Shown here: piece by piece, positions 1 through 64,000 of the stretch
Layout: every line of letters starts with the position of its first letter
Numbering within the stretch: position 1 is the stretch's first letter
Virus record (IMG/VR): IMGVR_UViG_3300037484_000317
Strand: one strand, 5' to 3'
Origin: a virus
Lineage: Duplodnaviria; Heunggongvirae; Uroviricota; Caudoviricetes
Length of the DNA: 64,000 nucleotides
Made by a program: the position numbers and the translations under genes
The notes under the pieces: model-generated
What the model was told of the DNA's origin: nothing
Database searches by the model: none
What the model saw: only the letters and a program-made list of their open reading frames with translations

Positions 1-805
1 GGGCGAGCTGTGGACCCATGCTTCTCTTGCTGGGGGATTTCGCAGCACCTTCGCGTTGAACTGGGCCTACAACCAGGCTGTCTACATGAAGTACGACTCG
101 TGTGTTGTCTCTCTGGAGATGACCTACGACCAGTGCATGGACATTATCTGTGCAATGCACAGTATGCACCCCAAGTTCGTGGACATCCGAATCGAGCTGG
201 GTCTTCAGCATGGGGATTCTGGGCCTAGTACCGGACTAGACTACGATAAGATCCGTAATGGAAAGCTGACTCCGGCTGAGGGCACATTCTTACTGGATCA
301 CGTGATTCCGGACTTCGAGTCTGGTGCCAAGTCCGGAGAGTACGGTAAGATCCATATTGAGACTTCGAGCTTCACTGTGGCCGACCTGAAGTCCAAAGCG
401 GAATCCCTCTATTTTCGGACCCCGTTCTCACTCCTGTTTGTGGACCACTCAGGCCTACTGGCTCCCCGCCGTCATCACGGCAACAACGCAACAGATCGGG
501 TCAACGAGGTGATCCGAGACCTCAAGGGCTTAGCTATGGACTTCAACCGGGGTTCCGGTATGGCAGTCGTAGAAATGTCGCAGATCCTGAGAGGGCAACT
601 GGTGGGTGGTCTCCAAATCCCACACACTCTGAGCAGCATACCGGACAATGGGCGTTCCTCTGACGTTGTGACCGCATCCAGCTCTCTTCTATCCGGTTCT
701 CGGATTCTGTTTCAGTGTCTCAAGGCACGAAATGCAGCAAGCCCCTTCCCGGACTTCCAATCTCGTATCACGTCATCCAGGCGTATCCTGAGTTGTGACT
801 CCTGA
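1..805 (+). CDS. DnaB-like replicative helicase, C-terminal part (5-prime truncated at window edge)
   Basis: The frame is open from the window start. LLFVDHSGLL and RVNEVIRDLKGLAMDFNRGSGMAVVEMSQILR resemble the DnaB H4/RecA-fold C-terminal motifs (IIDYLQLM; EISRSLKALAKEL..VALSQLNR). The Ser-rich C-terminal tail is atypical. Confidence 0.4.
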   Translation, partial: GELWTHASLAGGFRSTFALNWAYNQAVYMKYDSCVVSLEMTYDQCMDIICAMHSMHPKFVDIRIELGLQHGDSGPSTGLDYDKIRNGKLTPAEGTFLLDHVIPDFESGAKSGEYGKIHIETSSFTVADLKSKAESLYFRTPFSLLFVDHSGLLAPRRHHGNNATDRVNEVIRDLKGLAMDFNRGSGMAVVEMSQILRGQLVGGLQIPHTLSSIPDNGRSSDVVTASSSLLSGSRILFQCLKARNAASPFPDFQSRITSSRRILSCDS

Positions 806-830
806 CTGACAGAAGCGTAAGCACGATAGG

Positions 831-1268
831 ATGCAACACGTAATCAACGGGGCTAGCGACGACACTGTCCAGGTGGATGGCCCGAAGGGTGGCGAGTTCT
901 ACGCCTATGACCAGGCTGTCTTCTTGGAGTTCCGCCCGAGTGACGATGTGTTCTTAGTCATGTACGTACGTGGTGTGTGGCGGGTGGTGCACTACGTGAT
1001 CGGTCCGAGAGAAGAGATCGACCCCTATCGATTGAAAGTCTCTATCGATGCCATGCCCCCAGACCAAGAGGGTGAGGATGCAACGGGTCGATACACAGAT
1101 CGTGTGACCGTCGATGGTCCTGTGTCGTGGATTGAGGGGTGGGAGTCCTGGCCGCCTAAGGGCGACGAGATACGCTCACGAATTGTCGAAGCTGCCTCCA
1201 ATGGAAACCTCAGCGACCGCACAGCCCGTGACATGTGGGACGCATTCAAATTTCGGAACTGTGAGTGA
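831..1268 (+). CDS. hypothetical protein
   Basis: 145-aa ORF in the plus-strand block, with an ATGA-type overlap to the next ORF. Confidence 0.5.
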   Translation: MQHVINGASDDTVQVDGPKGGEFYAYDQAVFLEFRPSDDVFLVMYVRGVWRVVHYVIGPREEIDPYRLKVSIDAMPPDQEGEDATGRYTDRVTVDGPVSWIEGWESWPPKGDEIRSRIVEAASNGNLSDRTARDMWDAFKFRNCE

Positions 1269-1720
1269 CGATGACACATCCCAGAGCAGTTGTACGTATG
1301 CAGAATGGACAGCAAGTTCTTGACGATCCTGATGCACTAGCCGTCTTCCGAGCCGTCCAAAAGCACAACTGTATCCAGACGTGCATGGAGAACCACGATC
1401 GCATTGTACACTTCGCTAGGCGTATCGCGGAGCGTGGTCTGACATTCGATGAGGTGGTCATCACCGTTCTGAATGTGGATGATCCACATGGTGGTCCTGT
1501 CGCCGAGATGCTCATGCCTGGTCATCCATGGGACGAATACAGGGCCCGTGGGGAGGTGCCATTCGCTCGTGGGCTTGCCGCTCGTGAGGGGATTCAGTCT
1601 GTGGTCGATGAAATCGACTCAGAAGCTGGAGAAAAGCTCCGAAATATTTCCCCACACGGTGGAGAGTCCGTGATCGTCGTGGTCATGGATCATGGTGTGG
1701 TCGAGATTTTCACTTACTGA
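1265..1720 (+). CDS. hypothetical protein
   Basis: 151-aa ORF, tightly packed with its neighbours. Confidence 0.5.
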   Translation: MTMTHPRAVVRMQNGQQVLDDPDALAVFRAVQKHNCIQTCMENHDRIVHFARRIAERGLTFDEVVITVLNVDDPHGGPVAEMLMPGHPWDEYRARGEVPFARGLAAREGIQSVVDEIDSEAGEKLRNISPHGGESVIVVVMDHGVVEIFTY

Positions 1721-1736
1721 GAGCGTAAGGCCCACC

Positions 1737-1964
1737 ATGGCACGTATTGAATTGTTCGTTTTGTTTGGATTGCTGGTGGGTATCCCTATCGGCGTACTCG
1801 GCTCGCACTTCGTTCGCATGTATTTCGCTTGGCGGGATTCGCGTGTGCTTCGGGTCCGAGTCAAAGCCAACCTTCAAGAGAACATCAGTGCGGCCCACAC
1901 AGACACACTGCTGGATGAACTGTCGAAACGTGATGACCTGATTGAAACAAGGAGAAATCGATGA
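1737..1964 (+). CDS. small membrane protein (possible NfeD-like partner of the SPFH protein)
   Basis: Internal ATG of the track ORF 1692..1964, with GAGCGTAAGG 6 nt upstream. A hydrophobic helix (IELFVLFGLLVGIPIGVLG) is present, and the stop overlaps the start of the SPFH gene. Confidence 0.45.
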   Translation: MARIELFVLFGLLVGIPIGVLGSHFVRMYFAWRDSRVLRVRVKANLQENISAAHTDTLLDELSKRDDLIETRRNR

Positions 1965-2863
1965 AGAAGGCTCTGTTACTGACGATGCTGTTGGCCACCA
2001 CTGGATGCAGCGAGACAATCAATCCTGGTGAGGTCGGGGTGTGCGTCGACTGGGGACAGGTCCAGAACTGGACGTACCCGGAGGGATTTCACTGGACGGG
2101 TGGGATGGGTGTCGATGTCCTGCGCATGAGCACTCGTACGATGAGCTACGAGATGGGGTCCAGCGGCACACCGGGGGCCGAAGGTGAAGCTCAGGAAGCG
2201 GGAGTCGAGCGTGGCGACGCAGTGGCTGTGCGGTCTAGGGACCAACTCGAAGTCACGATCGCCGCCACGATTCAATTCCACTTGAGTGGCGCTTCCGCTC
2301 CAGCCATCTACCGTCTCTACGGTATGGGCTACGCGGACACGATCATCCATCCGAACGTGCGCACTTCGATTCGGGATACAGCGGCCAGTTTTACAGCGAT
2401 CAATCTCATCGACCAGCGAGCCGAATTCCAAGACCAGTTGGAAACACGCATCTTGAGTCAACTTCGAACCACGCTCAAGGCGCGTGGTGTACCTGAGAAC
2501 GCCATCGTCATTGAGGCCATCCTCGTGCAGAACATCGACCTCCCCACGGAACTTGACGCTTCGATCAATGCCGTGGTCGTGGAGCGCCAGGGAACTGCTC
2601 GTCAGGATCAGGCTCGTCTGACAGCTTTGGCGAATGCTGCACGCCTTCGGGCAGAAGCCGACGGTGAGGCAACTGCCTTGACCATTCGGGCAACAGCAGA
2701 GGCCGGGGCCAATCGCATCCGGAGCGAGTCCCTCACGCCGGCTGTTCTGCGTGCACGACAGATCGAGTTGATGGGTGACTTGCTGCGCAATGAGCACACT
2801 CGTACTCTCATGGTCCCCATCGGGAACTCCCCACTGTTCACCATGCCCACTACGGTAGAGTGA
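1961..2863 (+). CDS. SPFH/band-7 (stomatin/HflC-like) domain lipoprotein
   Basis: N-terminal signal peptide with Cys (MKKALLLTMLLATTGCSE) followed by an SPFH-like body (…QDQARLTALANAARLRAEADGEATALTIRATAEAGANRIRSESLTPAVLRARQIELMGDLL). Confidence 0.65.
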   Translation: MKKALLLTMLLATTGCSETINPGEVGVCVDWGQVQNWTYPEGFHWTGGMGVDVLRMSTRTMSYEMGSSGTPGAEGEAQEAGVERGDAVAVRSRDQLEVTIAATIQFHLSGASAPAIYRLYGMGYADTIIHPNVRTSIRDTAASFTAINLIDQRAEFQDQLETRILSQLRTTLKARGVPENAIVIEAILVQNIDLPTELDASINAVVVERQGTARQDQARLTALANAARLRAEADGEATALTIRATAEAGANRIRSESLTPAVLRARQIELMGDLLRNEHTRTLMVPIGNSPLFTMPTTVE

Positions 2864-2867
2864 GCCC

Positions 2868-3608
2868 ATGGTAAAAGTAACAGGCTCACTTGGTGGACTT
2901 GAATATCGGAAGACTTCCCGAGAGGCAGAGGCTACCGTGAAGAAGGCTACCGTGAAGAAGGCTACCGTGAAGAAGTCCATCGCAGCAACACGAAAGTCTG
3001 CCACGAAGGCCCCAGCAAAGGCCCCAGCAACCCGATCCCAATGGATGCCGGTTTGGGAGGCAGATCCACGAAGTGGCAATCCCTCTGCCGACTACAATCG
3101 GCAAGCTGGGCGAACTACTGCCACACTGCGAAACGCCGTGGACGTTCTTCTCCAGGGGAAGAACGTGGCGTACATCACTCTTTCTGTAGACCACTCGAAG
3201 GTGCTGTCCCAGATTGCATTTGAGCATCTTCAGACTGTTCTGATGGACACCGACGGGGAGTACAAGCTAGGACATACGGGACAGGCAGTGATTTCTAATG
3301 TCAGTCGTGGCAAAGGCCAGTCCCTTCGATTCGTGAGTCTAAGGCAGGTTGCACTGGGGAACCTTCGCGGTCGCTATGAGGTTGTGATCCCAGATCACCT
3401 AGCCTACGAGTCCGTCTCAGAAGAGAATCTGTCTCTGAGGGGAAAGAATGTAGCTATGATTCGAGAGCGTGAAGAGATCCAAAGGAGGGTCGTGGAAATC
3501 CAGACGTCCCTCTCCAGGTTCCAGGATTACCTTGCTCAATGCACGCCCATCCCCCTAGAATCCTCGGATGGTAACGTCAGAGCGCCCCTTCGAGAAGTGT
3601 GTGCATAG
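2868..3608 (+). CDS. hypothetical protein with N-terminal Lys-rich KKATV tandem repeats
   Basis: 246-aa ORF. The ATVKKATVKKATVKK segment is encoded by 15-bp tandem repeats at about 2936-2985, followed by a KAPAKAPA repeat. Confidence 0.5.
   Translation: MVKVTGSLGGLEYRKTSREAEATVKKATVKKATVKKSIAATRKSATKAPAKAPATRSQWMPVWEADPRSGNPSADYNRQAGRTTATLRNAVDVLLQGKNVAYITLSVDHSKVLSQIAFEHLQTVLMDTDGEYKLGHTGQAVISNVSRGKGQSLRFVSLRQVALGNLRGRYEVVIPDHLAYESVSEENLSLRGKNVAMIREREEIQRRVVEIQTSLSRFQDYLAQCTPIPLESSDGNVRAPLREVCA
2936..3035 (+). repeat. 15-bp tandem coding repeat (gtgaagaaggctacc x3.5) plus short gccccagcaaag repeat
   Basis: Direct reading of the sequence; lies inside CDS 2868..3608. Confidence 0.8.
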
Positions 3609-3616
3609 GCTTGTGA

Positions 3617-3871
3617 ATGAGTCTACCTCTTTCGGATGATCAGTTCTACATTCGGGATGTGGAAACGGGGGGCGACCTGGTTCTATGGTGGCGTCCAGAC
3701 CGAAGGGGCTACACGAGCTGCCTCGAAAAGGCTGGCATTTACTCGAAGGCTGAGGCCGAATCGATCGCCCGCATCCGTGGGACCGATGTCCCCTACCCCA
3801 AGCACGAGGTAGATTCCCTCGCGCGCCTCGTTGTTTTCCAGGATGACCTTCCCAGAAACCAGCAAGGGTAG
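3617..3871 (+). CDS. hypothetical protein
   Basis: 84-aa ORF in gene-dense context. Confidence 0.35.
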   Translation: MSLPLSDDQFYIRDVETGGDLVLWWRPDRRGYTSCLEKAGIYSKAEAESIARIRGTDVPYPKHEVDSLARLVVFQDDLPRNQQG

Positions 3872-3917
3872 CTCGACACCCTACAAGTCGAGACCCAGAA
3901 ACAAGGTAACGTAGGTC

Positions 3918-4580
3918 ATGGTACCAGTCTCTCGAATCCGCGGTCCGAATCCCACCCCAGTCCCACCCCAGATGGCACCCCCTCCCAAGTGGGACCCGCA
4001 GGCAGAGGCCCAAGCCTACTTTGCTGGCCCTCACGCCTCCTGGGCTGAGTGCCAGCGTGGTGATTGGCTCATGGCCTGGGCTGAGTCCATGAACCTAGAC
4101 AAGAGGCACCTGGTGCGTGCACGGTGTGCCATGGCCCGGCTTGTGGTTGACCCGGATAATCTGGACACAGACCAGTGCCTGCTAGCAGCTGAGGAGTGGG
4201 CTATGGGAAAGGCGATCTGGCTAGATGGTAATCTACGACCGGTGACGGATGCACCACTGGATCTTACGAAGATCCGAAATCATGCCGTTACGTGGGCCAG
4301 CATGCGCCTTGCACAGATCGCTGAGGAGAGTGAGGGGACCTTCCCACCGGACTTCTATCGATACTACGCAGCGGTCTCCGCTGCGGATTCGATTTACGTA
4401 CCTGAGCTTCCATCGTTCTCTGTGGCCCTGGCAGTAGCTGGTTGCGCACGGGCTGTAGCCTTGGAAGAGCGGGCACAGTTTCACGACCACTTTGATCGGG
4501 GCGGGGCGGAGTATCGGGCTATGCTTGCGAAATGTGCAGATGCAGTACGAGACGTGGTCGTTTACGATTCCCGGTCGTGA
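3918..4580 (+). CDS. hypothetical protein (Pro-rich N-terminus)
   Basis: 220-aa ORF. Confidence 0.5.
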   Translation: MVPVSRIRGPNPTPVPPQMAPPPKWDPQAEAQAYFAGPHASWAECQRGDWLMAWAESMNLDKRHLVRARCAMARLVVDPDNLDTDQCLLAAEEWAMGKAIWLDGNLRPVTDAPLDLTKIRNHAVTWASMRLAQIAEESEGTFPPDFYRYYAAVSAADSIYVPELPSFSVALAVAGCARAVALEERAQFHDHFDRGGAEYRAMLAKCADAVRDVVVYDSRS

Positions 4581-4753
4581 CGAAGTGGGGCGGCTATGAA
4601 ACCCAGTGCGATGTGCCCTCATGCACGACCCGATTGGCGTCAGTGCCCACATTGTCTGGGAATCAACACGGGCGATTCCGCAAGTATTGTTGCGGCAAGC
4701 ACCTACACAGAGTGGCCACCCGGGTCACGACCGAACCGTGCGCGACGGCGTAA
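4577..4753 (+). CDS. small Cys-rich (zinc-ribbon-like) protein
   Basis: The GTG start overlaps the upstream stop (GTGA). Contains CDVPSC…HGRFRKYCCGKHLH. Confidence 0.3.
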   Translation: MTKWGGYETQCDVPSCTTRLASVPTLSGNQHGRFRKYCCGKHLHRVATRVTTEPCATA

Positions 4754-4761
4754 AGAAGCAC

Positions 4762-5022
4762 ATGAAGCCAAAAACAGGTGACATTGGGTGCGTCGAGTGC
4801 GGTAAGACAGCACGGTACTATTTTTCGGGTGGTTTGTGCCCTTCGTGTCAGATGGAAATCGACGCTAACACAGCGGTCTCAAGTATCGTAGAAGACATAT
4901 CTGATCGACGTGGGCTCAAGTGGGAGTGGGGCGGGATTGACTCTGACATCCAGGATGAGATCAAGCGAGTCTGGGCCAGTGCGATTTGCGATGCCTTCAA
5001 GGACTGGCATCAGCAAGGGTAG
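4762..5022 (+). CDS. small zinc-ribbon protein
   Basis: Internal ATG of track ORF 4606..5022. Contains CVECGKTARYYFSGGLCPSC. Confidence 0.4.
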   Translation: MKPKTGDIGCVECGKTARYYFSGGLCPSCQMEIDANTAVSSIVEDISDRRGLKWEWGGIDSDIQDEIKRVWASAICDAFKDWHQQG

Positions 5023-5062
5023 CTAGACCCTACAGAGTCTGGACAAGGATTGAGGTGGGATT

Positions 5063-5215
5063 ATGAAGCCACTGACGATGACTGAAGAATTAGAGGTCGA
5101 AATCAGGGAAGCTGCTATCAAGCGAGGCGGGTTTGCGGATGGGGTCCGTATGCGGGCCCTGATTGCTGAGATAGACGCTCTACGTAAACAACTGGATGAG
5201 AGACCCAAAGAATGA
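5063..5215 (+). CDS. small protein, MKPLTMT/AEIDALR paralog family member 1
   Basis: 50-aa ORF below the track threshold, with RBS GAGGTGGG upstream. Shares the N-terminal MKPLTMT and the AEIDALR core with the genes at 41679 and 40175. ATGA overlap with the next ORF. Confidence 0.45.
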   Translation: MKPLTMTEELEVEIREAAIKRGGFADGVRMRALIAEIDALRKQLDERPKE

Positions 5216-5550
5216 TCGGCGGCAGAGACATCATCTATCCTCATGGACTGTCGGGTCAGGCACTCGACTTTGTGCAGCGATGCGTTCGTGGTGTCTGGAA
5301 CAAATCTGTGGTGGAGATGGATAGCATGCATCCTACCATCTCGGTCTTCTTCTACAAGGACCATCAGGCTTTCCAGTCTTGGAAAGAGGATGGGGCTACA
5401 CCCGAAAATGACGACACGATGATCCATCTCCTCTCGGAGTCAGGGGAGACTACGTTCGTCGTGGCCTCAACTCAGCCAGAGACTCGAAAGATGGTTGAGG
5501 ACATCATTCTTGGTCTTGACGTTAACTTCACGCATGGACCATTCGCGTGA
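5212..5550 (+). CDS. hypothetical protein
   Basis: 112-aa ORF. Confidence 0.5.
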   Translation: MIGGRDIIYPHGLSGQALDFVQRCVRGVWNKSVVEMDSMHPTISVFFYKDHQAFQSWKEDGATPENDDTMIHLLSESGETTFVVASTQPETRKMVEDIILGLDVNFTHGPFA

Positions 5551-6176
5551 GGCAAAGCATTGCCATCCTTTCGCCAGAGAAACTTCGTTATACCATTGGA
5601 TGGAACAATGCTCCAGACCTCTTCATTGCGGGGCGTGTAGACGGGGATTGGCTCATCCTGGTTTACGGGGATCTTCATTCAATCTGTGTACCTCTCTCCG
5701 CATTCCACCAAGTAGCGTCCGGCCCCAAGCCTGATCCCTCTCGTCTTAGCATCGAGGACTACGGGCAGACCGTGTGCCTTGGGGAGTATGAGATTGCAGC
5801 AGACTGGTTACGTGCTCGTCCCCGGGTTCAGGTTCATGGGTATTTGTCCATTCTCACAGGCTACGAGTTCGATAGGGGTAAGAGGATACTAATGGATCCA
5901 AGAAACGGTCGAATCTACTCTGAGGATGAAATCAAGAGTCTCCCAGCGAAGGGGGCACGCGAACGGCTTGTAGAAATCCCGCAGTCCGCTCTGGCAACCA
6001 TCGAAGAGATGGGTCCAGATGCCCGTAAAGCGTGGGCACGCGAACGACAGACATGCTCATGTGGTCACCGTCGGGTTGAGCACTCGAAGCACGGTAGTGG
6101 ACGATGCCGTGGAAGAGGCATTCAAGTCGGTCGCTGTATCTGTCAGAAGATGCGGCTCGTTAAGGTGGCCTCATGA
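5547..6176 (+). CDS. hypothetical protein with C-terminal Cys/His cluster
   Basis: 209-aa ORF ending …CSCGHRRVEHSKHGSGRCRGRGIQVGRCIC. Confidence 0.5.
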   Translation: MRQSIAILSPEKLRYTIGWNNAPDLFIAGRVDGDWLILVYGDLHSICVPLSAFHQVASGPKPDPSRLSIEDYGQTVCLGEYEIAADWLRARPRVQVHGYLSILTGYEFDRGKRILMDPRNGRIYSEDEIKSLPAKGARERLVEIPQSALATIEEMGPDARKAWARERQTCSCGHRRVEHSKHGSGRCRGRGIQVGRCICQKMRLVKVAS

Positions 6177-6382
6177 TCTCAACGCCTATCCATGATGGAC
6201 GCCTCGGGGTGCATTGCGGGTCCGATGATTCGGATCTCGCGCACTGGACCATCACGGGCGAAGTGACCTGCGTAGAGTGCCATAAGGCAGCGAGGGTTGC
6301 ATCGGATCGGGCATGGGCAAGGATAGACGCTCATGAGGCAGCGTTCGAGGCACGTATGGAAGATCTGGCCAAGGGCACATAA
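6173..6382 (+). CDS. hypothetical protein
   Basis: 69-aa ORF with Cys/His pairs. Confidence 0.4.
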   Translation: MISTPIHDGRLGVHCGSDDSDLAHWTITGEVTCVECHKAARVASDRAWARIDAHEAAFEARMEDLAKGT

Positions 6383-6687
6383 TGGGCTGGGCAGACACGT
6401 ACATCGCTGGACTGAAGCGCGGGGAGACTGTGAGCTTCCGTCCACGGGGCGGCAGCATGACTGGCAAGATCAACAGCGGCGACCTGTGCACTGTGGCGCC
6501 CCTGGGAGATACAGTACTGAAAGTCGGAGACATTGTGCTGTGTCAGGTGCATGGCAATCAGTACCTGCACTTGGTGAAGAAGCGTGCCGATGACGAACGA
6601 TACATGATCGGCAACAATCGTGGGGGTGAAAATGGCTGGATTGGACGAGCCAAGATCTTCGGTATCTTGAAGAGCGTTCAGGCTTGA
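6382..6687 (+). CDS. S24 (LexA/UmuD/signal-peptidase-like) peptidase-fold protein
   Basis: RPRGGSMTGKINSGDLCTV resembles the GDSM…GD motif of S24 peptidases, with a downstream KKR candidate catalytic Lys. Confidence 0.45.
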   Translation: MGWADTYIAGLKRGETVSFRPRGGSMTGKINSGDLCTVAPLGDTVLKVGDIVLCQVHGNQYLHLVKKRADDERYMIGNNRGGENGWIGRAKIFGILKSVQA

Positions 6688-6741
6688 TATAAGGAAAGGT
6701 ACATCTGCCTCTCAATACTGGGTCTATCCATCATTGATGGT

Positions 6742-7581
6742 ATGAACCACGAGAAGGTATACCAAGAATTGATGAGGACACGTCAGAGTTTGGACCGTAA
6801 GAGCCGAAAGGACGGGTCTTTGGAGCGACACCATATCCGTCCGAAGTGCCTTGGAGGCACTAACGCGAAGGAGAACCTTGTCTACCTGACTCCCCGGGAG
6901 CATTTCCTGGCACACCTGCTGTTGGTCCGATTCCTGACGGGAAAGCCAAAAGCACAAATGTCTTTTGCTCTCCTTATGATGACTCGGAACAACCCGAATC
7001 AAACGAGGATTGTGTCCTCTTGGCAATATGCGGTTGTAAAGAAGGCCATCAGCGAGAATTGCCGTGGATCAAATCATCCGGCGTTTGGTTTAAGGAAAAC
7101 TGAGGCTCAGAAGAAAGTGATCTCAGAGCGGATGTCTGGACCAAACAATCCCCATTACGGACAGATATCCTGGAATCATGGGTTGACGGCGGATACTTCT
7201 CCGATCCTTCGACGGGCCGGAGAGAAGTACAGCCTTTATGTCAAGGAGAACCCTAGTGTTTTGCAAGGACGTTCCCATACGGAAGAGACTCGACAGAAAA
7301 TCAGTAGAGGCCATCTTGGGAAAACGAAGAGCGAAGATCATCTCCAGAAAATTTCCCTTGCTTTAAAGGGCAGGAGCCCCACACGAGAAGCTATTGAAAA
7401 AAGCGCTTTGCTTCATCGCGGGGTCTCGCAAGAGACTCTTGTTTGTCCAAAGTGTTTGAAATCCGGTGGGACAGTCGCGATGAGACGGTGGCATTTCGAG
7501 TTCTGTGGGATTCGAAAGCCCATCTCGGAAGAAACGCGTGAAAAGATGCGTAGGGCGGCAAGGCTTCGGGTTCGAGCGTAA
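6742..7581 (+). CDS. HNH homing endonuclease with NUMOD3-type repeats
   Basis: HHIRPKCLGGTNAKENLVYLTPREHFLAH is an HNH motif. Repeated NHPAFGLRKTEAQKK / GPNNPHYGQ NUMOD-like modules follow. The gene is low-GC relative to its neighbours and freestanding. Confidence 0.75.
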   Translation: MNHEKVYQELMRTRQSLDRKSRKDGSLERHHIRPKCLGGTNAKENLVYLTPREHFLAHLLLVRFLTGKPKAQMSFALLMMTRNNPNQTRIVSSWQYAVVKKAISENCRGSNHPAFGLRKTEAQKKVISERMSGPNNPHYGQISWNHGLTADTSPILRRAGEKYSLYVKENPSVLQGRSHTEETRQKISRGHLGKTKSEDHLQKISLALKGRSPTREAIEKSALLHRGVSQETLVCPKCLKSGGTVAMRRWHFEFCGIRKPISEETREKMRRAARLRVRA

Positions 7582-7588
7582 GAGGCAC

Positions 7589-8020
7589 ATGGAACAGCGA
7601 CGTGTCAAACAAGTGCTAGTAGTCCGCAAAGATTTGCACATGAGATCCGGAAAAATCGCGGCGCAGGCGAGTCACGCTTCGATGAAAGTCCTACTCGACT
7701 TGATGGTTCAATCTGGAACGAGTTTTTTCCCGTTTGCACCATATGCAACAACGAGATCATTGACTCTCTCCCTGGAAGACGGCACACCCCTTCAACTCTG
7801 GCTGGATGGGTCCTTCACGAAGATCGTCGTCTCTGTCAACAGTGAGAGTGAGTTGGATGCTGTCTACCAAAAGGCGCAAGCAGCAGGGCTCTTGTCGGCT
7901 CTCATCGTGGACAACGGATACACGGAGTTTCATGGCGTGCCCACCAAGACCGTAGTGGCAATCGGTCCGGCGTGGGCCGATGAAATCGACCTGATCACTG
8001 GGGGCTTACCTCTCCTGTGA
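7589..8020 (+). CDS. pth2: peptidyl-tRNA hydrolase, PTH2 family
   Basis: KQVLVVRKDLHMRSGKIAAQASHAS matches the PTH2 signature (VLVVRTDL…GKIAAQCSHA). Starts at an internal ATG 8 nt after the HNH stop. Confidence 0.7.
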   Translation: MEQRRVKQVLVVRKDLHMRSGKIAAQASHASMKVLLDLMVQSGTSFFPFAPYATTRSLTLSLEDGTPLQLWLDGSFTKIVVSVNSESELDAVYQKAQAAGLLSALIVDNGYTEFHGVPTKTVVAIGPAWADEIDLITGGLPLL

Positions 8021-8199
8021 CAGACGATATCAGACCTCGTGGCACTGTAGAGGTGCGGTGCTCCGCTCCTGGATGCGAATGGCGCTTCTGGGTTGAAACG
8101 CTTGATCCACGTCTCCCTAACGGCCCCTTCTATTGTTCCGAGGGGTGCGATCCACCGGGGTCACCTCCGCGCCCACGCCTCCAGAAATCTCCCGTCTGA
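8017..8199 (+). CDS. small Cys-rich protein
   Basis: 60-aa ORF with CSAPGCEW…YCSEGCD. Confidence 0.35.
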   Translation: MTDDIRPRGTVEVRCSAPGCEWRFWVETLDPRLPNGPFYCSEGCDPPGSPPRPRLQKSPV

Positions 8200-8213
8200 G
8201 GCGTAAGGGGTAC

Positions 8214-8657
8214 ATGGACTACACGAAGATTTATGGGGGTTGGAACTCCCTGCCCGATTGCCGTATCCGTTTGGATTTGGGTGACGGTGTGGAGCACTTG
8301 TGGGGGAAGATGCTTCCGGACGGTACGTTCGGGATCAACAACATGCCCCTCGATGCCTCCTACCAGTGGCAGGATATCGTCAGCTCGCAAGAGCTTCGAA
8401 ACAGTGCCGCGCTCATCCACCGACGTTGGAAGTGCAAGACGTACTTCTGCTTCAAAGAGGATCCCAAGGGGGACCAGACACTGCGGCAGACTATCGCAGA
8501 GACCCTTCAGGCAAGAGGGCTCTACCCGGGGTTTTGGACCACAGGTGTGGGCTATGCCCTCTTCAAGGAAGACCTTGGGGAAGAGGCTAGTCAGAAAGTC
8601 ATCTCGGATGCCCTGGATGGTAAGGCTGAGTTGGTTGCGAATCCAAATCTGTCGTGA
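8214..8657 (+). CDS. hypothetical protein
   Basis: Internal ATG, preceded by TGAGGCGTAAGGGGTAC. Confidence 0.5.
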   Translation: MDYTKIYGGWNSLPDCRIRLDLGDGVEHLWGKMLPDGTFGINNMPLDASYQWQDIVSSQELRNSAALIHRRWKCKTYFCFKEDPKGDQTLRQTIAETLQARGLYPGFWTTGVGYALFKEDLGEEASQKVISDALDGKAELVANPNLS

Positions 8658-8708
8658 CCCAGGCGGTGAGAATGCATTTCACGGCTGTGGTTCCCGTGAC
8701 ATTCTGAC

Positions 8709-9332
8709 CTATTTGTATCTCCACAAGTAACCACCGGCCCTAGGTCTATTGCCCTTGCAACATGCGCAAATGTGCGCCCTAAGCGAGCCTGTTGCCTTTT
8801 CAGCAGCTAGGGCTGAATCGTAAACGGCTAATACGACACCTGTAGGGTCCAAACATTCCACAGGCTTCCGTTTCACCAAACTTAACTTTTCGCATGTGGC
8901 AGGACTCTTTACCCTACCAATTTGGTCTCTCCTTTTTCGTTCCCTCACATCTTTCCGTTGATTCAGCCTCACTGCCGAGGCACTCTTTCTGCGGCGGGTT
9001 TCCTCGGAGTCCTGTTTCTTCTGCCCCCCATAACCACCTGCACTCTTATTGTACAGTCGGCACCCAAGGGCCTTAAATCTAAGGATGTGATCCCGCTCCC
9101 CAATGAAAGCTGCCGCCTCGCTTTCATAAGGGTACTTTTCCACAAGGTGAAAATTCTGTGGCCCGTATTTCCGGATGGCCTGGTACAAATGGCTGTTTCG
9201 GAGATTGTTTCTGGAGCTGAAAGCATGCATCCTATGTTGTCTGAGGCGCTCATCTGGATTGTTTGATTTCCCAACATAGTAAGTTGGGACCAGAGCGGCC
9301 TTGTTTTGAAGCACGTAAGCGAAAGATTCCAT
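8709..9332 (-). CDS. GIY-YIG homing endonuclease
   Basis: AYVLQNK…YYVGKSNNPDERLRQH…Y is a GIY-YIG motif. The gene is on the opposite strand in a plus block, low-GC, with a Lys/Arg-rich DNA-binding tail. Confidence 0.75.
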   Translation of the reverse strand: MESFAYVLQNKAALVPTYYVGKSNNPDERLRQHRMHAFSSRNNLRNSHLYQAIRKYGPQNFHLVEKYPYESEAAAFIGERDHILRFKALGCRLYNKSAGGYGGQKKQDSEETRRRKSASAVRLNQRKDVRERKRRDQIGRVKSPATCEKLSLVKRKPVECLDPTGVVLAVYDSALAAEKATGSLRAHICACCKGNRPRAGGYLWRYK

Positions 9333-9340
9333 ACCCTACT

Positions 9341-10249
9341 ATGACACAACGTACGATTGTCATCGGTGATATTCACGGATGCCTAGAAGAATTCGAAGAG
9401 CTGCTTAGAACCATCGAGTTCAAGCAGTGTACAGACAGGCTCGTGCTCTTGGGGGACCTCGTAGACCGGGGACCGGACCCTGTGGGCGTCGTTCGTCGTG
9501 CTCGTGAGCTGGGTGCGGAGTCCGTGCTCGGGAACCACGAGGAACGTCACCTTCGTTTTCGAAGGCACGAGGCGAAGAAGTACACGAACCCCAGCTACAA
9601 GAACCCGATGAAGCCATTCGTTGGGGAACGCCTTGTGGAGCACCACGCGTACTCCGCAGAGGACTTCGCTTGGATGGCCGCCCTCCCCATCACCATCCGC
9701 CTACCGGGGAACTGGATCGCGGTGCACGCTGGATTTGAGGCGGCCTACCCACTGGAGAAGCAGCGGCCGGAGAAGATGCTCCGGGTCCGGTACGTGGACG
9801 CCACCGGGAAAATGAAGGCCATCTCCAGCGACACGGAGAAGCCTGAGGGCACGGTCCAGTGGGCCACGGTCTACAGGGAGCCTGTGCACGTCGTTTATGG
9901 GCACATGGCCCTGAGCATGGAGAAGCCGGTCTTCACGAGCGTAGCCCTGCCCAGGGCTCCGGAAACCTGGCGGGATGAAAACCTCAGGGAAGCCCCACTC
10001 TCCCTCTCAGCACCCGAGGGTCTATCGCTTTCCATCCTTCATGCGGAAGACAGGAGAGTCCTAGCAGAGATTGGGGCTACCCTCTCGCTGCTCGCCCCTG
10101 ACGAGACCTGGCTACGCTGTGCCCTGGACACCGCTTGCTGCTTTGGGGGGTCACTCTCGGCGCTCATCCTGCCTGACAGGGGTGAGCCCACGACGGCAAG
10201 CGTCAAATCCAAGGCCACCTACGCCCAGGTTTGGGCGGGGGATGACTGA
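9341..10249 (+). CDS. PPP-family Ser/Thr protein phosphatase (lambda-PP/ApaH-like metallophosphoesterase)
   Basis: IVIGDIHGC…LVLLGDLVDRGPD…GNHE are the canonical GDxHG/GDxVDRG/GNHE motifs. Confidence 0.7.
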   Translation: MTQRTIVIGDIHGCLEEFEELLRTIEFKQCTDRLVLLGDLVDRGPDPVGVVRRARELGAESVLGNHEERHLRFRRHEAKKYTNPSYKNPMKPFVGERLVEHHAYSAEDFAWMAALPITIRLPGNWIAVHAGFEAAYPLEKQRPEKMLRVRYVDATGKMKAISSDTEKPEGTVQWATVYREPVHVVYGHMALSMEKPVFTSVALPRAPETWRDENLREAPLSLSAPEGLSLSILHAEDRRVLAEIGATLSLLAPDETWLRCALDTACCFGGSLSALILPDRGEPTTASVKSKATYAQVWAGDD

Positions 10250-10427
10250 CGGGGGCCTGAGGCGGAGCCGATTCCAACTTTGTGGCCCGCTTCAGTAGGT
10301 CACTAGCATGCCCGAGAGATATACAACGGGCCATGCAGTCACGTTGGTGCTGCCAGATCTCGATGATGGCGTGTGCTTCACGACGTAGTTTGTTTGCCGC
10401 TGGGTTGCGGTCGGTTCGGTAAGGCAA
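10203..10427 (-). CDS. hypothetical small protein
   Basis: 74-aa ORF with a 4-nt overlap to the upstream minus gene. Its 3-prime end overlaps the convergent phosphatase gene. Confidence 0.25.
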   Translation of the reverse strand: MPYRTDRNPAANKLRREAHAIIEIWQHQRDCMARCISLGHASDLLKRATKLESAPPQAPVSHPPPKPGRRWPWI

Positions 10428-10429
10428 AA

Positions 10430-10753
10430 TCAGTCTGGCATGTCGAAAAGCGCCATCTCGGAATCTGTCAGCCTGTACCAGAGCTTGTCCAAGGCGTCTA
10501 GAAGGACGTTCAAAACGTCGGGGTCTTCGTTGTCAGCCGACACTTGAAGGACTCCAAGGTACGCACGAAGATTGGCGCTTTGGGGTGCCCCTGACTTTTC
10601 CAGGAAAGATCTGACGTTACTGACAACAGTTGCCCCGGTCAGTTCAGAACGGTTGACTGCGGCGTCCCGCTGGTTACGGGTGGGATGCGTGTGAACTTTC
10701 CCAGGAAGGCGAAAGCTATCCATAGCTTCTTCGAGGCTCAAAACTTTGTCCAT
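10430..10753 (-). CDS. hypothetical protein
   Basis: 107-aa ORF in the minus block. Confidence 0.5.
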   Translation of the reverse strand: MDKVLSLEEAMDSFRLPGKVHTHPTRNQRDAAVNRSELTGATVVSNVRSFLEKSGAPQSANLRAYLGVLQVSADNEDPDVLNVLLDALDKLWYRLTDSEMALFDMPD

Positions 10754-10764
10754 GCTCGGACTCT

Positions 10765-11077
10765 ACCACCGAAGACCTTGCAGCAAGGTGGCCGCATCCT
10801 CTGGCCCAATCTGTTGTGTGAGCACCACCTGAGCCCTATCCACAAAGGCGGGACGTGATGGGAGAAGGTGGCGTCCAGTGTAGGTTATGACCAGGAGCCC
10901 AACGATTAGATCTTCGTTCAGCAGAGACACATCGACGTCTTAGAGTAGAGCATCACTCTGCACACCACCTTCATCCAAGTCGTCATCGACCCAATGAAAG
11001 AGGACATCCAGTGCACGATCGTCGTGCTCACCTGCATGTAGACGATGGATCTCAATCAGTAGGGCAGTGCTGTCCAC
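10765..11077 (-). pseudogene. about 104-codon ORF interrupted by a single in-frame TAA (pseudogene, two mini-genes, or readthrough)
   Basis: Hand translation of the minus strand: GTG…VDSTALLIEIHRLHAGEHDDRALDVLFHWVDDDLDEGGVQSDALL-TAA-DVDVSLLNEDLIVGLLVITYTGRHLLPSRPAFVDRAQVVLTQQIGPEDAATLLQGLRW-TAG. It exactly fills the gap between the two flanking minus genes. Confidence 0.4.
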
Positions 11078-11081
11078 GTAC

Positions 11082-11285
11082 TCAGACTTTGTATATGCCC
11101 ATGATGAATTCGAGTGGAGCTTTTGGGGCTAATGTAACATGCGCCTCGAAGGATCCCTCTTGCCATTCGAATTTGGCACTGTGGTAGGCACCACTGAGGA
11201 CCATTTGTCGAAATCGGTCCAGTGCTAGTAGGAACGCTAGCTCCTCATATTGGCTCTGTCTTTCTGTAGCCTCTTCTATGGTCAT
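11082..11285 (-). CDS. hypothetical protein
   Basis: 67-aa ORF overlapping the DHH gene stop. Confidence 0.4.
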   Translation of the reverse strand: MTIEEATERQSQYEELAFLLALDRFRQMVLSGAYHSAKFEWQEGSFEAHVTLAPKAPLEFIMGIYKV

Positions 11286-12196
11286 ACGTTCCTGGGTCCA
11301 GGTCCAGTTACGGTCCGAGTTTCACAGGGCCCGGACCACAGCTCATCTGGTCTCTGGTAGCTAGTGAATGACGCAGCGTGCATGTGTCCATAGCCACCAA
11401 ACTTCTCGGCAAGCTTGGCCACATCAAAGCTACCCTTGGACCGAAGTGAGTACTTGAACGACTGGTCTGCCTTTTGATGCCATGCTACTGCAAAGGAATC
11501 CTCCCGTGAGTCATCCTGTGCCAACCTGCTCAGTAGTTCACTCACGATGATCCCTGACGCATTCACGATGGGTACGTTCTCGTATCCAGCGAACATGTTC
11601 CTCACTACATTATGTTCGTAGTTGCTGAGGTCAATCTCCCGAGCACGGAGGATGGCCTGTCCTTCCCCAGTGACCCGCTCAAACTCCCCCTGGTTGGAGA
11701 GATCGTCATTCAGGTAGGACCACTTCTGAAAGTCTTGGCCCCGAAATGAATGACTCTGCAAGTAGGCGTTGATCCAGCGGGAACAGAACAGATTCCATCG
11801 CCAGAGGTCTCTGTCCTCTACGTAATCTACAAGCAGGGGCCGCATGGCCCCAGGATGAAAATAGTCCCATGCCATCCCCGCCCCGCTCCGCTCCATGTCG
11901 AACTGGCAATAGGGCAAGTCGGCACAACGATCTCTCGCCGATTGGTGATGGTCTAGAACCAACAGACTCTTAGCACTGGCTGTGCCCTCCATGAGAAGTC
12001 CGCGTGAAGGACACCAGTCAAGGATGTAGACCTCCCGATCTTCTACCGAGAGAAAGTACGGGACTTCATCCCCAGCGTCATTGGTCGGAACGTACTCCGC
12101 CGAATCCCCGAACTTGCGCCAGGCGGCCCATGCAGCCACCCAGCCGTCTAGGCAATTGCCGTGGTACACCACGAGGATGTCTTTGTGGTCAGTCAT
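11282..12196 (-). CDS. DHH/DHHA1-family phosphoesterase (NrnA/GdpP/RecJ-like)
   Basis: ILVVYHGNCLDG … LVLDHHQS are the DHH motifs I-III. Confidence 0.6.
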   Translation of the reverse strand: MTDHKDILVVYHGNCLDGWVAAWAAWRKFGDSAEYVPTNDAGDEVPYFLSVEDREVYILDWCPSRGLLMEGTASAKSLLVLDHHQSARDRCADLPYCQFDMERSGAGMAWDYFHPGAMRPLLVDYVEDRDLWRWNLFCSRWINAYLQSHSFRGQDFQKWSYLNDDLSNQGEFERVTGEGQAILRAREIDLSNYEHNVVRNMFAGYENVPIVNASGIIVSELLSRLAQDDSREDSFAVAWHQKADQSFKYSLRSKGSFDVAKLAEKFGGYGHMHAASFTSYQRPDELWSGPCETRTVTGPGPRNV

Positions 12197-12407
12197 CTTG
12201 TCCTTCTTCGATCTGTCGCAGTCCCTCGCGCCTGGCTGTGCGCTTCATCCGACGGCGCCAAGCATCCCTCTTTGCCTTCGGCATGTTGGGGCGCGATCTA
12301 GTCTTGAGCCAATCATTCTCACAGCATGGGCAGAAGCCTGGTATCCAGCTCTTCTGTACCGATCCACTCCTGATCCCTTTTGGGACATTCCATAGGGTCG
12401 CACGCAT
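12189..12407 (-). CDS. hypothetical small basic protein
   Basis: 72-aa ORF immediately upstream of the DHH gene; contains CPCC. Confidence 0.3.
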   Translation of the reverse strand: MRATLWNVPKGIRSGSVQKSWIPGFCPCCENDWLKTRSRPNMPKAKRDAWRRRMKRTARREGLRQIEEGQDD

Positions 12408-12479
12408 AGCTATCTTTCTTTGACGTTAGTGTCAATGTCGCATAACCAGCTCTTTCCTATGGGGTGTATTGGAAATCAT

Positions 12480-13067
12480 CTACTGAGTCTTGCCAGTCAT
12501 GATATTGATCTGTGGGTGCTTCCTGTCGAAGTTCAGGAGAGCTTTGTCCCGTCTAGCATCCAGTTGGGTTTGTAGCTTGGCCATTTCCTCTTGGATACGT
12601 ACGGAGTCCGCATCATTTAGCATGCGTGCCACTTGTGCACGACTGGATTCGATCTTTGCGTTCTTCGCGTAGATCTTCTGGAGGTTGGGCAGGTGCTTCA
12701 AGTCCACCTGGGAACGGCATTGTATGCTGTCCTTGGCTCCACCCTGAAAGGAAGCGTCATCAGTCTCGAATAGACCGTAGCCATCCCATATTTCACGGAT
12801 CGTGCGATGGTGGGATTCAGCAATATTAATCCAAGAGGCAATTGCCTTGAACTTACCGACGAGGGTTCGTGTGGTGTCCAACGTGAAGTGAAGCGCCATG
12901 TGAGTCATCTGCACTTCAATGACTTGAAAGCGCCTGAATCTGGAGCCACGAATCCGTTCGAGATCCTTTCTCAGGACCGCGAAGAACTCATTGACGCTCT
13001 TCGCCTCACGAAGTGCATGAGTCGGAGACTCCAGTGTCTTTTTTGGCTTATTCATGGGCTCCTGCAT
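12480..13067 (-). CDS. hypothetical protein
   Basis: 195-aa ORF. Confidence 0.5.
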   Translation of the reverse strand: MQEPMNKPKKTLESPTHALREAKSVNEFFAVLRKDLERIRGSRFRRFQVIEVQMTHMALHFTLDTTRTLVGKFKAIASWINIAESHHRTIREIWDGYGLFETDDASFQGGAKDSIQCRSQVDLKHLPNLQKIYAKNAKIESSRAQVARMLNDADSVRIQEEMAKLQTQLDARRDKALLNFDRKHPQINIMTGKTQ

Positions 13068-13584
13068 GGATGGTCACCGTGGGTCTGTGCCCAGCTGCGG
13101 GCGTAACCCTGTTGTGCTCGTAGTCTACCACGAGAGGGTAGGGATAGGCCGTCACGACACTCTCCACGTAGATCGGAACCTCCGCACCACCCACGACACA
13201 GCGTACCCATGTGGCTGTGGAGTTGTGTGAGGCAAAGAGCCCGTTGGGTTCTGCCATCTCTGTCACGGCACCAGAAGAAGAGTAGGCGACCTGGAGAGGA
13301 TTTGTCAGGGACGTGTCGTATGGGATTGGGTAGGCGATAGACGGGCAGTCACCCTCGATGACACCGGTAGCAGACCGCCATACAGAGTGCGTTGCCACCC
13401 TGGTGTTTCTGGCCTTGTACAAGTCGATTACTACAGCACGTTCTAGACTGTAGTCGAAAGCTGGGACTGGTTGTGCCCGTTGATACACCGTCTGCTGGTT
13501 TTCTACGGCGGCACGGTCACGGGATTCGGATCCCAGGTCACAACCCACACTGAGTACGCACAGAACAAGCGCTAGAGTCTTCAT
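13048..13584 (-). CDS. lipoprotein (candidate o-spanin-like)
   Basis: MKTLALVLCVLSVGCDLGS is a signal peptide with an LSVGC lipobox. Confidence 0.5.
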   Translation of the reverse strand: MKTLALVLCVLSVGCDLGSESRDRAAVENQQTVYQRAQPVPAFDYSLERAVVIDLYKARNTRVATHSVWRSATGVIEGDCPSIAYPIPYDTSLTNPLQVAYSSSGAVTEMAEPNGLFASHNSTATWVRCVVGGAEVPIYVESVVTAYPYPLVVDYEHNRVTPAAGHRPTVTIHAGAHE

Positions 13585-13597
13585 TTGGAGCTACCTT

Positions 13598-13966
13598 CTA
13601 GTTGCAGGGAGAGGGATCAATCGAACGATCATCAACAGGGATTTCAGAGAGAGCACGTCTCACACGGGCACTCAGGGCTTGCTTCTGTGACTCAAGTGTA
13701 CTGACTACGCTGCCTTCGCCAGCTACTCGTGCACGAGCCAAGTCCACATCGATTCGCCTGCACTCTTCGATGTTGTTCAGTATCTCAGTACGCCGGGCCT
13801 CTACGTACCCGTGGCTACGGATGTTGCCCTCCCGCTCGGCGTCCATCAGGCTGGGACGTACTGCCCACACCCAGAAAAGGACGATGAATGCCAGGGCAAA
13901 GAGCCCAATGACCAGGTAGATGAACGCCTTACCTACAGCCCATCCTTCGTTGTCAGAAAGCATCAC
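13598..13966 (-). CDS. type-II membrane protein with coiled coil (candidate i-spanin-like)
   Basis: N-terminal TM (FIYLVIGLFALAFIVLFWVWAV) followed by a charged coiled-coil region; directly upstream of the lipoprotein gene. Confidence 0.45.
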   Translation of the reverse strand: MMLSDNEGWAVGKAFIYLVIGLFALAFIVLFWVWAVRPSLMDAEREGNIRSHGYVEARRTEILNNIEECRRIDVDLARARVAGEGSVVSTLESQKQALSARVRRALSEIPVDDRSIDPSPCN

Positions 13967-14220
13967 GTCCCCATTTCTACGCCGAGAGACTCCAGGTCTC
14001 CAGCTGTTACCAATCGAATACGATCCTCAGGGATCTTTCCGATGATCTCCGCGTTCGAGCGGAGCCTTTCCGGATTGGTGGGCACGCCCAGGCACACGTT
14101 GCAGCAGACTGTGAAGTGTGGGTAGGCATCTGAGTTGAACTCACCATCCAGTCCAATGTTCTCCGGAACGGGCATGAATGGCGAGGCGTGTGGTACAAGC
14201 ATTCCTGGGAAAGCGAGCAT
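13963..14220 (-). CDS. hypothetical protein
   Basis: Internal ATG of track ORF 13963..14280. Confidence 0.35.
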   Translation of the reverse strand: MLAFPGMLVPHASPFMPVPENIGLDGEFNSDAYPHFTVCCNVCLGVPTNPERLRSNAEIIGKIPEDRIRLVTAGDLESLGVEMGT

Positions 14221-14243
14221 GGTGTGAATCCCTCTGGCGTGTG

Positions 14244-14501
14244 TTACGCCTCTACGACCACGTATTCTGAGTCCCACCAATTTCGATTTGGGTTATTGGA
14301 CTCCTCTTGCTCCACAAGGGTGTCCGTTGGTTGTGGTGTATGCAGCCCCAACTCGAACATTTCGTCGAAGTCCCTGGCGAACTTGTCACCCAGAGCGTGA
14401 TGCTGCCCATCGTCTAGATACACGTCCCCTTCCTTCTCAACTGACCTGGCTGCGCAGATGGCAATCCACACACCATTGATGAGTCGAAGTCGGATTGCCA
14501 T
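14244..14501 (-). CDS. hypothetical protein
   Basis: 85-aa acidic ORF. Confidence 0.45.
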   Translation of the reverse strand: MAIRLRLINGVWIAICAARSVEKEGDVYLDDGQHHALGDKFARDFDEMFELGLHTPQPTDTLVEQEESNNPNRNWWDSEYVVVEA

Positions 14502-14507
14502 GCTTGG

Positions 14508-15074
14508 TCAGTACTCAGCCCCAAGGTCGAAACGCCACTCCATCAGCTCCACAGTCATACCGAACGACGGGTTGTTGAATCCCGCAGTGTATTCTGGAGG
14601 ATGGTGATGAACCTCAGCATGGAAGCGATTACCCCAACCTTCGTTTTCTCCCGGACGGAGTTTCCGAGCACCAATGTATGTGGACATCCCTAGGACGTTG
14701 AACCACCGGTGGAAAGTGAAGTACCGTACGGTTTCCTTCGGTACTTCGGGTACTACCTCCTTGTATCGGTAGTGGGGTCCCAGATAGGCAGGGTCATTCT
14801 CAATGACCTCTACGTCAGTTCGACCCCTTAGGATACTTGCTGTCATCTCCCGAGTGATCAGCAGAGGGCTTATCCGAAGGAGTTCTGCCATGGACTTTGC
14901 GAACTCCTTTGCAGAGAAGGTACCGAACGTATCGTCGTTGTCCCCGAAGATTTCCGCATAGCTCATGACGGCGCTGCGTATCACTTGCTGTATGAAATCA
15001 CCCACTAGAACTTCTCCCAGTGCTTCAGAGGATTGAGGGGGTCTGGGAACCGCCCGACCAACCAGCCAAGACAC
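14508..15074 (-). CDS. hypothetical protein
   Basis: 188-aa ORF. Confidence 0.5.
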   Translation of the reverse strand: MSWLVGRAVPRPPQSSEALGEVLVGDFIQQVIRSAVMSYAEIFGDNDDTFGTFSAKEFAKSMAELLRISPLLITREMTASILRGRTDVEVIENDPAYLGPHYRYKEVVPEVPKETVRYFTFHRWFNVLGMSTYIGARKLRPGENEGWGNRFHAEVHHHPPEYTAGFNNPSFGMTVELMEWRFDLGAEY

Positions 15075-15757
15075 CGATCTCGCAGCTCGGCTTCCACCTC
15101 AGTCTTCCGATCGAAATGGGCTCGATATTCTTCGCTGCTGACGTTGTCCGCAGGGCGAGGGAACTTCTGTTCACTGGTCACAGCGAACAGGGCCTCGCTC
15201 TCACCGCCAGGTACCTGTGCCAGCACATCGTATTTGATCGTGCCATCTTCGTAGTGACCATCGCTGAAGTCCTGGCGGATGTGGAATCGGTTCTCGATGG
15301 ACATATGAGAGCTTCGGTCGTAGAACGCTGCCTTGTAGAACACAGAGAGGCGACGGAAGCCCAAGGCATCATAGATGTAGGCCCACATGTCGTGATCTGA
15401 GGTGCGCTTGGTCCACCCCTCTGGCATCTTCGCAGGGCGGAATAGCTTGTCGTCACCTGGAGGTAGCAGCTCGAATCTCAAGCTGACAAGCATCTCTTCC
15501 GTGAGGCCGTGCATCAGCCTCTGTGGGATCTGCTCGGACTGAGCGAATTGCTCCGTGCCAGCCCGCTCCATGCCTGTGATGTACTTCTCTGACCCATTCA
15601 ACGTTGCCCCCATCAGATGGGCGAGTGGAGATCGCTCTGAGGTATTCTCAATCTCTCCGGGTTCTGCGGGTACCCGGCGAAGCTCCTTCACTACCTCTTC
15701 CGGAGAGACCCGAAGAAGTCCCATCAGTTCCACCATGTCACCCATCTTGCTTTTCAT
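15005..15757 (-). CDS. hypothetical protein
   Basis: 250-aa ORF; the true start may be downstream of 15757. Confidence 0.5.
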   Translation of the reverse strand: MKSKMGDMVELMGLLRVSPEEVVKELRRVPAEPGEIENTSERSPLAHLMGATLNGSEKYITGMERAGTEQFAQSEQIPQRLMHGLTEEMLVSLRFELLPPGDDKLFRPAKMPEGWTKRTSDHDMWAYIYDALGFRRLSVFYKAAFYDRSSHMSIENRFHIRQDFSDGHYEDGTIKYDVLAQVPGGESEALFAVTSEQKFPRPADNVSSEEYRAHFDRKTEVEAELRDRCLGWLVGRFPDPLNPLKHWEKF

Positions 15758-15772
15758 GCGTGTTCCCCTGTC

Positions 15773-17050
15773 CTACCAGCGACCGATGCTGAGGACGAGA
15801 CCGTTTTGTCCCGCCCACGATTGCACAACGTTCAACTCGGTACCCGTTGCGACCCGATTACATGCGCCCCGGACCTGAACGATGGACCGGGAGGCGTTCT
15901 GGACTTCAATGGTCAACACCCGCTCTGCACCCTTGCTCACCTGGTGAACTACGCTCCAGATGGAGACAGCACCGCTGGTGATTCGAGAGGCGTAGGACAC
16001 CACACAGTGGTGCATGGCGCGGCCCTCATCCATGAGGGCCTTTCCCGTGAGGATCTCGTCGATGAACCACTTGTTCTCACCACCCCGATTTGGGTTGGAG
16101 AAATCGAAATTCCCGGGCTTGATCCCCGAGTGCTTGAAGGTAACCCTCTGATCGAATCCGAAAGATACCCGACCGGTGCGCGGGTCCGCAACCTGATTGG
16201 CCCGGACGCGTTGAGCGGCCTGCATACCAGCGTGCCACTCTTTCATGGATCGCAACAGAGCAAGCGCAGAACGCCCCTTCATGGTGAATGTGATGTCCTC
16301 ATCACGCTTGAACCGGATGTAGTCCGTCAGGGGTCCAATCTGGTTCCGTTCCAGCATGGGATTTGCTGCGCACCAGTGAAGCACGGTGGCCCAGAAGGTC
16401 TCCTGTTCGACTGTCCCGATGGTACGGCCTGGTTCTGTCTCCATCCAAGCCTGGAGCAGTCTGCGGTCGCCCCCCATGGCGTTGACTTGCGTGCGCCGGA
16501 TGCCTTCGAGTACGCTTTCGTCGCTGGTCGTCTTTGTCAGGAGGTCGTGGCACATCGCCTTGGTCATCGGAACGGGCAGTTCGCCCTTCTTGACCAGCTT
16601 GTAGAGGCTCTCACCGGCAGCCACCTGTACCACGATGGGGATCAGGGTGGGTGGCCGGCGCTCGAAGGGAAAGAACCCACTCCAGAGGAAGGCCGGTGTG
16701 CGGTACCGCATCAGAAGGTGCTCGCAGAGGGAGCGGAAGAGCATGTCGCGCCCCTTCCCCCGTGGCTTCCAGGATTCTAGGGGACGAACGAAGGGTTCGT
16801 GTCTCAGAACGTGCTCCACCGCCGGGAGATACTCCGGAAGGATGAGTCGAGGCGCCCTCTTGGCAATGAGCGCCAGGGGCCCAACGCGCCCCACCTCAAG
16901 GCCCACGGGCCGACGGGAGAGGCTGGCTTGGATACGAGCTTCCTGGTCCGCTTGGAGAGTCGCCGCCTTCAGCTTGGACTCCGCCTGAACCCGTCGCCGA
17001 TCAGCGGCGGCACGCACCTCAGCCAGCTTCTGTTTGTCCCTCTTGTCCAT
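15773..17050 (-). CDS. hypothetical protein (C-terminal His/Cys region; possibly PcfJ-like, low certainty)
   Basis: 425-aa ORF. The C-terminus contains MHHCVVSYASRITSGAVSIWSV…VQVRGACNR. Confidence 0.5.
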   Translation of the reverse strand: MDKRDKQKLAEVRAAADRRRVQAESKLKAATLQADQEARIQASLSRRPVGLEVGRVGPLALIAKRAPRLILPEYLPAVEHVLRHEPFVRPLESWKPRGKGRDMLFRSLCEHLLMRYRTPAFLWSGFFPFERRPPTLIPIVVQVAAGESLYKLVKKGELPVPMTKAMCHDLLTKTTSDESVLEGIRRTQVNAMGGDRRLLQAWMETEPGRTIGTVEQETFWATVLHWCAANPMLERNQIGPLTDYIRFKRDEDITFTMKGRSALALLRSMKEWHAGMQAAQRVRANQVADPRTGRVSFGFDQRVTFKHSGIKPGNFDFSNPNRGGENKWFIDEILTGKALMDEGRAMHHCVVSYASRITSGAVSIWSVVHQVSKGAERVLTIEVQNASRSIVQVRGACNRVATGTELNVVQSWAGQNGLVLSIGRW

Positions 17051-17054
17051 GCGA

Positions 17055-17264
17055 CTAGAACACCCTCGTCAGTTTTCCCACAGGGAGACCAGCGGACAAA
17101 GCCTGTTCGATCTCTCGCATGTCCGAATCCGCACGCCTCTCGATAGCATCGAGTAGGTCACGAGCAAGCTTACGCTCGCAGACGTTGCAAGTCCCATCCG
17201 GAAGCATGCGGCACTGGCATCCGTACTTGCAGCAGCACGGATCCTTGTGGGTTGGGTGGGTCAT
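17055..17264 (-). CDS. small Cys-rich protein
   Basis: Contains CCCKYGCQC…CNVC. It is the first gene after the conserved promoter copy at about 17305-17346. Confidence 0.45.
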   Translation of the reverse strand: MTHPTHKDPCCCKYGCQCRMLPDGTCNVCERKLARDLLDAIERRADSDMREIEQALSAGLPVGKLTRVF

Positions 17265-17304
17265 TGTGGTTCTTGGTGGATAGATTGAGGGGATCCTGGA
17301 TCTC

Positions 17305-17346
17305 TCCTCATTTATGTAACGGACGATAGGTTGTCGATTACACGTT
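17305..17346 (-). promoter_or_regulatory. conserved bipartite promoter motif (minus strand)
   Basis: On the minus strand: CGTGTAAT-N14-CCGTTACAT AAATGAGGAGAG, then ATG of 17264. Confidence 0.55.
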
Positions 17347-17548
17347 AGGCGTTGTCAGGCAGCGTTGGACATCGTTTGCTGGCGCGATGCGTAGCAAGCT
17401 CAGCATCGAGACGTGCAATCGACCGCGTGGCCTGCAACGCATACCATTCGGTTCCTCGCGGAATTGCAAGGCTATCCTTGTCTCCGTGCCTCCACGCCTC
17501 GATCTCTTCAAGGTAAAATTCGCAGATCCCGCACTTGTTGGGACTCAT
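17345..17548 (-). CDS. hypothetical small protein
   Basis: 67-aa ORF containing CGICEFY. Confidence 0.4.
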   Translation of the reverse strand: MSPNKCGICEFYLEEIEAWRHGDKDSLAIPRGTEWYALQATRSIARLDAELATHRASKRCPTLPDNA

Positions 17549-17835
17549 CGGGAGAGACCCTCAGACCTTACGCGTTCTGCACGCAGGACGTTCTGCTCCT
17601 CTTCCTCAGCAGCCAGTAGCAGGGCAACCGCTCGCCGGATGCTATGCTTCCCAGGGGGTGGAACCTTGGGTGGGTACTTGTAGTTGTAGCGAGTCACACA
17701 GCTACGGGCCCACGCCTTCCACTTGCCCCAGGGAGACGTGCCCGTAATGGGGGTGAGGGACGGAAGGCGCTCTATGTTGGGATCCCGCCACGCAGTGACC
17801 GACCCATCCTTGGTGTTTACGACGATGTTATGCAT
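17545..17835 (-). CDS. hypothetical protein, paralog of 43333..43638
   Basis: Internal ATG with GGTGAGG RBS. NTKDGSVTAWRDPN…TGTSPWGKWKAWARS…KYPPKVPPPGKHSIRRAVALL aligns with the 43333 product. Confidence 0.5.
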   Translation of the reverse strand: MHNIVVNTKDGSVTAWRDPNIERLPSLTPITGTSPWGKWKAWARSCVTRYNYKYPPKVPPPGKHSIRRAVALLLAAEEEEQNVLRAERVRSEGLSR

Positions 17836-17842
17836 GGTTGAC

Positions 17843-17883
17843 CTCACCAGGGTAACGGGTGAGCGGTTGCAAATTACACGTTC
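17843..17883 (-). promoter_or_regulatory. conserved bipartite promoter motif (minus strand)
   Basis: On the minus strand: CGTGTAAT-N14-CCGTTACCCTGGTGAGG, then ATG of 17835. Confidence 0.55.
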
Positions 17884-17900
17884 ACCAATCAAGGACGGTG

Positions 17901-18242
17901 CTAGCCTCTTCGGTTCCATGGTGGGAGGTGGGTCTTGTGCGTGCCGCCCCTCTTGGCGACCCACGCAACGAAATTTGCCACCTTCTCGTGGGCGCGTAGC
18001 TTCTCGACCGTGTTGAAGTCGGTGCCAAGCAACTTCTCTGGGATGAATCTGTGGATTGCGTCGTGGCAGTCGGAGCACAGTTGGGCTTTGGTCTGTAGCT
18101 GCTCCCGGGTGAAGTTCCTGGCGAACCACTTGCGTGTGTGCAGCGTGCGGGGGATCAGGTGATGTCCCGTCAGAGGTGCCTCACGAGCACAGAGTTCGCA
18201 GCCTGTCACCGGCAGGAATTCATCATTGTTACCATTCCGCAT
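17901..18242 (-). CDS. HNH nuclease
   Basis: GCELCAREAPLTGHHLIPR…CSDCHDAIH shows the CxxC…HH…CxxC…H HNH architecture. Confidence 0.6.
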   Translation of the reverse strand: MRNGNNDEFLPVTGCELCAREAPLTGHHLIPRTLHTRKWFARNFTREQLQTKAQLCSDCHDAIHRFIPEKLLGTDFNTVEKLRAHEKVANFVAWVAKRGGTHKTHLPPWNRRG

Positions 18243-18415
18243 ATGGCAAAAATCATTAGCATGGCAGGTAGAAAGACTGCCGTGACTACGTTGATTGGAA
18301 ACTTCCACCTGGTTTTAGACAAGGCAGCACGCAACTCCTCATTTTCTTTGCGGAGGGCATCGAGCTGCGCTTCGTAGTTTGCACTTCGATAGGTCACTGA
18401 TCTTGGTCGGGTCAC
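18206..18415 (-). CDS. tail-anchored membrane protein with coiled coil
   Basis: Coiled-coil stretch QLDALRKENEELRAAL followed by C-terminal TM AVFLPAMLMIFAICGMV. Confidence 0.4.
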   Translation of the reverse strand: MTRPRSVTYRSANYEAQLDALRKENEELRAALSKTRWKFPINVVTAVFLPAMLMIFAICGMVTMMNSCR

Positions 18416-18432
18416 TGATCTTGGTCGCCAAG
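18396..18432. repeat. 18-bp perfect tandem duplication (gtcactgatcttggtcg x2) spanning a gene junction
   Basis: Direct reading; it duplicates the codons across the stop/start overlap of 18412..18624 and 18206..18415. Confidence 0.7.
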
Positions 18433-18624
18433 CATGTCGAGGATGCTCCGGGCTACCTCCCTGGTTTCATCTCGTGTCATCCTGACTATTTTACGAACCA
18501 TGCCGGCTGTTCCAGATGGGGTGCAAACCAGGATATTTCCACTCTTTTCAAGCACGAAGGACACAGACCGTCCACGTGATTCCCGAATACTGACACCATC
18601 CTTGGCTTTGATGACTTCACACAT
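18412..18624 (-). CDS. hypothetical small protein
   Basis: 70-aa ORF. Confidence 0.45.
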   Translation of the reverse strand: MCEVIKAKDGVSIRESRGRSVSFVLEKSGNILVCTPSGTAGMVRKIVRMTRDETREVARSILDMLGDQDQ

Positions 18625-19048
18625 AGGGGTTTGTCTTTCTGTTCGTGATTAGGCTCTGGGATTTGAGCATGGCGCGCTCTTCACGAGATACTGCGATTTG
18701 GTCGGGATTGGCGCTCTGCCCTACCCGCCAGTCACGTACGCCTGCCAGAGTTTCACCAATGCGTTCATCAACCTCACGGTCCTTCTCAGACAACGATTCC
18801 CAGGGTAGCAGGTGATTCGTCTTTGGGTCGGATTGTTCTCGCGCCCACACGACCCACACTGCACGTACAAGGCGCCCTAGGTATTCACGCCGGAGGCTTT
18901 CCCCAGTGTTGAAGTGTCCCTCGTCACAACGCCATGACTCATCAGCCCATTGCGTGAGATGTTTGCCGCATCGTTCATCGGGAGGGGCGTGTGCACGTGC
19001 TGGATACAGACATAGGCCCCACAGCGTATCACCCTTGTTTGTCGTCAT
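18617..19048 (-). CDS. hypothetical protein
   Basis: 143-aa ORF. Confidence 0.5.
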   Translation of the reverse strand: MTTNKGDTLWGLCLYPARAHAPPDERCGKHLTQWADESWRCDEGHFNTGESLRREYLGRLVRAVWVVWAREQSDPKTNHLLPWESLSEKDREVDERIGETLAGVRDWRVGQSANPDQIAVSREERAMLKSQSLITNRKTNPYV

Positions 19049-19083
19049 TCGCTACCCCACTCCATGCATCCTACGAGGATTGA

Positions 19084-19317
19084 TTAACGGTATGGAAGAG
19101 AAGCGGGGTGCACGCGTTCGCAAGCTTCGAGTGCCATCGCAGCCCCCTCTTTGAACCACATGGTTGTATGACGTGCTCCGTTACTAGAGGCAAGGGAGCG
19201 TAAAATTCGGTTCCCAAGACCATCGGAAAGAGCTTGCTGTCGGTGGTTCCAAACCGCTTCCAAAGCGTGCTCGTATCCGCGAACGAAATCCCTCATGTCT
19301 GAAGTGTGAAGGCTCAC
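19084..19317 (-). CDS. hypothetical protein
   Basis: 77-aa ORF. Confidence 0.4.
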   Translation of the reverse strand: MSLHTSDMRDFVRGYEHALEAVWNHRQQALSDGLGNRILRSLASSNGARHTTMWFKEGAAMALEACERVHPASLPYR

Positions 19318-19511
19318 GACGGTAAGACCAGCTTCATTTCAGTCCACTCCCCATCGATTCGGTATCGGAGACGGGTCATGTCATCATTACACGTCACAAG
19401 GTCGGCCTTCATCATGGTGTCGCGATCTAGCTTGGTAGTAGATCGGTAGATGGCCTTGAGTTGTGTCCGGGTCACCGTGACGGGACCATTCTTGGACTTG
19501 ATGATGATCAC
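19314..19511 (-). CDS. hypothetical protein
   Basis: 65-aa ORF with ATGA-type overlap. Confidence 0.45.
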   Translation of the reverse strand: MIIIKSKNGPVTVTRTQLKAIYRSTTKLDRDTMMKADLVTCNDDMTRLRYRIDGEWTEMKLVLPS

Positions 19512-19514
19512 GAC

Positions 19515-19778
19515 TTACCCCTTGCTGTCTCCAAGAGCCAGTACCACTGCCCTGCGAGCTTCATCTTTCCGTTCTTGCGCCACTCTTACGTAGTCACGAT
19601 CGGAACAAGTGGACATTTGCTCTGCGTAGTGGTCAAGGGAGGCGCTGACCAGTGCGTCGACTAGTTCCATGACACACTCTGTTTTGTTCTTGACCTGCGG
19701 TGCTTGCACACAGATGGGTGCTCGCACGCAGATGACTACAGTGTCCGGTCCAACCTGGGTTTTTTGTGGTCTCTTCAC
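19515..19778 (-). CDS. hypothetical protein
   Basis: 87-aa ORF. Confidence 0.45.
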   Translation of the reverse strand: MKRPQKTQVGPDTVVICVRAPICVQAPQVKNKTECVMELVDALVSASLDHYAEQMSTCSDRDYVRVAQERKDEARRAVVLALGDSKG

Positions 19779-20050
19779 TTTTCCAACTTTGAGATTGCTA
19801 GAAGCACCACACGGCCAAGTCGTGTCATGTGGTCCGTCGGACAGCTGGATTCACCCTGCATCCTGCATGTCGGACAAATGTGCGCTATGGTGATGTGTAC
19901 TGGGTCACATCCTGGAGTGGCGATATCGACCGATACTTCTTTCCACCCGCCCACTGGGGGTCGGTTGCCTGGCTCCCGGATACCACATGCATCACAATCG
20001 ATTACGTTGATGGCAGTCATCTCAGAGTTTCTTTCACAAGTGCATTGCAC
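19775..20050 (-). CDS. Cys-rich zinc-binding small protein
   Basis: Contains CTCERN…CDACG…CDPVH…CPTC. Confidence 0.45.
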   Translation of the reverse strand: MQCTCERNSEMTAINVIDCDACGIREPGNRPPVGGWKEVSVDIATPGCDPVHITIAHICPTCRMQGESSCPTDHMTRLGRVVLLAISKLEK

Positions 20051-20346
20051 GCACGGATATGCTTGACTTCGGCCGCATTCCGTAGGGATACGTTCTTAGA
20101 CCAGACCTCACGAGCCCTGTTGTACTTCTTCTCCGCTACAACCATCTCCCTTTTGAAGATGGCGACTTGAGCCTCGTAAGCTTTCAGATCATTCAGCGTG
20201 CTACGCGCAAGGTCGGCCGCAATCTTCTGTTGGATTTTGCTCATGTGGTTCTTACGCCCGCACCACAGGCCCTCAGTAGTCTGCGGGTACCCATCCTTCT
20301 GCACGACGCCTGGCAAAAAACCCCGACTCCAAAGAGTACTTCCCAC
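20017..20346 (-). CDS. hypothetical coiled-coil protein
   Basis: 109-aa ORF. Confidence 0.4.
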   Translation of the reverse strand: MGSTLWSRGFLPGVVQKDGYPQTTEGLWCGRKNHMSKIQQKIAADLARSTLNDLKAYEAQVAIFKREMVVAEKKYNRAREVWSKNVSLRNAAEVKHIRACNALVKETLR

Positions 20347-20995
20347 CGATTCCGCTGCGACGAATTTCTCCGATGTCCATCAGGTGTAGCAGTAGATTTT
20401 GAATCTCCCCCGTCAGGGAGTCAAGCACGTTTCTTGTTCCTTGCTGGTGGAGGTATCGAGCCATGATTGGCTGTACATGTTGGTTGAATAAACCGTCCAC
20501 GTCTTTCCGGTAGTCCCATTCACCCTCGGCAAAAGCGATAGTGACATGGTCCCCACTTTGGATTACCTCGAAGGTGGGAGTCCGTGTTTTGCTGGACTCA
20601 ATAGACGAAGGTCTCTTCTCTGGGGGGCATGTGCAGAGATCTGGATAGCATCCGGCGTATGCCGGGTGGGTCATGTCCCCGAAAGGCCACCCACATTCTT
20701 TACAGGTTGGGAGCGGGCGTTGTACGAGAGAATAGACCCGTTCCACATCCGCGAGGTCCAAAATTGCCGCAGTGGTGCGCCGTATTTCAACCCGTATCTC
20801 GTCTTCACACTTGGAAAGAGATGAACCCTCCGCACGGATCTCATACCCATCTCCAGTCACACGCACCTTGCATGACCCGTTAGGTTCGATGCTCACTCGG
20901 AATCTGTGCGTCCCATGGACATATCCAAAGTAGGAGAGTGCTCCCTCAGCATAGGAGCACTCGACACCAAGGAAGGTGATTGTGGATTTAGTCAT
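20273..20995 (-). CDS. hypothetical protein
   Basis: 240-aa ORF containing CKECGWPF…CTCP. Confidence 0.5.
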   Translation of the reverse strand: MTKSTITFLGVECSYAEGALSYFGYVHGTHRFRVSIEPNGSCKVRVTGDGYEIRAEGSSLSKCEDEIRVEIRRTTAAILDLADVERVYSLVQRPLPTCKECGWPFGDMTHPAYAGCYPDLCTCPPEKRPSSIESSKTRTPTFEVIQSGDHVTIAFAEGEWDYRKDVDGLFNQHVQPIMARYLHQQGTRNVLDSLTGEIQNLLLHLMDIGEIRRSGIGGKYSLESGFFARRRAEGWVPADY

Positions 20996-21327
20996 CGCAG
21001 TGGTGTCCTTCGGGCTTCGTTCTCGCAGAACTCGCGGGCCTCCCTCATGGTCCGGAGAGTCTTTTCAGAGAAGCCTGGACCGGTTGTAGTCCACCCCTCT
21101 CTTACACGCAGCACTCTGTAGTTGCGCTTTCCGTCAAGGGTTGCCGTGTACACACCGCAACATACCTTGTGCCATCGGAGACCCCCGAGAAGGATTTGAT
21201 AGACGGCCCTACCGTTCTTGTCAATCAGGAGTGGTTTTCCATCCTTCCTGTCAAGATTGGCTTGTCGCATGGCATCAAACATCACACCAGCTAGTGCCTG
21301 ATCCTCTGGAGAATTACTGAACTTCAT
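20992..21327 (-). CDS. hypothetical protein
   Basis: 111-aa ORF. Confidence 0.5.
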   Translation of the reverse strand: MKFSNSPEDQALAGVMFDAMRQANLDRKDGKPLLIDKNGRAVYQILLGGLRWHKVCCGVYTATLDGKRNYRVLRVREGWTTTGPGFSEKTLRTMREAREFCENEARRTPLR

Positions 21328-21545
21328 TGCTCACCCGTAGCTGCTGGAACACCATCCACGAAGTCGGCCACTGCGTCTTGCGCCTTGTGCAGCAGATTCA
21401 CAGCGTCAGTGAGCCGTGTATCGCAACCCATCTCTTCGACGGCGACCATTGCCTCACGGATGGCTAGCTCTGCGGGGACCATTTTGTCGAGGCGAATGCG
21501 GCGTGGAAATGAGTCAGTCATCGGTTTCTCCCGAAGATAGTCCAA
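21324..21545 (-). CDS. hypothetical protein
   Basis: 73-aa ORF. Confidence 0.4.
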   Translation of the reverse strand: MDYLREKPMTDSFPRRIRLDKMVPAELAIREAMVAVEEMGCDTRLTDAVNLLHKAQDAVADFVDGVPAATGEQ

Positions 21546-22731
21546 GAGACGAACGCTGCTCCCCCGTCAGCTCGGTGACGTCCAGCACACTCCACACCGC
21601 AGCTGGGCGCACCGTTCCGTTCTCGTCAGTGGTCGCTCCTCCCAGCCCCGCCACGAACCGCATCTCAAACTCGGCGCCGAGATAGTGCCACTTTACCGGA
21701 ACTACACTCAGCTGCGACTGGAAGTCGCAGAGCGTAGGACCATCTCCCATACCCACCAATCGATTGCGATTGAACTTGCCGCCGTCCTGAAGCGCTGCCT
21801 TGGCAATGCTCGCCATCATGGGGTGGAAGCTCTCTTCCTCCAGGAACTGGTTGCGGCATAGGTACTTGCCCTCTCCAAGGAATGGATAGAACACGTTGAT
21901 CCAACCGCTGATGTACGGCCCCCCACTCCCGCCCCCTCTAATGTATAGTGAGCGCCAGAACGCGATGTCTGGCTTGCCCTGTGCCGTTTCGACGATCTTC
22001 GTGCAGATCATCTCCAGCGGGTCGATCCACCAGCCGATGTTGCCGAACTCGCGGAGATTCCCCACACGCGTGAGCACAGACTGCCAGTCTTCGACCGTTC
22101 CTTCGAGGGTGATCTCCGGAAACCCACAGCACGTTCGCATGCCGTAGTCGAAATACCTGCTCATCGCGTCCATGAGCACGACCTCACTCGCCGCCCGCTC
22201 GACAACCCCTGTCGTCGTGAAGTCACAGACGAGCAGATCCTTCTTCTTGCCGATGTGCTTCTCGATCTGCTCACTGAACTGACCGAAAAGCCGCGTCCAG
22301 TCGTTGTCTGGAGAGTTCTTCACGAAGTCGTCCACCTGGACTTCTAGGTACTGCTTGCCCTCGAACGACACGAACTGCTTACGTAGTTCCTCCGCGTTCA
22401 TCTTCACGTGCTTTGCGAAGCCGTGAGCGATTGCTAACCAGAGATGATCTGGCGATAGTGATAGCCCCCGATGCTCGTTGTACGCAACGCCCACCGTGCG
22501 CACAAGCGCACTGCTCGTCGTATGCTCGATAAGCTGCACGTCCGAAGCACCATCGACCTGCGCACCGAACGCTGCACTCTTCTCCCCCCAACGCGAGGCC
22601 TCGCGCGAAAACTGCGCACCTACCACCGCACTCCATGGCCGTACAGTGGACCGCACCTCTTTAGTCACCTCGTCGACCTTGAATGTGAAGCTCATCGCGT
22701 CTCCATGTTGTTCATTGGTGGATTGCCGCAA
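21514..22731 (-). CDS. hypothetical protein (conserved-looking, 405 aa)
   Basis: Long ORF containing GGSGGPYISGWINVFYPF. Co-directional with, and 22 nt downstream of, the 749-aa ORF. Confidence 0.55.
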   Translation of the reverse strand: MRQSTNEQHGDAMSFTFKVDEVTKEVRSTVRPWSAVVGAQFSREASRWGEKSAAFGAQVDGASDVQLIEHTTSSALVRTVGVAYNEHRGLSLSPDHLWLAIAHGFAKHVKMNAEELRKQFVSFEGKQYLEVQVDDFVKNSPDNDWTRLFGQFSEQIEKHIGKKKDLLVCDFTTTGVVERAASEVVLMDAMSRYFDYGMRTCCGFPEITLEGTVEDWQSVLTRVGNLREFGNIGWWIDPLEMICTKIVETAQGKPDIAFWRSLYIRGGGSGGPYISGWINVFYPFLGEGKYLCRNQFLEEESFHPMMASIAKAALQDGGKFNRNRLVGMGDGPTLCDFQSQLSVVPVKWHYLGAEFEMRFVAGLGGATTDENGTVRPAAVWSVLDVTELTGEQRSSLGLSSGETDD

Positions 22732-22753
22732 TCGGTGCAGGCCTGTCTATTCG

Positions 22754-25003
22754 TCATGTGCTTTTCTTTTTGGCCTTTATCTTGGACACGGACAAGGGGG
22801 CCTTGAAGAACTTCTTGGCCTTAGGAAGAAGCGCTTCGTACTCCGTCTTCGTGAGGACTCGGATTGCGGCTCGTTCCTCCCGTTCCTTGAGACCCTTACG
22901 CTTAGCTGGATTAGTCATCCATGGCGTTCCGTAATCGAAAGCCACCTCCACAAGGGTGTCACCCATGTGCGACACCTCTCCGAGCTTGATCACTCTGGCC
23001 ACAGAGTAGAGGGGGATAGCCGTGGTTTTGGCATTGCACGACCAGAAGCAGTTGTGCTCAGGGGGCTGCCCGTTGTCTTCCCACGCGTCGATAGCGTACT
23101 TCTCAGCGTCCTCTTTACTGGCCCATTGCCCTCTTGCCCAGGCGAAGTGCCCATCCTTCAACTTCCGGGAGTCAAACTCGACGGCGTAGGCATCCTCAGG
23201 CACCCATCGCTGGGATGCTGCGTGCGTGCGATGCTTCTCAGTGAAGGTCGGACCGAGATCAAATCTCTCGACCCAGGCTTCCGCCCGACCCTTCTGCTGG
23301 AGCCACCACACGTAGTCGGGATCTGCAAGGTCTGGGTACTTCTTGGCCAGCTCCCGGTACCTCTTCACTGCCAGGAGCATCCGTTCCCGAACGTGCCACA
23401 CTTCCCGAGAGTGCGACCCATCGCGCACGTCCATTCCGAACGAGATCACGGATTCCAGCACACGGAAAGCGAGTTTCGCAAAGGATGGTGCAAGCGTCTT
23501 CGGCTCGAATAGACCACCGTACTCCTTCGAGAATGGATACCAGTGGCACTGGTATCTGAAAGACGGGGGCTCGATGTCCTCCGCTGTGGGGTCTACCTTG
23601 GACAGGGGGAATCCCTTCTCGTGCCAATCGACGCCGCCACCAATGACGCAGAGTGTTGCATCAGCTACCCGCTGCCACGATGTGAGACGCTGCTCTTCAG
23701 TCATCTCCGCCCACGGGGTCGTATCTTCCGTTTCCCGGTCCCGGATGGCCCCGTACAGCGTGGGCCACTGCTTCACCTTGGCTTGCACATAGGCGTGTGC
23801 GTTGACCTCTACGGCTTTCCAGCTCTTCAGGAAATCCCGCACGGGATCTGGCTTTCGCACCCATTCGAAGGTGGCAAACAGGACTTCTTTGCCGGAGGTG
23901 TCGTCGTCTCGCGCGTCGTCATTGTGACGAAAGCGGTAGACGCCAGGCTTCACACTGATGATCTCTGCGAGCCCTCCGCCAACCTCTTTGAGGGAACCAC
24001 CGAACTTCTCCGCTCGGCGATCGAACTCGTCGGAGTCACACAGAGAATACCACCACAGGTCCGTGCAAATGCCTGCTAGGCGCACACCCTCGAACTTAGG
24101 CTTGCGCTTGTAAGGAACGTACTCCTTGCCGTTCCAGTACTCGTCCTGAGGCTCGTTCGCGATCTTGAACTTGCCGTCGGCCAACTTGAACACAGCGGGG
24201 CTGGTATTCCCCACCATGGCGTGAGACATACCGATAGCGGCGTATGCTTGTGAGGTCTGACGACAGCCAATGACGGTGTTGATACTCTCAATCTCGTCGT
24301 CGCCCTCAGGAAGAGGGAACCACCTGCGAAGGTCGTTTGCCACTATGATCTTCCCGCTCGGGACGTTCAACTCCCATTCGTTGAGTTCAAAACCGTTGGG
24401 CAGAGGGCAGTCCTTGCCCGAGAGTCGTACCTTCTTCCCATTTGTCTCCAAACGGAAGCGTTTCTCTCCGCAGTAAGAGCATTCAGTCGAAAGGGTGGCA
24501 ACGGACAAACCGAGATCGACCCATCGGTCCAAAGTCGTTCCAGTGTGCAGTGCGCCTTGTAGGATGTTGAGATCCTCTTCAATGAGGTCTCTTCCCAAAA
24601 GGTGCACGTCCAGGATTCTCTTCTTGAAATCGTCTGGGTCGTACAGGACAGATCCGTTCTTCCAGTGGCCCCTGAGGTCCACTTCGAGCTTGGCTGACCG
24701 GAAGGCCCCTACCACCTTCGAGCGCAACTTGTAGTCGATCGGAGGCCGACCAGCGGTGTCCTTGATGTAGTCCGCAAGGAGGTCCACGGGGGTTGCCGCT
24801 GCGTTATCAAGCACGGTGGGGTGTGCCTGACGCAACTCACCCTCATCGAAGACGCCATTGGTCGTCTCGATTGGGCATAGGCCACCCTTGAGATGAGCTG
24901 CACGAAGGGTAGGCAAATCTCCCAAAGTTCTAAAGGAGAATGCCTTGACCGTGGTGTGCTCCCCGCTCGCGACTATAACAGCTAGATCTCCAGGCTTGAA
25001 CAT
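22754..25003 (-). CDS. large hypothetical protein (749 aa) with Lys-rich C-terminal tail
   Basis: Longest ORF in the window. It is preceded by a copy of the conserved promoter motif at about 25026-25058. Confidence 0.6.
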   Translation of the reverse strand: MFKPGDLAVIVASGEHTTVKAFSFRTLGDLPTLRAAHLKGGLCPIETTNGVFDEGELRQAHPTVLDNAAATPVDLLADYIKDTAGRPPIDYKLRSKVVGAFRSAKLEVDLRGHWKNGSVLYDPDDFKKRILDVHLLGRDLIEEDLNILQGALHTGTTLDRWVDLGLSVATLSTECSYCGEKRFRLETNGKKVRLSGKDCPLPNGFELNEWELNVPSGKIIVANDLRRWFPLPEGDDEIESINTVIGCRQTSQAYAAIGMSHAMVGNTSPAVFKLADGKFKIANEPQDEYWNGKEYVPYKRKPKFEGVRLAGICTDLWWYSLCDSDEFDRRAEKFGGSLKEVGGGLAEIISVKPGVYRFRHNDDARDDDTSGKEVLFATFEWVRKPDPVRDFLKSWKAVEVNAHAYVQAKVKQWPTLYGAIRDRETEDTTPWAEMTEEQRLTSWQRVADATLCVIGGGVDWHEKGFPLSKVDPTAEDIEPPSFRYQCHWYPFSKEYGGLFEPKTLAPSFAKLAFRVLESVISFGMDVRDGSHSREVWHVRERMLLAVKRYRELAKKYPDLADPDYVWWLQQKGRAEAWVERFDLGPTFTEKHRTHAASQRWVPEDAYAVEFDSRKLKDGHFAWARGQWASKEDAEKYAIDAWEDNGQPPEHNCFWSCNAKTTAIPLYSVARVIKLGEVSHMGDTLVEVAFDYGTPWMTNPAKRKGLKEREERAAIRVLTKTEYEALLPKAKKFFKAPLSVSKIKAKKKST

Positions 25004-25025
25004 TCAGGTGTTTCCATTCTTGACC

Positions 25026-25058
25026 ATGTAACGGGTCAGACCTACGGGATTTCACGAT
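25026..25058 (-). promoter_or_regulatory. conserved bipartite promoter motif variant (minus strand) upstream of the 749-aa ORF
   Basis: On the minus strand: CGTGAAAT-N14-CCGTTACATGG, about 25 nt before the ATG of 25003. Confidence 0.45.
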
Positions 25059-25201
25059 CCCTGAGAATGAGGGCTATGATGCGCAACTCAGTTGCACTGT
25101 ATCCTGTCTCTATCCAGACCCGTCCCTTGAGTGATGATGCAAACATACCTCGTAGTGGTTTCGGGAAACGCCCAGTTACTGTTGCAAGTGGGCTTCTGGG
25201 A

Positions 25202-25534
25202 TCAGCCATGCTGGTTCCTCTTGCGTTTCATCGTCACCTGATGGACCAGCTTTGGTAGTTTGGCGTGACCCTTCCCAGCCACAAACCCGTCCATCCAATC
25301 AAGTGCCCTAACGTGTGAGTGTTCGCCAAGAATGCGGTGCAGTCGACGACGGCGACCATCTACCGTCTCTTCAATGTCAGCACATTCCCCTTGACTAGGG
25401 GAGACGTAAAACTTGATGCTCAGATTGGACCCTGGCGGACCATCTTGCTTGGCACTCGTGACCCATGCACCCGGAGCCCCACGTGGGGTGACGAATCGTT
25501 GTGTGCTCAATCCAGCTCTTGTGTGCGTGCTCAT
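25202..25534 (-). CDS. hypothetical protein
   Basis: Internal ATG immediately after the upstream stop. Confidence 0.4.
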   Translation of the reverse strand: MSTHTRAGLSTQRFVTPRGAPGAWVTSAKQDGPPGSNLSIKFYVSPSQGECADIEETVDGRRRRLHRILGEHSHVRALDWMDGFVAGKGHAKLPKLVHQVTMKRKRNQHG

Positions 25535-25538
25535 GGCC

Positions 25539-25868
25539 TTAGATACCAATGCCTGACACAACCCTCATTCCGTAGTGTGCCAGAACCCTGATTGAGGTTT
25601 CGTTTTCCGCCACCTCGTTACGCCTACCGTACTGAGCTGTCACTAGTGCTGTGAGAGTTTGCAGGTAGGCTTGTTGGGGGCTCATCTCGCCACGCTCCCA
25701 AAGTAGCTGCCTTACTGCGGGTAGGGCCTTCTCGAATGCGAACATGGCGTGCATCTCGTTCTCTTCGAGATAGTCCCGAGATCCCGGGGTGGCGTCTGAG
25801 ACCTCCACGTACCCAATGGCAAACACCCTGTCGTCGATCTTCAGCTCAACCAGAGCCTCTTCCCTCAT
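25539..25868 (-). CDS. hypothetical protein
   Basis: 109-aa ORF. Confidence 0.45.
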   Translation of the reverse strand: MREEALVELKIDDRVFAIGYVEVSDATPGSRDYLEENEMHAMFAFEKALPAVRQLLWERGEMSPQQAYLQTLTALVTAQYGRRNEVAENETSIRVLAHYGMRVVSGIGI

Positions 25869-26533
25869 GGTGTTCCAGGTGGGTAGGAGGTGTAGCGCTG
25901 GCGGATTGCTTCACGGTCGTGGTCGGTGATTCGCAACCGTGGATAGTCCTGGGGCGAAGGCGCGCGAAGCGCCGGATTCATAATGCTCTGGAGGTCTCCC
26001 ACGTCGTGTGCAAGGCCGAGTACGTGGCCCAGTTGGTGCTCCAGCGCGACCGCGCGTACGGCTAGGATCGGTACATTGCACAGGCTCACGATGGTCAGCC
26101 CTGTCCCCTCGTACTCGCGTGCGTAGGTGCCAGGATTTGGGCGTTCAACCCGATACTCGAATGTAGTGGACCCCCCACACGTTGAGCAGTACCCACGGTC
26201 AGGCTCCTCAAAGGCGTCATCCACAGAGATGAGTACATGGCACTCACGATTTGGATCTACGTGATTCGCAGGTTCCACCTCAAAGGCTACAAATCCTAAC
26301 CGCCTATTGATGCGCGTCGTGATCAAAGACAGAAGAGCATAGTCCTCGTCCGTCCCCTCACCCTGGTTCATGCACGTCAGTAGAGGGAACTTGTGTTGTT
26401 CCCAATGGGGCGCATTCTCCAGGAACCCGACTTCCGTGGGTTCCGGTTGGTTGCTCCGCATTGCGTAATACGCTGCCAGGTACAAAACCACGGACGCTAC
26501 TGCAATGAGTGGAAGTAGTTTGGAGAGTTTCAC
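25865..26533 (-). CDS. membrane-anchored metzincin-like zinc metallopeptidase with HQxxH variant motif
   Basis: N-terminal TM. ALEHQLGHVLGLAHD fits HExxHxxGxxHD with Gln in place of the catalytic Glu, followed by the Met-turn SIMNP. Confidence 0.55.
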   Translation of the reverse strand: MKLSKLLPLIAVASVVLYLAAYYAMRSNQPEPTEVGFLENAPHWEQHKFPLLTCMNQGEGTDEDYALLSLITTRINRRLGFVAFEVEPANHVDPNRECHVLISVDDAFEEPDRGYCSTCGGSTTFEYRVERPNPGTYAREYEGTGLTIVSLCNVPILAVRAVALEHQLGHVLGLAHDVGDLQSIMNPALRAPSPQDYPRLRITDHDREAIRQRYTSYPPGTP

Positions 26534-27873
26534 TCGACCTCAGGCCCGAGTGCTGCACGCACCCTGCTGAGAGCTTCCTTAGCCCCCTTCAGTTCTTGCG
26601 TGGTGTCGAGTAGCGTCTGACGAGACTCCTCAATGATTTCAGAGAGTGACACCCCCATTGTGCGAACAGGGAGATTCACGGTCTGCCAGGCCGCGTCTAA
26701 CTCTTGATTGGCTTGGACCAACTCCTGACGGGCCTTGACCAACTCTTGATTGATGTCACACAGTCTTTCAACGGATCCCATTGCCCGACGTGCAGTCCAT
26801 GTCAGTGGCTCTCCGTTCTGTGGCTTGAGAATTTCAGCCAGTGCATCGATGGTATCCTGTGCGTTCTCGGGCGCACTACAAATACGATCGGCCACACGTA
26901 GGCGCAAAATAGCTTCCACAGCTCGGTCTGTGGTGGCATCGAACGTCTCGACAAGTGCTTCAACGCCAGAGGCGACGACGAGCTTGCTCCACAGATAAGA
27001 GACTGGATCCTTCGGAACCTGATTCAGGTTCATGTTGTTTTGCTTCTGGATCTTGTTAGACCAGTCAGACCTATCGAGTTCTTCCCGTAGGAAACTCACA
27101 GTTGTACGGGATCTTGTTTCAAGATCCGTGAGTGCCTCCCGGAGCCTCTTTATCTCATTCCGGTAGTAGACTGCTTCGGATGAGAATGTGTCTCTCTCCT
27201 GAATCAGACGTTCAACCAGATTGCACACCGAAAGAGTCGGATCCCCCTGTACGTCCTCGCATCGTGGTAATCGAAGTTCAGCGGAGTCCGTCTTCAGTGA
27301 CCTTGCGATTTCCTCAAACTCCCGTACGGTCGGTGCGGAACCAGCTTCGATATCGCCCAAACGTTCCGGTGAAATGGCGGAGAGGGTCGCCACCGAGTTT
27401 ATCTCCAGGCCGAGATCAGTACGACGCTTGCGAATGTTGTAGGCGATGTTCACGCCCGGGGTACTCCAAGACTGCTCTGTCTTGGCCCATTCGCGCAGGG
27501 AGTCCCTCTCGTCAGGGGTGAGGGCGGTCGGGTTCGGCATGGACCATCCCTCTGGCATAACCCACTCCCTGCCACTGTTCTTCGAAGCTCTCGAAGCTGG
27601 ATCGTCCACGAGAGTCTCTGCAACCGTGAGGGAGTACCCCATATTCCTCCGGCAGTGCCCCCTGTAATCCGTCTGATTCAGCCAGTTGTGACCCCACTCC
27701 TGAGCTTCGTTGAAGGTGTCGAATCTCTCAGGGAAGGATCCCCCACCATTCCCGTTCCTGTAGCAAACGTGGAACACCTTTCGCATGTGATTGGCCTGAT
27801 TTGTCATTGCGTCCCTTACGCTTTGCGCACAGAGGACCGACCCCAATGACCAACGTCTCCAATCCTGGACCAC
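26530..27873 (-). CDS. hypothetical protein with XRE-like HTH segment and C-terminal coiled coils
   Basis: LEINSVATLSAISPERLGDIEAGSAPTVREFEEIARSL is HTH-like; the C-terminus is coiled-coil-rich. Confidence 0.5.
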   Translation of the reverse strand: MVQDWRRWSLGSVLCAQSVRDAMTNQANHMRKVFHVCYRNGNGGGSFPERFDTFNEAQEWGHNWLNQTDYRGHCRRNMGYSLTVAETLVDDPASRASKNSGREWVMPEGWSMPNPTALTPDERDSLREWAKTEQSWSTPGVNIAYNIRKRRTDLGLEINSVATLSAISPERLGDIEAGSAPTVREFEEIARSLKTDSAELRLPRCEDVQGDPTLSVCNLVERLIQERDTFSSEAVYYRNEIKRLREALTDLETRSRTTVSFLREELDRSDWSNKIQKQNNMNLNQVPKDPVSYLWSKLVVASGVEALVETFDATTDRAVEAILRLRVADRICSAPENAQDTIDALAEILKPQNGEPLTWTARRAMGSVERLCDINQELVKARQELVQANQELDAAWQTVNLPVRTMGVSLSEIIEESRQTLLDTTQELKGAKEALSRVRAALGPEVE

Positions 27874-28028
27874 TCGGGTAGGGACGAGAGGGTGTCATCC
27901 TCGGTCAGTCGAACCCAACAATCCTGCCCACGTGCTCCGATGAGTACGCCACGCACCTCGCGTAGCATCCCTGTGCCGACACGCGTCCCAGATCCTCGGG
28001 TCACGAAAACTTCAGTTCCAAATCTCAT
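27816..28028 (-). CDS. hypothetical small protein
   Basis: 70-aa ORF preceded by the conserved promoter copy (28037-28078) and AAGGAG RBS. Confidence 0.45.
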   Translation of the reverse strand: MRFGTEVFVTRGSGTRVGTGMLREVRGVLIGARGQDCWVRLTEDDTLSSLPEWSRIGDVGHWGRSSVRKA

Positions 28029-28036
28029 GGCGAATT

Positions 28037-28078
28037 CTCCTTACCTGGGTAACGACTGAGAACCAGTGGATTACACGG
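28037..28078 (-). promoter_or_regulatory. conserved bipartite promoter motif (minus strand)
   Basis: On the minus strand: CGTGTAAT-N15-CGTTACCCAGGTAAGGAG, then ATG of 28028. Confidence 0.55.
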
Positions 28079-28637
28079 ATGAGAGCTTCTTGGCGGCAGG
28101 TTGCGGGGAATCCACAAGAGCCCGAGTGGACCAGTAGACGATGGATTCCGCGAACTGCTGTGCCGTGAAATCCCCACGGGTTCCTCCTTCGAGCACAAGG
28201 AAATTGCGAGCCATGGTCATGGGATCCATGGGCTCCTCCTCCACGGACTCCCGAGCGTTGATGGACACGATCTCGAAATCGCAGTCCGTCGTTGCCTCAT
28301 TCCCTTCCACCAGAACCGCATGGGAGTAGAGCACCACAAAGGCGTACTTGGCCTGTGTCTTCTTGCCTTGGGCTCGGACGCTCAGGTAGGGGGCTTCCGG
28401 TTCCCTACGAGCCCCAAAGACCGCCCTGAGGGGCGTCTCCAGGTTCACCTGCACAGTGCTGGAGCGGAACCTCTCAGGTGGGACAGGGACCAGCAGGACA
28501 CCTGGCTTGTAGCCCTGCTTTCCCTCATGGAAACAGAGGCAGACCAGCTGAATCAGTTCGTCCTCTGTGCCCTCGAAGTGAGAGTACGGGGACTCCGGTG
28601 TCTGTCGACGAACGAAGTCATTGAGTGCGATAGTCAT
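28071..28637 (-). CDS. hypothetical protein
   Basis: 188-aa ORF. Confidence 0.5.
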   Translation of the reverse strand: MTIALNDFVRRQTPESPYSHFEGTEDELIQLVCLCFHEGKQGYKPGVLLVPVPPERFRSSTVQVNLETPLRAVFGARREPEAPYLSVRAQGKKTQAKYAFVVLYSHAVLVEGNEATTDCDFEIVSINARESVEEEPMDPMTMARNFLVLEGGTRGDFTAQQFAESIVYWSTRALVDSPQPAAKKLSSV

Positions 28638-28924
28638 CGGACTCCCTTTCCGGGGCCAGATGCGGCAAAACGCTGTGCCAGCATCCTTCCAATCACCTCA
28701 CCCCGTTGCTTCAGCTCTTGCATCCTAGATTGGGTCACTGGGTCACAACCATTGAAGGTCGCCCCTGCAAGGAATCCGATGCAGTAACGGTACAGGCCCC
28801 AATTTACGGTGGCCTGATGTAGGTCCCCAGAGGACATGGACACCTTCTGATTGCACGCTCTGCGCAACCTGATAAGCGAGTTGTCCGCATCGTCCAAGGC
28901 GGTCTTGATGTCGTCTTCTCTCAT
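28634..28924 (-). CDS. hypothetical protein
   Basis: 96-aa ORF. Confidence 0.45.
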   Translation of the reverse strand: MREDDIKTALDDADNSLIRLRRACNQKVSMSSGDLHQATVNWGLYRYCIGFLAGATFNGCDPVTQSRMQELKQRGEVIGRMLAQRFAASGPGKGVR

Positions 28925-29259
28925 GGTTGCTTCTTCCCAGCATTTCGCATCTCGGCTGCTTCAAGGGTAAACAGCCACGTCTCGATGCGTTCTTTCGCCT
29001 CTACCAGACCCAGGCCACACTCTTCTCGCAGGATCCTGATTGCCGAGATCTTCGAACTGGTGGAGTTAAAAGGATTCTCCAATCCGAGAGCAACCCGCTT
29101 CACTAGATGGCTCATCCCAGGACGGGGGCCCAGATGGTTCTGGAGTTCGGCTGCTAGTTGTACGTTCGCTGCCTCTGCGTCTCCCACTCGCTTTTTCAGC
29201 TTGCGGATCTCTTCCTTGAGGGCGAGGATCTCAGCTTCGTGGCTACCGAGCATGGTCAT
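28921..29259 (-). CDS. coiled-coil protein with ribosomal L7/L12 C-terminal-like domain
   Basis: KISAIRILREECGLGLVEAKERIE resembles the L7/L12 C-terminal motif (KIAVIKAVR..TGLGLKEAKDLVE). The N-terminus is coiled coil. Confidence 0.5.
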   Translation of the reverse strand: MTMLGSHEAEILALKEEIRKLKKRVGDAEAANVQLAAELQNHLGPRPGMSHLVKRVALGLENPFNSTSSKISAIRILREECGLGLVEAKERIETWLFTLEAAEMRNAGKKQP

Positions 29260-29429
29260 ACAGGAGCCTTTCGTGATCCCAGGTTACCCGATTCGCGGTG
29301 CTCCGCGCACGCTGCACACAGCGGGTCATCCGCAAGTGCGACTTCATCGCAGTGACGCAGCCGTGTCATGCCCCACTCAGCGTTCGTGTCCGTTCGGTAC
29401 TTGACGTACCCCTTACAATGGTTGGTCAT
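29256..29429 (-). CDS. small Cys-rich protein, tandem paralog of 29426..29629 (approximate coordinates)
   Basis: Hand-translated 57-aa ORF MTNHCKGYVKYRTDTNAEWGMTRLRHCDEVALADDPLCAACAEH…. It shares CKGYV(K/R)(F/Y)R…CD…D.LC.ACA.H with the adjacent gene, and its stop overlaps the next gene's ATG. Confidence 0.4.
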   Translation of the reverse strand: MTNHCKGYVKYRTDTNAEWGMTRLRHCDEVALADDPLCAACAEHRESGNLGSRKAPV

Positions 29430-29629
29430 GCGCGAACCTTACGGCAAGAGGAGGCAGAGAAACTCCGCCTCGCGTGGGCAGCACATGCCTTACACAGTCC
29501 ATCTTCAATGGCCAGCCCGTCACAGGGGCGCAATCGGGACTTGCCCCCGAACGCCTCACCCTTGGGGATGCGGAATCTGACGTAACCCTTGCAGGGTCCG
29601 TTGACCACCTCGCTGGGACTTGAATTCAT
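29426..29629 (-). CDS. small Cys-rich protein
   Basis: 67-aa ORF containing CKGYVRFR…CDG…LCKACAAH. Confidence 0.45.
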   Translation of the reverse strand: MNSSPSEVVNGPCKGYVRFRIPKGEAFGGKSRLRPCDGLAIEDGLCKACAAHARRSFSASSCRKVRA

Positions 29630-29635
29630 GTGTGG

Positions 29636-29761
29636 TTACCAGAACTTAGCCAGGAAGTGGCACAGAACGTACAGGCCAGCCACGAACCCCACCACAGTAG
29701 CGACCCCGATGATGTTGATCATCAGCTCGATCGACGTGTACCCTGCGTTCCGCTTGTTCAT
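29636..29761 (-). CDS. 41-aa prepilin/type-IV-pilin-like peptide
   Basis: MNKRNAG|YTSIELMINIIGVATVVGFVAG is a near match to the class-III signal / N-methylation motif (G-F/Y-T-x-I-E-L-hydrophobic). It has its own promoter copy (29790-29832). Confidence 0.45.
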   Translation of the reverse strand: MNKRNAGYTSIELMINIIGVATVVGFVAGLYVLCHFLAKFW

Positions 29762-29789
29762 TGTGTTGTGTCCTTTTGGTTGGTCATCT

Positions 29790-29832
29790 TCCCTACGCCC
29801 TGGTAACGAACGGGCTGGAAGATTTACACGAT
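29790..29832 (-). promoter_or_regulatory. conserved bipartite promoter motif (minus strand) for the pilin-like gene
   Basis: On the minus strand: CGTGTAAA-N14-CGTTACC, then AGGGCGTAGGGAAG, then ATG. Confidence 0.55.
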
Positions 29833-29853
29833 CCGGACGAAAGATTCTCCGAA

Positions 29854-29896
29854 ACGTGTAAGGAGAGGAAGGTCGACCGTTGCCAGGGCGAGGAAG
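29854..29896 (+). promoter_or_regulatory. conserved bipartite promoter motif (plus strand), divergent partner
   Basis: CGTGTAAG-N14-CCGTTGCC AGGGCGAGGAAG precedes the ATG at 29908. Confidence 0.55.
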
Positions 29897-29907
29897 CCGC
29901 ATTCAAA

Positions 29908-30315
29908 ATGAGCCGCAAGTACAAGACCAAGAGAAAGTCGCAGATGGATGCCCAAGTGGCGTACTTATGTAAGTTGCTTGTTCACGCGACGGACCAGCTC
30001 TACTCAATGGCCTTGGAGCGTACATGTGTCAGACCTTATGGTCCGGATGACCCCAGGGCGTTCGAGTGGATGAGTAAGATTCGGCCAGGTGATATGGTCG
30101 TAGAGAAGACCTCATTCAGACTGAACCCCGAAAGACTTGGCCGTATCCTTGCGATAGAAGAAAGCAAGAATTTGTACTGGCTGGTACTGGCTGATGGTCG
30201 GGTTGTCTCCTGGTCAAACTGCTCGTTCGTTCGCATTCCAGACCTTCGACACTGGAGGGGTTTGCCTATGAAGAAGTCGGGGGACCCGGATCCGGACACT
30301 GAGGATTGGGGATGA
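29908..30315 (+). CDS. hypothetical protein
   Basis: Internal ATG (MSRKYKTKRKSQ…) downstream of the promoter motif. Confidence 0.5.
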   Translation: MSRKYKTKRKSQMDAQVAYLCKLLVHATDQLYSMALERTCVRPYGPDDPRAFEWMSKIRPGDMVVEKTSFRLNPERLGRILAIEESKNLYWLVLADGRVVSWSNCSFVRIPDLRHWRGLPMKKSGDPDPDTEDWG

Positions 30316-30332
30316 AAGGAGTAAGACGATCA

Positions 30333-30581
30333 ATGAAGCCACGCACCGTAACACTCGCCGATGGGCGCGAGGTTCTGAACCGACCCCTCCGGCGTATCGG
30401 TGGTAAAGACGCCTCACAGAACGAACGCGAGCCCAAGATGCAGCGTTTTCGCAGTGGGACCGGGGAGACGCGCGATCTCGGGTGGCAATGGCAGTGCCGA
30501 TGCGGAAACACGGGAGCGAAGAAGTACATGAGCGCGTGGTGGTGCCCAGCCTGCGGACGCGAAAAGGGCGCGGCGTTTTGA
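30333..30581 (+). CDS. small zinc-ribbon protein
   Basis: Contains CRCGNTGAKKYMSAWWCPACG. Confidence 0.4.
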   Translation: MKPRTVTLADGREVLNRPLRRIGGKDASQNEREPKMQRFRSGTGETRDLGWQWQCRCGNTGAKKYMSAWWCPACGREKGAAF

Positions 30582-30609
30582 TGGGCGACACAACGTGGAT
30601 GGGCGACCA

Positions 30610-30882
30610 ATGAAGCTAAGTCAAATACAGTTCGACCTGCTCCGTGCTATCGCCAGCTCCGCTTCCAAGCGAATCGTTACGATCGGTGGTGGCTACTGGG
30701 CTGTAGATGGTGTTCGTGTGTCGGAGGGAGCACGTACGGTGCACGCGCTTGAGAGACGGGAACTCGTAGCGAAGCTCCCAGGCGCCAGATACAGTTCGAC
30801 CTACGAGTTGACGAAACTCGGTGTGATCCTGTTGTTGGATGCAGGGATGCACATTGGTTCCGAGGGACGGATGGCGCCATGA
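30610..30882 (+). CDS. small winged-helix-like protein
   Basis: QFDLLRAIASS…RTVHALERRELVA is wH-like. Confidence 0.4.
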   Translation: MKLSQIQFDLLRAIASSASKRIVTIGGGYWAVDGVRVSEGARTVHALERRELVAKLPGARYSSTYELTKLGVILLLDAGMHIGSEGRMAP

Positions 30883-31328
30883 CTGGACCGTATCGACCTG
30901 TGCCCCAAGCTCCGAAACAAGCGGTCTGCGCTCTTCTGACCAGGAACACTGGGCAAATCCTCGGTGTGTCGAGAAGGGGGAAGCCCGACGACATGAACTT
31001 GCCTGGGGGAAAGGTAGACCCTGGTGAGTCCCTCGAACAGGCTTGTGTCCGAGAGGTCTTTGAGGAGACCGGACTTCACATCTCCAATCTCCAGCTCGTG
31101 TTCCATCGTCTGTGTGACGGGGAGACCCCGTATGAGGCGTACACTTATACTGCCAACTTCACGGGAATTCCCTCCACACAGGAAGAGGGGCTCCATGTGA
31201 GGTGGATTGAATGGGAAGATTTACTCAAACCGTCCAACACGTTTGCTGTGTACAACAACCAGCTCTTTCGGTGTTACGCAGACAAGATCTACACGGACAG
31301 AATTGCTTCAGGTAGAACTCGACCATGA
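30879..31328 (+). CDS. Nudix hydrolase
   Basis: Nudix box GGKVDPGESLEQACVREVFEETGL (GX5EX7REUXEEXGU). Confidence 0.75.
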   Translation: MTGPYRPVPQAPKQAVCALLTRNTGQILGVSRRGKPDDMNLPGGKVDPGESLEQACVREVFEETGLHISNLQLVFHRLCDGETPYEAYTYTANFTGIPSTQEEGLHVRWIEWEDLLKPSNTFAVYNNQLFRCYADKIYTDRIASGRTRP

Positions 31329-32308
31329 CTGAACGACACCCTCATCGAGACCTTGTGGTAGTGGGTTACGGCGGGGAGCTGGGTCCACGCAAAATCCCCT
31401 ACCTAGTCACCCCACTGTACGCCATTGAATCCATACCTCGTCGGCGCACTGGCCCTTGTACCATTCTCATGCCGCCCTATGAAGAAAACGAAGATGGGGT
31501 TGTGGCTGACGGGTACACGACATTTCAGCACTTACGAGATCTAGCGGAGACTGGTGACGCTACCCTTCTTCCGCAACCAGTTCAAGCACTCCACAACGGG
31601 TGTTTGTACGGGCCTGTTGGAGAGGGCCCAGTTGTCTACACGACTCGTGCTTTGGCACTCCTCATACTAACGGACTTCGCGACACTCAAGAGAAACGCTG
31701 GTGATTCCCTACGAGATGCGGGGCACTTGTCGGCTGCCTTAGAGCAGTACGAACTCGCTGCGGCTGTCTCACAAGATCCTGTTGACTACAAGCGAATGTT
31801 GCTCTGTGAGCCATTTCTAAGTGAGAGTCGAAAGAGGCGTATCACTGCCTGGAGTGAGGGGGGGCGCTCTATCTTGACAGATGCTCCGCCCGAGGTTCCA
31901 AGCGGTCCGGAGGGAACAAATGTCGATGACATCGTTAACCTTTGCGACTTGCCGGATGGCTCGGTTGTGGACTTCGCAGGTTTCAAGTACACACTGGGCC
32001 CTGTCGTTTTCAACGCGTTGGGAAATGAGCGGACATTGTTGGGGGGCGAAGGGGGTGTGCGAACGTGCTCTGCAAAAGCAATCGCCCGCCTCGTTTCGGT
32101 GCCCACACCACCCAAAGAGCCTGTGATGATGTCCTTCCGGGCGTTCGTCTACCATATGCTCCGGGATTGTGTCCCGGCTGGGGAGATCGAACGCTGGGTC
32201 CAGGACATCGAGAAGAACCCTCCCCCATGGGAGTTCTCCAACAAGCACCTGGCAGCCTATGCCACGGAAATCTGCGAACGACTTTCCAAGGTTGCCCCCT
32301 CTGAGTAA
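31325..32308 (+). CDS. hypothetical protein
   Basis: 327-aa ORF. Confidence 0.5.
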   Translation: MTERHPHRDLVVVGYGGELGPRKIPYLVTPLYAIESIPRRRTGPCTILMPPYEENEDGVVADGYTTFQHLRDLAETGDATLLPQPVQALHNGCLYGPVGEGPVVYTTRALALLILTDFATLKRNAGDSLRDAGHLSAALEQYELAAAVSQDPVDYKRMLLCEPFLSESRKRRITAWSEGGRSILTDAPPEVPSGPEGTNVDDIVNLCDLPDGSVVDFAGFKYTLGPVVFNALGNERTLLGGEGGVRTCSAKAIARLVSVPTPPKEPVMMSFRAFVYHMLRDCVPAGEIERWVQDIEKNPPPWEFSNKHLAAYATEICERLSKVAPSE

Positions 32309-32385
32309 AACCCCAGGTATAGTCTATCACTCGGTACAGGGACCACCGGGTTACACACGGTCCCAACACACGGGAGAGACAGTAC

Positions 32386-32592
32386 ATGGGCAATTCCAAT
32401 GCATACGAGATCAGGCACGCACTTCTTTCACAGGCAAAAGACATGCTCTTCGAGGAGTGGCATGGTGTCGTCAATGTAGAAGCGATGGCGGCTAACTTTG
32501 AAAATCGTGCTCCGAAGCCGGTTCCGGCTCCAACTGTGGCTGAAGTCAAGAGTGTCGCTGAGAGCCTCTACGAATTCGTGCAGAAGAGGTAA
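32386..32592 (+). CDS. hypothetical small protein
   Basis: 68-aa ORF followed by a strong terminator. Confidence 0.45.
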   Translation: MGNSNAYEIRHALLSQAKDMLFEEWHGVVNVEAMAANFENRAPKPVPAPTVAEVKSVAESLYEFVQKR

Positions 32593-32618
32593 ACCACTTC
32601 AAGGCTGGCCGGAAACAA

Positions 32619-32650
32619 GGGGGCGGGGGATTTGATCCCCTGCCCCTTTT
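32619..32650. terminator. bidirectional rho-independent terminator between convergent genes
   Basis: GGGGCGGGGGA-TTTGA-TCCCCTGCCCC: an 11-bp stem with one G-U pair and a 5-nt loop, followed by TTTT. Its reverse complement is also followed by T-rich sequence. Confidence 0.6.
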
Positions 32651-33032
32651 ACTTGCGGCGTGTCTTGGTTGGGTTTTGGCGGTGCTTCCGAGGTCGGTCT
32701 TCCTCCTTCACGAATGCTTCCCAGTCCTCCCGAGTCACTCCCTGAATTGCTCCCGCATGCATGAGGATCGTGCCCAAGCCGAACGCGGCCCCTGTGATAA
32801 ATCCGTGGTTGACACGACGGGATAATGTCCCGTTCTGGATCATCATTGTCTCCACAACGTGGAGCGCCTCATGGAGGAGGATGATGACTTTTCCCATTTC
32901 AGACTGACCTGGCTTGAGGGAGAGCACCCCAGTCGCCTCGTCCCAGCTCCCAAGGGCGTCGGGGATCTCTTGCTCTTTGATTGTGATTGGGGCTCCCAGG
33001 GATCGGAAGGTGACTGGTAGTTTCATAGCCAA
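32649..33032 (-). CDS. hypothetical protein
   Basis: 127-aa ORF on the opposite strand within the plus block. Confidence 0.45.
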   Translation of the reverse strand: MAMKLPVTFRSLGAPITIKEQEIPDALGSWDEATGVLSLKPGQSEMGKVIILLHEALHVVETMMIQNGTLSRRVNHGFITGAAFGLGTILMHAGAIQGVTREDWEAFVKEEDRPRKHRQNPTKTRRK

Positions 33033-33058
33033 CTTTACACTTCAAAGGCGTAAGAGAA

Positions 33059-33106
33059 TCGTGTAAAAGTTCTTCTCCGCCCCGTTACTAAGAAGAGAGA
33101 GGTGGC
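33059..33106 (+). promoter_or_regulatory. conserved bipartite promoter motif upstream of ligA
   Basis: CGTGTAAA-N14-CCGTTAC, then AAGAAGAGAGAGGTGG RBS. Confidence 0.55.
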
Positions 33107-33117
33107 CCATTGCCGCC

Positions 33118-35025
33118 TTGGGAGCCCTTGTGACCGAAAGCTCAATCAAAAAGCAGCTCGCCGACGCACTCGCCGACCTCCGCCATGCCTACTACAACAC
33201 GGGCGAGCCTCTCATGGACGATGATGAGTTCGACGCTCTCGTAGAACGCGCTCGTGCCATGGGCCTCGACGTGGATTCGGTTGTAGGGGCCCCCACGGAA
33301 GGGTCCGTTCCCCACAAGACCCCCATGCTGTCCCTTGAAAAGGTGACGACGGCTGAGGGTGTACGGAAGTTCGTGTCGGAGGTCGGTCGCGGGCAGGTCT
33401 TGCTCATCCAGTGCAAGTTCGATGGTGTGAGCCTCTCCCTGCACTACGAGAGTGGCAAGCTTGAGAGGGCCCTGACGCGTGGGGACGGCATGTCGGGCGA
33501 GGACGTGACGCACATCGTTTCGCTCCTGCCCAGCGTGCCCACGGCGCTTCCGGGTGCCGATGCTCCCGGTGCATTCACGGGGGAGATTCGCGGTGAGGTG
33601 GTCATCCACAAGGTGGACCTTCACGCCAAGTTCAAGAACACCCGCAATGCTGTGAGCGGTCTGCTCAACGCCCGAACGAAGTCCCCTGGAGACGCAGCCA
33701 AGTACAAGTGCCGCTTCTACGCATTTGAATTGCTGCATGCTCCCCGAGTAGAGAAGTACAGCCTTAAGGCATGGGGATTCTCTCAGCCCACAGGGTACTC
33801 GTGCACCACCTTCGAGGAGGTCTACGAACACATCCAGACCATCTTGGCGGGGCGCTCGGATCTCCCATACAGCATTGACGGTGTGGTGGTCAAGGTCGTG
33901 GACCTTGAGGTCCGTGCCAAGCTCGGCAATCGAAGCAACTCCCCCCGCTGGGCGTTCGCCTTCAAGCCGGAATCCGAGACGGCTGTGACCCGGCTCAATG
34001 GTGTGACGTGGCAGGTCGGTTCCGGTGGCCAGGTGACGCCTGTAGCCGAGCTGGAGCCCGTGGATCTGATGGGTACTACCATCGCTCGTGCTTCGCTGCA
34101 CAATCCCCTCCAGATTCAGACGCTGGGCATCTGCATCGGCGATGAGGTCGTCATCAAGCGGGCGAATGACGTGATCCCTCAGGTGGTTCGTGTCTCTGTG
34201 CCTGCCGCAGAGCGGGCTAGGATCGTCACACCGTCCGTGTGTCCCGCATGTGCGACGCGTCTCGTGCAGGAAGGCAACAGCCAGCAGGTCCAGTGCCCAG
34301 ATATCAGTGTGTGCCCGGCACAGATCTGTGGCCGCCTTCTCAAGTGGGCAGCACGCCCCGCTGCGGACATGGACGCCATCGGTCCCGTGTGGGTCGAGAA
34401 GTTCGTGGACAGTGGACTGGTGAAGTCCCCCGCTGACTTCTACACCCTGACAGAAGCCAGGCTCTCGGGCCTGGAAGGTATGGGACCGAAAAATCCCGCG
34501 AAGTTCCTCAAGAATATCGAGAAGTCCAAGGCTCTCGGTATGCGTCGGGCTCTCATCGGGTTTGCAATCCACAATGCCAGCGATGGTACAGCCAAGCGTC
34601 TCTGCTGGAACTTCAAGACGGTGGAAGAGGTGGCTACTGCCACTGAGGGACAGCTGATGTCCATCGAAGACATCGGACCTGTCGTCGCAGCGAGCATTCG
34701 ACAGTTTTTCCAGAGCGCAGGGTCGTTGCTCACGGGTCTTCGGACGGCGGGTGTGAACCTCGACCGTCTCCCAGAGGATGCCCCGGCTTCTGCCAATGCC
34801 TCCCTCGTGGGCAAGACCTTCGTGATCACGGGTGCCGTGAGTAATGGCCGCGCAGCCTTCTCCAAGGAGCTGGAGGTGCTTGGCGCCAAGGTGAGTAGCT
34901 CGGTAAGTGCCAACACGACCGCGCTCATCACGGACGATCCTGACGCAACCAGCGGCAAGGCGAAGCAGGCGAGAGACCTGGGCATTCCGTTCCTGACGGA
35001 GGCCCAAGTTCGGGCGATGTTCTGA
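33118..35025 (+). CDS. ligA: NAD-dependent DNA ligase
   Basis: Adenylation motif CKFDGVS (KxDG), an OB/zinc finger CPACATRLVQEGNSQQVQCPD…CPAQ, HhH and C-terminal BRCT-like segments. The start is TTG per the track; a GTG at 33130 is an alternative. Confidence 0.8.
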   Translation: MGALVTESSIKKQLADALADLRHAYYNTGEPLMDDDEFDALVERARAMGLDVDSVVGAPTEGSVPHKTPMLSLEKVTTAEGVRKFVSEVGRGQVLLIQCKFDGVSLSLHYESGKLERALTRGDGMSGEDVTHIVSLLPSVPTALPGADAPGAFTGEIRGEVVIHKVDLHAKFKNTRNAVSGLLNARTKSPGDAAKYKCRFYAFELLHAPRVEKYSLKAWGFSQPTGYSCTTFEEVYEHIQTILAGRSDLPYSIDGVVVKVVDLEVRAKLGNRSNSPRWAFAFKPESETAVTRLNGVTWQVGSGGQVTPVAELEPVDLMGTTIARASLHNPLQIQTLGICIGDEVVIKRANDVIPQVVRVSVPAAERARIVTPSVCPACATRLVQEGNSQQVQCPDISVCPAQICGRLLKWAARPAADMDAIGPVWVEKFVDSGLVKSPADFYTLTEARLSGLEGMGPKNPAKFLKNIEKSKALGMRRALIGFAIHNASDGTAKRLCWNFKTVEEVATATEGQLMSIEDIGPVVAASIRQFFQSAGSLLTGLRTAGVNLDRLPEDAPASANASLVGKTFVITGAVSNGRAAFSKELEVLGAKVSSSVSANTTALITDDPDATSGKAKQARDLGIPFLTEAQVRAMF

Positions 35026-35037
35026 GGGAAGAACCTA

Positions 35038-35460
35038 GTGACTGGTGAACTCGTGCCAAACAACTTTGGGGAAATGGTCCCAACACGCAATTGCCACGCC
35101 CTCAAGAAGGGCAGTGGGTTCAACCGTGGGTATTGCGAGCGATCTGGGCAAGCTGAGTACGCAGGTCGTTGTTGGCAGCATCGGCCACTCGCACGCGATG
35201 AGAAAGAGGCGGTTCGAAAGGCCAAGATTGCCAAGACTCGTGCAACTGACTGGTACGAGACTGAACTCGCTGCACTGCGTGTAGCACGAATAGCGTATGA
35301 GAAGAAGAGCGAGGAATTGCTCGAATGGCTCAGTAGCAACAAGGCGACGCTTCCGAAGGCGATTCGTGCTCGTGTAGAGGAGGTCGACGTGCTCAACGAT
35401 GCGTGGATCGACGCAGACGCTAACGTAGACCTCGCCAGAGAAGCGCTGGGTGCCCTGTGA
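35038..35460 (+). CDS. hypothetical protein
   Basis: 140-aa ORF. Confidence 0.45.
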   Translation: MTGELVPNNFGEMVPTRNCHALKKGSGFNRGYCERSGQAEYAGRCWQHRPLARDEKEAVRKAKIAKTRATDWYETELAALRVARIAYEKKSEELLEWLSSNKATLPKAIRARVEEVDVLNDAWIDADANVDLAREALGAL

Positions 35461-35491
35461 ATGGCCAAATCGGATTCTGAAAGGTGTAGTG

Positions 35492-35674
35492 ATGAACATG
35501 TCTGAACACAAAGAGGATCGAGTCTTCAAGAAGGCAATCAAGAGCGCACTCATCGGTGTGCGTGAACGACTGACGAACGGGGATATAGATGGCGTGGAGA
35601 AGGGTCTTCGGGAGGCAGCCGAGATGACTGAGGTATTCCGGATTCGGTTCAATGAGCGGAATACTCACGGATAG
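35492..35674 (+). CDS. hypothetical small protein
   Basis: Internal ATG (MNMSEHK…). Confidence 0.4.
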   Translation: MNMSEHKEDRVFKKAIKSALIGVRERLTNGDIDGVEKGLREAAEMTEVFRIRFNERNTHG

Positions 35675-35686
35675 GGGGCGAAGACA

Positions 35687-35992
35687 ATGAAGGTTCTGAA
35701 GAAGGGTACGCCTCAAAAGGGATGGGCCAAAAAGTACGACTGTTCCGGGAATGGGAACAGAGGTGGCGGATGCGGGGCCAAGTTGCTCGTGGAGCAGAAC
35801 GATGTGTTCCGGACCGCGTCTCATCACTACGATGGTAGCAATGAGGCCTACAACACATTCAGGTGTCCTGAGTGCGGAGTCTGGACGGACATTCCTATGG
35901 GGGATGTAGGATTCGACGTACGGTTGTTGGATCCGCAGAGAGATGGTAAGAAGAGTGGCGCCCCATTGATCCCTGAATCTGATCCCCTTTGA
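35687..35992 (+). CDS. zinc-ribbon protein
   Basis: CSGNGNRGGGCG…CPECG. Confidence 0.5.
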   Translation: MKVLKKGTPQKGWAKKYDCSGNGNRGGGCGAKLLVEQNDVFRTASHHYDGSNEAYNTFRCPECGVWTDIPMGDVGFDVRLLDPQRDGKKSGAPLIPESDPL

Positions 35993-36237
35993 TTAGTGAC
36001 GACAGGCGAGCGCGCGCCAAGCAACGCGGAGCGTGTGACGCACCGTGGACGTGTGCACCGGCCCCAGGAGACGTGGGACTTGATCTTCGCGCCACGTGCC
36101 CGAAGTGCAGCAGGCGGGTAGCTGTGACACGCGGTGGCCGGTACGCAAACCACAACTCAGTGGATAGGCGTAAGGTAGCCTATGAATCAGCCTCCCAGCT
36201 ACACCGGATTCCCAAGTCCTTCCCTTCAACTGATTGA
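35989..36237 (+). CDS. possible zinc-ribbon protein (TTG start)
   Basis: CDAPWTC…CPKC; overlaps the next ORF by 55 nt. Confidence 0.25.
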   Translation: MISDDRRARAKQRGACDAPWTCAPAPGDVGLDLRATCPKCSRRVAVTRGGRYANHNSVDRRKVAYESASQLHRIPKSFPSTD

Positions 36238-36778
36238 GGAAGTGATAGAACAGTGTGGTGGGGATGAGTCGTGGCCTGTCAGTGCCAAACTCCTTGTTCA
36301 TAGATTACGGGCGGAGATTGCCCGTTGGCGGAATGGGACTTATCACCCTGACCCGAAGACAAATGCCGAGATCCTAGCCGACCTTGAGGAAGGTCGGGCA
36401 GTAGACCGCTCTGCCGGGATTGTTGAGGGTTGGCACAAGAGCCAGGGTGGGTATGAAATCCAGACCCTGACCACCCTCTCGATCAAAGTTGTTCGAATCA
36501 ATCGGCCTATTACCCCCACCACTGATCATTTTGTGCATGTCCTGGTAGAACGCAGGGGATGCCAAGGCCACTTTGCGCTCATGTCCCGGGACATGACCAG
36601 AGAAGAAGCTGAGTCATTTGCCCACGATCTTGGATACGACTTTGAGGGCTGCACACCGCTCTGCATTCACTGCGGAGACACGGGAGTCCTTCTAGAAGTG
36701 AGTCCAGGTGATGTTCCCCGAGAGCGCAAATGCCCTTGTGTTTCAAACGATAACAAAGAGGTCTATGGATCAGAGTGA
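36182..36778 (+). CDS. hypothetical protein with C-terminal Cys cluster
   Basis: 198-aa ORF containing CTPLCIHCGDTG…CPC. Confidence 0.5.
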   Translation: MNQPPSYTGFPSPSLQLIEEVIEQCGGDESWPVSAKLLVHRLRAEIARWRNGTYHPDPKTNAEILADLEEGRAVDRSAGIVEGWHKSQGGYEIQTLTTLSIKVVRINRPITPTTDHFVHVLVERRGCQGHFALMSRDMTREEAESFAHDLGYDFEGCTPLCIHCGDTGVLLEVSPGDVPRERKCPCVSNDNKEVYGSE

Positions 36779-38402
36779 CATGCAGAAGGCACTTGTTGGG
36801 CAACATGACAAACTCATGGGACTGATTCGTAGTCGAGCCAAGGACTTGGCTGCTTCAATCGATACGTGGCTTCGTACCGAGTACAGAGAGCCGGAAGAGA
36901 CGATGCCCAAGGTCAAGGATGGAGAAGGAGGCCCGACAGCCATGTACTACGACCTGGCTGTCAAGTACGAGAAGATGCAACAACGGGCAGAGGCCGCAGA
37001 GAAACGTACTGAGGATGTGGTTAGAGCCATTAGCAAGGCCATTACCGGTGAGGACCGTGGGATCGATACTCTGAAGTTGGTCGGTGGTAGATTACTGAAG
37101 CTGATCAAGAAGCACACTGCCAATCATCAACAGGTTGATGAGATGAGGCAATATCTGGCCGCTTTTGACATCGAGATTCGAAATCTGCACCGTAGTCTCA
37201 AAATTGCCGAGGCAAAGTGCCTGTGCGAGCCCACCGACGCGTGCAAGACGCATGGTCGGTGCTGGACTCATAGCAAGGAGGATCTCTCCGAAACATTTGG
37301 AGAGGCCGCAGAACGTCTTGGCATCCTAGATCGTGGGGAATACGAGGAAATCACAGGCGGCACCTACCCACTAGAGAATGATGAGGGATGGGGCTGCACG
37401 TGCATGCTGAACGAAGAGGGGGACATGATTGTGATGATTAGCGCTACCTGTCCCAAGCATGGGGGTTCCGCAGGCTTTCAACCGATGAGGTCCCGGCAGG
37501 GTTGGCCAAGGATCTTGAAAGTGAAGCCCTTCCTGTGCCCCGTATGCAACCGCAAGATGCTAGCCAATGGTGCCAGCTACAAGTGCTCGAACTGCGGTAA
37601 CACAGAACTTCGTTCGTGCACTTGTGAGTGGTCCATGGTCGAATCCGATGTGATCGAGAAGCTGAATCCCACTTGTCCAATGCACGGGGATGAACCCACT
37701 CGTGTGCGGATGGAACCTCCGGAAAAGGAACAGGACCGCGCGAACCGGATGCATGAGGGCATTGCCCGTACCATAGAGGAGGCGGAGTCCCTTCTTCACA
37801 TGGTGGGGCTCCCTGCTACCTTGTGGCCCTCGTTCACGCTTGAAGGATCTGGCGGTGTGGTCGCCTACAGCAAGAAGGAGTTTGATGACCTGATCCGAGA
37901 GTGTTTTCGACTGAGTGTGACACACGAGTGTCGGATACTCGGGTTTGTCTCTGGTGCCAAAGAGGTCATGAAGAGCAGGTATCTCCCTCGTGGATCCAGT
38001 GTGGAAGAGATCATGGAAAGAGTCTCGGACAGACTTGGGGCACAACCGCAAGAGAAGGCTGAGTCTGTCTCCGCTCGCAAGGCAGATAGAGCCGCTTGTA
38101 CCGTAGAAGAAGCAGAAGCCATTGTCGCAGAGATTGGCTTCCCTGTTATCCTGATCCCATCTCTCTCGCTTGATGAGAGAACCATTACTGCCGCTACAGA
38201 CAGGGAAGAATTCAACAAGCAACTCCCAATAGTCTTCGGGCGAAGTCCAGTTCATGAGATTCGAATTGTCAAGTTGGGTCCCGTGCGCTTTCTTCTGGAT
38301 GACTTGAGACAGGCTCGGAAGCTGTGCGGGACTGTGGATTACTCCTCCAGCCAGGAAGCTCTTTTGAAGTTCTGGCAATCCATGCGGAGTGTTCTAGGAT
38401 GA
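36765..38402 (+). CDS. large hypothetical protein with internally repeated Cys modules and duplicated C-terminal segments
   Basis: Repeats GWGCTCMLNEEGDMIVMISATCPKHGG / RSCTCEWSMVESDVIEKLNPTCPMHGD, and TIEEAESLLHMVGLPATLWPSFTLEG / TVEEAEAIVAEIGFPVILIPSLSLDE. Confidence 0.55.
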   Translation: MDQSDMQKALVGQHDKLMGLIRSRAKDLAASIDTWLRTEYREPEETMPKVKDGEGGPTAMYYDLAVKYEKMQQRAEAAEKRTEDVVRAISKAITGEDRGIDTLKLVGGRLLKLIKKHTANHQQVDEMRQYLAAFDIEIRNLHRSLKIAEAKCLCEPTDACKTHGRCWTHSKEDLSETFGEAAERLGILDRGEYEEITGGTYPLENDEGWGCTCMLNEEGDMIVMISATCPKHGGSAGFQPMRSRQGWPRILKVKPFLCPVCNRKMLANGASYKCSNCGNTELRSCTCEWSMVESDVIEKLNPTCPMHGDEPTRVRMEPPEKEQDRANRMHEGIARTIEEAESLLHMVGLPATLWPSFTLEGSGGVVAYSKKEFDDLIRECFRLSVTHECRILGFVSGAKEVMKSRYLPRGSSVEEIMERVSDRLGAQPQEKAESVSARKADRAACTVEEAEAIVAEIGFPVILIPSLSLDERTITAATDREEFNKQLPIVFGRSPVHEIRIVKLGPVRFLLDDLRQARKLCGTVDYSSSQEALLKFWQSMRSVLG

Positions 38403-38436
38403 CAGCGTTCCTGACTGTCAATGAGGTATAACAACT

Positions 38437-38688
38437 GTGGCAAACCACCAAGCCTGCGATGACTGCGGCAACCCCCAGCACGCCGAGTACGCCCTGAAGA
38501 AAGAGCGATGGCTCGCGGTCGCCAGGATCGAAGAGATCCTCTGTCTTGACTGCTTAGGCCGCCGGATGGTAATTCGGTATCCAACGGTCAGGTTGACGCT
38601 GCCCGATTTTGAGTTCCTATCGGTAGGCGGATCAATCCTGATCGACTCCAATCCCGGTACTCCCGGGGGTCCTGTTGATGGAACCTAA
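38437..38688 (+). CDS. hypothetical small Cys-containing protein
   Basis: 83-aa ORF with a GTG start. Confidence 0.4.
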   Translation: MANHQACDDCGNPQHAEYALKKERWLAVARIEEILCLDCLGRRMVIRYPTVRLTLPDFEFLSVGGSILIDSNPGTPGGPVDGT

Positions 38689-38866
38689 GAGACACCCTGG
38701 AGCATCTCCATCGGCACCATGGGGACAGCACCCAGTGGTTGCAAGAGAATAGGCGTAAGGAGATCCTGGCGCTTGAAAAGAGCGGCCACGTGGAAAACAC
38801 CGGACGTGGAAGTACGTTCTTGACGGATGGGGGCCATCGCGCTCTTGGCTGTCGCTAGGGGACCAA

Positions 38867-39220
38867 ATGAAAGATATGCTGGAATCAATCTACGGCACCA
38901 CCTTCGCGGCTAGCTTTGCGGAAGTGGTTTTCATCATAGCAGAGGCAAGGAAAATTACTCCAGATGACGTTATTGGTGATGACCAGGAACGCCGATTCTG
39001 TGGAGCTGTGGCCTCTCGTGTAGCAGCCGCTGCTGTGACCACTTGGAAAGAGATCAATGCCGAACGTGCCCCAGACCCGGCGTCTTTGGGATTCTGCGCA
39101 CGTGCGGACCAGCGCTCAGAGTATCGGGAAGTGACTGGAAAGGATGTTGGTACACCCCCAAGACCCAGACGTACTGGGTCGAGCTTCACTCCTTCATTCC
39201 AGGATGGTGAGGACGTATGA
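38867..39220 (+). CDS. hypothetical protein
   Basis: 117-aa ORF. Confidence 0.45.
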   Translation: MKDMLESIYGTTFAASFAEVVFIIAEARKITPDDVIGDDQERRFCGAVASRVAAAAVTTWKEINAERAPDPASLGFCARADQRSEYREVTGKDVGTPPRPRRTGSSFTPSFQDGEDV

Positions 39221-39582
39221 CTCTCAATAGATACGACCAAGCATATGCGGAGGCCGCTGGAAGAGTGGCCCTCAAGGGCTATCCACCTACTCCCTGCAAG
39301 TCTTACGCTATGCTGCGCCCTCTGGAGCCCGGAAAGATCGTATGGGAGGAGTCCACACCCAACCACCATGTGGCCTATCTGGATGAGGGGCACAACGTTT
39401 GTATTGAGGTGATTCGGAACCGTAGCTGGAAGAAACTAGGATTGGTATGGAACATCGTGATGTTCGGCAACCCGCATACCGGTTTTCCTCCTCATGACAG
39501 CCTAGATAGCGCAAAGAGAACTGCCGAGATCGAGAGCCTTCTATTGATCCGATTGATGGCTGAACGAATGGGGATGGAATAG
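39217..39582 (+). CDS. hypothetical protein
   Basis: 121-aa ORF. Confidence 0.45.
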   Translation: MTLNRYDQAYAEAAGRVALKGYPPTPCKSYAMLRPLEPGKIVWEESTPNHHVAYLDEGHNVCIEVIRNRSWKKLGLVWNIVMFGNPHTGFPPHDSLDSAKRTAEIESLLLIRLMAERMGME

Positions 39583-39584
39583 CT

Positions 39585-40175
39585 GTGGCACGGTGGAAAG
39601 ACTCAGTGGGGGACACTATGAGCCGATGGCAAGATGCGTATTCCGTGGGTGACAATGTTGAGGTGAGAACCATGCCAGAGAATCCATGGTTCCCAGCAAA
39701 GGTGAGCCGATTCGACCGCGACACCATTTACGTGTCCGTTCCTGGAGAATCTAGGGAGATGGCTGTGCGACGTCGTTCGGACATCAAGGTAGAGGACGAA
39801 GAGGAACCATTTGCAGCGCCGCTGGAAGAAGAGATTCTAGAAGAGGCACGTCGAAATCTGAGCCTGGCTTTGAGTCTGGAAACAGAGACCAGCGATGGGA
39901 TCCTTATGGCCCACGTTCGGGAAGCCTTGCGTCTGATTGGTGGTGCTATTCGTGATCGGGGACGTGAGGGTCCTTACCCGATCACGATGGAGGCTACTCA
40001 GGACCGAAGGCTGGAGTCTGCCGAACTGGAACTCAAGAGGTTGAGTTCCGAGTACGAGAGCCTGAATACACGCCTGAGGCAGGCAGAGGCAGCAAACGAA
40101 AAATCCATCTTTGAGATCGGCAAACTGCGCACACAGATAGAGGATGTCCGCGCAGGCAGGCAAAGGATACGGTAA
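39585..40175 (+). CDS. hypothetical protein, Tudor/SH3-like N-terminal segment plus coiled coil
   Basis: WQDAYSVGDNVEVRTMPENPWFPAKVSRFDRDTIYVSVPG, then a coiled-coil stretch. Confidence 0.45.
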   Translation: MARWKDSVGDTMSRWQDAYSVGDNVEVRTMPENPWFPAKVSRFDRDTIYVSVPGESREMAVRRRSDIKVEDEEEPFAAPLEEEILEEARRNLSLALSLETETSDGILMAHVREALRLIGGAIRDRGREGPYPITMEATQDRRLESAELELKRLSSEYESLNTRLRQAEAANEKSIFEIGKLRTQIEDVRAGRQRIR

Positions 40176-40381
40176 TGAAAGCCATCACGATGAGTGACGT
40201 TCAGGAGATTGCGATCAGGACAGATCACGGACATGGGTGTCCGGGGGCAAACCCGTGCACAAGTCCGTACTGCACCCTGTCCCACAAGTCCAAGACCTGC
40301 GTACCGTGTGTTCTTTTAGCGGAGATTGATGCCTTGCGTGGTCGACTCCAGGCCGAGATTAACGCTGTGATGGGAGACTGA
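40175..40381 (+). CDS. small protein, AEIDALR family member 2
   Basis: MKAITMS… LLAEIDALRGRLQAEI. Confidence 0.45.
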   Translation: MKAITMSDVQEIAIRTDHGHGCPGANPCTSPYCTLSHKSKTCVPCVLLAEIDALRGRLQAEINAVMGD

Positions 40382-40386
40382 GACAG

Positions 40387-40653
40387 ATGCCAATAGATCC
40401 ACAGACCAAGTCTTTGGAAACCATTCGAGAGATTGGTTTCGACAACACATTCCATGTTGGGCGGGGGCACACTGAGGTAGTCTTCTTTCTTGGGCCGCAC
40501 ATGCTGGATGGTCGTGAACGATCCGATCACGCAACAGAAGAGGCGCTCCTGGATTTCATCGACTACTGGGAAAATCAGATCCAGGTAGCCAAAGACTACC
40601 TGGCCAACGATCGAGACAGCAACACACATAGTTGGATTCGAAGGGGGACCTGA
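40387..40653 (+). CDS. hypothetical protein
   Basis: 88-aa ORF. Confidence 0.4.
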   Translation: MPIDPQTKSLETIREIGFDNTFHVGRGHTEVVFFLGPHMLDGRERSDHATEEALLDFIDYWENQIQVAKDYLANDRDSNTHSWIRRGT

Positions 40654-41666
40654 TGGAGATCACATTTTGGGGAGTCCGTGGTTCGGTTCCATCGCCCATG
40701 GTTGGACAGGAGGTCGAAGACAAGATCTTCGGTGGCATCGCTGAGGCTCTTGCTGCCGGACTACCACGTGGTGCTTCCTCTGACGAGATACGAGCTTTCA
40801 TCAAGAGCCTCCCGTTCTCGAAGAGGTCTACTCACGGAGGCAATACCACGTGCGTAGAAGTACGGTGCGGGAACACTCCAATCATTCTCGACATGGGCAC
40901 GGGTCTGCGGGAGCTGGGTACTCGACAGATGCAGGAACTCTTCAAGACCAAGAGTCTACTGGGCCACATCCTCCAGAGTCACGTTCATTGGGACCACATT
41001 CAAGGCGTCCCATTCTGGAAACCTCTCTATGCCCCTCGCCGTATGTTCCCCAACTGCCAGTTTACATTTTACGGCGGCAAGGAATGGGAGTTGGATTTGC
41101 AGGCGGCCCTCAAGCAACAGATGCAGGGGCAGGTCTTCCCGGTTCAGTTCGAAGAGATTCGACGTATCGGTATGACCATGCAGTTCGAGACTGTGTTCGA
41201 TGCGTGGTCTACAGTGTTGGCTACAGAGGACTCTAGTGTTCACGTTCTTGCCCGAAAGCTGAACCATCCGCAAGAGACATTTGGATACCGTCTCACGTAC
41301 GGAAAGAACGGAACCCCGCAGCAAAAGACTGTAGCCTTCACCACGGACCATGAACCATACTCTAGGGGTATCCCGAAAGGTTTAGTGGAGTTGGTGAGGG
41401 AGGCAGACGTGTGGATCACAGACTGCCAGTACACACTCCATGAGTACACAGGGCAAGTCGGTGGGGTACAGAAGTTTGGCTGGGGACATTCTTTCCCGGA
41501 GTACATCGCCACGGTGGCGAATGAGGCCAAGCCCAAGATGATCATCACCACGCACCACGATCCAGAAGCTTCGGATGAGGCTATCGAGGCCATCGCTGCC
41601 GCTGTACAATCCGATTGCGGCATTCCAACGATGCCTGCCTTTGAAGGTCTGTCGTTCACTGTCTAA
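40632..41666 (+). CDS. MBL-fold metallo-hydrolase (RNase Z/PhnP-like phosphodiesterase family)
   Basis: HxHxDH motif SHVHWDHIQG; a second His/Asp cluster lies downstream. Confidence 0.6.
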   Translation: MDSKGDLMEITFWGVRGSVPSPMVGQEVEDKIFGGIAEALAAGLPRGASSDEIRAFIKSLPFSKRSTHGGNTTCVEVRCGNTPIILDMGTGLRELGTRQMQELFKTKSLLGHILQSHVHWDHIQGVPFWKPLYAPRRMFPNCQFTFYGGKEWELDLQAALKQQMQGQVFPVQFEEIRRIGMTMQFETVFDAWSTVLATEDSSVHVLARKLNHPQETFGYRLTYGKNGTPQQKTVAFTTDHEPYSRGIPKGLVELVREADVWITDCQYTLHEYTGQVGGVQKFGWGHSFPEYIATVANEAKPKMIITTHHDPEASDEAIEAIAAAVQSDCGIPTMPAFEGLSFTV

Positions 41667-41678
41667 TTGGAGCCCGAC

Positions 41679-41960
41679 ATGAAACCACTTACGATGACAG
41701 CTGGACGAGAAGAGTATCTTCGCAAGATCATGGAAGGTGGGGTCATCCTTCTGGCCAATGAGAGGGCGGAGATCATTGCGGAGATTGACGCACTTAGGAT
41801 CCACGCTGATTCCTTGCGTGCAGCTGCGGAACGCGTGAGTACAACTCAGAGAGCACTTCGTGAAGTATCTGTGGGCCCTGGGGCTGGTCAGATGATGAAA
41901 CTGTTCGAGGAATCCGCCAGGGACTCTTTGGATGCACTAGATAAGGTTCTGGGAGTCTGA
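41679..41960 (+). CDS. small protein, MKPLTMT/AEIDALR family member 3
   Basis: ATG after a TGGAGC RBS. MKPLTMT… IIAEIDALRIHADSL. Confidence 0.45.
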   Translation: MKPLTMTAGREEYLRKIMEGGVILLANERAEIIAEIDALRIHADSLRAAAERVSTTQRALREVSVGPGAGQMMKLFEESARDSLDALDKVLGV

Positions 41961-42026
41961 CGTGACCGACTCTTCCCTAGATACCCAGCCTTCATCCAGA
42001 AGAGTAGGCGACAACCGGAGTGATCC

Positions 42027-42614
42027 ATGGCTCATTACTACTCGCTTGATCACCTAGTCACTTTCATCGAGGGTCCCAACGGTGAAGCGTGCTGCCGTAT
42101 TCTCGCTGACCACAGGAAGCTTTTCCAGGTTGTGCAAGGCTCGACGAACAATCACCAGGCATGGGCCGGTGGCTACTTCGATCACGTGCAAGAGGTAATG
42201 AACATCGCTATCGTGCTCTACAACAAGCTGCACGAAATCCGTGAGCTGCCGTTCACTGAATCTGACACTCTCTTGATCCTGTTCCTCCACGACATTGAGA
42301 AGCCGTGGAAGTACGAGTTGAAGGACGGCATCCTCTTCCACGTTCCCTCTCTGGAGACGAAGGATCAGGCTCACGAGTTCCGCGCTGCGAAGCTCCGCGA
42401 GTACGGGATCGTGCTCACGGAGGAGCAGCAGAACGCTCTGCGATACGTTGAGGGGGAGTTCGAAGACTACTCCTCTCGCCGGAGAGTCATGGGGCCGCTT
42501 GCAGCTCTCTGTCACATGGCAGACGTGGCCAGCGCTCGAATCTGGTTTGACCACCCGAAGGAATTCTCGGACGATGAGCCGTGGTTGGACGCAGGACGAC
42601 AACGTGACAAGTAA
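42027..42614 (+). CDS. HD-domain phosphohydrolase (YfbR-like 5-prime-deoxynucleotidase family candidate)
   Basis: H…HD motif: GGYFDHVQEVMNIA … LILFLHDIEKPW. Confidence 0.6.
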   Translation: MAHYYSLDHLVTFIEGPNGEACCRILADHRKLFQVVQGSTNNHQAWAGGYFDHVQEVMNIAIVLYNKLHEIRELPFTESDTLLILFLHDIEKPWKYELKDGILFHVPSLETKDQAHEFRAAKLREYGIVLTEEQQNALRYVEGEFEDYSSRRRVMGPLAALCHMADVASARIWFDHPKEFSDDEPWLDAGRQRDK

Positions 42615-42843
42615 GGCAGTGCTTGATCAGGAATTCTTCTGCCCTGGTTGCGGTCAGAAGAAGGCGGAATGCGCGTGTCCTGAGTGTCCAATCTGCCACC
42701 ACAAGGTCGATCCTACCTATTGTTATTGTGGATCCCCCAAGGAAGAGCACGGTGGCTATGAGGGTCATCCTTTCGTTCCAAATGGGTGTGGTTGTGGATT
42801 CAATCAAAGCGTGGATAGTGACAAGGACGATACCCCATGGTGA
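42604..42843 (+). CDS. small Cys-rich protein
   Basis: GTG start overlapping the upstream stop. CPGCGQKKAECACPECPICHH…CYCG. Confidence 0.35.
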   Translation: MTSKAVLDQEFFCPGCGQKKAECACPECPICHHKVDPTYCYCGSPKEEHGGYEGHPFVPNGCGCGFNQSVDSDKDDTPW

Positions 42844-43052
42844 ACGAAAATCTCTGCACTGCCAAGTACGTGGGATGTCTGGCAAGTCCTTGCAAAGAGT
42901 CCGTGTGTCCCCCAATGTGCCAGAGTTGTATCAATCAAGAGGTGACCTATGCTCGTCAACGAGTCAGTGTTCTACGTTGCGAGTTGGAGGTACATCGTCT
43001 TGAATTGGCACGACTTGGTTATGACGCTTCCCACAAGGTAGCTTCAAAGTGA
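42837..43052 (+). CDS. small Cys-rich protein
   Basis: 71-aa ORF. Confidence 0.35.
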   Translation: MVNENLCTAKYVGCLASPCKESVCPPMCQSCINQEVTYARQRVSVLRCELEVHRLELARLGYDASHKVASK

Positions 43053-43063
43053 GACCCTAAGCG

Positions 43064-43285
43064 ATGGCACTGACCCAACGAGAGAAAAACCTTCGACCTG
43101 TCATCCAGAGGCATGCTGGTACGTTGAACTGGGAAGTGTCACGCGTCGAGTGCCGTGGATGCAGCTATGGTCGTGGACGCACAAGAGAGGCAGCTCTAGT
43201 GGCGTGGTGTGCAGATGTGAACAGGCGTAGGGAAATGGGCGAAGAGGTAGCGCCCATCCCAGAGATGCCCAACCGGGCAAACTGA
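43064..43285 (+). CDS. hypothetical small protein
   Basis: 73-aa ORF. Confidence 0.4.
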   Translation: MALTQREKNLRPVIQRHAGTLNWEVSRVECRGCSYGRGRTREAALVAWCADVNRRREMGEEVAPIPEMPNRAN

Positions 43286-43286
43286 T

Positions 43287-43328
43287 CATGTAAATGTTGG
43301 ATCCCCATCCGTTACATGGGTGAGGATC
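43287..43328 (+). promoter_or_regulatory. conserved bipartite promoter motif upstream of the 43333 paralog
   Basis: CATGTAAAT-N13-CCGTTACATGGGTGAGGA, then ATG. Confidence 0.5.
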
Positions 43329-43332
43329 CAAC

Positions 43333-43638
43333 ATGGAAAACGAGAAACCCAACGAATGCGCTGTGGTAGGGACCAAGGACGGTCCTGTCTCCGCGTGGCG
43401 CAAGCCCGACTCGTTCTGGGACCCGGACACGAAGCGGCGGCCGACGTTCAGCATCGTCGGATCTTCCCCGTGGGGTGCGTGGTCGGCCTTCATGAGGGAC
43501 GGACGGTTCGCCCACGGCTACACGTATCCCGAGGGGGCTCCGACCGTGGGGCGCTCTGCAATCCGCCGTGCGGTATCCAAGCTGTACGTCATGGAAGAGG
43601 CCGCGCTGGAGGCCCGACACCCCGTGGTGGCGACGTGA
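43333..43638 (+). CDS. hypothetical protein, paralog of 17545..17835
   Basis: GTKDGPVSAWRKPD…VGSSPWGAWSAFMRD…YPEGAPTVGRSAIRRAVSKL. Confidence 0.5.
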   Translation: MENEKPNECAVVGTKDGPVSAWRKPDSFWDPDTKRRPTFSIVGSSPWGAWSAFMRDGRFAHGYTYPEGAPTVGRSAIRRAVSKLYVMEEAALEARHPVVAT

Positions 43639-43919
43639 TCACCGCCTCCCAATTGCGTAGCCTGTGCCCGACCGACCGGGTGTACGTCCGGTCCACGGAG
43701 GACGCTGACTGGTTCCGTGCCGAGGTCAAGGTCATAGGCCGTGCCCCTGGGCGGGGTAGGCCAATGGCTGCGTACTGTCGTCCAGTGGACGATTCTAGTG
43801 GGGTCAAGGTGCCCGCTTGGTACCGGCGCATCGACATTCGGCTGGATGCACCTAGCTCTGGTGGTTCTAGCGTCCGATTTGTCGAGAGACTCTGTGCCGA
43901 GTGCTCTGGAAAGGCGTAA
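43635..43919 (+). CDS. hypothetical protein
   Basis: The GTG start overlaps the upstream stop (GTGA). Confidence 0.4.
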   Translation: MITASQLRSLCPTDRVYVRSTEDADWFRAEVKVIGRAPGRGRPMAAYCRPVDDSSGVKVPAWYRRIDIRLDAPSSGGSSVRFVERLCAECSGKA

Positions 43920-43926
43920 TCGGAAC

Positions 43927-44409
43927 ATGACCCCCACGCAAGAGGACATCCTTCGAGTGCTTCAACCAAACATCGGTCTGAACACCACTGCGATCTCGTT
44001 TCTGCTCAAGTGGACAGACCCACGGTCTGGACAGCAAAGGGTTCGTGCCGTCTCGAAGGCTCTCCAATCTATGTGGAAGGAAGGCCTTGTTCGACAGCAC
44101 GGTAGGAAGTGGGAGATCACGACGGATGGACAGATCAGCATCGCCTCTGAGAAGACGAAGGCGGTGATCTCTGGTCTCTCAGAACTAGTTCGGAAAGAAC
44201 AACTCTGTCTCTCGTCCTTCGTGATCCACTGGATTCGCTCTATGTTCGATGAGAACGATACTACAGGCCCACGAGTGGCCTACTTCGAGTTGCTCTCTTC
44301 GATCACAGACAGCGATATTGCCAGGATGCTGAACACCTATGGGCAAAGAAAGCACTGGTCGAAAAACTACTTGGAGTTTTTGGGACAAGCCAACAGGCAG
44401 GACACATGA
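43927..44409 (+). CDS. winged-helix-like DNA-binding protein
   Basis: Internal ATG. ILRVLQPNIGLNTTAISFLLKWTD…VRAVSKALQSMWKEGLV. Confidence 0.45.
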   Translation: MTPTQEDILRVLQPNIGLNTTAISFLLKWTDPRSGQQRVRAVSKALQSMWKEGLVRQHGRKWEITTDGQISIASEKTKAVISGLSELVRKEQLCLSSFVIHWIRSMFDENDTTGPRVAYFELLSSITDSDIARMLNTYGQRKHWSKNYLEFLGQANRQDT

Positions 44410-44792
44410 CTGAGCCTGCACAAGAGTACCCACGATACGAGAAGAAGTTCGGATCTTACTACCTCATGGGTAGTCCGCCCTCCGCTTTGGGGAACGGAAG
44501 AATCATTACCATGACGGATATAGTGGCAATTGCATTTGACATATCTGTATCGGATGGCTCTGCGCTTCTCCTCAAACATGGCTCTCCCACCAACGTAGAA
44601 AAGTACGTCCAGGAGTATCGGAAGAGGCTTCTGAACGACGGGGATGACTTTTCTCGTGACCTTGCTGCTGCCATCCGATCAATCACCCTTTCCCCAGACT
44701 TCGATGTGGAAGAGATCAATCATTGCCTTCACATCTCTGGCTACTTGACTGTCATGCTTCGGAAACACTGCCCAGAAGCCTTGTCCCTGTGA
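44406..44792 (+). CDS. hypothetical protein
   Basis: 128-aa ORF. Confidence 0.45.
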   Translation: MTEPAQEYPRYEKKFGSYYLMGSPPSALGNGRIITMTDIVAIAFDISVSDGSALLLKHGSPTNVEKYVQEYRKRLLNDGDDFSRDLAAAIRSITLSPDFDVEEINHCLHISGYLTVMLRKHCPEALSL

Positions 44793-44799
44793 GAAACAA

Positions 44800-45222
44800 A
44801 TGAGCAAGACAGCCGAATTGGAACTGGCGAAATTCGCAGAGACAGACACGTACGAGGAAGCCCTTCGGGCCCTCGTGAAGTCGATCTCAAATCCAGACCC
44901 ACCCCTTCCGGCATTCAGCGTGCACGATGGGGAGTTATGCTATTCGTACTCGTACCTGGCGGCGATGGAACGTGCTGAAGCCCTGTTGAAGCAACGAGAT
45001 GATGGGACTCGACAGACGGTACGTGAGGGTAACACATTCGAGACACGTATGGCAGTCATCGAAGAGATTGAGAAGCATACGTACCGGGGAGTTCTGGCAG
45101 GGTCTAATATTGGTGGGCGGCTCGATGACCTGATTACTGCTGCACGTACTAGTGAACACCAGTGCGAATGTGGCCGGAAACTATCTATAGGCCGCTGCCA
45201 CATTTGCGACAATGACGAATAG
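44800..45222 (+). CDS. hypothetical protein with C-terminal CxxC…CxxC
   Basis: 140-aa ORF. Confidence 0.45.
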   Translation: MSKTAELELAKFAETDTYEEALRALVKSISNPDPPLPAFSVHDGELCYSYSYLAAMERAEALLKQRDDGTRQTVREGNTFETRMAVIEEIEKHTYRGVLAGSNIGGRLDDLITAARTSEHQCECGRKLSIGRCHICDNDE

Positions 45223-45227
45223 CAAGC

Positions 45228-46751
45228 ATGAAATTCGACTTCCTCACCCCTGCTGATAAGCCAGCCTGCTATCATGTAGCCAACCCACAGGGTTTGGACG
45301 TCAAGTTGTTTGCGAATCCCAACGTCCTCCTAGAGAAGGATGGGTTCGCGCAGCTCTTTGACTTCCTGGACGTGGCCCGTGCCGTTTCCGACGTGCGGGA
45401 GGCGGAAGTCAAGGGCAGGTTGTCCTACTTTAGGGATGCCCCTGCTGGCATAGACAAGGTCGTTCTGACTCCGGATTTCCACAAGGGGTCTTTCGTTCCT
45501 GTGGGTGTTGTCCTTCGGGCCAATCACTTCGTCATCCCACAGGCCATCGGAAACGACATCTGCTGCGGGATGCGTCTCTTGGTGACGGACATTCCGGTAG
45601 AGGCACTGGATCCCTACTGGCCTGACATCCAGAAGCGGCTACGTGCGATCTTCTTTGCAGGCGAGCGGAATATCCCAATGTCTCCCCGCCAGCGAGAGGC
45701 TGTACTTCGTGAGGGTTTGCCTGGTCTCTTGCGGTTTGCCGAAGACAACGAGAAGACCGGCATTTGGACTCGGTTTGACCGTGCTTCTGAAATGGCCAAC
45801 GTGTCCAGGGCGCACAACAATGGTCAGGTAGAGACTACTCGTCTCTTTGGATTCGAAAAGTTCATCCGCTCTTCCGGAAAGGTGGATGGACGAGATCCTC
45901 AGATCGGATGTGTGGGAGGTGGAAACCACTTTGTGGAGCTGCAACGCATTGATGCTCTCTACTCGTCTCAAGCGCACGAGTGGGGATTGAGCAAGGGATG
46001 TCTGGCTATCATGGTCCACTCCGGGTCTGTGGCGCTGGGTCATACCGTTGGTGGCTACTTCATGGGACGCGCTAAGGAGCTTTTCCCGACGACCGTGAAG
46101 GCTCCGGCAGAAGGCTTCTACCCCATCCCCACAGATGGCCCACTGGCAGATGAGGGACGTTTCTACCTAGACGGGATGGGCAATGCCGCGAACTTCGCTT
46201 TTGCCAACCGCCTCTTTCTTGGGTTGATGGCAGTTCGCGCAATCGAAGAGGCCACAGGGCGCACGGTTTCATCTCGGCTAGTGTATGATGCACCCCACAA
46301 TCTCGTGTTCCACACCGGGAAGAGCATGGTCCATCGGAAGGGTGCCACACCTGCGTACGGCCCTGATGAGAAGGACTACAACGGTCGCCCGGTAATCATT
46401 CCCGGGTCCATGGGGGCGGCTAGTTATCTTCTAGCAGGTCTCGGAAATGAGAACGCTCTTTCGAGCGCATGTCATGGAGCAGGACGGGCTTTGTCGAGAA
46501 GCAAGGCTTCTCATGTGGCTAAGGATGTCTACGAACGTGAGACTGGTGGGCTGCGAATCGTGGGTCCCGTAGACTTCAGGGACCCAGCTCTTTCTCGCCG
46601 ACGGGACATCCTAGATAACTACGAGAAGAGAATGATGGAGGAAGCGCCGTACGCGTATAAGGCTGTGGAGCCTGTAGTTGACTCTGTTGTCGATGCTGAG
46701 ATTGCAACGAGGGTCGCTCGACTCTGGCCCATTTGCACGGTGAAGGGGTAA
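45228..46751 (+). CDS. rtcB: RtcB RNA ligase (long, archaeal/eukaryal-type, 507 aa)
   Basis: GGGNHFVELQ metal-binding motif and the C-terminal HGAGR motif carrying the GMP-attachment His. Confidence 0.8.
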   Translation: MKFDFLTPADKPACYHVANPQGLDVKLFANPNVLLEKDGFAQLFDFLDVARAVSDVREAEVKGRLSYFRDAPAGIDKVVLTPDFHKGSFVPVGVVLRANHFVIPQAIGNDICCGMRLLVTDIPVEALDPYWPDIQKRLRAIFFAGERNIPMSPRQREAVLREGLPGLLRFAEDNEKTGIWTRFDRASEMANVSRAHNNGQVETTRLFGFEKFIRSSGKVDGRDPQIGCVGGGNHFVELQRIDALYSSQAHEWGLSKGCLAIMVHSGSVALGHTVGGYFMGRAKELFPTTVKAPAEGFYPIPTDGPLADEGRFYLDGMGNAANFAFANRLFLGLMAVRAIEEATGRTVSSRLVYDAPHNLVFHTGKSMVHRKGATPAYGPDEKDYNGRPVIIPGSMGAASYLLAGLGNENALSSACHGAGRALSRSKASHVAKDVYERETGGLRIVGPVDFRDPALSRRRDILDNYEKRMMEEAPYAYKAVEPVVDSVVDAEIATRVARLWPICTVKG

Positions 46752-46759
46752 CTCCAACC

Positions 46760-47341
46760 ATGATCAATCTGGCAGGGCATAAGGACCCGGACCCCATCTG
46801 TGAGGAAGAACTCTTCATCGCAGGTATTGCCCCCGTGCGACAAGAGTGCTTTCCGACAAATCGTGAGGTCAAGACTCGGGTCACGGGGCAGCTTGGTGGC
46901 ATCACGTTCCATCGTGCCTGGTACTACTGGGTTGCGGATGGTGACGTGCCCCTGGACGTAGCCCACAAGATGTATGCACAGGAGCCCTACGGGAAGCGTG
47001 ACGTGCGGGTCGCTGGGCACTGTGGTTGCCCGCCTCCAGAGGAATGGGCAGAGCACCGAGATGCAAACGGGAAACGGGTGATTCTACTTAGTCCAGGGGA
47101 CAGAGACCTCGTCACCCAGTTCTACGCGGGGACTCTGGCCCCATTCATGAACGATGTCATCCTCAAGATGTGCACAGAAAATACCTGTGTGACAACCAAG
47201 GAGGAACGAGACAAGCTCTCTGTATCAGCGTTCGTCACGACATATCACATTGACTCTCAGGCCGGACTCAAGGTCTTTGCGGATGCGATGCGAGAACGAC
47301 TGACACAAACGGATAGTTTGGGTTGGTCCCGTGGTGATTGA
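46760..47341 (+). CDS. hypothetical protein
   Basis: Internal ATG. Confidence 0.45.
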   Translation: MINLAGHKDPDPICEEELFIAGIAPVRQECFPTNREVKTRVTGQLGGITFHRAWYYWVADGDVPLDVAHKMYAQEPYGKRDVRVAGHCGCPPPEEWAEHRDANGKRVILLSPGDRDLVTQFYAGTLAPFMNDVILKMCTENTCVTTKEERDKLSVSAFVTTYHIDSQAGLKVFADAMRERLTQTDSLGWSRGD

Positions 47342-47347
47342 CATCCC

Positions 47348-47791
47348 ATGATCATCAATCCGTTTGGTCCCTATTCGTTCGTGAACAGCGCGATTGCCAT
47401 AGGTGGCATCGCTGCGTACGGGGAGCCCCTCGATCGATTCGGATTCATACTGAATGTGGCTTTGGAGTTCTTTGAGGACCCACCCGGGGAGAGGTCCGTA
47501 ACGAGCGGAGGTCAGCCGGTCCAACAGATGCGGCTGGTAGACACCAACGATATTGAGTCCCAAGTTCCATCGGTTCTACGGGCTGTGGGCTTGGTCCACG
47601 CTGCACGTCTGGAAGACAAGTTTGTACTTGTGACGTGTGCTGCCGGCCGAAATCGGTCAGCCCTCGTGGTCGCGGAGTATCTCATTCAGCATGGGCATGA
47701 CGCCCAGAAGGTGATTTCCGGTATCCAGGCAAGGCGGGCCAAGTCCCTGACCAATGAGACGTTCGTGAACTGGCTACTAAGGCGTCGATGA
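47348..47791 (+). CDS. dual-specificity/tyrosine protein phosphatase
   Basis: CX5R P-loop VTCAAGRNRS. Confidence 0.65.
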   Translation: MIINPFGPYSFVNSAIAIGGIAAYGEPLDRFGFILNVALEFFEDPPGERSVTSGGQPVQQMRLVDTNDIESQVPSVLRAVGLVHAARLEDKFVLVTCAAGRNRSALVVAEYLIQHGHDAQKVISGIQARRAKSLTNETFVNWLLRRR

Positions 47792-48621
47792 ATAGGGATC
47801 CAGTAAATATGAACCACGTCGAATTTCAATCCTGTCGAGTGCTCTCTAATAACGAGGTTTCTGAAGACCAGTGGAGTGCTATTCAACACGCCTATAAGAG
47901 CATTGAAGAGCTTGCACTCCGTGACTGGAGTCCGGATAAGAGTGACGAATCCTCGTCGCTTGTCCCAAGGTTCAACCAGGTTGGCAGCGCAACCTGTACC
48001 CTTTTCGAGGGTGACGCCTTCATGACTTTGTTGGATGCCATCACAACGTTGCACACTCGGCCCCGTGTGGAATCCTCCATTCGTGACTCGATCGTATCTG
48101 GGCATGGTCGTTGTCTGGAGACCAATAACCGCACCATTACTGTTCCTGTCACGCCCATCGTGTTAAGGGATCTCCCTTACAACTTGGGTGTCACACCTCT
48201 CATCTTGGTGAATTCCTTTGAGGCATTAGTTGTTGCCTTGCGTGCTCGTTACGGCCCCCGTGATTCTTCAAATGGGTTCCGAGACGACGCGTTGAAGTGT
48301 TGGCCTGCGCTGGAGCGTGTGCAGCGTGCTGGCACTGTCGGATGGATGGCCGTATCTCGACCCGAGGTTGGTGACTTGTATGCCGCAGAAGGTGAGATGC
48401 TCAAAATCGAAGCGTGGCGAAGAGACTTGACGCCTTCGTTCCGCGGCTTCATTGATGCTCTAGCCCGAGACTATTCCCGGTACGTGGATGTACCTACCCC
48501 ACTGTTTGTAGTGCCGATTGATGCGGCTGGTGTTACGCGCCCGGAACAGAGGGATGAACTTTTCAAGCTCCTCCCTTTGCTAAGACACCCTCGCGTGCTC
48601 TATCTCATCAACAGTGACTAG
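47788..48621 (+). CDS. hypothetical protein
   Basis: 277-aa ORF. Confidence 0.5.
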   Translation: MNRDPVNMNHVEFQSCRVLSNNEVSEDQWSAIQHAYKSIEELALRDWSPDKSDESSSLVPRFNQVGSATCTLFEGDAFMTLLDAITTLHTRPRVESSIRDSIVSGHGRCLETNNRTITVPVTPIVLRDLPYNLGVTPLILVNSFEALVVALRARYGPRDSSNGFRDDALKCWPALERVQRAGTVGWMAVSRPEVGDLYAAEGEMLKIEAWRRDLTPSFRGFIDALARDYSRYVDVPTPLFVVPIDAAGVTRPEQRDELFKLLPLLRHPRVLYLINSD

Positions 48622-49661
48622 TGGATTACGCTGCATCCGAGTCCGAGATCGAAAAGATCACTGAGCGCGTCAGTGGATTGATTCGAATGGCGCGTGGTGG
48701 GGTAAACCACAACGAGTGCCTCTCTGCGTTATCCGCAGCAAAGAAACTGATTGGGTTTTACAAGCTCAATCCGAAGGATTTCGGGCTGAAGGTTCCGAAG
48801 GCACAACCCTCTCAACGCTCCGAACCTGAATGGGAGATGCCTCCATCTTTCGTACAAGTAATCCCCCATGGTACTTCGATGGGTGGGTCTCCAGCCAACC
48901 CACTGGTTGAAGAGATGAAGTATCACGATGGATGGCTTCTGTTTACGAACTGGGTTGGACACAGGAACGTGGAACAAATGTGGGCAGAGTGCTTCGATGC
49001 CCCCAGCATGCTCTGGTATGCGTGGCTTCGTGGCGTGCCACTTGGGTATCAGGTTCTTGCGTTGTGCGCTGTTGCGAATCTTTCCCGAAAGAGACTGAGT
49101 CATCCTGATCCACGTTTTGCAGAAGCGCTGAAGGTGATGATGCAGATGTGCGTGAACGACCCCAGTAGGCCACTTGATACAGCAGTACTCGTGAAAGCCA
49201 TGGAACTGGCAAATTCCGCTTATCCTTCGGAGTTGCTTCGGGGGACACCCAAGACAACAGTTGTCGAACCCAACAAGTTAATGGCGGCTGAAGTGTCGAA
49301 GGTCATTGAGCAGATCGCAGAATATGCCATTCGGGCCGTAGCTGAGTGGCCAGAAACTACAGCTGCCACTCAACGGCGTATGAACGATGCATTGCGCAGC
49401 GTCGAAAGTAGTATCGGGTACAGTCTTGACTGTTGGCCGGAAGCTGCGGATGCGGTTCGCAAGTACATCCCATTCGAAGTGCTACAGGAAGCCCTGTTCC
49501 AAGACATCTTTGCGGATGGTAAATACCCGTACAAGCCACTAGATGGTGCCATGAGAAAAGCTGAACTGGGTGGCACCTCGCCCAAGTTCTGTGATCAGTG
49601 TGGCGCAAGACATGCTCCTAGGGCCCAGTTCTGCGCCTCTTGTGGGAAGAAGGCTCTATGA
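48621..49661 (+). CDS. hypothetical protein with C-terminal zinc ribbon
   Basis: CDQCGARHAPRAQFCASCG. Confidence 0.5.
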   Translation: MDYAASESEIEKITERVSGLIRMARGGVNHNECLSALSAAKKLIGFYKLNPKDFGLKVPKAQPSQRSEPEWEMPPSFVQVIPHGTSMGGSPANPLVEEMKYHDGWLLFTNWVGHRNVEQMWAECFDAPSMLWYAWLRGVPLGYQVLALCAVANLSRKRLSHPDPRFAEALKVMMQMCVNDPSRPLDTAVLVKAMELANSAYPSELLRGTPKTTVVEPNKLMAAEVSKVIEQIAEYAIRAVAEWPETTAATQRRMNDALRSVESSIGYSLDCWPEAADAVRKYIPFEVLQEALFQDIFADGKYPYKPLDGAMRKAELGGTSPKFCDQCGARHAPRAQFCASCGKKAL

Positions 49662-49945
49662 TTCCTTCCGTAGGATCGATTAGCACGACCAACGTTTTTC
49701 ACTTCATTGAAGCACTTGGAGTCCAACAGCTACGGAGAGACCTTCCTCATTGGAAGTGGGTTGCATTGCACCGTGGATTTGGATGGTGGTATCAGGGCAC
49801 GTACGGAAAGCGGATGGCCATGGTCTACCCGTGCGCAATGTTGACCGGAATTGAGGATGTCTATCGCACTGTGTGGATGGTGTGCGAGGAAAAGACAGAT
49901 ACGCAGTTTGCTTTGTGGTACTGGACTGCGAAAGAAGGGGCATAG
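49658..49945 (+). CDS. hypothetical protein
   Basis: ATGA overlap with the upstream stop. Confidence 0.4.
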   Translation: MIPSVGSISTTNVFHFIEALGVQQLRRDLPHWKWVALHRGFGWWYQGTYGKRMAMVYPCAMLTGIEDVYRTVWMVCEEKTDTQFALWYWTAKEGA

Positions 49946-49946
49946 A

Positions 49947-50243
49947 ATGCGAAGAGAGCTGTCAGCGGATAACACTGGACTCATCCTGGATGGAAATCCA
50001 GACGAGCGGGCTCCAGCCTGGGGCAAGATCACCTATAGTGTGAGTGAACCTAAGGGGCGCGAGTCGTACATGGGTGGTGGGGTCTATTGGTGTAGTCACT
50101 GTGCATCCTGGCGTCCCTTCGAGGAAGGTTGCGCTGACGCGGCCGAGCGCACTACTGGACCGATTTGCGACGAGTGCTGGTCCCGGTGGGTGGGCTTGGG
50201 GATGACAGGACGTTGGGTTGAGGGGGACGCTCTGTGTACGTGA
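49947..50243 (+). CDS. zinc-ribbon protein
   Basis: CSHCASW…CDECWSRW. Confidence 0.4.
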   Translation: MRRELSADNTGLILDGNPDERAPAWGKITYSVSEPKGRESYMGGGVYWCSHCASWRPFEEGCADAAERTTGPICDECWSRWVGLGMTGRWVEGDALCT

Positions 50244-50452
50244 AGCGTTGCACGATCACCGTGGGGAACCTGTGGGGAGTGTCCGCAGTCGAGCGTGAGG
50301 TACGTGGCGTTCTCTTTCGGGAGGGGTTCGAGTTCACGATCGAAAAACAGCGGGGCTGGATGAACACGGTCTTCTACCTGACGGTTCGAGGACCCATCCC
50401 GGAGAAAGTAGAGAATGTTGTCTCCAGAATCAGTGCGTGGATCAATCAGTGA
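50234..50452 (+). CDS. hypothetical small protein
   Basis: 72-aa ORF. Confidence 0.4.
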   Translation: MYVKRCTITVGNLWGVSAVEREVRGVLFREGFEFTIEKQRGWMNTVFYLTVRGPIPEKVENVVSRISAWINQ

Positions 50453-50464
50453 CCTGGGATCAAA

Positions 50465-50508
50465 TCGTGTAATCCTCCGACCCCCATCCGTTAGTGGGGT
50501 GAGGACAT
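50465..50508 (+). promoter_or_regulatory. conserved bipartite promoter motif
   Basis: CGTGTAAT-N14-CCGTTAG TGGGGTGAGGA, then ATG at 50513. Confidence 0.55.
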
Positions 50509-50512
50509 CACC

Positions 50513-50710
50513 ATGCGAAGGACCACAGCGGACATCCGACAGAGTCTGACCCGTCACGGCTACGTGGCCAAGGGTCCCGTGGACCCGGTCGATAGCGTGG
50601 TGCGCAACCTCATTCGCCACGAACGAGACCTCCAGCACGATCGGCTACCCCGCTGCCTGATGTACTTGTTCGAGTACCTGGAAATTGCAGAGATGGAAGG
50701 GGAGAGCTGA
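50513..50710 (+). CDS. hypothetical small protein
   Basis: 65-aa ORF. Confidence 0.45.
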   Translation: MRRTTADIRQSLTRHGYVAKGPVDPVDSVVRNLIRHERDLQHDRLPRCLMYLFEYLEIAEMEGES

Positions 50711-50910
50711 TGGCCAAGCGCGTTCGGGATCGGGTGGAATGCGTCAAGCTCACGAAGGTCTCCCACGCTTGGAAACGTGGCGCGTACCTCCATGCGGCAG
50801 TGTACGTCGGCGCCAATGTGAGGGTCACCGCTGACAACTACCCGGTCGGTTCCGTGTTCCTGGATGCTCTTCCAATCTCGGAGCAGCGTCGCCTCAAGCT
50901 GAGTGCGTAA
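50710..50910 (+). CDS. hypothetical small protein
   Basis: 66-aa ORF. Confidence 0.45.
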   Translation: MAKRVRDRVECVKLTKVSHAWKRGAYLHAAVYVGANVRVTADNYPVGSVFLDALPISEQRRLKLSA

Positions 50911-50918
50911 GGAATCTC

Positions 50919-51359
50919 ATGATTGAAAAGCACATACGAAAAGATGGGCGCAGCGAAGAGGTTGTGATCGTTTACCCGGGGCACCCCCTCACGATTGCAA
51001 CGCTCATCCTTACGAAGTACGGGACGAGCGGTGTGGACCTGGCGGTGGCATTTGCCAAGCATGAGGCCAAGGACGGCTACTCTTGTCCCAATGCGCTTGC
51101 AGATGTGGACATCCCTGGGGCTGGGGACTGTGTTTACAACGCCCTGGACATCTTGCAGGGCATCCGGACGGGGATCCGGACCCCTGAGGCTGCCGTGGCT
51201 GAGGCCGCAGCCATATGGCGGTACGAGCGGGCATCCGACTACAAGGACAAGCTGGAGGCTGGGGAAGCCGAAGCCAAGTCTATCGAAGGGGACTTCCTTC
51301 TGCTAGCGAGGCGCATCGAGGTGTGGGGTGTTGTTGGAGATGGTCATGCGGCCGGATGA
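50919..51359 (+). CDS. hypothetical protein
   Basis: 146-aa ORF. Confidence 0.5.
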   Translation: MIEKHIRKDGRSEEVVIVYPGHPLTIATLILTKYGTSGVDLAVAFAKHEAKDGYSCPNALADVDIPGAGDCVYNALDILQGIRTGIRTPEAAVAEAAAIWRYERASDYKDKLEAGEAEAKSIEGDFLLLARRIEVWGVVGDGHAAG

Positions 51360-51915
51360 TGCGGCGATGATTGAGGCGTGCGAAGCGACCCGGGACGTTC
51401 TTCGCATTGAGGAACTCCTACAGTGCAAGAGGCTGGAAGTAGGGGCCATCGAGGAGACCCTTCGTTTCAAGAATGGGGAAGTGGAGGCTCTCGAAAAGAG
51501 CCTGGCTTGTGCACGGGAGATACACAAGATGGCTCGGGAGAATCTGAGAGCAATCCTGAAGGTTGAGGAGGATGCTGCGGGGATTTCGGTGGAAGATCTT
51601 GAAGCAGCTGGCATTAGTGATTTGGTGCGGCGAGTCCGTGAGCGTGCCCAGACAGATCAGCCTGGCGCCTTCGATGACCTACTTGCAACAATCGAGGAGA
51701 ACGCGAAGACCGACCCCCACACGATCGACCTCATCTTCAAGGATTTGGACACGGCCACGGACTCCCCGGAGCTTCTGATTGCGGTGCTCACGGCAACTCT
51801 CCGCTGGAAGGATTACACTCCCAGGCGCATGCGTTTCATTCAGGAAGTCGCGAACCGACTCAACGCAGAGGTGGGCGAAGTCCGCACCAACAACATCCTA
51901 AATGGTCTGCGGTAA
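51346..51915 (+). CDS. hypothetical protein
   Basis: The internal start is ambiguous; the frame runs 51328..51915. Confidence 0.45.
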   Translation: MRPDDAAMIEACEATRDVLRIEELLQCKRLEVGAIEETLRFKNGEVEALEKSLACAREIHKMARENLRAILKVEEDAAGISVEDLEAAGISDLVRRVRERAQTDQPGAFDDLLATIEENAKTDPHTIDLIFKDLDTATDSPELLIAVLTATLRWKDYTPRRMRFIQEVANRLNAEVGEVRTNNILNGLR

Positions 51916-51930
51916 GCGTAACCCACAATC

Positions 51931-52188
51931 ATGCCTGACAAGAACAAACTCAAGGTGCTGGCGGAGCAGGGTGTGCGGATCGTACCGACGTGCGGAACGT
52001 GTACGCACGGGAAGTTCTTCGGACGGCCGTGGGGAGAGTGCTCTCTTCGAACGTACCAACATGAAAAGCACACCGGGCTACGGCAAATGCCAGCCCATCT
52101 GTCGTTCACCTGTCCCAGTTATGGGTCCGGGTCTGCGAATCTCCAAGAGCTGGGTGAGTACGCCACCCTGATTCCTACGAAAGACTGA
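51931..52188 (+). CDS. small Cys-containing protein
   Basis: CGTCTHG…C…CPSYG. Confidence 0.4.
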   Translation: MPDKNKLKVLAEQGVRIVPTCGTCTHGKFFGRPWGECSLRTYQHEKHTGLRQMPAHLSFTCPSYGSGSANLQELGEYATLIPTKD

Positions 52189-52213
52189 ACTACGAAAATC
52201 GTCGTTCTGGTAC
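52186..52213 (+). promoter_or_regulatory. sigma70-like promoter (TTGACA-N16-TATGTT) upstream of the methyltransferase gene
   Basis: cTTGACAcctgaaccttctggtaTATGTTacc; this is a different class from the CGTGTAA/CCGTTAC motif. Confidence 0.45.
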
Positions 52214-52867
52214 TTGACACCTGAACCTTCTGGTATATGTTACCAGTACCCAAAGACAAACAAGATGGCACCCAAAGAAACACGAAATCCTTTCCGATGG
52301 TCACGAGACACTCCGGCAGTCACGCCGAGTATCGTGCTGACTGACCCTCGCTACCCACACAACGTGGGGGCTGCGGTCCGTGCATGCTCGTGCTTTGGGG
52401 TGAAGCAAGTGTGGCTCACGGGTCATCGGGTCGCAGACCAGGTGGCAAAGGCTCAGAGGCTTCCACGTGAAGAGCGCATGAAGGGCTTCTCTGACGTTCA
52501 ACTGGTCCTGGAAGACCGTCCGTTCGACTACTTCGGGAAAGTCACCCCTGTCGCAGTGGAGCTTCTAGAGGGGAGTGAGAACCTCCTGACGTTCGAGCAT
52601 CCTGAGAACGCGGTGTACATCTTCGGACCCGAGGATGGCAGCATCCCTGGTCCGGTGCGCAAGCTGTGTCATCGTCGGGTGTTCATTCCTACACGGCACT
52701 GCACCAATCTAGGCGCCGCAGTGTATCTCTTGTTGTACGACCGCATGGTCAAGGATTTTCATGCGGGCCGGATACAGTCCCTGCCAATCAGCGAGACTCT
52801 GGCTGAAGATCGTGGCTGGGCTGTGGATGACAATCCCGAGTTCTCGGTAGCGGTAGCAGGAAAGTAG
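52214..52867 (+). CDS. SPOUT (SpoU/TrmH-type) RNA 2-prime-O-methyltransferase
   Basis: VVLTDPRYPHNVGAAVRACSCFGV… and AVYIFGPEDGSIPGPV match the TrmH/SpoU motifs. Confidence 0.7.
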   Translation: MTPEPSGICYQYPKTNKMAPKETRNPFRWSRDTPAVTPSIVLTDPRYPHNVGAAVRACSCFGVKQVWLTGHRVADQVAKAQRLPREERMKGFSDVQLVLEDRPFDYFGKVTPVAVELLEGSENLLTFEHPENAVYIFGPEDGSIPGPVRKLCHRRVFIPTRHCTNLGAAVYLLLYDRMVKDFHAGRIQSLPISETLAEDRGWAVDDNPEFSVAVAGK

Positions 52868-52870
52868 ATC

Positions 52871-54040
52871 ATGGCACTCTCAGAAATCAGCTCGTCAAAC
52901 GTCCCCGTCAAGATCTGGTCGCCCCTCAAGGACGTCGAGTCGGCAGCGTTGACGCAGCTTCGTAATACGGCCTCTCTTCCGTGGGTCGCACACCACGTAG
53001 CGGTTATGCCCGATGTCCATTTCGGAATCGGAGCGACGGTAGGAAGCGTTGTCGCCATGCGCGGGGCTGTTTCCCCGGCTTGCGTGGGTGTCGACATTGG
53101 CTGCGGAATGGCTGCAATCCGCACCAGTCTCCGCTCGCATGACCTTCCTCACTCCCTGCTTGCACTGCGCACGGACATCGAGACCGCAGTGCCTGTCGCA
53201 CACAACGGGCACAGCAAGGGAATGAGCCCTTATGCCCGCAAGAGTGAGCTGTGGGCAGAGTTCAAGGACTTGCACCCCAAGGTTCAGGACTTGCTCTCCA
53301 AGGCGCAGATTCAGCTTGGCACTCTGGGGGGTGGCAATCACTTCATCGAGATTTGCATTGATACTGAGAAGCGCGTGTGGGTGATGCTGCACTCGGGCTC
53401 GCGGAACATCGGCAAGTCCTTGGCTGAGATCCACATCGCGGTGGCCAAGAAGCTTGAGCACAACCAACCCCTGGTGGACCGAGACCTTGCGGTGTTTCTT
53501 GCGGGCACAAAGGAGATGCAGGACTATCGGCGAGATCTGTACTTCGCACAACGCTACGCGGCTGAGAACCGACAGGTGATGATCTCGCTGGTCAAGGACG
53601 TGATGGTCAAGCACTTCCCGCAGGTCACCTACGACCCGGTGATTGCGTGCCATCATAACTACGTCTCTGAAGAGACGCACTTTGGAGACGATCTGTTCGT
53701 GACTCGCAAGGGTGCCATCTCGGCCCGCAAGGGTGAGCTTGGGATCATTCCTGGCAGCATGGGCACCAAGTCCTACATCGTGAGTGGGCTTGGTTGTGAA
53801 GAGAGCTTCTGCTCGGCTTCGCATGGTGCTGGGCGCCGCATGTCACGAGGTGACGCAAAGCGGCGCTTCACACGAGATGACCTCGAAGAGCAGACGGCTG
53901 GTGTCGAGTGCCGCAAGGACGGGGGCGTGATCGACGAAATCCCAGCTTGTTACAAAGATATCGATCAGGTCATGGCGAATCAAGGCGATCTCGTGGCGAT
54001 CGTACACGAACTGAAACAAGTCCTGTGCGTTAAGGGATGA
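52871..54040 (+). CDS. rtcB: RtcB RNA ligase (short bacterial-type, 389 aa)
   Basis: GGGNHFIEICID and C-terminal SHGAGRRMSR. Confidence 0.8.
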   Translation: MALSEISSSNVPVKIWSPLKDVESAALTQLRNTASLPWVAHHVAVMPDVHFGIGATVGSVVAMRGAVSPACVGVDIGCGMAAIRTSLRSHDLPHSLLALRTDIETAVPVAHNGHSKGMSPYARKSELWAEFKDLHPKVQDLLSKAQIQLGTLGGGNHFIEICIDTEKRVWVMLHSGSRNIGKSLAEIHIAVAKKLEHNQPLVDRDLAVFLAGTKEMQDYRRDLYFAQRYAAENRQVMISLVKDVMVKHFPQVTYDPVIACHHNYVSEETHFGDDLFVTRKGAISARKGELGIIPGSMGTKSYIVSGLGCEESFCSASHGAGRRMSRGDAKRRFTRDDLEEQTAGVECRKDGGVIDEIPACYKDIDQVMANQGDLVAIVHELKQVLCVKG

Positions 54041-55122
54041 AGATGGATCAGACTACAGCAGTCGAGCGTTTGCGGAAGGCAAAACGTCCTGAAGACATCT
54101 TCGGGACGCTTGCGGAAGGCCCACTTCCGACGCGCTTGCACGCACTGAAGCACCGCTTCGATAGTCTTCTACTGCATGTGCATCCGGACCGTAATCCTGA
54201 CTTGCCGGATGCGGGACTACACATCACTCGCCTTATGGCTCTCCGAAAGGAAGCAGAGAACCTGTTGCAGACGGGGGCTTACGGCAAGGTGCGCAAGGCC
54301 GTGGTCGAAGCCGTGCTCAAATCTCGTACGGGCGTGTACAAGGTGCACAAGGAATATCGGGTGGGGGAGGTTGCAGACTTGTTCCTCGGCGAGACGGACA
54401 AGGGGCAGAAGTGCCTGTTGAAGGTGGTTCGGCACCCGAGTGAAAACGACCTACTTGATTTCGAAGCACGGACACTTGCGGAGCTGCACAAGCAGACTGG
54501 GGACAAGGCGAAGACCTTCCAGAAGTACCTTCCGAAGCTTCTCGACAGCTTTCCGCTAATCGAGGGGGGTAAACACCGGAGGGTGAATGTCTTGGACGTG
54601 GCTGAGGACTACGTCTCTCTCGCGGAGATTCACGCCGCATACCCTGACGGCATTGACCCCCGTGATGCGGCCTGGATGATTCGACGAGTCTTCGAGGTGC
54701 TCGGCTGGATTCACGAACTGGGGTACGTCCACGGTGCGGTGCTTCCAGAGCATGTGCTGGTTCACCCGACAGGACACGGAGCACGCCTAGTGGGCTGGTC
54801 CTATGCGGTCAAGACAGGACAACGGCTCTTGGCAGTCAGTGCTCTTCGCAAGGACATGTACCCGCCGTCTGTCATGAGCCGTAAGCCCGCCACACCAGTG
54901 CTTGACGTCCAGCTCGTTCGTGAGTGCGCAACTATCTTGCTGTCCGACAAGAACGGTTTGCTGCGGGCCGATGTACCGAAGGCACTCTCGGCTTTCCTGA
55001 CCAAGTGTAAGAGTGGAAAAGTCCTGGACGGTTGGGATGCCTACCGTGAGTACAACGAAGTTCTGAAGAAGTGTTATGGCAAGCGGGAGTATCGCGCGTT
55101 TGCGATGCCGACGAGTGTCTGA
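54037..55122 (+). CDS. J-domain (DnaJ-like) protein fused to a degenerate protein-kinase-like domain (pseudokinase)
   Basis: J-domain EDIFGTL…LKHRFDSLLLHVHPDRNPD…LHITRLMALRKEAENLL with the HPD motif. The kinase fold is QKCLLKVV (VAIK-like), …FEARTLAELH (alphaC), IHELGYVHGAVLPEHVLV (HRDLKPEN with D to A and K to V), and HGARLVGWSYAV (DFG replaced by VGW). Confidence 0.55.
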   Translation: MKMDQTTAVERLRKAKRPEDIFGTLAEGPLPTRLHALKHRFDSLLLHVHPDRNPDLPDAGLHITRLMALRKEAENLLQTGAYGKVRKAVVEAVLKSRTGVYKVHKEYRVGEVADLFLGETDKGQKCLLKVVRHPSENDLLDFEARTLAELHKQTGDKAKTFQKYLPKLLDSFPLIEGGKHRRVNVLDVAEDYVSLAEIHAAYPDGIDPRDAAWMIRRVFEVLGWIHELGYVHGAVLPEHVLVHPTGHGARLVGWSYAVKTGQRLLAVSALRKDMYPPSVMSRKPATPVLDVQLVRECATILLSDKNGLLRADVPKALSAFLTKCKSGKVLDGWDAYREYNEVLKKCYGKREYRAFAMPTSV

Positions 55123-55136
55123 GAAGGAGAGTCAAA

Positions 55137-56108
55137 ATGGGATATTCAAGCTGGTCGGGCGACGCATACGATCACATCAGCAGGCCACGTGCGAAGATGG
55201 ACTACGGCACTGCGAGGGCAACAGTCTTCTCGTCTCGACTCAAGTCGAGTCTCGACCCGAAGGGTGTGAAGGTTCGAGAGTCGCGAGACAGCGCCGACCA
55301 TCCGGAGAGCAACGCGATCGGCGTGCTGTTCGATGTGACGGGCAGCATGGGGCAGACGCCGTATGAGTTCGCCCAGAAGAAGTTGGGTGGCCTGATGAAG
55401 ATGCTCGTCGACAAGGGTGTGATCGGCCACCCCCAGGTACTCTTCGGCGCGATCGGCGACTCCTACTCGGACACAACGCCGTTCCAGGTCGGGCAGTTCG
55501 AGTCGGGCGTCGAGATGGACACATGTCTCACGGACATCTTCATCGAGGGCGGCGGCGGTGGCCAAAACAAGGAGAGCTACGGGCTGGGGCACTACTTCTT
55601 CGCACGTCACACGTCGATCGACTGCTCTGAGAAGCGTGGAAAGAAGGGCTACCTCTTCACGGTCGGTGACGAGCTGGTCTGGCCGACAATCACGGCCGCC
55701 GAAGCCGAGCGGGTCTTCGGGGACACGATCGAAGATACAACGGTGGCTGACCTCATCCATGAGTGTGAGAGCCGCTACAACGTGTTCCACATCGTCGTGG
55801 GGACGTCCACCGGTAATCGGCCTGAGATCCTCGCAGGATGGAAGGCGCTGCTCGGCGAGCGTGCACTCAAGCTCGATGACCCGGACAACATCTGCGAGCT
55901 GATTGCAGCGACCATAGGCCTCTGCGAGGGGCACAGCCTCGATGTGGTGAATGGCGTTCTGCGGGACTCCGGAGCCAGCGCAGGCGCCGTGAAGTCGGTT
56001 GGGGCTGCCATCGTTCCGCTGCGGGACTCCCTGGCGCGTTCGGCCGTTGGTTCGATCCTCGGGAACCTCCCAGCAAGCGCTGCACCCAGCGGCACCATCC
56101 GCCTCTGA
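55137..56108 (+). CDS. von Willebrand factor A (vWA) domain protein with MIDAS
   Basis: VLFDVTGSMG (DxTGS MIDAS) plus downstream T and D residues; a GAAGGAGAG RBS precedes the internal ATG. Confidence 0.6.
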   Translation: MGYSSWSGDAYDHISRPRAKMDYGTARATVFSSRLKSSLDPKGVKVRESRDSADHPESNAIGVLFDVTGSMGQTPYEFAQKKLGGLMKMLVDKGVIGHPQVLFGAIGDSYSDTTPFQVGQFESGVEMDTCLTDIFIEGGGGGQNKESYGLGHYFFARHTSIDCSEKRGKKGYLFTVGDELVWPTITAAEAERVFGDTIEDTTVADLIHECESRYNVFHIVVGTSTGNRPEILAGWKALLGERALKLDDPDNICELIAATIGLCEGHSLDVVNGVLRDSGASAGAVKSVGAAIVPLRDSLARSAVGSILGNLPASAAPSGTIRL

Positions 56109-56111
56109 GCC

Positions 56112-57374
56112 ATGTCCACCCACATCGTCACTGATCTGGGTTTTGGTGACGGTGGGAAGGGCACCATAGTCGATGCGGATGCGCGTCGCTGTTCGAGTCC
56201 ACCACTTGTGGTGAGGTACAACGGCGGCGCGCAAGCTGGACACAACGTGCATACAGCGGACGGGCGGCACCATACATTCTCACAGTTTGGGGCCGCCACG
56301 TTTGTACCGGGCTCTAGGACGTTGCTTTCGAAGCACTTCATCCTGCACCCGGGTGGGCTCATGGTTGAGAACGAGCACCTTGTCTCGCTTGGCGTTACTG
56401 ACGCCCTCAAGCGTCTCAGTATCGACGCACGAGCGCTGGTCATCACGCCGTATCATCAAGCCGCCAACCGTCTACGGGAAGCTGCTCGTGGTTCGGCTCG
56501 GCATGGCACTTGTGGTTTAGGGATTGGGGAAACGGTCGCCGATTCACTAGAGCACAGGGACGAAGCTTTGCGTGTGGCAGATCTTCTGGACCCCGCAACC
56601 CTTCGGCGAAAACTTTCCTCCGCGTGTGAGAGGATGCACCAGCAGATGCCATTGCCGTGGTCCGTGCGAGCGAACTTTGAGCTATGGCGTACGGCAGATC
56701 TGCTTACGAAGATCGGAAAGTTTCTTCATGTCATCTCCGCAAGTGATGCAGATTCTCAAATCAGAGAGTCAGAGCATGTGATTTTCGAGGGGGCACAGGG
56801 CGTGCTCCTCGATGAGTGGCTTGGGTTCCATCCGCACACAACGTGGAGCACCACGACCACGGCAAACGCTGACGCCATGATTGCGGAGACTGGCCGCACC
56901 GGGCCCGTAGAGCGAATCGGCGTCGTTCGTGCGTACGCAACCCGCCATGGTCAGGGCCCGTTCCCCACGGAGGATGCAGCACTCACAGAGCAGCTCCGCG
57001 ATACCCACAACACGGACACTGGACCTCAGGGCAGCTTCCGTGTCGGTTGGTTTGATGTGCCCCTCACCAAGTACGCATTGAGTGCGTGCCCTGGGATCAC
57101 GTCTCTCGCTGTGACGTGTCTCGATCGTCTTGCAAATGTTCCCGAGTGGTCTGTATGCGAGGCGTACGAAGGGGGAGATCGTCTAGTAGTGAACCACGGG
57201 CATGACCTCGCGTACCAGGAGCAACTGACGCACTACCTCATGGGGTGCACGCCCGTGCTGCGGGGGGTACCCAGTGATGTCCAAGGGTACGTGCGCGAGA
57301 TCGAGCAGTGTACAGGTCTGCCGGTCTCTGTCATTTCGCTGGGCCCCACAGCAGAAGACAAGCGCTGGATTTAG
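56112..57374 (+). CDS. adenylosuccinate synthetase family protein (PurA-like; candidate PurZ)
   Basis: P-loop GDGGKGTIVD (canonical GDEGKGK), VVRYNGGAQAGHNV, TCGLGIGET, FEGAQGVLLD, AYATRHGQGPFPTE, and SLGPTAEDK are collinear with PurA along the whole length. Confidence 0.75.
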   Translation: MSTHIVTDLGFGDGGKGTIVDADARRCSSPPLVVRYNGGAQAGHNVHTADGRHHTFSQFGAATFVPGSRTLLSKHFILHPGGLMVENEHLVSLGVTDALKRLSIDARALVITPYHQAANRLREAARGSARHGTCGLGIGETVADSLEHRDEALRVADLLDPATLRRKLSSACERMHQQMPLPWSVRANFELWRTADLLTKIGKFLHVISASDADSQIRESEHVIFEGAQGVLLDEWLGFHPHTTWSTTTTANADAMIAETGRTGPVERIGVVRAYATRHGQGPFPTEDAALTEQLRDTHNTDTGPQGSFRVGWFDVPLTKYALSACPGITSLAVTCLDRLANVPEWSVCEAYEGGDRLVVNHGHDLAYQEQLTHYLMGCTPVLRGVPSDVQGYVREIEQCTGLPVSVISLGPTAEDKRWI

Positions 57375-57417
57375 ATTCAGAGGTGTAAGGGATGCCAGTT
57401 CCGTGGGAAGGGGCACG

Positions 57418-57816
57418 ATGTCGATGACGCACAAGATTGATGCAGAGGCTCTTCGGGAGTTGGTTGGTAGGCTAGCCGGTGAGCTAGCCGGTAACGAAGA
57501 TGCAATCGAGCATGTCAACGATGTCCTCGTTGAACATGGGTTTATGATTAGGGGGCTTTATGGTGTGGTTGATTCGAGGCGCCCCCCGTATGTTCGTGTA
57601 GGGCTAAATGGGACTGCGATGCGTCGTCAGGGATCTGGTTACTATCGCGAATGGGGTGCATGGGGTGTGGGTGATGTCTTTGTCGATGGGCGACACGTTG
57701 CTTCCGTCCCGGATGGGGCGAAGAACTATTGCCGGGGGGTATTCCACGGTCTGGACCTGATCCCAATCTCACGGGAAGAGTATCTCAAAGACGGTGGGGA
57801 ACCCCGGGAAGGGTGA
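57418..57816 (+). CDS. hypothetical protein
   Basis: Internal ATG. Confidence 0.45.
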   Translation: MSMTHKIDAEALRELVGRLAGELAGNEDAIEHVNDVLVEHGFMIRGLYGVVDSRRPPYVRVGLNGTAMRRQGSGYYREWGAWGVGDVFVDGRHVASVPDGAKNYCRGVFHGLDLIPISREEYLKDGGEPREG

Positions 57817-57817
57817 T

Positions 57818-58093
57818 ATGACTGCATGGGTCGAAAAAAGTCCGGGTCAGAACGCTGCTGTGATCGACGAAGACAGCGGTCTAGGTGACTCCGCAGTACT
57901 TGTGGGGCTGGACAGACTTGATTGGATTCGGCTTCCTGAGAAGCTGGGTGGGATGCAGGTACGTGTCCTTTCCAGAGAACAGACGTTGTGCCCATTCCAC
58001 AAGAATCATGATTGCGCCCATTACCACCTAGACAGTGGATTCTCTGTGGCTGAGTGTGACCAGTTCTATTGGTACAGGAAGGTCACCCCGTGA
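57818..58093 (+). CDS. hypothetical small protein
   Basis: ATG after the upstream TGA. CPFHKNHDCAHYH. Confidence 0.4.
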   Translation: MTAWVEKSPGQNAAVIDEDSGLGDSAVLVGLDRLDWIRLPEKLGGMQVRVLSREQTLCPFHKNHDCAHYHLDSGFSVAECDQFYWYRKVTP

Positions 58094-58692
58094 AGCACTA
58101 TCCAAGCGTCAGTCGAGAGCCCCGGTACGGAGCACCATGCTACGTGTTCCCGAAGTACGACGGGTCGAACATCCGCGTCGAGTGGTCGCCCAAGAAGGGC
58201 TTCTCGAAGTTTGGATCCCGCAAGGTTCTGATCGGAGATGATGCTCTGCTTGCTGCTGCGTTCCCCCTACTTCGTGAGCATGAGGATGCCCTCGCGAAGA
58301 TCTTCCGTGGGGAGCGATGGGAGCGGGTGATTTGCTTCTTCGAGTACTGGGGCCCGAAGTCGTTTGCTGGGCTGCACGAGCCCGGGGACGTGATGAGCAC
58401 GACACTCATTGACCTTGACGTGTTCAAGCGGGGTCAAATCGACCCACGGGACTTCATCAAGCTCACGGAAGGCTTGCCCAACGTGGCGCAGTGCATCGGC
58501 ACTCGGTTCAACGCTGAGAACGCTGAACAGGTCCGGGACGGTACGTTCGAGGGGCAGACCGATGAGGGTGTCGTCTGCAAGGTGCCGTCATCTCGCAAAT
58601 GGGAACCGCCGTACATGTTCAAGAGCAAGCGGTCTACCTGGATTGAGCGGGTCTATGCTCTTCACGGGGCACGAGCGGAAGAGTTCCTGTGA
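58090..58692 (+). CDS. ATP-dependent RNA ligase, minimal nucleotidyltransferase domain (Rnl2/Rnl-like)
   Basis: Motif I FPKYDGSNIRV (KxDGxN adenylation Lys), III ICFFEYWG, IV LIDLDVF, V EGVVCKVPSSRKWEPPYMFKSK. The GTG start overlaps the upstream stop. Confidence 0.6.
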   Translation: MKHYPSVSREPRYGAPCYVFPKYDGSNIRVEWSPKKGFSKFGSRKVLIGDDALLAAAFPLLREHEDALAKIFRGERWERVICFFEYWGPKSFAGLHEPGDVMSTTLIDLDVFKRGQIDPRDFIKLTEGLPNVAQCIGTRFNAENAEQVRDGTFEGQTDEGVVCKVPSSRKWEPPYMFKSKRSTWIERVYALHGARAEEFL

Positions 58693-59093
58693 TGCAACTC
58701 GACCTAAGCGAGATCACCCAAAAGTACTTTCCTGAGGTGGACGAACCTGAGGACATCAACTGTGGGCGGTGCTATCAGTGGGCGTGGTTGGCGTACCTCA
58801 AGACCCGGGGCCAACTCTTGACCTACGATGACGACGATGGGGGGTTTAGTTCACACGCTTTCATCCGGGTAGGCGACAAGTACTACGACAGTGAACGGCC
58901 ACAGGGTGTCGAAAGTGTCGAGCACCTACCCTTCTTTGAGAATGAGCCGCTTACGATACGTGTTACCGAGGTGTCGGCACGGAAGTTCAGATCCTATTGG
59001 CAGGTGTGTGATACTTTTGACCCTTGGAATATGGGCCCATGGCCTACGCGACTACCCAAGCGACTACCCAAGGTGCAACATGCCGAACAGTGA
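58689..59093 (+). CDS. hypothetical protein
   Basis: 134-aa ORF. Confidence 0.45.
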   Translation: MMQLDLSEITQKYFPEVDEPEDINCGRCYQWAWLAYLKTRGQLLTYDDDDGGFSSHAFIRVGDKYYDSERPQGVESVEHLPFFENEPLTIRVTEVSARKFRSYWQVCDTFDPWNMGPWPTRLPKRLPKVQHAEQ

Positions 59094-59427
59094 GTTCCTT
59101 AAACGTTGGGCGGTTCCCGTGAAGCACAAAGAATTCACAGGTGAGTTCTTTTGTCCGTGCGGTTGCGGGCTGGTGTGCAGAGAAGTGCGCTGCGTCCACT
59201 GCGACAAGGTTATGCCTCCCGGGGAGTCCGACTACTACATGGTCCTTCATCCCATTTGGAGTAAGGCCACACATGGCAAAGAGCGTGACGGTCAAATGCA
59301 CTGGGATTGTCTAACTATCCGACTTGCAGGCTTAGGGCACACGCTCACTTTCGCAGATCTGATGGCTCTCCCGATGAACGAAGCCTTCAAGCGCGAAAAG
59401 CTAGAACATCACCCTACGATCATGTAA
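59080..59427 (+). CDS. Cys-rich hypothetical protein
   Basis: FFCPCGCGLVCREVRCVHCD. Confidence 0.4.
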   Translation: MPNSEFLKRWAVPVKHKEFTGEFFCPCGCGLVCREVRCVHCDKVMPPGESDYYMVLHPIWSKATHGKERDGQMHWDCLTIRLAGLGHTLTFADLMALPMNEAFKREKLEHHPTIM

Positions 59428-59462
59428 TCGATCCGACCTCGCCCGTTACCAAGGTGGAGAGC
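59420..59462 (+). promoter_or_regulatory. conserved bipartite promoter motif
   Basis: CATGTAAT-N14-CCGTTACC AAGGTGGAGAG, then ATG at 59466. Confidence 0.55.
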
Positions 59463-59465
59463 TAG

Positions 59466-59798
59466 ATGAAAAAAGAACTCTGGAAACGAGAACCAGCGAA
59501 GTGGTCAGATACGGAGCTGATCGGAGAACTGACGAGTCGCTACGCGCCAACTCAGGTCCCTCCTTGTCGTGTCTGTGGTGGTGAACTATCCATTCAAGCG
59601 GTCGGTGGCGGGCTGCCGACAAAGTGGGCATGCTCTGGGTATGGGGAGGATGGCATCCATCTACCTGACCGCAGCCTGGCCGACCAGCACTACAGAGACT
59701 CGCAGTTCGAAGACCGCCGTCAGGGTGGCGACGGGGCAGTGATAGAAGCTCTAAGTCGCTGGGCAGCAGTGGCCAAGACAGCGACCAAGAAGAAGTAA
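59466..59798 (+). CDS. hypothetical protein
   Basis: 110-aa ORF. Confidence 0.5.
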   Translation: MKKELWKREPAKWSDTELIGELTSRYAPTQVPPCRVCGGELSIQAVGGGLPTKWACSGYGEDGIHLPDRSLADQHYRDSQFEDRRQGGDGAVIEALSRWAAVAKTATKKK

Positions 59799-60025
59799 TG
59801 CGTACACGATTTCAGGTCTGTGATAGTGACTCTCTTCGGGAAACAGCGGGAACGCGAGCTGACGCATTCCGTATCGCCTGCGATATCGCAGAGCGTGACC
59901 AAATCCCTGTCACTGTTCACGATCGAATGGCCCACCTGGGGTGTCCCCAAGAGTGGGTGATTCATCCTGGAACAGGGTTCAAGAACTTCCTGTGGCTACC
60001 CCCAACAAAGACCCGAACAGCATGA
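59798..60025 (+). CDS. hypothetical small protein
   Basis: 75-aa ORF. Confidence 0.4.
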   Translation: MRTRFQVCDSDSLRETAGTRADAFRIACDIAERDQIPVTVHDRMAHLGCPQEWVIHPGTGFKNFLWLPPTKTRTA

Positions 60026-60507
60026 AACTGACGAAGAAAACGTGGGACTCCGTGCGTGGAACACCGCAGGCAAAAGCTCTGCGGGATGCGGCTGTTCTCT
60101 GGGCTGGTGCATACACCGGATCTGAAGCCGGATTTGCAGCAATCGACCAGCAACTCATCGAGGCAGCCCTATCACTTGCCGCCGACCGTTCCCGCTTCTC
60201 TCGCGGCTACGAGGCTGCTGTGCAGGATGCTATCGAGATTGTCGAAGACAACCCGTATACGTCAGCACCCTGTGGGCGTCGCATCGCAGAACAGCTCTTC
60301 TACCGCACGAGGCGTGCGTCAGGATCCGACTTCGCACGTATGGAGGATGCCCTCTGGGGTCTTCTGCAATCTGTGTTGTCGGTTGGGAATAGACCCAAGC
60401 CTCTTGAACAGGCGATCAAGGTTGCTGGAGATCTTGTGACTGGGATCGAGAAACGTCGGTTGCGTAAGAAGTACACTGGTCCGAAGCGAGATCGCCGTGG
60501 AACCTGA
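60022..60507 (+). CDS. hypothetical protein
   Basis: Internal ATG. Confidence 0.45.
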   Translation: MKLTKKTWDSVRGTPQAKALRDAAVLWAGAYTGSEAGFAAIDQQLIEAALSLAADRSRFSRGYEAAVQDAIEIVEDNPYTSAPCGRRIAEQLFYRTRRASGSDFARMEDALWGLLQSVLSVGNRPKPLEQAIKVAGDLVTGIEKRRLRKKYTGPKRDRRGT

Positions 60508-60829
60508 AACAATCTATTTCCTCATGGTGGAATCCAAAAACATCATGCTGGGCACTAAGAGCTGGGACTCTCTGTGCTATCTCCCAGACGCTCAGTCAGC
60601 TGATGACCTTCTCTCAAAGGTCAATGATTTCCATGTCGCCTACTGGAAGACGTATCAAGCCAAAGTCCGTGACTTGAGTGGGAGAACTCCCAGTCGAGAC
60701 ACCTCGGAGCCCATGGCATTCCTTGTTGCACTCAGTAGAGAGCTAGGCACCTCACCGCGACAGATTCAAGGTCCGGCCTTCATCACAGGATTTCAGGTAA
60801 TCCCTGTACCACTAGCGCACAAGGCGTAA
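60497..60829 (+). CDS. hypothetical protein
   Basis: 110-aa ORF. Confidence 0.45.
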   Translation: MEPETIYFLMVESKNIMLGTKSWDSLCYLPDAQSADDLLSKVNDFHVAYWKTYQAKVRDLSGRTPSRDTSEPMAFLVALSRELGTSPRQIQGPAFITGFQVIPVPLAHKA

Positions 60830-60837
60830 GGGACAGG

Positions 60838-62058
60838 ATGAAATTCTCGATCAGTAGGAAGAGCCTTTTGCAGGGTCTGGATTGTATTCGCACCACGGCT
60901 GCTAAGAAGAGCACAATTCCAATCCTGAACGGTGTCTGTCTCAAGGCAGAGGGAAGTGGCGTATGCTTCTCCGCAACAGACTGCACTGTGTTCATTCGGA
61001 CTCAGATCGCAGCGACGGTTGCACTGGAGGGCTCCGTTGTGGTGAATGCCCGAGATCTCTACGACATTGCGAAGGTGTTACCAGACGGACCTGTGACCTT
61101 CGAAGTGAGCGAGCACCTTGTACTGGAAGTGACTTGTGGGAGAATTAGCCACAAGTTGCAGGGCCATTCGAGCGAGGACTTTCCGGTGTTCCCTGAACGT
61201 GTGGATGCGGGGTGTGTGAAGATTGATGTGGGGATGGTCAAGGAGTTGATTGACTGCACCCAGTACGCAATCTCGAATGGGAATTGGAACAGCCCGGGTA
61301 CCTGTGGGGCTTCCTTTGAGTGTGATGGTGGCACTCTTCGTATGATCGCTACAGACGGCCTGCGCCTCAGCAAGGCGGAGATCAAGATGGATGGGGTTGT
61401 GTCCGACTTCAAGATGCTCGTGCCGTCCAAGGGCATCCAAGAGCTGCTGGGGCTCGTTGAAGGGGTTCAGGTCAGTCGTAAAAAGGGAGATCATCGAGGC
61501 GCGGCCCGATGGCAACCTCTGGTGGTTGAAGTGAGTCAAGAGCGTGGGACAGCGTTCTTTTACAGCTCTGGGATACAACTCTCGGTACGGCTTATCGAAG
61601 CTACATTTCCTTCGTACGAGTACGTCATCCCCAAGAAGGATGAGATCGTTGTACTTGCCTCGCGGATTGTTCTGCTAGAGGCATTGAAGAGGATCTCTCA
61701 TGGTAAGTGGGGTAGCGTTCGGCTTGAGTTCCTTCCAGGGAAGTGGAACAGAGACAGCTCTGAATATCTTTCAGGGAGTCTGAAGATCTTCAGTGCCGAT
61801 CCTAATGTGGGTGAAAGATCCGAGGAGGTCACCGTGGATTACACGGGGGACCCCATCACTATCGGGTTCGAAGCGATGTACCTGCTCGATGTGCTCGGAG
61901 CCCTGCATTCCGATGAGATTTCGCTAGGATTTTCTGTGACCAAGGGGACATCGAACACAATCAATCTGATGACTATCCGACCTGTACAAGAGTACAGTTA
62001 CATCGATTTCGTGGGTTTGGTCATGTCATTGCGGGCAAAACCAGACGGGACCTTTTGA
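60838..62058 (+). CDS. dnaN: DNA polymerase III beta sliding clamp
   Basis: The N-terminus MKFSISRKSLLQGLDCIRTTAAKKSTIPILNGVCLKAEGSGVCFSATDCTVFIR is collinear with DnaN, and the three-domain length fits. Confidence 0.7.
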   Translation: MKFSISRKSLLQGLDCIRTTAAKKSTIPILNGVCLKAEGSGVCFSATDCTVFIRTQIAATVALEGSVVVNARDLYDIAKVLPDGPVTFEVSEHLVLEVTCGRISHKLQGHSSEDFPVFPERVDAGCVKIDVGMVKELIDCTQYAISNGNWNSPGTCGASFECDGGTLRMIATDGLRLSKAEIKMDGVVSDFKMLVPSKGIQELLGLVEGVQVSRKKGDHRGAARWQPLVVEVSQERGTAFFYSSGIQLSVRLIEATFPSYEYVIPKKDEIVVLASRIVLLEALKRISHGKWGSVRLEFLPGKWNRDSSEYLSGSLKIFSADPNVGERSEEVTVDYTGDPITIGFEAMYLLDVLGALHSDEISLGFSVTKGTSNTINLMTIRPVQEYSYIDFVGLVMSLRAKPDGTF

Positions 62059-62059
62059 A

Positions 62060-62102
62060 TCGTGTAAGGAGAGGGCACCTGTCCGTTACCAGGGTGAGGA
62101 CC
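62060..62102 (+). promoter_or_regulatory. conserved bipartite promoter motif
   Basis: CGTGTAAG-N14-CCGTTACC AGGGTGAGGA, then ATG at 62106. Confidence 0.55.
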
Positions 62103-62105
62103 ACT

Positions 62106-62501
62106 ATGACCTACCCGACCGCCCCTGAACTCAAGGAAGCAATCTACGCCCTGGAATGCGCGTGCTACGCCAACGGGATGAGCCTCGAAGCGAATGAAAA
62201 CAACGAAGTGCGCAATGCAGCTCGTGCTGCCGTGGGCGAGCAGATCAAGGTTCTGCTCAACCGCATTGCAGTCGCAGAGCGCACGGTCGATGCCCTTGGA
62301 GTCAGTCAGACCCAGATGGTCCGTGAGCATGGGGAGCGCCTTGCTCTAATGGGGGCTGCTCTGGCCGTAGCCGATACGGCAATCACGCACACTGTTGGGC
62401 TTTCATGCATGACTCCACTAGCGGCTCGTCCGTGCCCATGCTTCGCGTGCTGCACGACCCGAGCCTACAATGAGGCTCGCGCCAAGACGAGGGATCTGTG
62501 A
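62106..62501 (+). CDS. hypothetical protein
   Basis: Internal ATG downstream of the promoter motif. Confidence 0.5.
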   Translation: MTYPTAPELKEAIYALECACYANGMSLEANENNEVRNAARAAVGEQIKVLLNRIAVAERTVDALGVSQTQMVREHGERLALMGAALAVADTAITHTVGLSCMTPLAARPCPCFACCTTRAYNEARAKTRDL

Positions 62502-62950
62502 TTATGGACCTAGACACTCAGACGAAGAACCTGGTAGTTATCGGGAGCCTGCGTACCAAGATGGCTGAGGCAAAGCGCCGTTTGGATGCGGCTATTTCTG
62601 TTCACGATCAGGTCAGGGCGTCCGGCGAATCGCCAGAGATCATTGGGGCAGCCGACAAGATCTCTACGGAGGCTGCATCTGCCTACAACAAAGTGTATCT
62701 TGAGGTTTTGGACCTACAGATCCTGATTGACAGGAGCCCAAATACAGGAGCCTACACAAATCTAGCTGTCTGCGATGCGGCATTCGTCGTCGCACTGGCT
62801 GAGTACCACATTGCCGTTGCTGGCTTAGCCAGCAGGAAGGCTGCGTGGGAGGAGCGTGCCTTGAAGTCGGCCCAGGAAACCCTGGAGGCTGCACGAGTTG
62901 CTGTGCTCAAGGCGTGGGCAACACTCGGCCAGACCTACATGACACCTTGA
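62498..62950 (+). CDS. hypothetical protein
   Basis: 150-aa ORF. Confidence 0.5.
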   Translation: MIMDLDTQTKNLVVIGSLRTKMAEAKRRLDAAISVHDQVRASGESPEIIGAADKISTEAASAYNKVYLEVLDLQILIDRSPNTGAYTNLAVCDAAFVVALAEYHIAVAGLASRKAAWEERALKSAQETLEAARVAVLKAWATLGQTYMTP

Positions 62951-62955
62951 GGCGT

Positions 62956-63141
62956 ATGGCGCAGAACAGAACCCCATCAGACATCGGTTCGATCCTGGAA
63001 GCACGCAACCCAGGGGCTGACTCTGGCAGTATGCCTCGCCGAAGGCGTAAGCGTCCTACGCGAGCTGAACGCTCGAAGGCATCCACTCACCAACGAAATC
63101 TGGATAGCATCGCTCGATGGCTGGTCTCGGACAAGGACTGA
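62956..63141 (+). CDS. hypothetical small basic protein
   Basis: Internal ATG. Confidence 0.35.
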   Translation: MAQNRTPSDIGSILEARNPGADSGSMPRRRRKRPTRAERSKASTHQRNLDSIARWLVSDKD

Positions 63142-63142
63142 C

Positions 63143-63364
63143 ATGGGGACACTGAGTGCTCTTCGCGCAAATGGGAGGGGTCCGCGCCCACGTTCCAATG
63201 GTAGCCATACGGGCCCGTTGCGGAAGATCCTTGCGACCGAGTACAAGGGGGTCACCCCCTTCGAAACGCTTGAGTGCGGTCACACCATCATGGCCAAACG
63301 CGACCTGATGGGATTCACAAATGCTGTTCGGCGCAGGTGCTGGGAGTGTAAGAGCATTCCATGA
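63143..63364 (+). CDS. small zinc-binding protein
   Basis: ECGHT…CWEC. Confidence 0.4.
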   Translation: MGTLSALRANGRGPRPRSNGSHTGPLRKILATEYKGVTPFETLECGHTIMAKRDLMGFTNAVRRRCWECKSIP

Positions 63365-63756
63365 ACGACACCCCGACTGAACTGGCGCGTGTGACCCAAG
63401 AACTGAATGACATCCTTTTGCGAGCAGAGGATGTGTTGCACAGGACGTACACGGTTGGGGCACGGGTGCGAGTCTGTCCGCAGTACGGTCAGGACTACCT
63501 GGTTCTCCGCGAGCACAACGCAAAACGCCGACTGTTCCATGAGCGCCTGCGGCCCAATGGAACCGTGAAACACAGCACTCGGATTCAGAGTGCGCCCCGT
63601 TGGTTTCGTATTGAGGCAGCCAACAACCTCAACAAGTTGGTGGCTGCGCTTGATGTGGAAGTGCAGAGGAATGAGGCAAGACTAGAAGCCTTGAATGAGA
63701 GGATCCTGAATGGGGTTGGGGTGATTCGCATCGTTGGTCCCAAGGACATGCTGTAA
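63361..63756 (+). CDS. hypothetical protein
   Basis: 131-aa ORF. Confidence 0.5.
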   Translation: MNDTPTELARVTQELNDILLRAEDVLHRTYTVGARVRVCPQYGQDYLVLREHNAKRRLFHERLRPNGTVKHSTRIQSAPRWFRIEAANNLNKLVAALDVEVQRNEARLEALNERILNGVGVIRIVGPKDML

Positions 63757-63768
63757 AAGGAGGATGCG

Positions 63769-64000
63769 ATGGCAATCATCGTTTGTCCAGAGTGCTACGG
63801 AAGGGTGTCCGATCGTGCACCATCATGTCCACACTGTGGATTCGTAGTCTCTTCCAGTACAGGAGAGCTTCTACATTGCGGGCACTGTGAGGGAACTGGA
63901 ACCTGCACAAAAGGTTTTTCCTTCTGGGGGCCGCGTTCGTGTCCGGGTTGTCTTACAAAAGCTGATGTGCACCAGTCGGCAGAAAAGGTTGTTCCTTGTT
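63769..64000 (+). CDS. zinc-ribbon protein (3-prime truncated at window edge)
   Basis: AAAGGAGG RBS 6 nt upstream. MAIIVCPECYGRVSDRAPSCPHCG…CGHCEG…CPGC, with the frame open to the end of the window. Confidence 0.45.
   Translation, partial: MAIIVCPECYGRVSDRAPSCPHCGFVVSSSTGELLHCGHCEGTGTCTKGFSFWGPRSCPGCLTKADVHQSAEKVVPC

What the first reader, a model, noticed from the sequence alone, without database searches (positions are those of the whole stretch)
54037..56108. J-domain-pseudokinase fusion followed by a vWA/MIDAS protein, wedged between RtcB-2 and the PurA homolog
Seen in sequence: ORF 54037 has a clear DnaJ J-domain (HPD in LLLHVHPDRNPD, flanked by helices II and III). It is fused to a protein-kinase-like fold in which both catalytic Asp residues are absent (HRD to HGA, DFG to VGW), while the VAIK-like Lys and alphaC Glu are kept. 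The next gene is a vWA domain with an intact DxTGS MIDAS.

Established knowledge: J-domains recruit Hsp70/DnaK. Pseudokinases act as scaffolds or decoys. vWA/MIDAS proteins mediate metal-dependent protein-protein contacts. Ro60/Rsr, a vWA-containing RNA chaperone, is famously operonic with RtcB in Salmonella.

Inference: a phage module that targets a host kinase-signalling or RNA-quality-control complex to DnaK, or decoys it. The architecture is not a described family to my knowledge.
Basis: partly seen in the sequence, partly recalled or inferred. Interest (0 to 1): 0.6.

Follow-up and report, generated by a model that had tools for sequence, protein, structure and literature searches.

The report
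J-pseudokinase, vWA, PurA-like gene cassette
The two flagged genes are real, but they belong with the PurA-like gene downstream, forming a three-gene set that recurs in many large phages and bacterial chromosomes, that I found described nowhere, and whose enzyme has lost the residues that make adenylosuccinate.

Summary
ORF 54037-55122 is a J-domain (invariant HPD) fused to a protein-kinase fold that lacks the HRD Asp, the catalytic-loop Lys and Asn, and the DFG Asp. ORF 55137-56108 is a vWA domain with an intact MIDAS motif.

The interpretation mostly fails. RtcB is next to this pair in none of 166 related loci, and nothing in ORF2 resembles Ro60.

The conserved partner is the PurA-like gene at 56112-57374. 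The order kinase-like, vWA, PurA-like recurs in large phage contigs, in about 200 Cluster C mycobacteriophages, and in chromosomes of Actinomycetota, Chloroflexota, Bacteroidota, Planctomycetota and Myxococcota. In Actinomycetota an NrtR-like Nudix regulator often precedes it. The core is vWA plus PurA-like. The J-pseudokinase is a frequent accessory.

The PurA-like enzyme keeps its GTP and catalytic residues. Across the whole family it has replaced the aspartate-binding and IMP-phosphate contacts, so it is neither PurA nor PurZ.

The vWA protein has an invariant Met-Gly N-terminus. Its C-terminal ...R-L tail tracks the presence of the J-pseudokinase.

My working model, at low confidence: the J-domain brings host DnaK to a vWA adaptor that serves the PurA-like ligase. 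I found no paper describing this cassette.

The parts
54037..55122 (+). Gene 1: J-domain plus pseudokinase (361 aa). The ATG overlaps the RtcB stop codon (ATGA). An alternative start is ATG 54043.
54037..54282 (+). J-domain (aa 1-82). Helix II is aa 30-48 and helix III is aa 59-79.
54181..54189 (+). HPD tripeptide (H49-P50-D51), the Hsp70-contact motif. Invariant in the alignments of database homologs and present in 119 of 135 cassette-linked members.
54298..55086 (+). Kinase-like domain (aa 88-350). K129 lies at 54421-54423 and E143 at 54463-54465.
54730..54753 (+). Degenerate catalytic loop H232-G-A-V-L-P-E-H239, in place of HRDLKPEN. The Asp, Lys and Asn are all replaced.
54793..54798 (+). 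G253-W254 in place of the D-F/W of DFG. The Asp is lost in the window clade and kept in 74 of 135 relatives.
55137..56108 (+). Gene 2: vWA/MIDAS protein (323 aa). Shine-Dalgarno GAAGGAG lies at about 55123-55129.
55137..55142 (+). Invariant Met-Gly N-terminus. The start codon is ATG in 163 of 166 sequences and residue 2 is Gly in 165 of 165.
55275..55310 (+). Invariant RESRDSxxHPxS motif (aa 47-58) just before strand 1.
55332..55346 (+). MIDAS motif D66-V-T68-G-S70.
55668..55673 (+). Distal MIDAS D178-E179, at the end of strand 171-177. In mycobacteriophage Pinkcreek an intein sits 5 residues upstream of this site.
56034..56105 (+). Low-confidence C-terminal tail ending ...S-G-T-I-R-L. This tail type tracks the presence of the J-pseudokinase.
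56112..57374 (+). Its ATG lies 3 nt after the gene 2 stop codon.

Best explanation
The flagged genes are the first two genes of a conserved three-gene cassette: J-domain pseudokinase, MIDAS vWA protein, and a divergent PurA-like ligase. The cassette is shared by large phages and by bacterial chromosomes.

Shown:
- The cassette and its gene order.
- The vWA plus PurA-like pair is the core and the J-pseudokinase is a frequent accessory.
- The kinase domain cannot catalyse phosphotransfer in the canonical way.
- The PurA-like enzyme keeps its GTP site and catalytic Asp13, His41 and Gln224. It has lost the L-aspartate contacts and most of the IMP 5'-phosphate contacts.

Inferred working model:
- The PurA-like protein still activates a purine 6-oxo group with GTP, but joins it to a nucleophile other than aspartate.
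- The vWA protein binds the enzyme or its substrate through the MIDAS face. This is the role vWA co-chaperones play for MoxR AAA+ ATPases.
- The J-pseudokinase docks on the vWA C-terminal ...G-V-x-R-L tail and uses its HPD motif to bring in host DnaK as the ATP-driven remodeller.
- In the phage the cassette would be a borrowed nucleotide-metabolism or nucleotide-modification module, not an RNA-repair accessory.

My step-wise confidence: cassette 0.95; not PurA or PurZ chemistry 0.8; DnaK recruitment 0.6; tail-to-pseudokinase contact 0.5; activase or adaptor role 0.25.
For: Synteny:
- The PurA-like gene lies downstream of the vWA gene, on the same strand, in 82 of 83 loci in the viral set. The kinase-like gene is present in 71 of 83. 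That set is 80 IMG/VR loci plus three annotated phages.
- In 83 cellular loci, PurA-like is present in 73, the kinase-like gene in 67 and an NrtR-like Nudix gene in 40.
- Called genes in Actinomadura and Actinoplanes show NrtR, J-kinase, a 322-324 aa protein and Adenylsucc_synt with overlapping or abutting ends.
- About 200 Cluster C mycobacteriophages carry the kinase-like and vWA genes; the one region inspected, Pinkcreek, reads kinase, vWA, a small ORF, PurA-like. In the Vibrio phage Va1 and Rhizobium phage TM30 regions inspected, vWA is followed by PurA-like with no kinase.
- In the window the three genes abut, with gaps of 14 and 3 nt.

PurA-like signature in 86 sequences:
- Kept: D13, K16, H41, Q224, T239, D333.
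- Changed: N38 to Q (84 of 86); T129 to C or V; R131 to V, M or L; R143 lost; V273 to H (85); T301 to Q (83); R303 deleted (86); R305 to F, L or M.

J-domain. Pseudokinase. vWA fold.

vWA tail: the last residue is Leu in 110 of 138 loci with the kinase gene and in 2 of 19 without it (Fisher p 5e-9).

An intein is inserted 5 residues before the MIDAS Asp in mycobacteriophage homologs, which marks that site as functionally critical.

Precedent: vWA as co-chaperone of MoxR, and DnaJ proteins in jumbo phages that are predicted to recruit host Hsp70 (PMC7159879 and PMC7824862).
Against: - No interaction was tested. No multimer prediction was possible.
- The tail association is not corrected for phylogeny.
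- The vWA protein has about 20 invariant polar residues and an invariant N-terminal Gly. That is more than a simple adaptor needs, and it suggests the protein binds a small molecule or is itself a substrate.
- No Hsp70 gene lies in the window or in any of the 166 loci, so DnaK involvement rests on the J-domain alone.
- About 15-20% of loci lack the J-pseudokinase. A subgroup has a kinase-like gene without HPD, placed after PurA.
- The substrate and product of the PurA-like enzyme are unknown.
Confidence: 0.4

Rival explanations
1. Protein purinylation. The PurA-like enzyme uses the free alpha-amine of the invariant N-terminal Gly of the vWA protein in place of L-aspartate. This would make an N6-linked AMP-protein adduct. 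The pseudokinase nucleotide pocket, the J-domain and DnaK would then read or process that adduct.
For: - Invariant Met-Gly start and M-G-[SGY]-[GST]-x-[WY] N-terminus in 165 of 165 sequences across phages and five phyla.
- In the PurA-like enzyme the Asp-binding Arg and Thr residues are replaced by aromatic or hydrophobic residues and Gln.
- The pseudokinase keeps the beta3 Lys in 104 of 135 members, the alphaC Glu in 98 and the DFG Asp in 74, so many members may still bind a nucleotide.
Against: - There is no direct evidence.
- No covariation between the vWA N-terminus and the PurA loop beyond shared ancestry.
- A conserved N-terminus could be purely structural.
- No precedent for this chemistry on proteins is known to me.
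Confidence: 0.12
2. Nucleotide-signal or stress system. The PurA-like enzyme makes a modified purine nucleotide as a signal or protective metabolite. The vWA protein and pseudokinase sense or buffer it. In Actinomycetota an NrtR-like Nudix regulator controls expression. Phages carry the cassette to mimic or counter the host pathway.
For: - An NrtR-like Nudix/winged-helix gene with an intact REUxEE box sits at the head of the operon in 40 of 83 cellular loci and in a few viral contigs.
- The distribution favours bacteria with complex lifestyles, as do the conflict systems described in PMC7159879.
- The vWA protein has many invariant polar residues and a GGGG loop.
Against: - No hit of either flagged protein to PADLOC defence models beyond weak generic kinase matches.
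- The two chromosomal contexts inspected look like ordinary metabolic and regulatory genes, not defence islands.
- No effector domain is evident.
Confidence: 0.18
3. A phage module that hands a host kinase-signalling or Ro60/RtcB RNA-quality-control complex to DnaK, or decoys it.
For: - RtcB lies directly upstream in the window, with overlapping stop and start codons.
- The region also holds a SpoU methylase and an RNA-ligase-like gene.
- The J-domain is real.
Against: - RtcB, SpoU and the RNA ligase are absent from all 166 related loci.
- ORF2 gives no Pfam hit (so no TROVE match), and no Ro60 chain is among the top structural matches listed.
- The cassette is chromosomal in many bacteria.
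Confidence: 0.04
4. An active atypical kinase that phosphorylates the vWA protein, as in TerY-P-type vWA/kinase/phosphatase triads, with catalytic residues supplied from elsewhere in the fold.
For: - The kinase fold is intact and predicted with high confidence.
- The beta3 Lys and alphaC Glu are kept in the window.
- Many relatives carry a CK2-like DW(G) motif.
- Kinase plus vWA pairing has precedent in TerY-P triads (my own knowledge of Anantharaman et al. 2012).
Against: - None of 135 members has Asp at the HRD position. The catalytic-loop Lys and Asn are also replaced.
- The window protein also lacks the DFG Asp.
- No PP2C phosphatase appears in the called genes of L084 or L086, or beside the window genes.
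Confidence: 0.08
5. An ordinary auxiliary purA that boosts AMP synthesis, with the two upstream genes unrelated passengers.
For: - Full-length match to Pfam Adenylsucc_synt (E 1e-76) and to E. coli PurA (E 1e-40).
- The GTP and catalytic residues are kept.
Against: - The aspartate-binding residues T301, R303 and R305 and the IMP-phosphate contacts are replaced across the whole family.
- The near-obligate synteny with the vWA gene across phyla and phages argues against chance neighbours.
Confidence: 0.06

Closest known systems
MoxR AAA+ / vWA chaperone and co-chaperone pairs (CbbQ-CbbO, NorQ-NorD, CoxD-CoxE, Mg-chelatase ChlI-ChlD)
   Same: A MIDAS vWA protein is encoded next to the enzyme it may serve, together with a gene that supplies or recruits an ATP-driven remodeller. 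The NorD vWA domain is among the structural matches. vWA is described as a peptide-binding co-chaperone in PMC7159879.
   Different: There is no MoxR or other AAA+ gene in the cassette. The recruiting element is a J-domain, which implies Hsp70. The putative client is a PurA-like ligase. An activase role is inferred, not shown.
J-domain co-chaperones with a client-binding domain, including the DnaJ proteins of jumbo phages and eukaryotic GAK/auxilin
   Same: A J-domain with an HPD motif, fused to a second domain that would select the client. Auxilin J-domains are among the profile hits. Jumbo-phage DnaJ proteins are predicted to recruit host Hsp70 (PMC7824862). GAK combines a kinase domain and a J-domain (my own knowledge).
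   Different: Here the J-domain is N-terminal and fused directly to a catalytically dead Hanks-type kinase fold. There is no Gly/Phe region, no zinc finger and no DnaJ C-terminal domain. In GAK the kinase is active and the J-domain is C-terminal.
Adenylosuccinate synthetase PurA, and phage PurZ / PurZ0
   Same: Same fold over the full length, with the same P-loop, Asp13, His41, Gln224 and the guanine-specificity Asp333.
   Different: Asp13 is kept, so this is not PurZ, which has Ser there (PMC12884076). The Asp-binding TTGRRRR loop reads xWQG-xFR, and N38, T129, R131, R143 and V273 are all changed. It is linked to vWA and J-pseudokinase genes, whereas the PurZ papers I read describe DatZ/MazZ or DutZ/DmtZ partners and never mention vWA or kinase partners.
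TerY-P triad (vWA + Ser/Thr kinase + PP2C phosphatase)
   Same: Adjacent vWA and kinase-fold genes in bacteria and phages.
   Different: The kinase is dead. No PP2C partner was seen. A PurA-like gene is the constant partner instead.
Bacterial pseudokinase families ActPs1-3, GLW, CP1, DYD and DLHK (review PMC12599244)
   Same: A Hanks-type fold with degraded catalytic motifs, frequent in Actinomycetota.
   Different: The review text never mentions a J-domain, DnaJ or Hsp70. In the sections I read, ActPs1 and ActPs3 have substitutions in all three catalytic residues and GLW replaces HRD with GLW and the beta3 Lys with Leu/Trp. This family instead keeps the beta3 Lys and often the DFG Asp and has HGA in place of HRD. 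I did not read the ActPs2, CP1, DYD or DLHK sections.

Membership tests
J-domain (DnaJ/Hsp40 co-chaperone domain) | HPD tripeptide in the loop between helices II and III | tested here: met
   H49-P50-D51 is invariant in A1, A4 and A5 and present in 119 of 135 cassette members. The AF2 model places it between helices 30-48 and 59-79.
J-domain (DnaJ/Hsp40 co-chaperone domain) | Sequence homology to known J-domains | tested here: met
   Family profile A5 hits only J-domain chains in the PDB, best E 2.4e-7. Pfam DnaJ is hit by 11 of 25 members. The window protein alone is sub-threshold (E 0.035).
J-domain (DnaJ/Hsp40 co-chaperone domain) | Stimulates Hsp70/DnaK ATPase | not testable with these tools
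   This needs biochemistry. No Hsp70 gene lies in the window or in the 166 loci.
Active Hanks-type Ser/Thr protein kinase | beta3 Lys (VAIK) and alphaC Glu | tested here: met
   K129 aligns to the StkP VAVK Lys. K129 and E143 are invariant in A4. In the wider family, Lys is present in 104 of 135 members and Glu in 98.
Active Hanks-type Ser/Thr protein kinase | HRD catalytic Asp, with the catalytic-loop Lys and Asn | tested here: not met
   HGAVLPEH aligns to StkP HRDLKPQN. None of 135 members has Asp at this position.
Active Hanks-type Ser/Thr protein kinase | DFG metal-binding Asp | tested here: not met
   It is G253 in the window. In relatives it is D in 74, S in 38 and G in 22 of 135.
vWA / MIDAS domain | vWA (Rossmann-like alpha/beta) fold | tested here: met
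vWA / MIDAS domain | DxSxS motif after strand 1, plus a distal Asp | tested here: met
   D66-V-T68-G-S70 and D178 are invariant in 166 sequences. Thr replaces the first Ser. I could not assign the MIDAS Thr of the middle loop because no model coordinates were available.
vWA / MIDAS domain | Binds a divalent metal and an acidic ligand | not testable with these tools
   This needs biochemistry or a solved structure.
Ro60 / Rsr (TROVE + vWA), operonic with RtcB | TROVE HEAT-repeat ring N-terminal to the vWA domain | tested here: not met
Ro60 / Rsr (TROVE + vWA), operonic with RtcB | Conserved linkage to rtcB | tested here: not met
   No RtcB hit in any of the 166 related loci.
MoxR-vWA chaperone pair | Adjacent MoxR-type AAA+ ATPase gene | tested here: not met
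   No AAA+ gene abuts the cassette in the window or in the L084 or L086 gene lists.
TerY-P triad | PP2C phosphatase and an active kinase next to the vWA gene | tested here: not met
   The kinase is catalytically dead. No PP2C appears among the called neighbours.
Adenylosuccinate synthetase (PurA) | GTP P-loop, Asp13, His41, Gln224 and guanine-specificity Asp333 | tested here: met
   These residues are kept in 84-85 of 86 cassette enzymes, including the window.
Adenylosuccinate synthetase (PurA) | L-aspartate site (Thr301, Arg303, Arg305, Arg131) | tested here: not met
   T301 becomes Q (83 of 86). R303 is deleted (86 of 86). R305 becomes F, L or M. R131 becomes V, M or L. The residue roles are from my knowledge of the E. 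coli enzyme.
Adenylosuccinate synthetase (PurA) | IMP 5'-phosphate contacts (Asn38, Thr129, Thr239, Arg143') | tested here: not met
   N38 becomes Q (84 of 86), T129 becomes C or V, and R143 becomes H, Y, G or others. Only T239 is kept.
PurZ / PurZ0 (2-aminoadenine pathway) | Ser in place of Asp13 | tested here: not met
   Asp is present in 85 of 86 sequences, including the window GFGDGGKG. The criterion comes from PMC12884076.

The most novel reading that the evidence does not exclude
The cassette could be a previously unknown protein-nucleotide conjugation system. A PurA-derived GTP-dependent ligase would attach a purine nucleotide through C6 to the invariant N-terminal glycine of its vWA partner (or to another non-aspartate amine). 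A J-domain pseudokinase would read the adduct and couple it to Hsp70. The system would be shared between bacteria with complex lifestyles and their large phages.
Probability: 0.12. Interest if true: 0.92.

Novelty: new variant of a known kind. Interest (0 to 1): 0.7.

Why it matters
If the synteny reflects function, this is a widespread module that nobody appears to have studied. The vWA family alone comprises about 1,700 clusters at 50% identity. It occurs in at least 586 loci across the species-representative genomes scanned, and in about 200 sequenced mycobacteriophages.

Three things would follow:
- It would add a third branch to the PurA enzyme family, beside PurA and PurZ, with unknown chemistry.
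- It would give the first bacterial or phage case I know of in which a vWA adaptor is paired with a J-domain and Hsp70 instead of a MoxR ATPase.
- It would assign a role to a pseudokinase family that a recent review of bacterial pseudokinases does not mention.

The cassette is also tractable. Cluster C mycobacteriophages and Rhodococcus or Streptomyces strains can be manipulated genetically.

There is a practical warning for annotation. 'PurA-like adenylosuccinate synthetase', 'serine/threonine kinase' and 'molecular chaperone DnaJ' are probably all misleading names for these genes.

Tried and rejected
- A nucleotide search of the two genes against 50,697 phage records found nothing. Only protein-level searches worked.
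- Pfam, NCBIfam and PADLOC gave nothing for ORF2 and only weak generic kinase hits for ORF1.
I rebuilt the alignment.
- All-against-all clustering of ORFs in the 80 loci from the genome scan, meant to find further conserved neighbours, failed. Spurious high-GC ORFs chained everything into one cluster. I relied on targeted tblastn and the called genes of L084 and L086 instead.
- My first post-hoc regular expression for the tail motif was too narrow. I replaced it with a simple count of the last residue.
- Longer vWA homologs were checked for domain fusions. They turned out to be a probable frameshift fusion, a miscalled start and intein-containing forms.
- There is no Hsp70 gene in the window or in any locus.
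- Covariation between the vWA N-terminus and the PurA loop showed nothing beyond shared ancestry.
- Ten literature searches and several full-text look-ups found no description of the cassette.
- I considered PurZ and a Z-genome and rejected them, because Asp13 is kept.
- I considered a Ro60 link and rejected it.

Full report
**1. What is in the sequence**

The window carries a run of genes on the + strand: a SpoU-type methylase (52214-52867), RtcB (52871-54040), ORF1 (54037-55122), ORF2 (55137-56108), a PurA homolog (56112-57374) and an RNA-ligase-like gene (58069-58692).

The junctions are tight. The ORF1 ATG overlaps the RtcB stop codon. ORF2 starts 14 nt after the ORF1 stop, behind a GAAGGAG ribosome-binding site. 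The PurA-like ATG lies 3 nt after the ORF2 stop.

The window matches a 160.8-kb JGI contig. It has phage-type content: an NAD-dependent DNA ligase, a sliding clamp and a second RtcB.

**2. ORF1 is a J-domain fused to a pseudokinase**

The single sequence scores only weakly against Pfam DnaJ (E 0.035). The family evidence is much stronger:
- A profile of the N-terminal 82 residues of 25 relatives hits only J-domain structures in the PDB. These include E. coli DnaJ, DNAJA1 and auxilin, with a best E of 2.4e-7.
- 11 of those 25 relatives pass Pfam DnaJ at E 0.01 or better.
- HPD (H49-P50-D51) is invariant.
- The AF2 model (pLDDT 93.7) places HPD between two long helices, aa 30-48 and 59-79.

The remainder is a protein-kinase fold. 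PHROG 3043 scores E 2e-35. Foldseek scores E 1e-10 against AAK1, VRK1, the CASK pseudokinase, YabT and PknB.

An HMM realignment to the genuine kinases StkP and CK2 settles the catalytic residues:
- The beta3 Lys is kept (K129).
- HRDLKPxN reads H-G-A-V-L-P-E-H, so the catalytic Asp, Lys and Asn are all gone.
- The DFG Asp is Gly in the window.

In 135 cassette-linked relatives, none has Asp at the HRD position. The DFG position is Asp in 74, Ser in 38 and Gly in 22.

**3. ORF2 is a vWA/MIDAS protein**

No profile library names it, apart from PHROG 2971 of unknown function. The AF2 model (pLDDT 89.7) matches only vWA domains:
- Foldseek gives probability 1.0 against SpaC, the NorD vWA domain, VWF A3 and the Rea1 MIDAS domain.

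D66-x-T68-x-S70 and D178 are invariant in 166 homologs. No Ro60 chain appears among the top matches listed, and ORF2 gives no Pfam hit, so no TROVE match.

**4. The real unit is a three-gene cassette**

A protein-level search of sequenced phages found the kinase-like gene in 204 records and the vWA gene in 220.

The annotated regions show the pattern:
- Mycobacteriophage Pinkcreek: kinase, vWA, a small ORF, then PurA-like.
- Vibrio phage Va1 and Rhizobium phage RHph_TM30: vWA followed directly by PurA-like, with no kinase.

Eighty IMG/VR loci were retrieved using the vWA alignment. Scored together with the three annotated phages:
- PurA-like lies downstream on the same strand in 82 of 83.
- The kinase-like gene is present in 71 of 83.
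- RtcB, SpoU and the RNA ligase are present in none.

The cassette is also chromosomal. In Actinomadura oligospora and Actinoplanes friuliensis the called genes run NUDIX/NrtR, J-kinase, a 322-324 aa protein, then Adenylsucc_synt, with overlapping or abutting ends.

They come from Actinomycetota, Chloroflexota, Bacteroidota, Planctomycetota and Myxococcota. Of 83 cellular loci, 73 have PurA-like, 67 have the kinase-like gene and 40 have the NrtR-like gene.

The vWA family comprises about 1,700 clusters at 50% identity.

**5. The PurA-like enzyme is neither PurA nor PurZ**

It aligns over its full length to E. coli PurA (E 1e-40). Across 86 cassette enzymes the pattern is consistent.

| Group | Residues (E. 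coli numbering) | State in the cassette enzymes |
|---|---|---|
| GTP and catalytic | D13, K16, H41, Q224, T239, D333 | Kept |
| IMP phosphate contacts | N38, T129, R143 | N38 to Q (84 of 86); T129 to C or V; R143 lost |
| Aspartate contacts | R131, T301, R303, R305 | R131 to V, M or L; T301 to Q (83); R303 deleted (86); R305 to F, L or M |
| Other | V273, T300 | V273 to H (85); T300 to W, F or Y |

By my knowledge of the E. coli enzyme, the changed residues are the contacts for L-aspartate and for the IMP 5'-phosphate. PurZ is defined by Ser at position 13 (PMC12884076), and here Asp is kept. I infer the same GTP-dependent activation chemistry acting on different substrates.

**6. Further regularities**

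(a) The vWA protein starts with Met-Gly in 165 of 165 sequences. It also has about 20 invariant polar residues, including an RESRDSxxHP motif and a GGGG loop.

(b) Its C-terminal tail is predicted with low confidence and has the consensus (S/D)-G-(V/T/I)-x-(R/K)-L. It ends in Leu in 110 of 138 loci that have the J-pseudokinase and in 2 of 19 that lack it. Fisher's p is 5e-9, not corrected for phylogeny. This points to a contact between the tail and the pseudokinase, or between the tail and DnaK.

(c) Mycobacteriophage homologs carry an intein 5 residues before the MIDAS Asp.

(d) No Hsp70 gene is linked to the cassette, so the J-domain would have to use host DnaK.

**7. Mechanism**

I commit, at low confidence, to a model in which Hsp70 is coupled to a vWA adaptor:
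- The PurA-like ligase is the catalytic core.
- The vWA protein binds it, or its substrate, through the MIDAS face.
- The J-pseudokinase docks on the vWA tail and brings in DnaK.

This parallels MoxR-vWA pairs that service enzymes (PMC7159879) and the DnaJ co-chaperones noted in jumbo phages (PMC7824862).

The rivals are listed with their tests. The most interesting is that the invariant N-terminal Gly of the vWA protein replaces aspartate as the nucleophile.

**8. Literature and novelty**

Ten searches and several full-text look-ups found no description of this cassette. The text of a 2025 review of bacterial pseudokinase families contains no mention of a J-domain, DnaJ or Hsp70. The PurZ papers do not treat this PurA branch or its neighbours.

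All the parts are known folds. The combination and the altered PurA active site appear to be new. I rate it a new variant of a known kind (a vWA co-chaperone module plus a branch of the PurA family), with a modest chance of something more radical.

**9. Verdict**

Interest 0.7.

Noticed in passing
window 45228-46751 and 52871-54040; 52214-52867; 58069-58692: Two RtcB paralogs (26% identical over 441 aligned residues), a SpoU-type methylase and an RNA-ligase-like gene lie within 14 kb. This looks like an RNA-repair cluster. It is not linked to the cassette in any other genome examined.
   Followed up: partly
window 54037-55122 and 55137-56108: The public JGI gene calls for both proteins are shorter at the N-terminus (295 and 303 aa, against 361 and 323 aa supported by homologs). 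The short ORF1 call would remove most of the J-domain.
   Followed up: yes
L001 4965-6788 (Mycobacterium phage Pinkcreek gp241); also P0278: The vWA homolog is 607 aa because an intein (Cys1 ... SSN, then Cys+1) is inserted between KGY and (C)IFIGDE, 5 residues before the MIDAS Asp. Pfam Hint and Intein_splicing hits are weak. The annotated start is probably 12 codons too early, since the homologous MG start is internal.
   Followed up: partly
L084 7183-8004; L086 7252-8004; L082, L083, L020, L025, L057: An NrtR-like Nudix plus winged-helix gene with an intact REUxEE Nudix box heads the cassette in most Actinomycetota loci and in a few IMG/VR contigs. Its ligand and role are unknown.
   Followed up: partly
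L020, L024, L025, L057, L068, L083: A variant arrangement: the kinase-like gene lies downstream of the PurA-like gene and lacks the J-domain or the HPD motif.
   Followed up: no
L087, L088, L091, L101: Cellular loci with the J-pseudokinase and vWA pair but no PurA-like gene within 6 kb. The PurA-like gene may lie elsewhere in the genome or be missing.
   Followed up: no
L129, L134, L142, L146, L163, L164, L166 (Rhodococcus, Nocardia and relatives): In these loci the vWA C-terminal tail ends in a different acidic motif (D-D-V-x-F-x) in place of G-V-x-R-L, although the J-pseudokinase is present.
   Followed up: no
window 33118-35025; 60838-62058; whole window: An NAD-dependent DNA ligase and a sliding-clamp gene are present. 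ARAGORN finds no tRNA genes in the 64 kb.
   Followed up: no
window 55146-56273 (- strand): A 375-aa antisense ORF overlaps the vWA gene. It is most likely a high-GC artefact and I did not examine it further.
   Followed up: no

Follow-up and report, generated by a model that had tools for sequence, protein, structure and literature searches.

To our knowledge, two activities of the adenylosuccinate synthetase (PurA) superfamily are recognised in phages so far: ordinary AMP synthesis and that of PurZ, which rewrites the genetic alphabet. Multi-gene systems centred on a vWA protein are represented by the MoxR-vWA pairs, and the Aravind group has reportedly described a triad made of a TerY vWA protein, a kinase and a phosphatase. 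Regulators of the NrtR type are repressors of NAD genes and are released by ADP-ribose (PMC2330246), and some members of the family control pathways other than NAD. Here we analysed a 64-kb stretch of DNA, referred to as the window, in which a first-pass annotation had singled out a PurA homolog as either a purine auxiliary metabolic gene (AMG) or a candidate PurZ. Judged from sequence comparison, its product is neither an ordinary AMP-synthesis enzyme nor the PurZ of diaminopurine phages. It is a member of a distinct clade of the adenylosuccinate-synthetase superfamily and probably the enzyme of a three-gene module that also contains a vWA protein and a J-domain pseudokinase (J-kinase). The features discussed below are collected in Table 1.

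Table 1. Features of the window considered in this work.
Feature	Position	Strand	Length	Evidence
J-domain + Hanks-type pseudokinase partner	54037..55122	+	361 aa	homology, AF2 fold, profile
Divergent vWA/MIDAS-domain partner	55137..56108	+	323 aa	homology, AF2 fold, profile
PurA-superfamily enzyme of vWA-linked clade	56112..57374	+	420 aa	family scores, residues, phylogeny, linkage
Nudix hydrolase	30879..31328			72 bits
HD-domain candidate	42027..42614			20.5 bits, under cutoff 22

Family assignment and phylogeny of the PurA-like protein

The PurA-like open reading frame starts with ATG and ends with TAG. All motifs quoted for it in the first-pass annotation are present in the sequence, i.e. 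the altered P-loop GDGGKGT, VVRYNGGAQAGHN, TCGLGIGET, FEGAQG and TRHGQGPFPTE. The proposed full-length collinearity with PurA was also borne out, as PF00709 (Adenylsucc_synt) aligned nearly end to end, from residue 6 to 416 of the protein and from position 2 to 414 of the 416 in the model (258 bits, E = 1e-76). The best match with a solved structure was E. coli PurA (E = 1e-40). However, the protein scored well below the cutoffs of both PurA equivalog models (200.7 bits vs 395.55 for TIGR00184 and 209.7 bits vs 402 for NF002223) and of the PurZ model of NCBIfam (NF038379, 47.4 bits vs 300). Long members of the PurA-like family carry extensions that are only low-complexity or Cys-rich, and a domain fusion was rejected on this basis. 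In databases, PHROG 1211 and RefSeq give the group the same label as the gene of PurZ phages, and PGAP names the bacterial members 'adenylosuccinate synthetase'.

A neighbour-joining tree was calculated with PurZ and PurZ0 references and four canonical PurA sequences, none of them archaeal or actinobacterial. Bootstrap support was 100% for the vWA-linked clade, 100% for PurZ together with PurZ0 and 90% for the canonical PurA group. The window protein fell into the vWA-linked clade, outside both other groups, and shares 18–24% identity with PurZ/PurZ0. Thus, the phylogenetic comparison suggested in the earlier annotation yields a separate clade that joins none of the reference families. This branch is large and apparently undescribed.

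A three-gene module shared by phages and bacteria

In the window, the J-kinase gene is followed by the vWA gene and the PurA-like gene is the last of the three. The first-pass annotation had overlooked this module. The start of the J-kinase gene overlaps the RtcB stop as ATGA, and the ATG of the PurA-like gene lies 3 nt past the vWA stop. These tight junctions suggest that the triad is an operon. Each of the three proteins has a homolog in mycobacteriophage Sebata, where gp263 is the PurA-like protein, and on the Actinomadura viridis chromosome. The J-kinase protein shares 29% identity with Sebata gp260 (E = 8e-43) and 34% with its Actinomadura counterpart (E = 1e-51); for the vWA protein the values are 33% with gp261 (E = 1e-52) and 46% (E = 2e-82). 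The window genes scored 415 bits with the J-kinase profile and 437 bits with the vWA profile.

To assess how frequent this arrangement is, we searched PurA-like loci with the partner profiles. A vWA gene was detected in 231 of 240 loci and a kinase-like gene in 208 of 240. Among the loci without a detected partner by BLAST, 8 of 9 are contig ends with less than 2 kb upstream. The reciprocal search started from the vWA protein, and of the 80 loci it covered, 77 have a PurA-like gene. In cultured phages, the PurA-like gene occurs in 203 records of the Mycobacterium-Mycolicibacterium group, 10 of the Rhizobium group and 6 of the Vibrio group, and the vWA gene in 202, 10 and 6 records of the same groups. 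Adjacency of the vWA gene is near-universal and that of the kinase-like gene is usual, in phages and bacteria alike. Adjacency of genes is not a proof of physical interaction among the triad proteins. Members of the clade occur on approximately 180–245 viral contigs and in over 587 species-representative genomes of bacteria; over 200 cultured phages carry one too, the much-studied cluster C1 mycobacteriophages among them. The carriers of the triad are big phages and many bacteria. Rhodococcus and Agrobacterium megaplasmids harbour an extra copy of the PurA-like gene. In the literature we found no description of the combination of PurA-like, vWA and J-domain kinase genes.

Besides the triad itself, all-against-all clustering of the open reading frames from 160 loci identified just two conserved neighbours, NAMPT and a regulator of the NrtR type. 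A large fourth cluster proved to be an antisense-ORF artefact of high-GC DNA. The window triad is surrounded by genes of RNA repair (RtcB, a SpoU methylase and an RNA-ligase-like gene), and Pnk is found near the triad in C1 phages. A link to RNA repair was nevertheless rejected, since RtcB, SpoU, RNA ligase and Pnk recur in none of the other loci, which marks them as local context.

The phage origin assumed for the window is plausible. It is supported by the phage-type accessory genes and by the closest relatives of the triad, which occur on IMG/VR contigs and in cultured phages, whereas no structural genes were identified among the open reading frames scanned. A megablast search with 19 kb of the window against the phage collection returned no close DNA relative.

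The J-kinase and vWA partners

The J-kinase protein contains the HPD motif of a J-domain at residues 49–51. In its kinase core, HGA (residues 232–234) replaces HRD, and Gly replaces the Asp of DFG. Across the kinase-like family, 86% of the proteins have Ala instead of the HRD Asp, whereas HPD is 81–88% conserved. The Hanks-kinase domain is thus predicted to be catalytically dead. Homologs bear both PF00069 and PF00226 and are often named 'molecular chaperone DnaJ' by NCBI, and PHROG 3043, labelled 'kinase', matches the window protein with E = 2e-35. The AF2 model (pLDDT 94) found its best Foldseek matches in YabT, PknB and VRK1, with a TM of about 0.7. We also considered a known defence system and rejected it, as PADLOC returned two weak, generic kinase-domain matches for the J-kinase protein (MkoA, E = 3e-5; mad6, E = 8e-4) and none for the vWA and PurA-like proteins.

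In the vWA partner, Gly2 is invariant, the MIDAS motif reads D-x-T-G-S-M and the tail, which ends in RL, is disordered. A GAAGGAG Shine-Dalgarno sequence is located 7 nt 5′ of its ATG. The protein belongs to PHROG 2971 (function unknown) and matched no model of Pfam, NCBIfam or PADLOC; a sequence search of the PDB with the vWA profile gave nothing significant. Its vWA fold was confirmed at the level of the AF2 model (pLDDT 89), with vWA-domain proteins dominating among the Foldseek matches listed from the PDB.

Neighbouring genes of NAD metabolism

A gene of the NrtR type, encoding a Nudix domain and an NrtR winged helix, adjoins the triad in 33 of the 80 loci from bacteria and in 13 of the 160 viral ones. 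In the bacterial loci it is mostly immediately upstream and on the same strand, and the Agrobacterium plasmid copy of the triad has one alongside as well. NAMPT adjoins the triad in 14 of the 160 viral loci, and near the Rhizobium phage copy there is a gene annotated as NMNAT/Nudix and another that resembles a phosphoribosyltransferase. Across the 64-kb window, neither NrtR nor NAMPT was matched. Our literature search found no PurA-like gene in the reported NrtR regulons, and PurA is not mentioned in a survey of viral NAD/ADP-ribose functions. Given that NrtR is the first gene of the operon in many bacteria and that some phage copies adjoin NAMPT or NMNAT, NAD/ADP-ribose turnover possibly activates the module or is its target. 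For the window phage this link is indirect.

Active-site residues

To compare the active sites, we tabulated residues for 263 members of the clade, using E. coli PurA numbering for the reference positions. From E. coli PurA structures (Honzatko/Fromm) we take Asp13 to be the catalytic base and His41 the acid, Asp333 and Ser414 to specify guanine, Asn38, Thr129 and Arg143 to be ligands of the IMP 5′-phosphate, and Arg131, Thr300/301 and Arg305 to belong to the aspartate site. Arg303 of the E. coli enzyme touches both IMP O2′ and aspartate (PMC8342488). The catalytic and GTP residues are kept throughout the clade (D13 99%, K16 99%, H41 100%, Q224 99%, D333 100% and S414 94%) and all six are present in the window protein, which also retains the P-loop Gly and Lys. 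Lys331 is the exception, being Cys or His in the clade.

The substrate pockets look different. On the IMP side, N38 is replaced by Q in 100% and T129 by C in 97% of the members; the R143 position is variable and Thr239 is kept. The ligands of the IMP 5′-phosphate are therefore lost at N38, T129 and R143. V273 is replaced by H in 100% of the members. On the aspartate side, R305 is changed to F in 86% and R303 to G in 68%, R131 is hydrophobic and T300/T301 are deleted. At the R131, T300/301, R303 and R305 positions the window protein has Leu136, the deletion, Gly307 and Phe309, respectively. It also carries the complete clade signature (Q41, H131, C134, E140, W245, H279, N300, Q306 and F309), of which the replacement pocket residues Q41, C134 and H279 are nearly invariant. 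Read from residue conservation, the aspartate and IMP-phosphate pockets of the clade are rebuilt around an intact GTP and catalytic machinery. As the catalytic residues are conserved at 99–100% and the pocket replacements are themselves nearly invariant, changed specificity fits these data better than decay.

These residues bear directly on whether the gene is a genuine adenylosuccinate synthetase AMG that boosts AMP synthesis, with the vWA and J-kinase proteins merely regulating or stabilising it. The full-length PurA fold with its kept catalytic and GTP residues, E. coli PurA as the best solved-structure match, the PGAP name of the bacterial members and the NAD-salvage neighbours, which would suit a demand for adenine nucleotides, all speak for such an enzyme. 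We nevertheless regard it as unlikely. Its scores are about half of the PurA equivalog cutoffs (201–210 vs 395–402 bits), it stands apart from canonical PurA in the tree, and the residues R131, T300/301, R303 and R305 as well as N38, T129 and R143 are replaced, while even the distant PurZ and PurZ0 still conserve N38, T129, R305 and T300/301. Moreover, the gene is found as an extra copy on megaplasmids of Rhodococcus and Agrobacterium, and it occurs in bacteria that would be expected to own purA. What survives of the first-pass reading is an unusual PurA-family homolog with an altered P-loop in a non-routine gene; neither of the two identities offered for it, PurZ or bona fide PurA, holds.

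Proposed function of the module

We infer that the PurA-like protein catalyses a partner-dependent, GTP-driven amination with an amine other than aspartate. According to the pattern of residue conservation, a purine-type substrate would be phosphorylated by GTP on its lactam oxygen, and the amine would then displace the phosphate. This amine is probably something other than L-aspartate in its free form, and a plain nucleoside 5′-monophosphate is unlikely to be the acceptor. The vWA protein would serve as an obligatory subunit, a scaffold or a substrate, and the J-domain, with its conserved HPD, would tie the module to host DnaK. A partner protein could in principle provide the missing aspartate-binding groups. 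The phage would plausibly benefit by keeping or reshaping nucleotide pools while the host consumes NAD.

A more specific version, which we consider improbable, is a protein-nucleotide ligase that joins a GTP-activated 6-oxopurine nucleotide to an amine of its own vWA partner rather than to free aspartate. The idea draws on the replacement of the aspartate-binding arginines by aromatic or hydrophobic residues, on a vWA protein that invariably starts with Met-Gly and conserves RL in its tail, and on the near-obligate pairing of the two genes. The best candidate amine would be the invariant N-terminal glycine, bared by removal of the methionine, and the product a conjugate in which the purine nucleotide is linked to the protein through N6. 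Formation or removal of this conjugate would be controlled by the J-domain/DnaK arm together with ADP-ribose sensing, and Nudix enzymes might trim it.

It is also improbable that the PurA-like protein is a GTP-binding regulatory or scaffold subunit devoid of ligase activity, in a module working through protein-protein contacts of the vWA domain, the J-domain and DnaK. Remodelling of both substrate pockets would fit such a role, as would a dead kinase beside vWA and J domains, which are interaction modules; yet conservation of Asp13, His41, Lys16 and Gln224 at 99–100% and the near invariance of Q41, C134 and H279 point to altered specificity and not to decay.

Relation to Z-genome phages

The first-pass annotation had listed an HD-domain protein and a Nudix hydrolase in the window as possible companions of a PurZ. 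The Nudix gene has a clear family match, and the HD assignment turned out to be weak (Table 1). No alignment was obtained between S-2L DatZ and the HD protein (E = 0.42) or between S-2L MazZ and the Nudix protein (E = 1.1), and a Z-cluster was rejected for this lack of similarity. The annotated open reading frames of the window, which covers 64 kb of a genome of approximately 160 kb or larger, include a DnaN clamp gene and no recognised PolA-type polymerase. A search with S-2L PurZ matched 201 phage records, with no C1 mycobacteriophages, the carriers of the closest homologs, among them. Conversely, the vWA match list contains no PurZ/PurZ0 phage group, and a profile search over the full genome sequence of S-2L, a Z-genome phage, found neither the vWA nor the kinase-like partner. 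PurZ and PurZ0 retain N38, T129, V273 and R305. At the Asp13 position, Asp in the window protein, 4 of 4 PurZ/PurZ0 references have Ser, which in S-2L PurZ is S23 (PMC8342488).

That the window protein converts dGMP to N6-succino-2-amino-dAMP in a phage with a diaminopurine (Z) genome, as an altered P-loop in a phage-borne PurA homolog and the gene name shared with PurZ phages in PHROG 1211 and RefSeq might suggest, is thus very improbable in view of the NF038379 score (47 vs 300 bits), the kept Asp13, the 18–24% identity and position outside the PurZ/PurZ0 clade, the window lacking a DatZ or MazZ homolog and, among its annotated open reading frames, a PolA-type polymerase while holding a DnaN clamp, the 201 PurZ records devoid of C1 mycobacteriophages, and an aspartate site that is mostly gone here (R305, T300/301) yet kept by PurZ.

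Discussion

Our analysis points to the PurA-like gene as a third branch of the PurA superfamily in phages. If the inferred chemistry is true, the enzyme would make an undescribed derivative of a purine nucleotide, or else an undescribed adduct of nucleotide and protein, with a possible connection to the NAD/ADP-ribose axis that is central in current work on phage-bacterium conflict. The clade is concealed by the labels 'PurA-like adenylosuccinate synthetase', 'adenylosuccinate synthetase' and '2-aminooxy adenylosuccinate synthetase', and such names could mislead and cause false predictions of purine AMGs or Z genomes.

Compared with PurA (EC 6.3.4.4, PF00709, TIGR00184), the clade shows an identical fold from end to end, has about the size of the bacterial enzyme, and shares the P-loop Gly/Lys, Asp13, His41, Gln224, Asp333 and Ser414. 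It differs in an identity of only about 30%, scores near half of the equivalog cutoffs and swapped ligands of the IMP 5′-phosphate and aspartate, and canonical purA does not have vWA and J-domain pseudokinase genes as neighbours. PurZ/PurZ0 (NF038379) resemble the clade as phage-borne PurA paralogs with altered substrate-pocket residues and, in some databases, a shared product name. However, they are of the archaeal type with approximately 340–400 aa, have Ser at Asp13, keep N38, T129, V273 and R305 and are accompanied by DatZ, MazZ and DpoZ, in all of which they differ from what is seen here, and S-2L does not possess the vWA and kinase partners. NrtR regulons are resembled in the NrtR-type gene beside many triads and in NAMPT beside some viral ones, in contrast to the window triad, which has neither.

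The MoxR-vWA and TerY systems differ from the PurA-like triad in their AAA+ MoxR ATPase and PP2C phosphatase, both missing here. Furthermore, the triad kinase has lost the catalytic Asp, the enzyme has a PurA fold, and neither Pfam nor PADLOC has a model that matches the vWA protein. The likeness lies in the combination of a MIDAS-type vWA protein with an NTP-dependent enzyme and a protein of the kinase fold, and in the expected recruitment of a chaperone-like ATPase, which in the PurA-like triad is presumably DnaK, reached through the J-domain.

A PurA-like enzyme outside the canonical PurA and PurZ clades

The open reading frame at 56112-57374 (plus strand) was confirmed, with 420 codons, an ATG start and a TAG stop, and its product carries the motifs listed in the first-pass annotation (GDGGKGT, VVRYNGGAQAGHN, TCGLGIGET, FEGAQG and TRHGQGPFPTE). 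The collinearity with PurA (adenylosuccinate synthetase, AdSS) also held, as the Pfam model Adenylsucc_synt was matched end to end at 258 bits; the best relative of solved structure was E. coli PurA (E = 1e-40). Neither identity proposed for the protein, bona fide PurA or PurZ, survived the curated tests: it scored 201-210 bits against the NCBIfam PurA equivalogs (cutoffs 395-402) and 47 bits against the PurZ model (cutoff 300). Identity was 29-31% to canonical PurA and 18-24% to PurZ/PurZ0. The closest cultured relatives (~41% identity) are cluster C1 mycobacteriophages, none of which was among the 201 phage records matched by S-2L PurZ in a tblastn search. Two further genes had been considered as possible DatZ and MazZ. 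The Nudix gene is solid and the HD assignment was sub-threshold; they showed no similarity to S-2L DatZ (E = 0.42) or MazZ (E = 1.1).

Neighbour joining was applied to 39 sequences over 380 columns, with 200 bootstraps; the tree had references for PurZ (S-2L, phiVC8, PSA28, ZP6), PurZ0 (Ghobes, HunterDalle, Cicada, Hiyaa) and canonical PurA (E. coli, Acinetobacter, Staphylococcus), plus one megaphage PurA-like gene. PurZ and PurZ0 formed a single clade (100% bootstrap), and the canonical PurA sequences grouped with the megaphage gene (90%). The window protein fell in neither group; it belongs to a distinct third clade (100%). Database labels for the enzyme are 'PurA-like adenylosuccinate synthetase', 'adenylosuccinate synthetase' and '2-aminooxy adenylosuccinate synthetase'. 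The last (PHROG 1211, RefSeq phage records) labels the proteins of PurZ/PurZ0 phages as well as the present clade, which is unrelated to them, and the shared name could produce false Z-genome predictions.

A conserved three-gene module

A conserved module of three genes (triad) ends with the PurA-like gene, which comes after a kinase-like gene and a gene for a vWA-domain protein. Phage Sebata encodes a 'Ser/Thr kinase' (gp260), a hypothetical protein (gp261), a small gene and the PurA-like gp263, and the window carries homologs of all three proteins in matching order (kinase-like, 29% identity, E = 8e-43; vWA-like, 33%, E = 1e-52; PurA-like, 39%, E = 3e-77). The arrangement is identical on the Actinomadura viridis chromosome, where the kinase-like partner shares 34% identity with its window counterpart and the vWA partner 46%. 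It also occurs in one Myxococcaceae MAG and one phage-like contig, and further copies lie on Rhodococcus and Agrobacterium megaplasmids. In pattern scans, at least 179 IMG/VR contigs and more than 587 species-representative genomes proved to carry a member of the PurA-like clade, the taxa including Myxococcota, Chloroflexota, Micromonospora, Actinomadura, Patescibacteria and Planctomycetota.

To count partners, six-frame translations of 240 loci (three sets of 80) were searched with profiles. Viral loci seeded with the PurA-like gene contained the vWA gene in 77 cases, the kinase-like gene in 62 and the PurA-like gene in 80; the corresponding counts were 74, 72 and 80 for genome loci, and 80, 74 and 77 for viral loci seeded with the vWA protein. 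BLAST detected neither partner at nine loci, and eight of these are contigs ending less than 2 kb upstream. Pairing with the vWA gene is thus near-obligate, and the kinase-like gene is frequent. Among cultured phages the vWA partner was found in 202 Mycobacterium/Mycolicibacterium, 10 Rhizobium and 6 Vibrio records, and the PurA-like clade in 203, 10 and 6 records of the same host groups. No PurZ/PurZ0 phage group appeared in the vWA match list, and neither partner was found in the S-2L genome. In Vibrio phage pv27 and Rhizobium phage RHph_Y65 the vWA gene lies directly upstream of the PurA-like gene with no kinase-like gene found within 6 kb, indicating that the vWA and PurA-like pair is the core.

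The genes are tightly packed in the window: the RtcB stop and the kinase-like start overlap as ATGA, a Shine-Dalgarno sequence (GAAGGAG) precedes the vWA ATG at 55137, and 3 nt separate the vWA stop from the PurA-like ATG. Proteins P0386, P0266 and P0009, encoded on a 160,816-bp JGI contig that is probably the source, are 100% identical to parts of the triad products (54037-57374) and are called short (295/361, 303/323 and 246/420 aa). Long antisense ORFs over the triad, e.g. 55146-56273 (minus strand), could have confused gene prediction there.

The vWA and J-domain partners

The 323-aa partner had no Pfam, NCBIfam or PADLOC match and is hypothetical in every source. Its AlphaFold model is confident (pLDDT 89), and the structure matches listed were almost solely vWA domains, including VWF A3, the integrin beta I-domain, NorD and the Rea1 MIDAS. 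The protein retains a MIDAS-type motif (D-x-T-G-S-M). Gly2, directly after the initiator Met, is invariant, and the tail is disordered, often with RL at the end. In Mycobacterium phage Darko the vWA gene (locus L264, 301-2085) has an in-frame insertion of 254 aa that shows the hallmarks of an intein, namely Cys first, a LAGLIDADG-like block (LAGVYDGEG) and Asn last, followed by Cys. It lies within the conserved motif KGY-x-F-x-x-GDE, and several other C1 phages gave the same two-piece tblastn match of ~1.58 kb.

The model of the 361-aa partner (pLDDT 94) has a Hanks-type kinase fold (TM ~0.7 to YabT and PknB). In front of it is a domain of four helices in which HPD falls between II and III, the J-domain topology. 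Homologs match PF00226 and PF00069 and are often named 'molecular chaperone DnaJ' by NCBI. Across 216 homologs, the beta3 Lys (86%) and alphaC Glu (89%) are kept, the HRD Asp is replaced by Ala in 86%, and only 56% have the DFG Asp, for which the window protein has Gly; each HPD position is conserved in 81-88%. Loss of the catalytic Asp with conservation of HPD predicts a pseudokinase with a functional-looking J-domain.

Genomic neighbourhood

NAD-related genes are frequent neighbours of the triad. A NrtR-type regulator (Nudix plus NrtR winged helix) adjoins it in 33 of 80 bacterial loci, mostly directly upstream on the same strand, with a few oppositely oriented or downstream; among the 160 viral loci, 13 have a NrtR-type gene and 14 an adjoining NAMPT. 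A divergently oriented NrtR-type gene lies alongside the Agrobacterium plasmid triad, the Rhodococcus plasmid triad has a divergent Nudix gene behind it, and genes annotated as NMNAT/Nudix and phosphoribosyltransferase-like are close to the copy in the Rhizobium phage. NrtR proteins repress genes of NAD metabolism until ADP-ribose releases them, and certain family members have been co-opted for other pathways (PMC2330246); Table 1 of that paper includes the uncharacterised NrtR targets nrtX-nrtY. Neither NrtR nor NAMPT was found in the 64-kb window. Directly downstream of the triad on Agrobacterium vitis plasmid pAvCG78a (locus L266, 9349-14774) are a MoxR-type AAA ATPase gene (AAA_5) and genes for DUF5682 and DUF4132 proteins, which may be a second vWA/MoxR-style system.

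The window itself is likely part of a large phage, since its triad is nearest to those of IMG/VR contigs of 100-300 kb and phage-type accessory genes are present, namely those for a homing endonuclease, a NinI-like phosphatase, a DHH phosphoesterase, two copies of RtcB, an NAD-dependent DNA ligase and DnaN. ARAGORN detected no tRNA gene in the 64 kb, and none of the ORFs scanned was recognised as structural. The triad is set in an RNA-repair neighbourhood that is not conserved at other triad loci. In C1 mycobacteriophages, a polynucleotide kinase gene lies two genes upstream of the triad. Gene strand changes at ~28000-30000, from mostly minus (10-28 kb) to mostly plus (from 28 kb), and coincides with the cumulative GC skew minimum, which suggests a divergent transcription point or replication origin.

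Features of the window outside the triad
Feature	Position (nt)	Remark
Homing endonuclease	6742-7581	
NinI-like Ser/Thr phosphatase	9263-10249	
DHH phosphoesterase	11282-12196	
PcfJ-like protein	15773-17050	
DUF4419 protein	21514-22731	250 bits
NAD-dependent DNA ligase	33118-35025	
564-aa protein	36708-38402	short ATP-grasp (CPSase L) match
RNA-repair-type cluster around triad	45228-46751, 52214-52867, 52871-54040, 58069-58692	two RtcB paralogs (283 and 405 bits), SpoU-family 2'-O-methyltransferase, RNA-ligase-like gene (weak match, PHROG 548, E = 8e-9)
DnaN sliding clamp	60838-62058	

Substrate pockets and proposed function

E. coli R303 touches the IMP 2'-oxygen and aspartate (PMC8342488). 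E. coli PurA (mature numbering) served as the reference for an alignment of 263 clade members. Residues kept include G12, D13 and K16 (99% each), G15 (97%), G17 (98%), H41 (100%), Q224 (99%), T239 (98%), R306 (99%), D333 (100%) and S414 (94%). The replacements are N38Q (100%), I126H (97%), T129C (97%), P135E (95%), S240W (92%), V273H (100%), G298N (98%), G302Q (98%), R303G (68%) and R305F (86%); R131 varies among M, L, V and I, R143 is variable, K331 becomes C or H, and T300/T301 are deleted. In E. coli PurA, N38, T129 and R143 bind the 5'-phosphate, and R131, T300/301 and R305 bind aspartate. The clade has lost these ligands. Judged from the alignment, the catalytic and GTP-binding residues are intact, and both substrate pockets appear rebuilt with conserved new residues and a loss of net positive charge, which argues for altered specificity and not decay.

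We propose, with moderate confidence, that this PurA-superfamily clade works in a vWA/J-kinase module in GTP-driven amination with a non-aspartate amine and a possible tie to NAD/ADP-ribose; confidence is far lower for the finer points, for instance the identity of the substrate. A 6-oxopurine-type substrate would be O-phosphorylated in a GTP-dependent step, and the phosphate then displaced by some amine that is not free aspartate. The vWA protein may be a subunit, scaffold or substrate, the J-domain could recruit DnaK, and NAD/ADP-ribose turnover may induce the module or be the process in which it acts. The module differs from what the first-pass annotation proposed. Both the enzyme superfamily and the three folds are already known; the widespread PurA-paralog module is uncharacterised, and no description of this gene combination was found in literature searches or in the most relevant survey. 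It is well defined and experimentally tractable, as cultured phages (Bxz1, Sebata) and culturable bacteria exist.

A genuine AdSS regulated by its partners is unlikely given the rebuilt aspartate pocket. Despite their extreme distance from E. coli PurA, PurZ/PurZ0 still have aspartate as a substrate. PurZ itself is essentially excluded by the model score and the position outside the PurZ and PurZ0 clade. Unlike the vWA-linked clade, PurZ/PurZ0 retain N38, T129, V273 and R305, and the Ser at D13 that is a feature of PurZ/PurZ0 is a change that the vWA-linked clade does not share.
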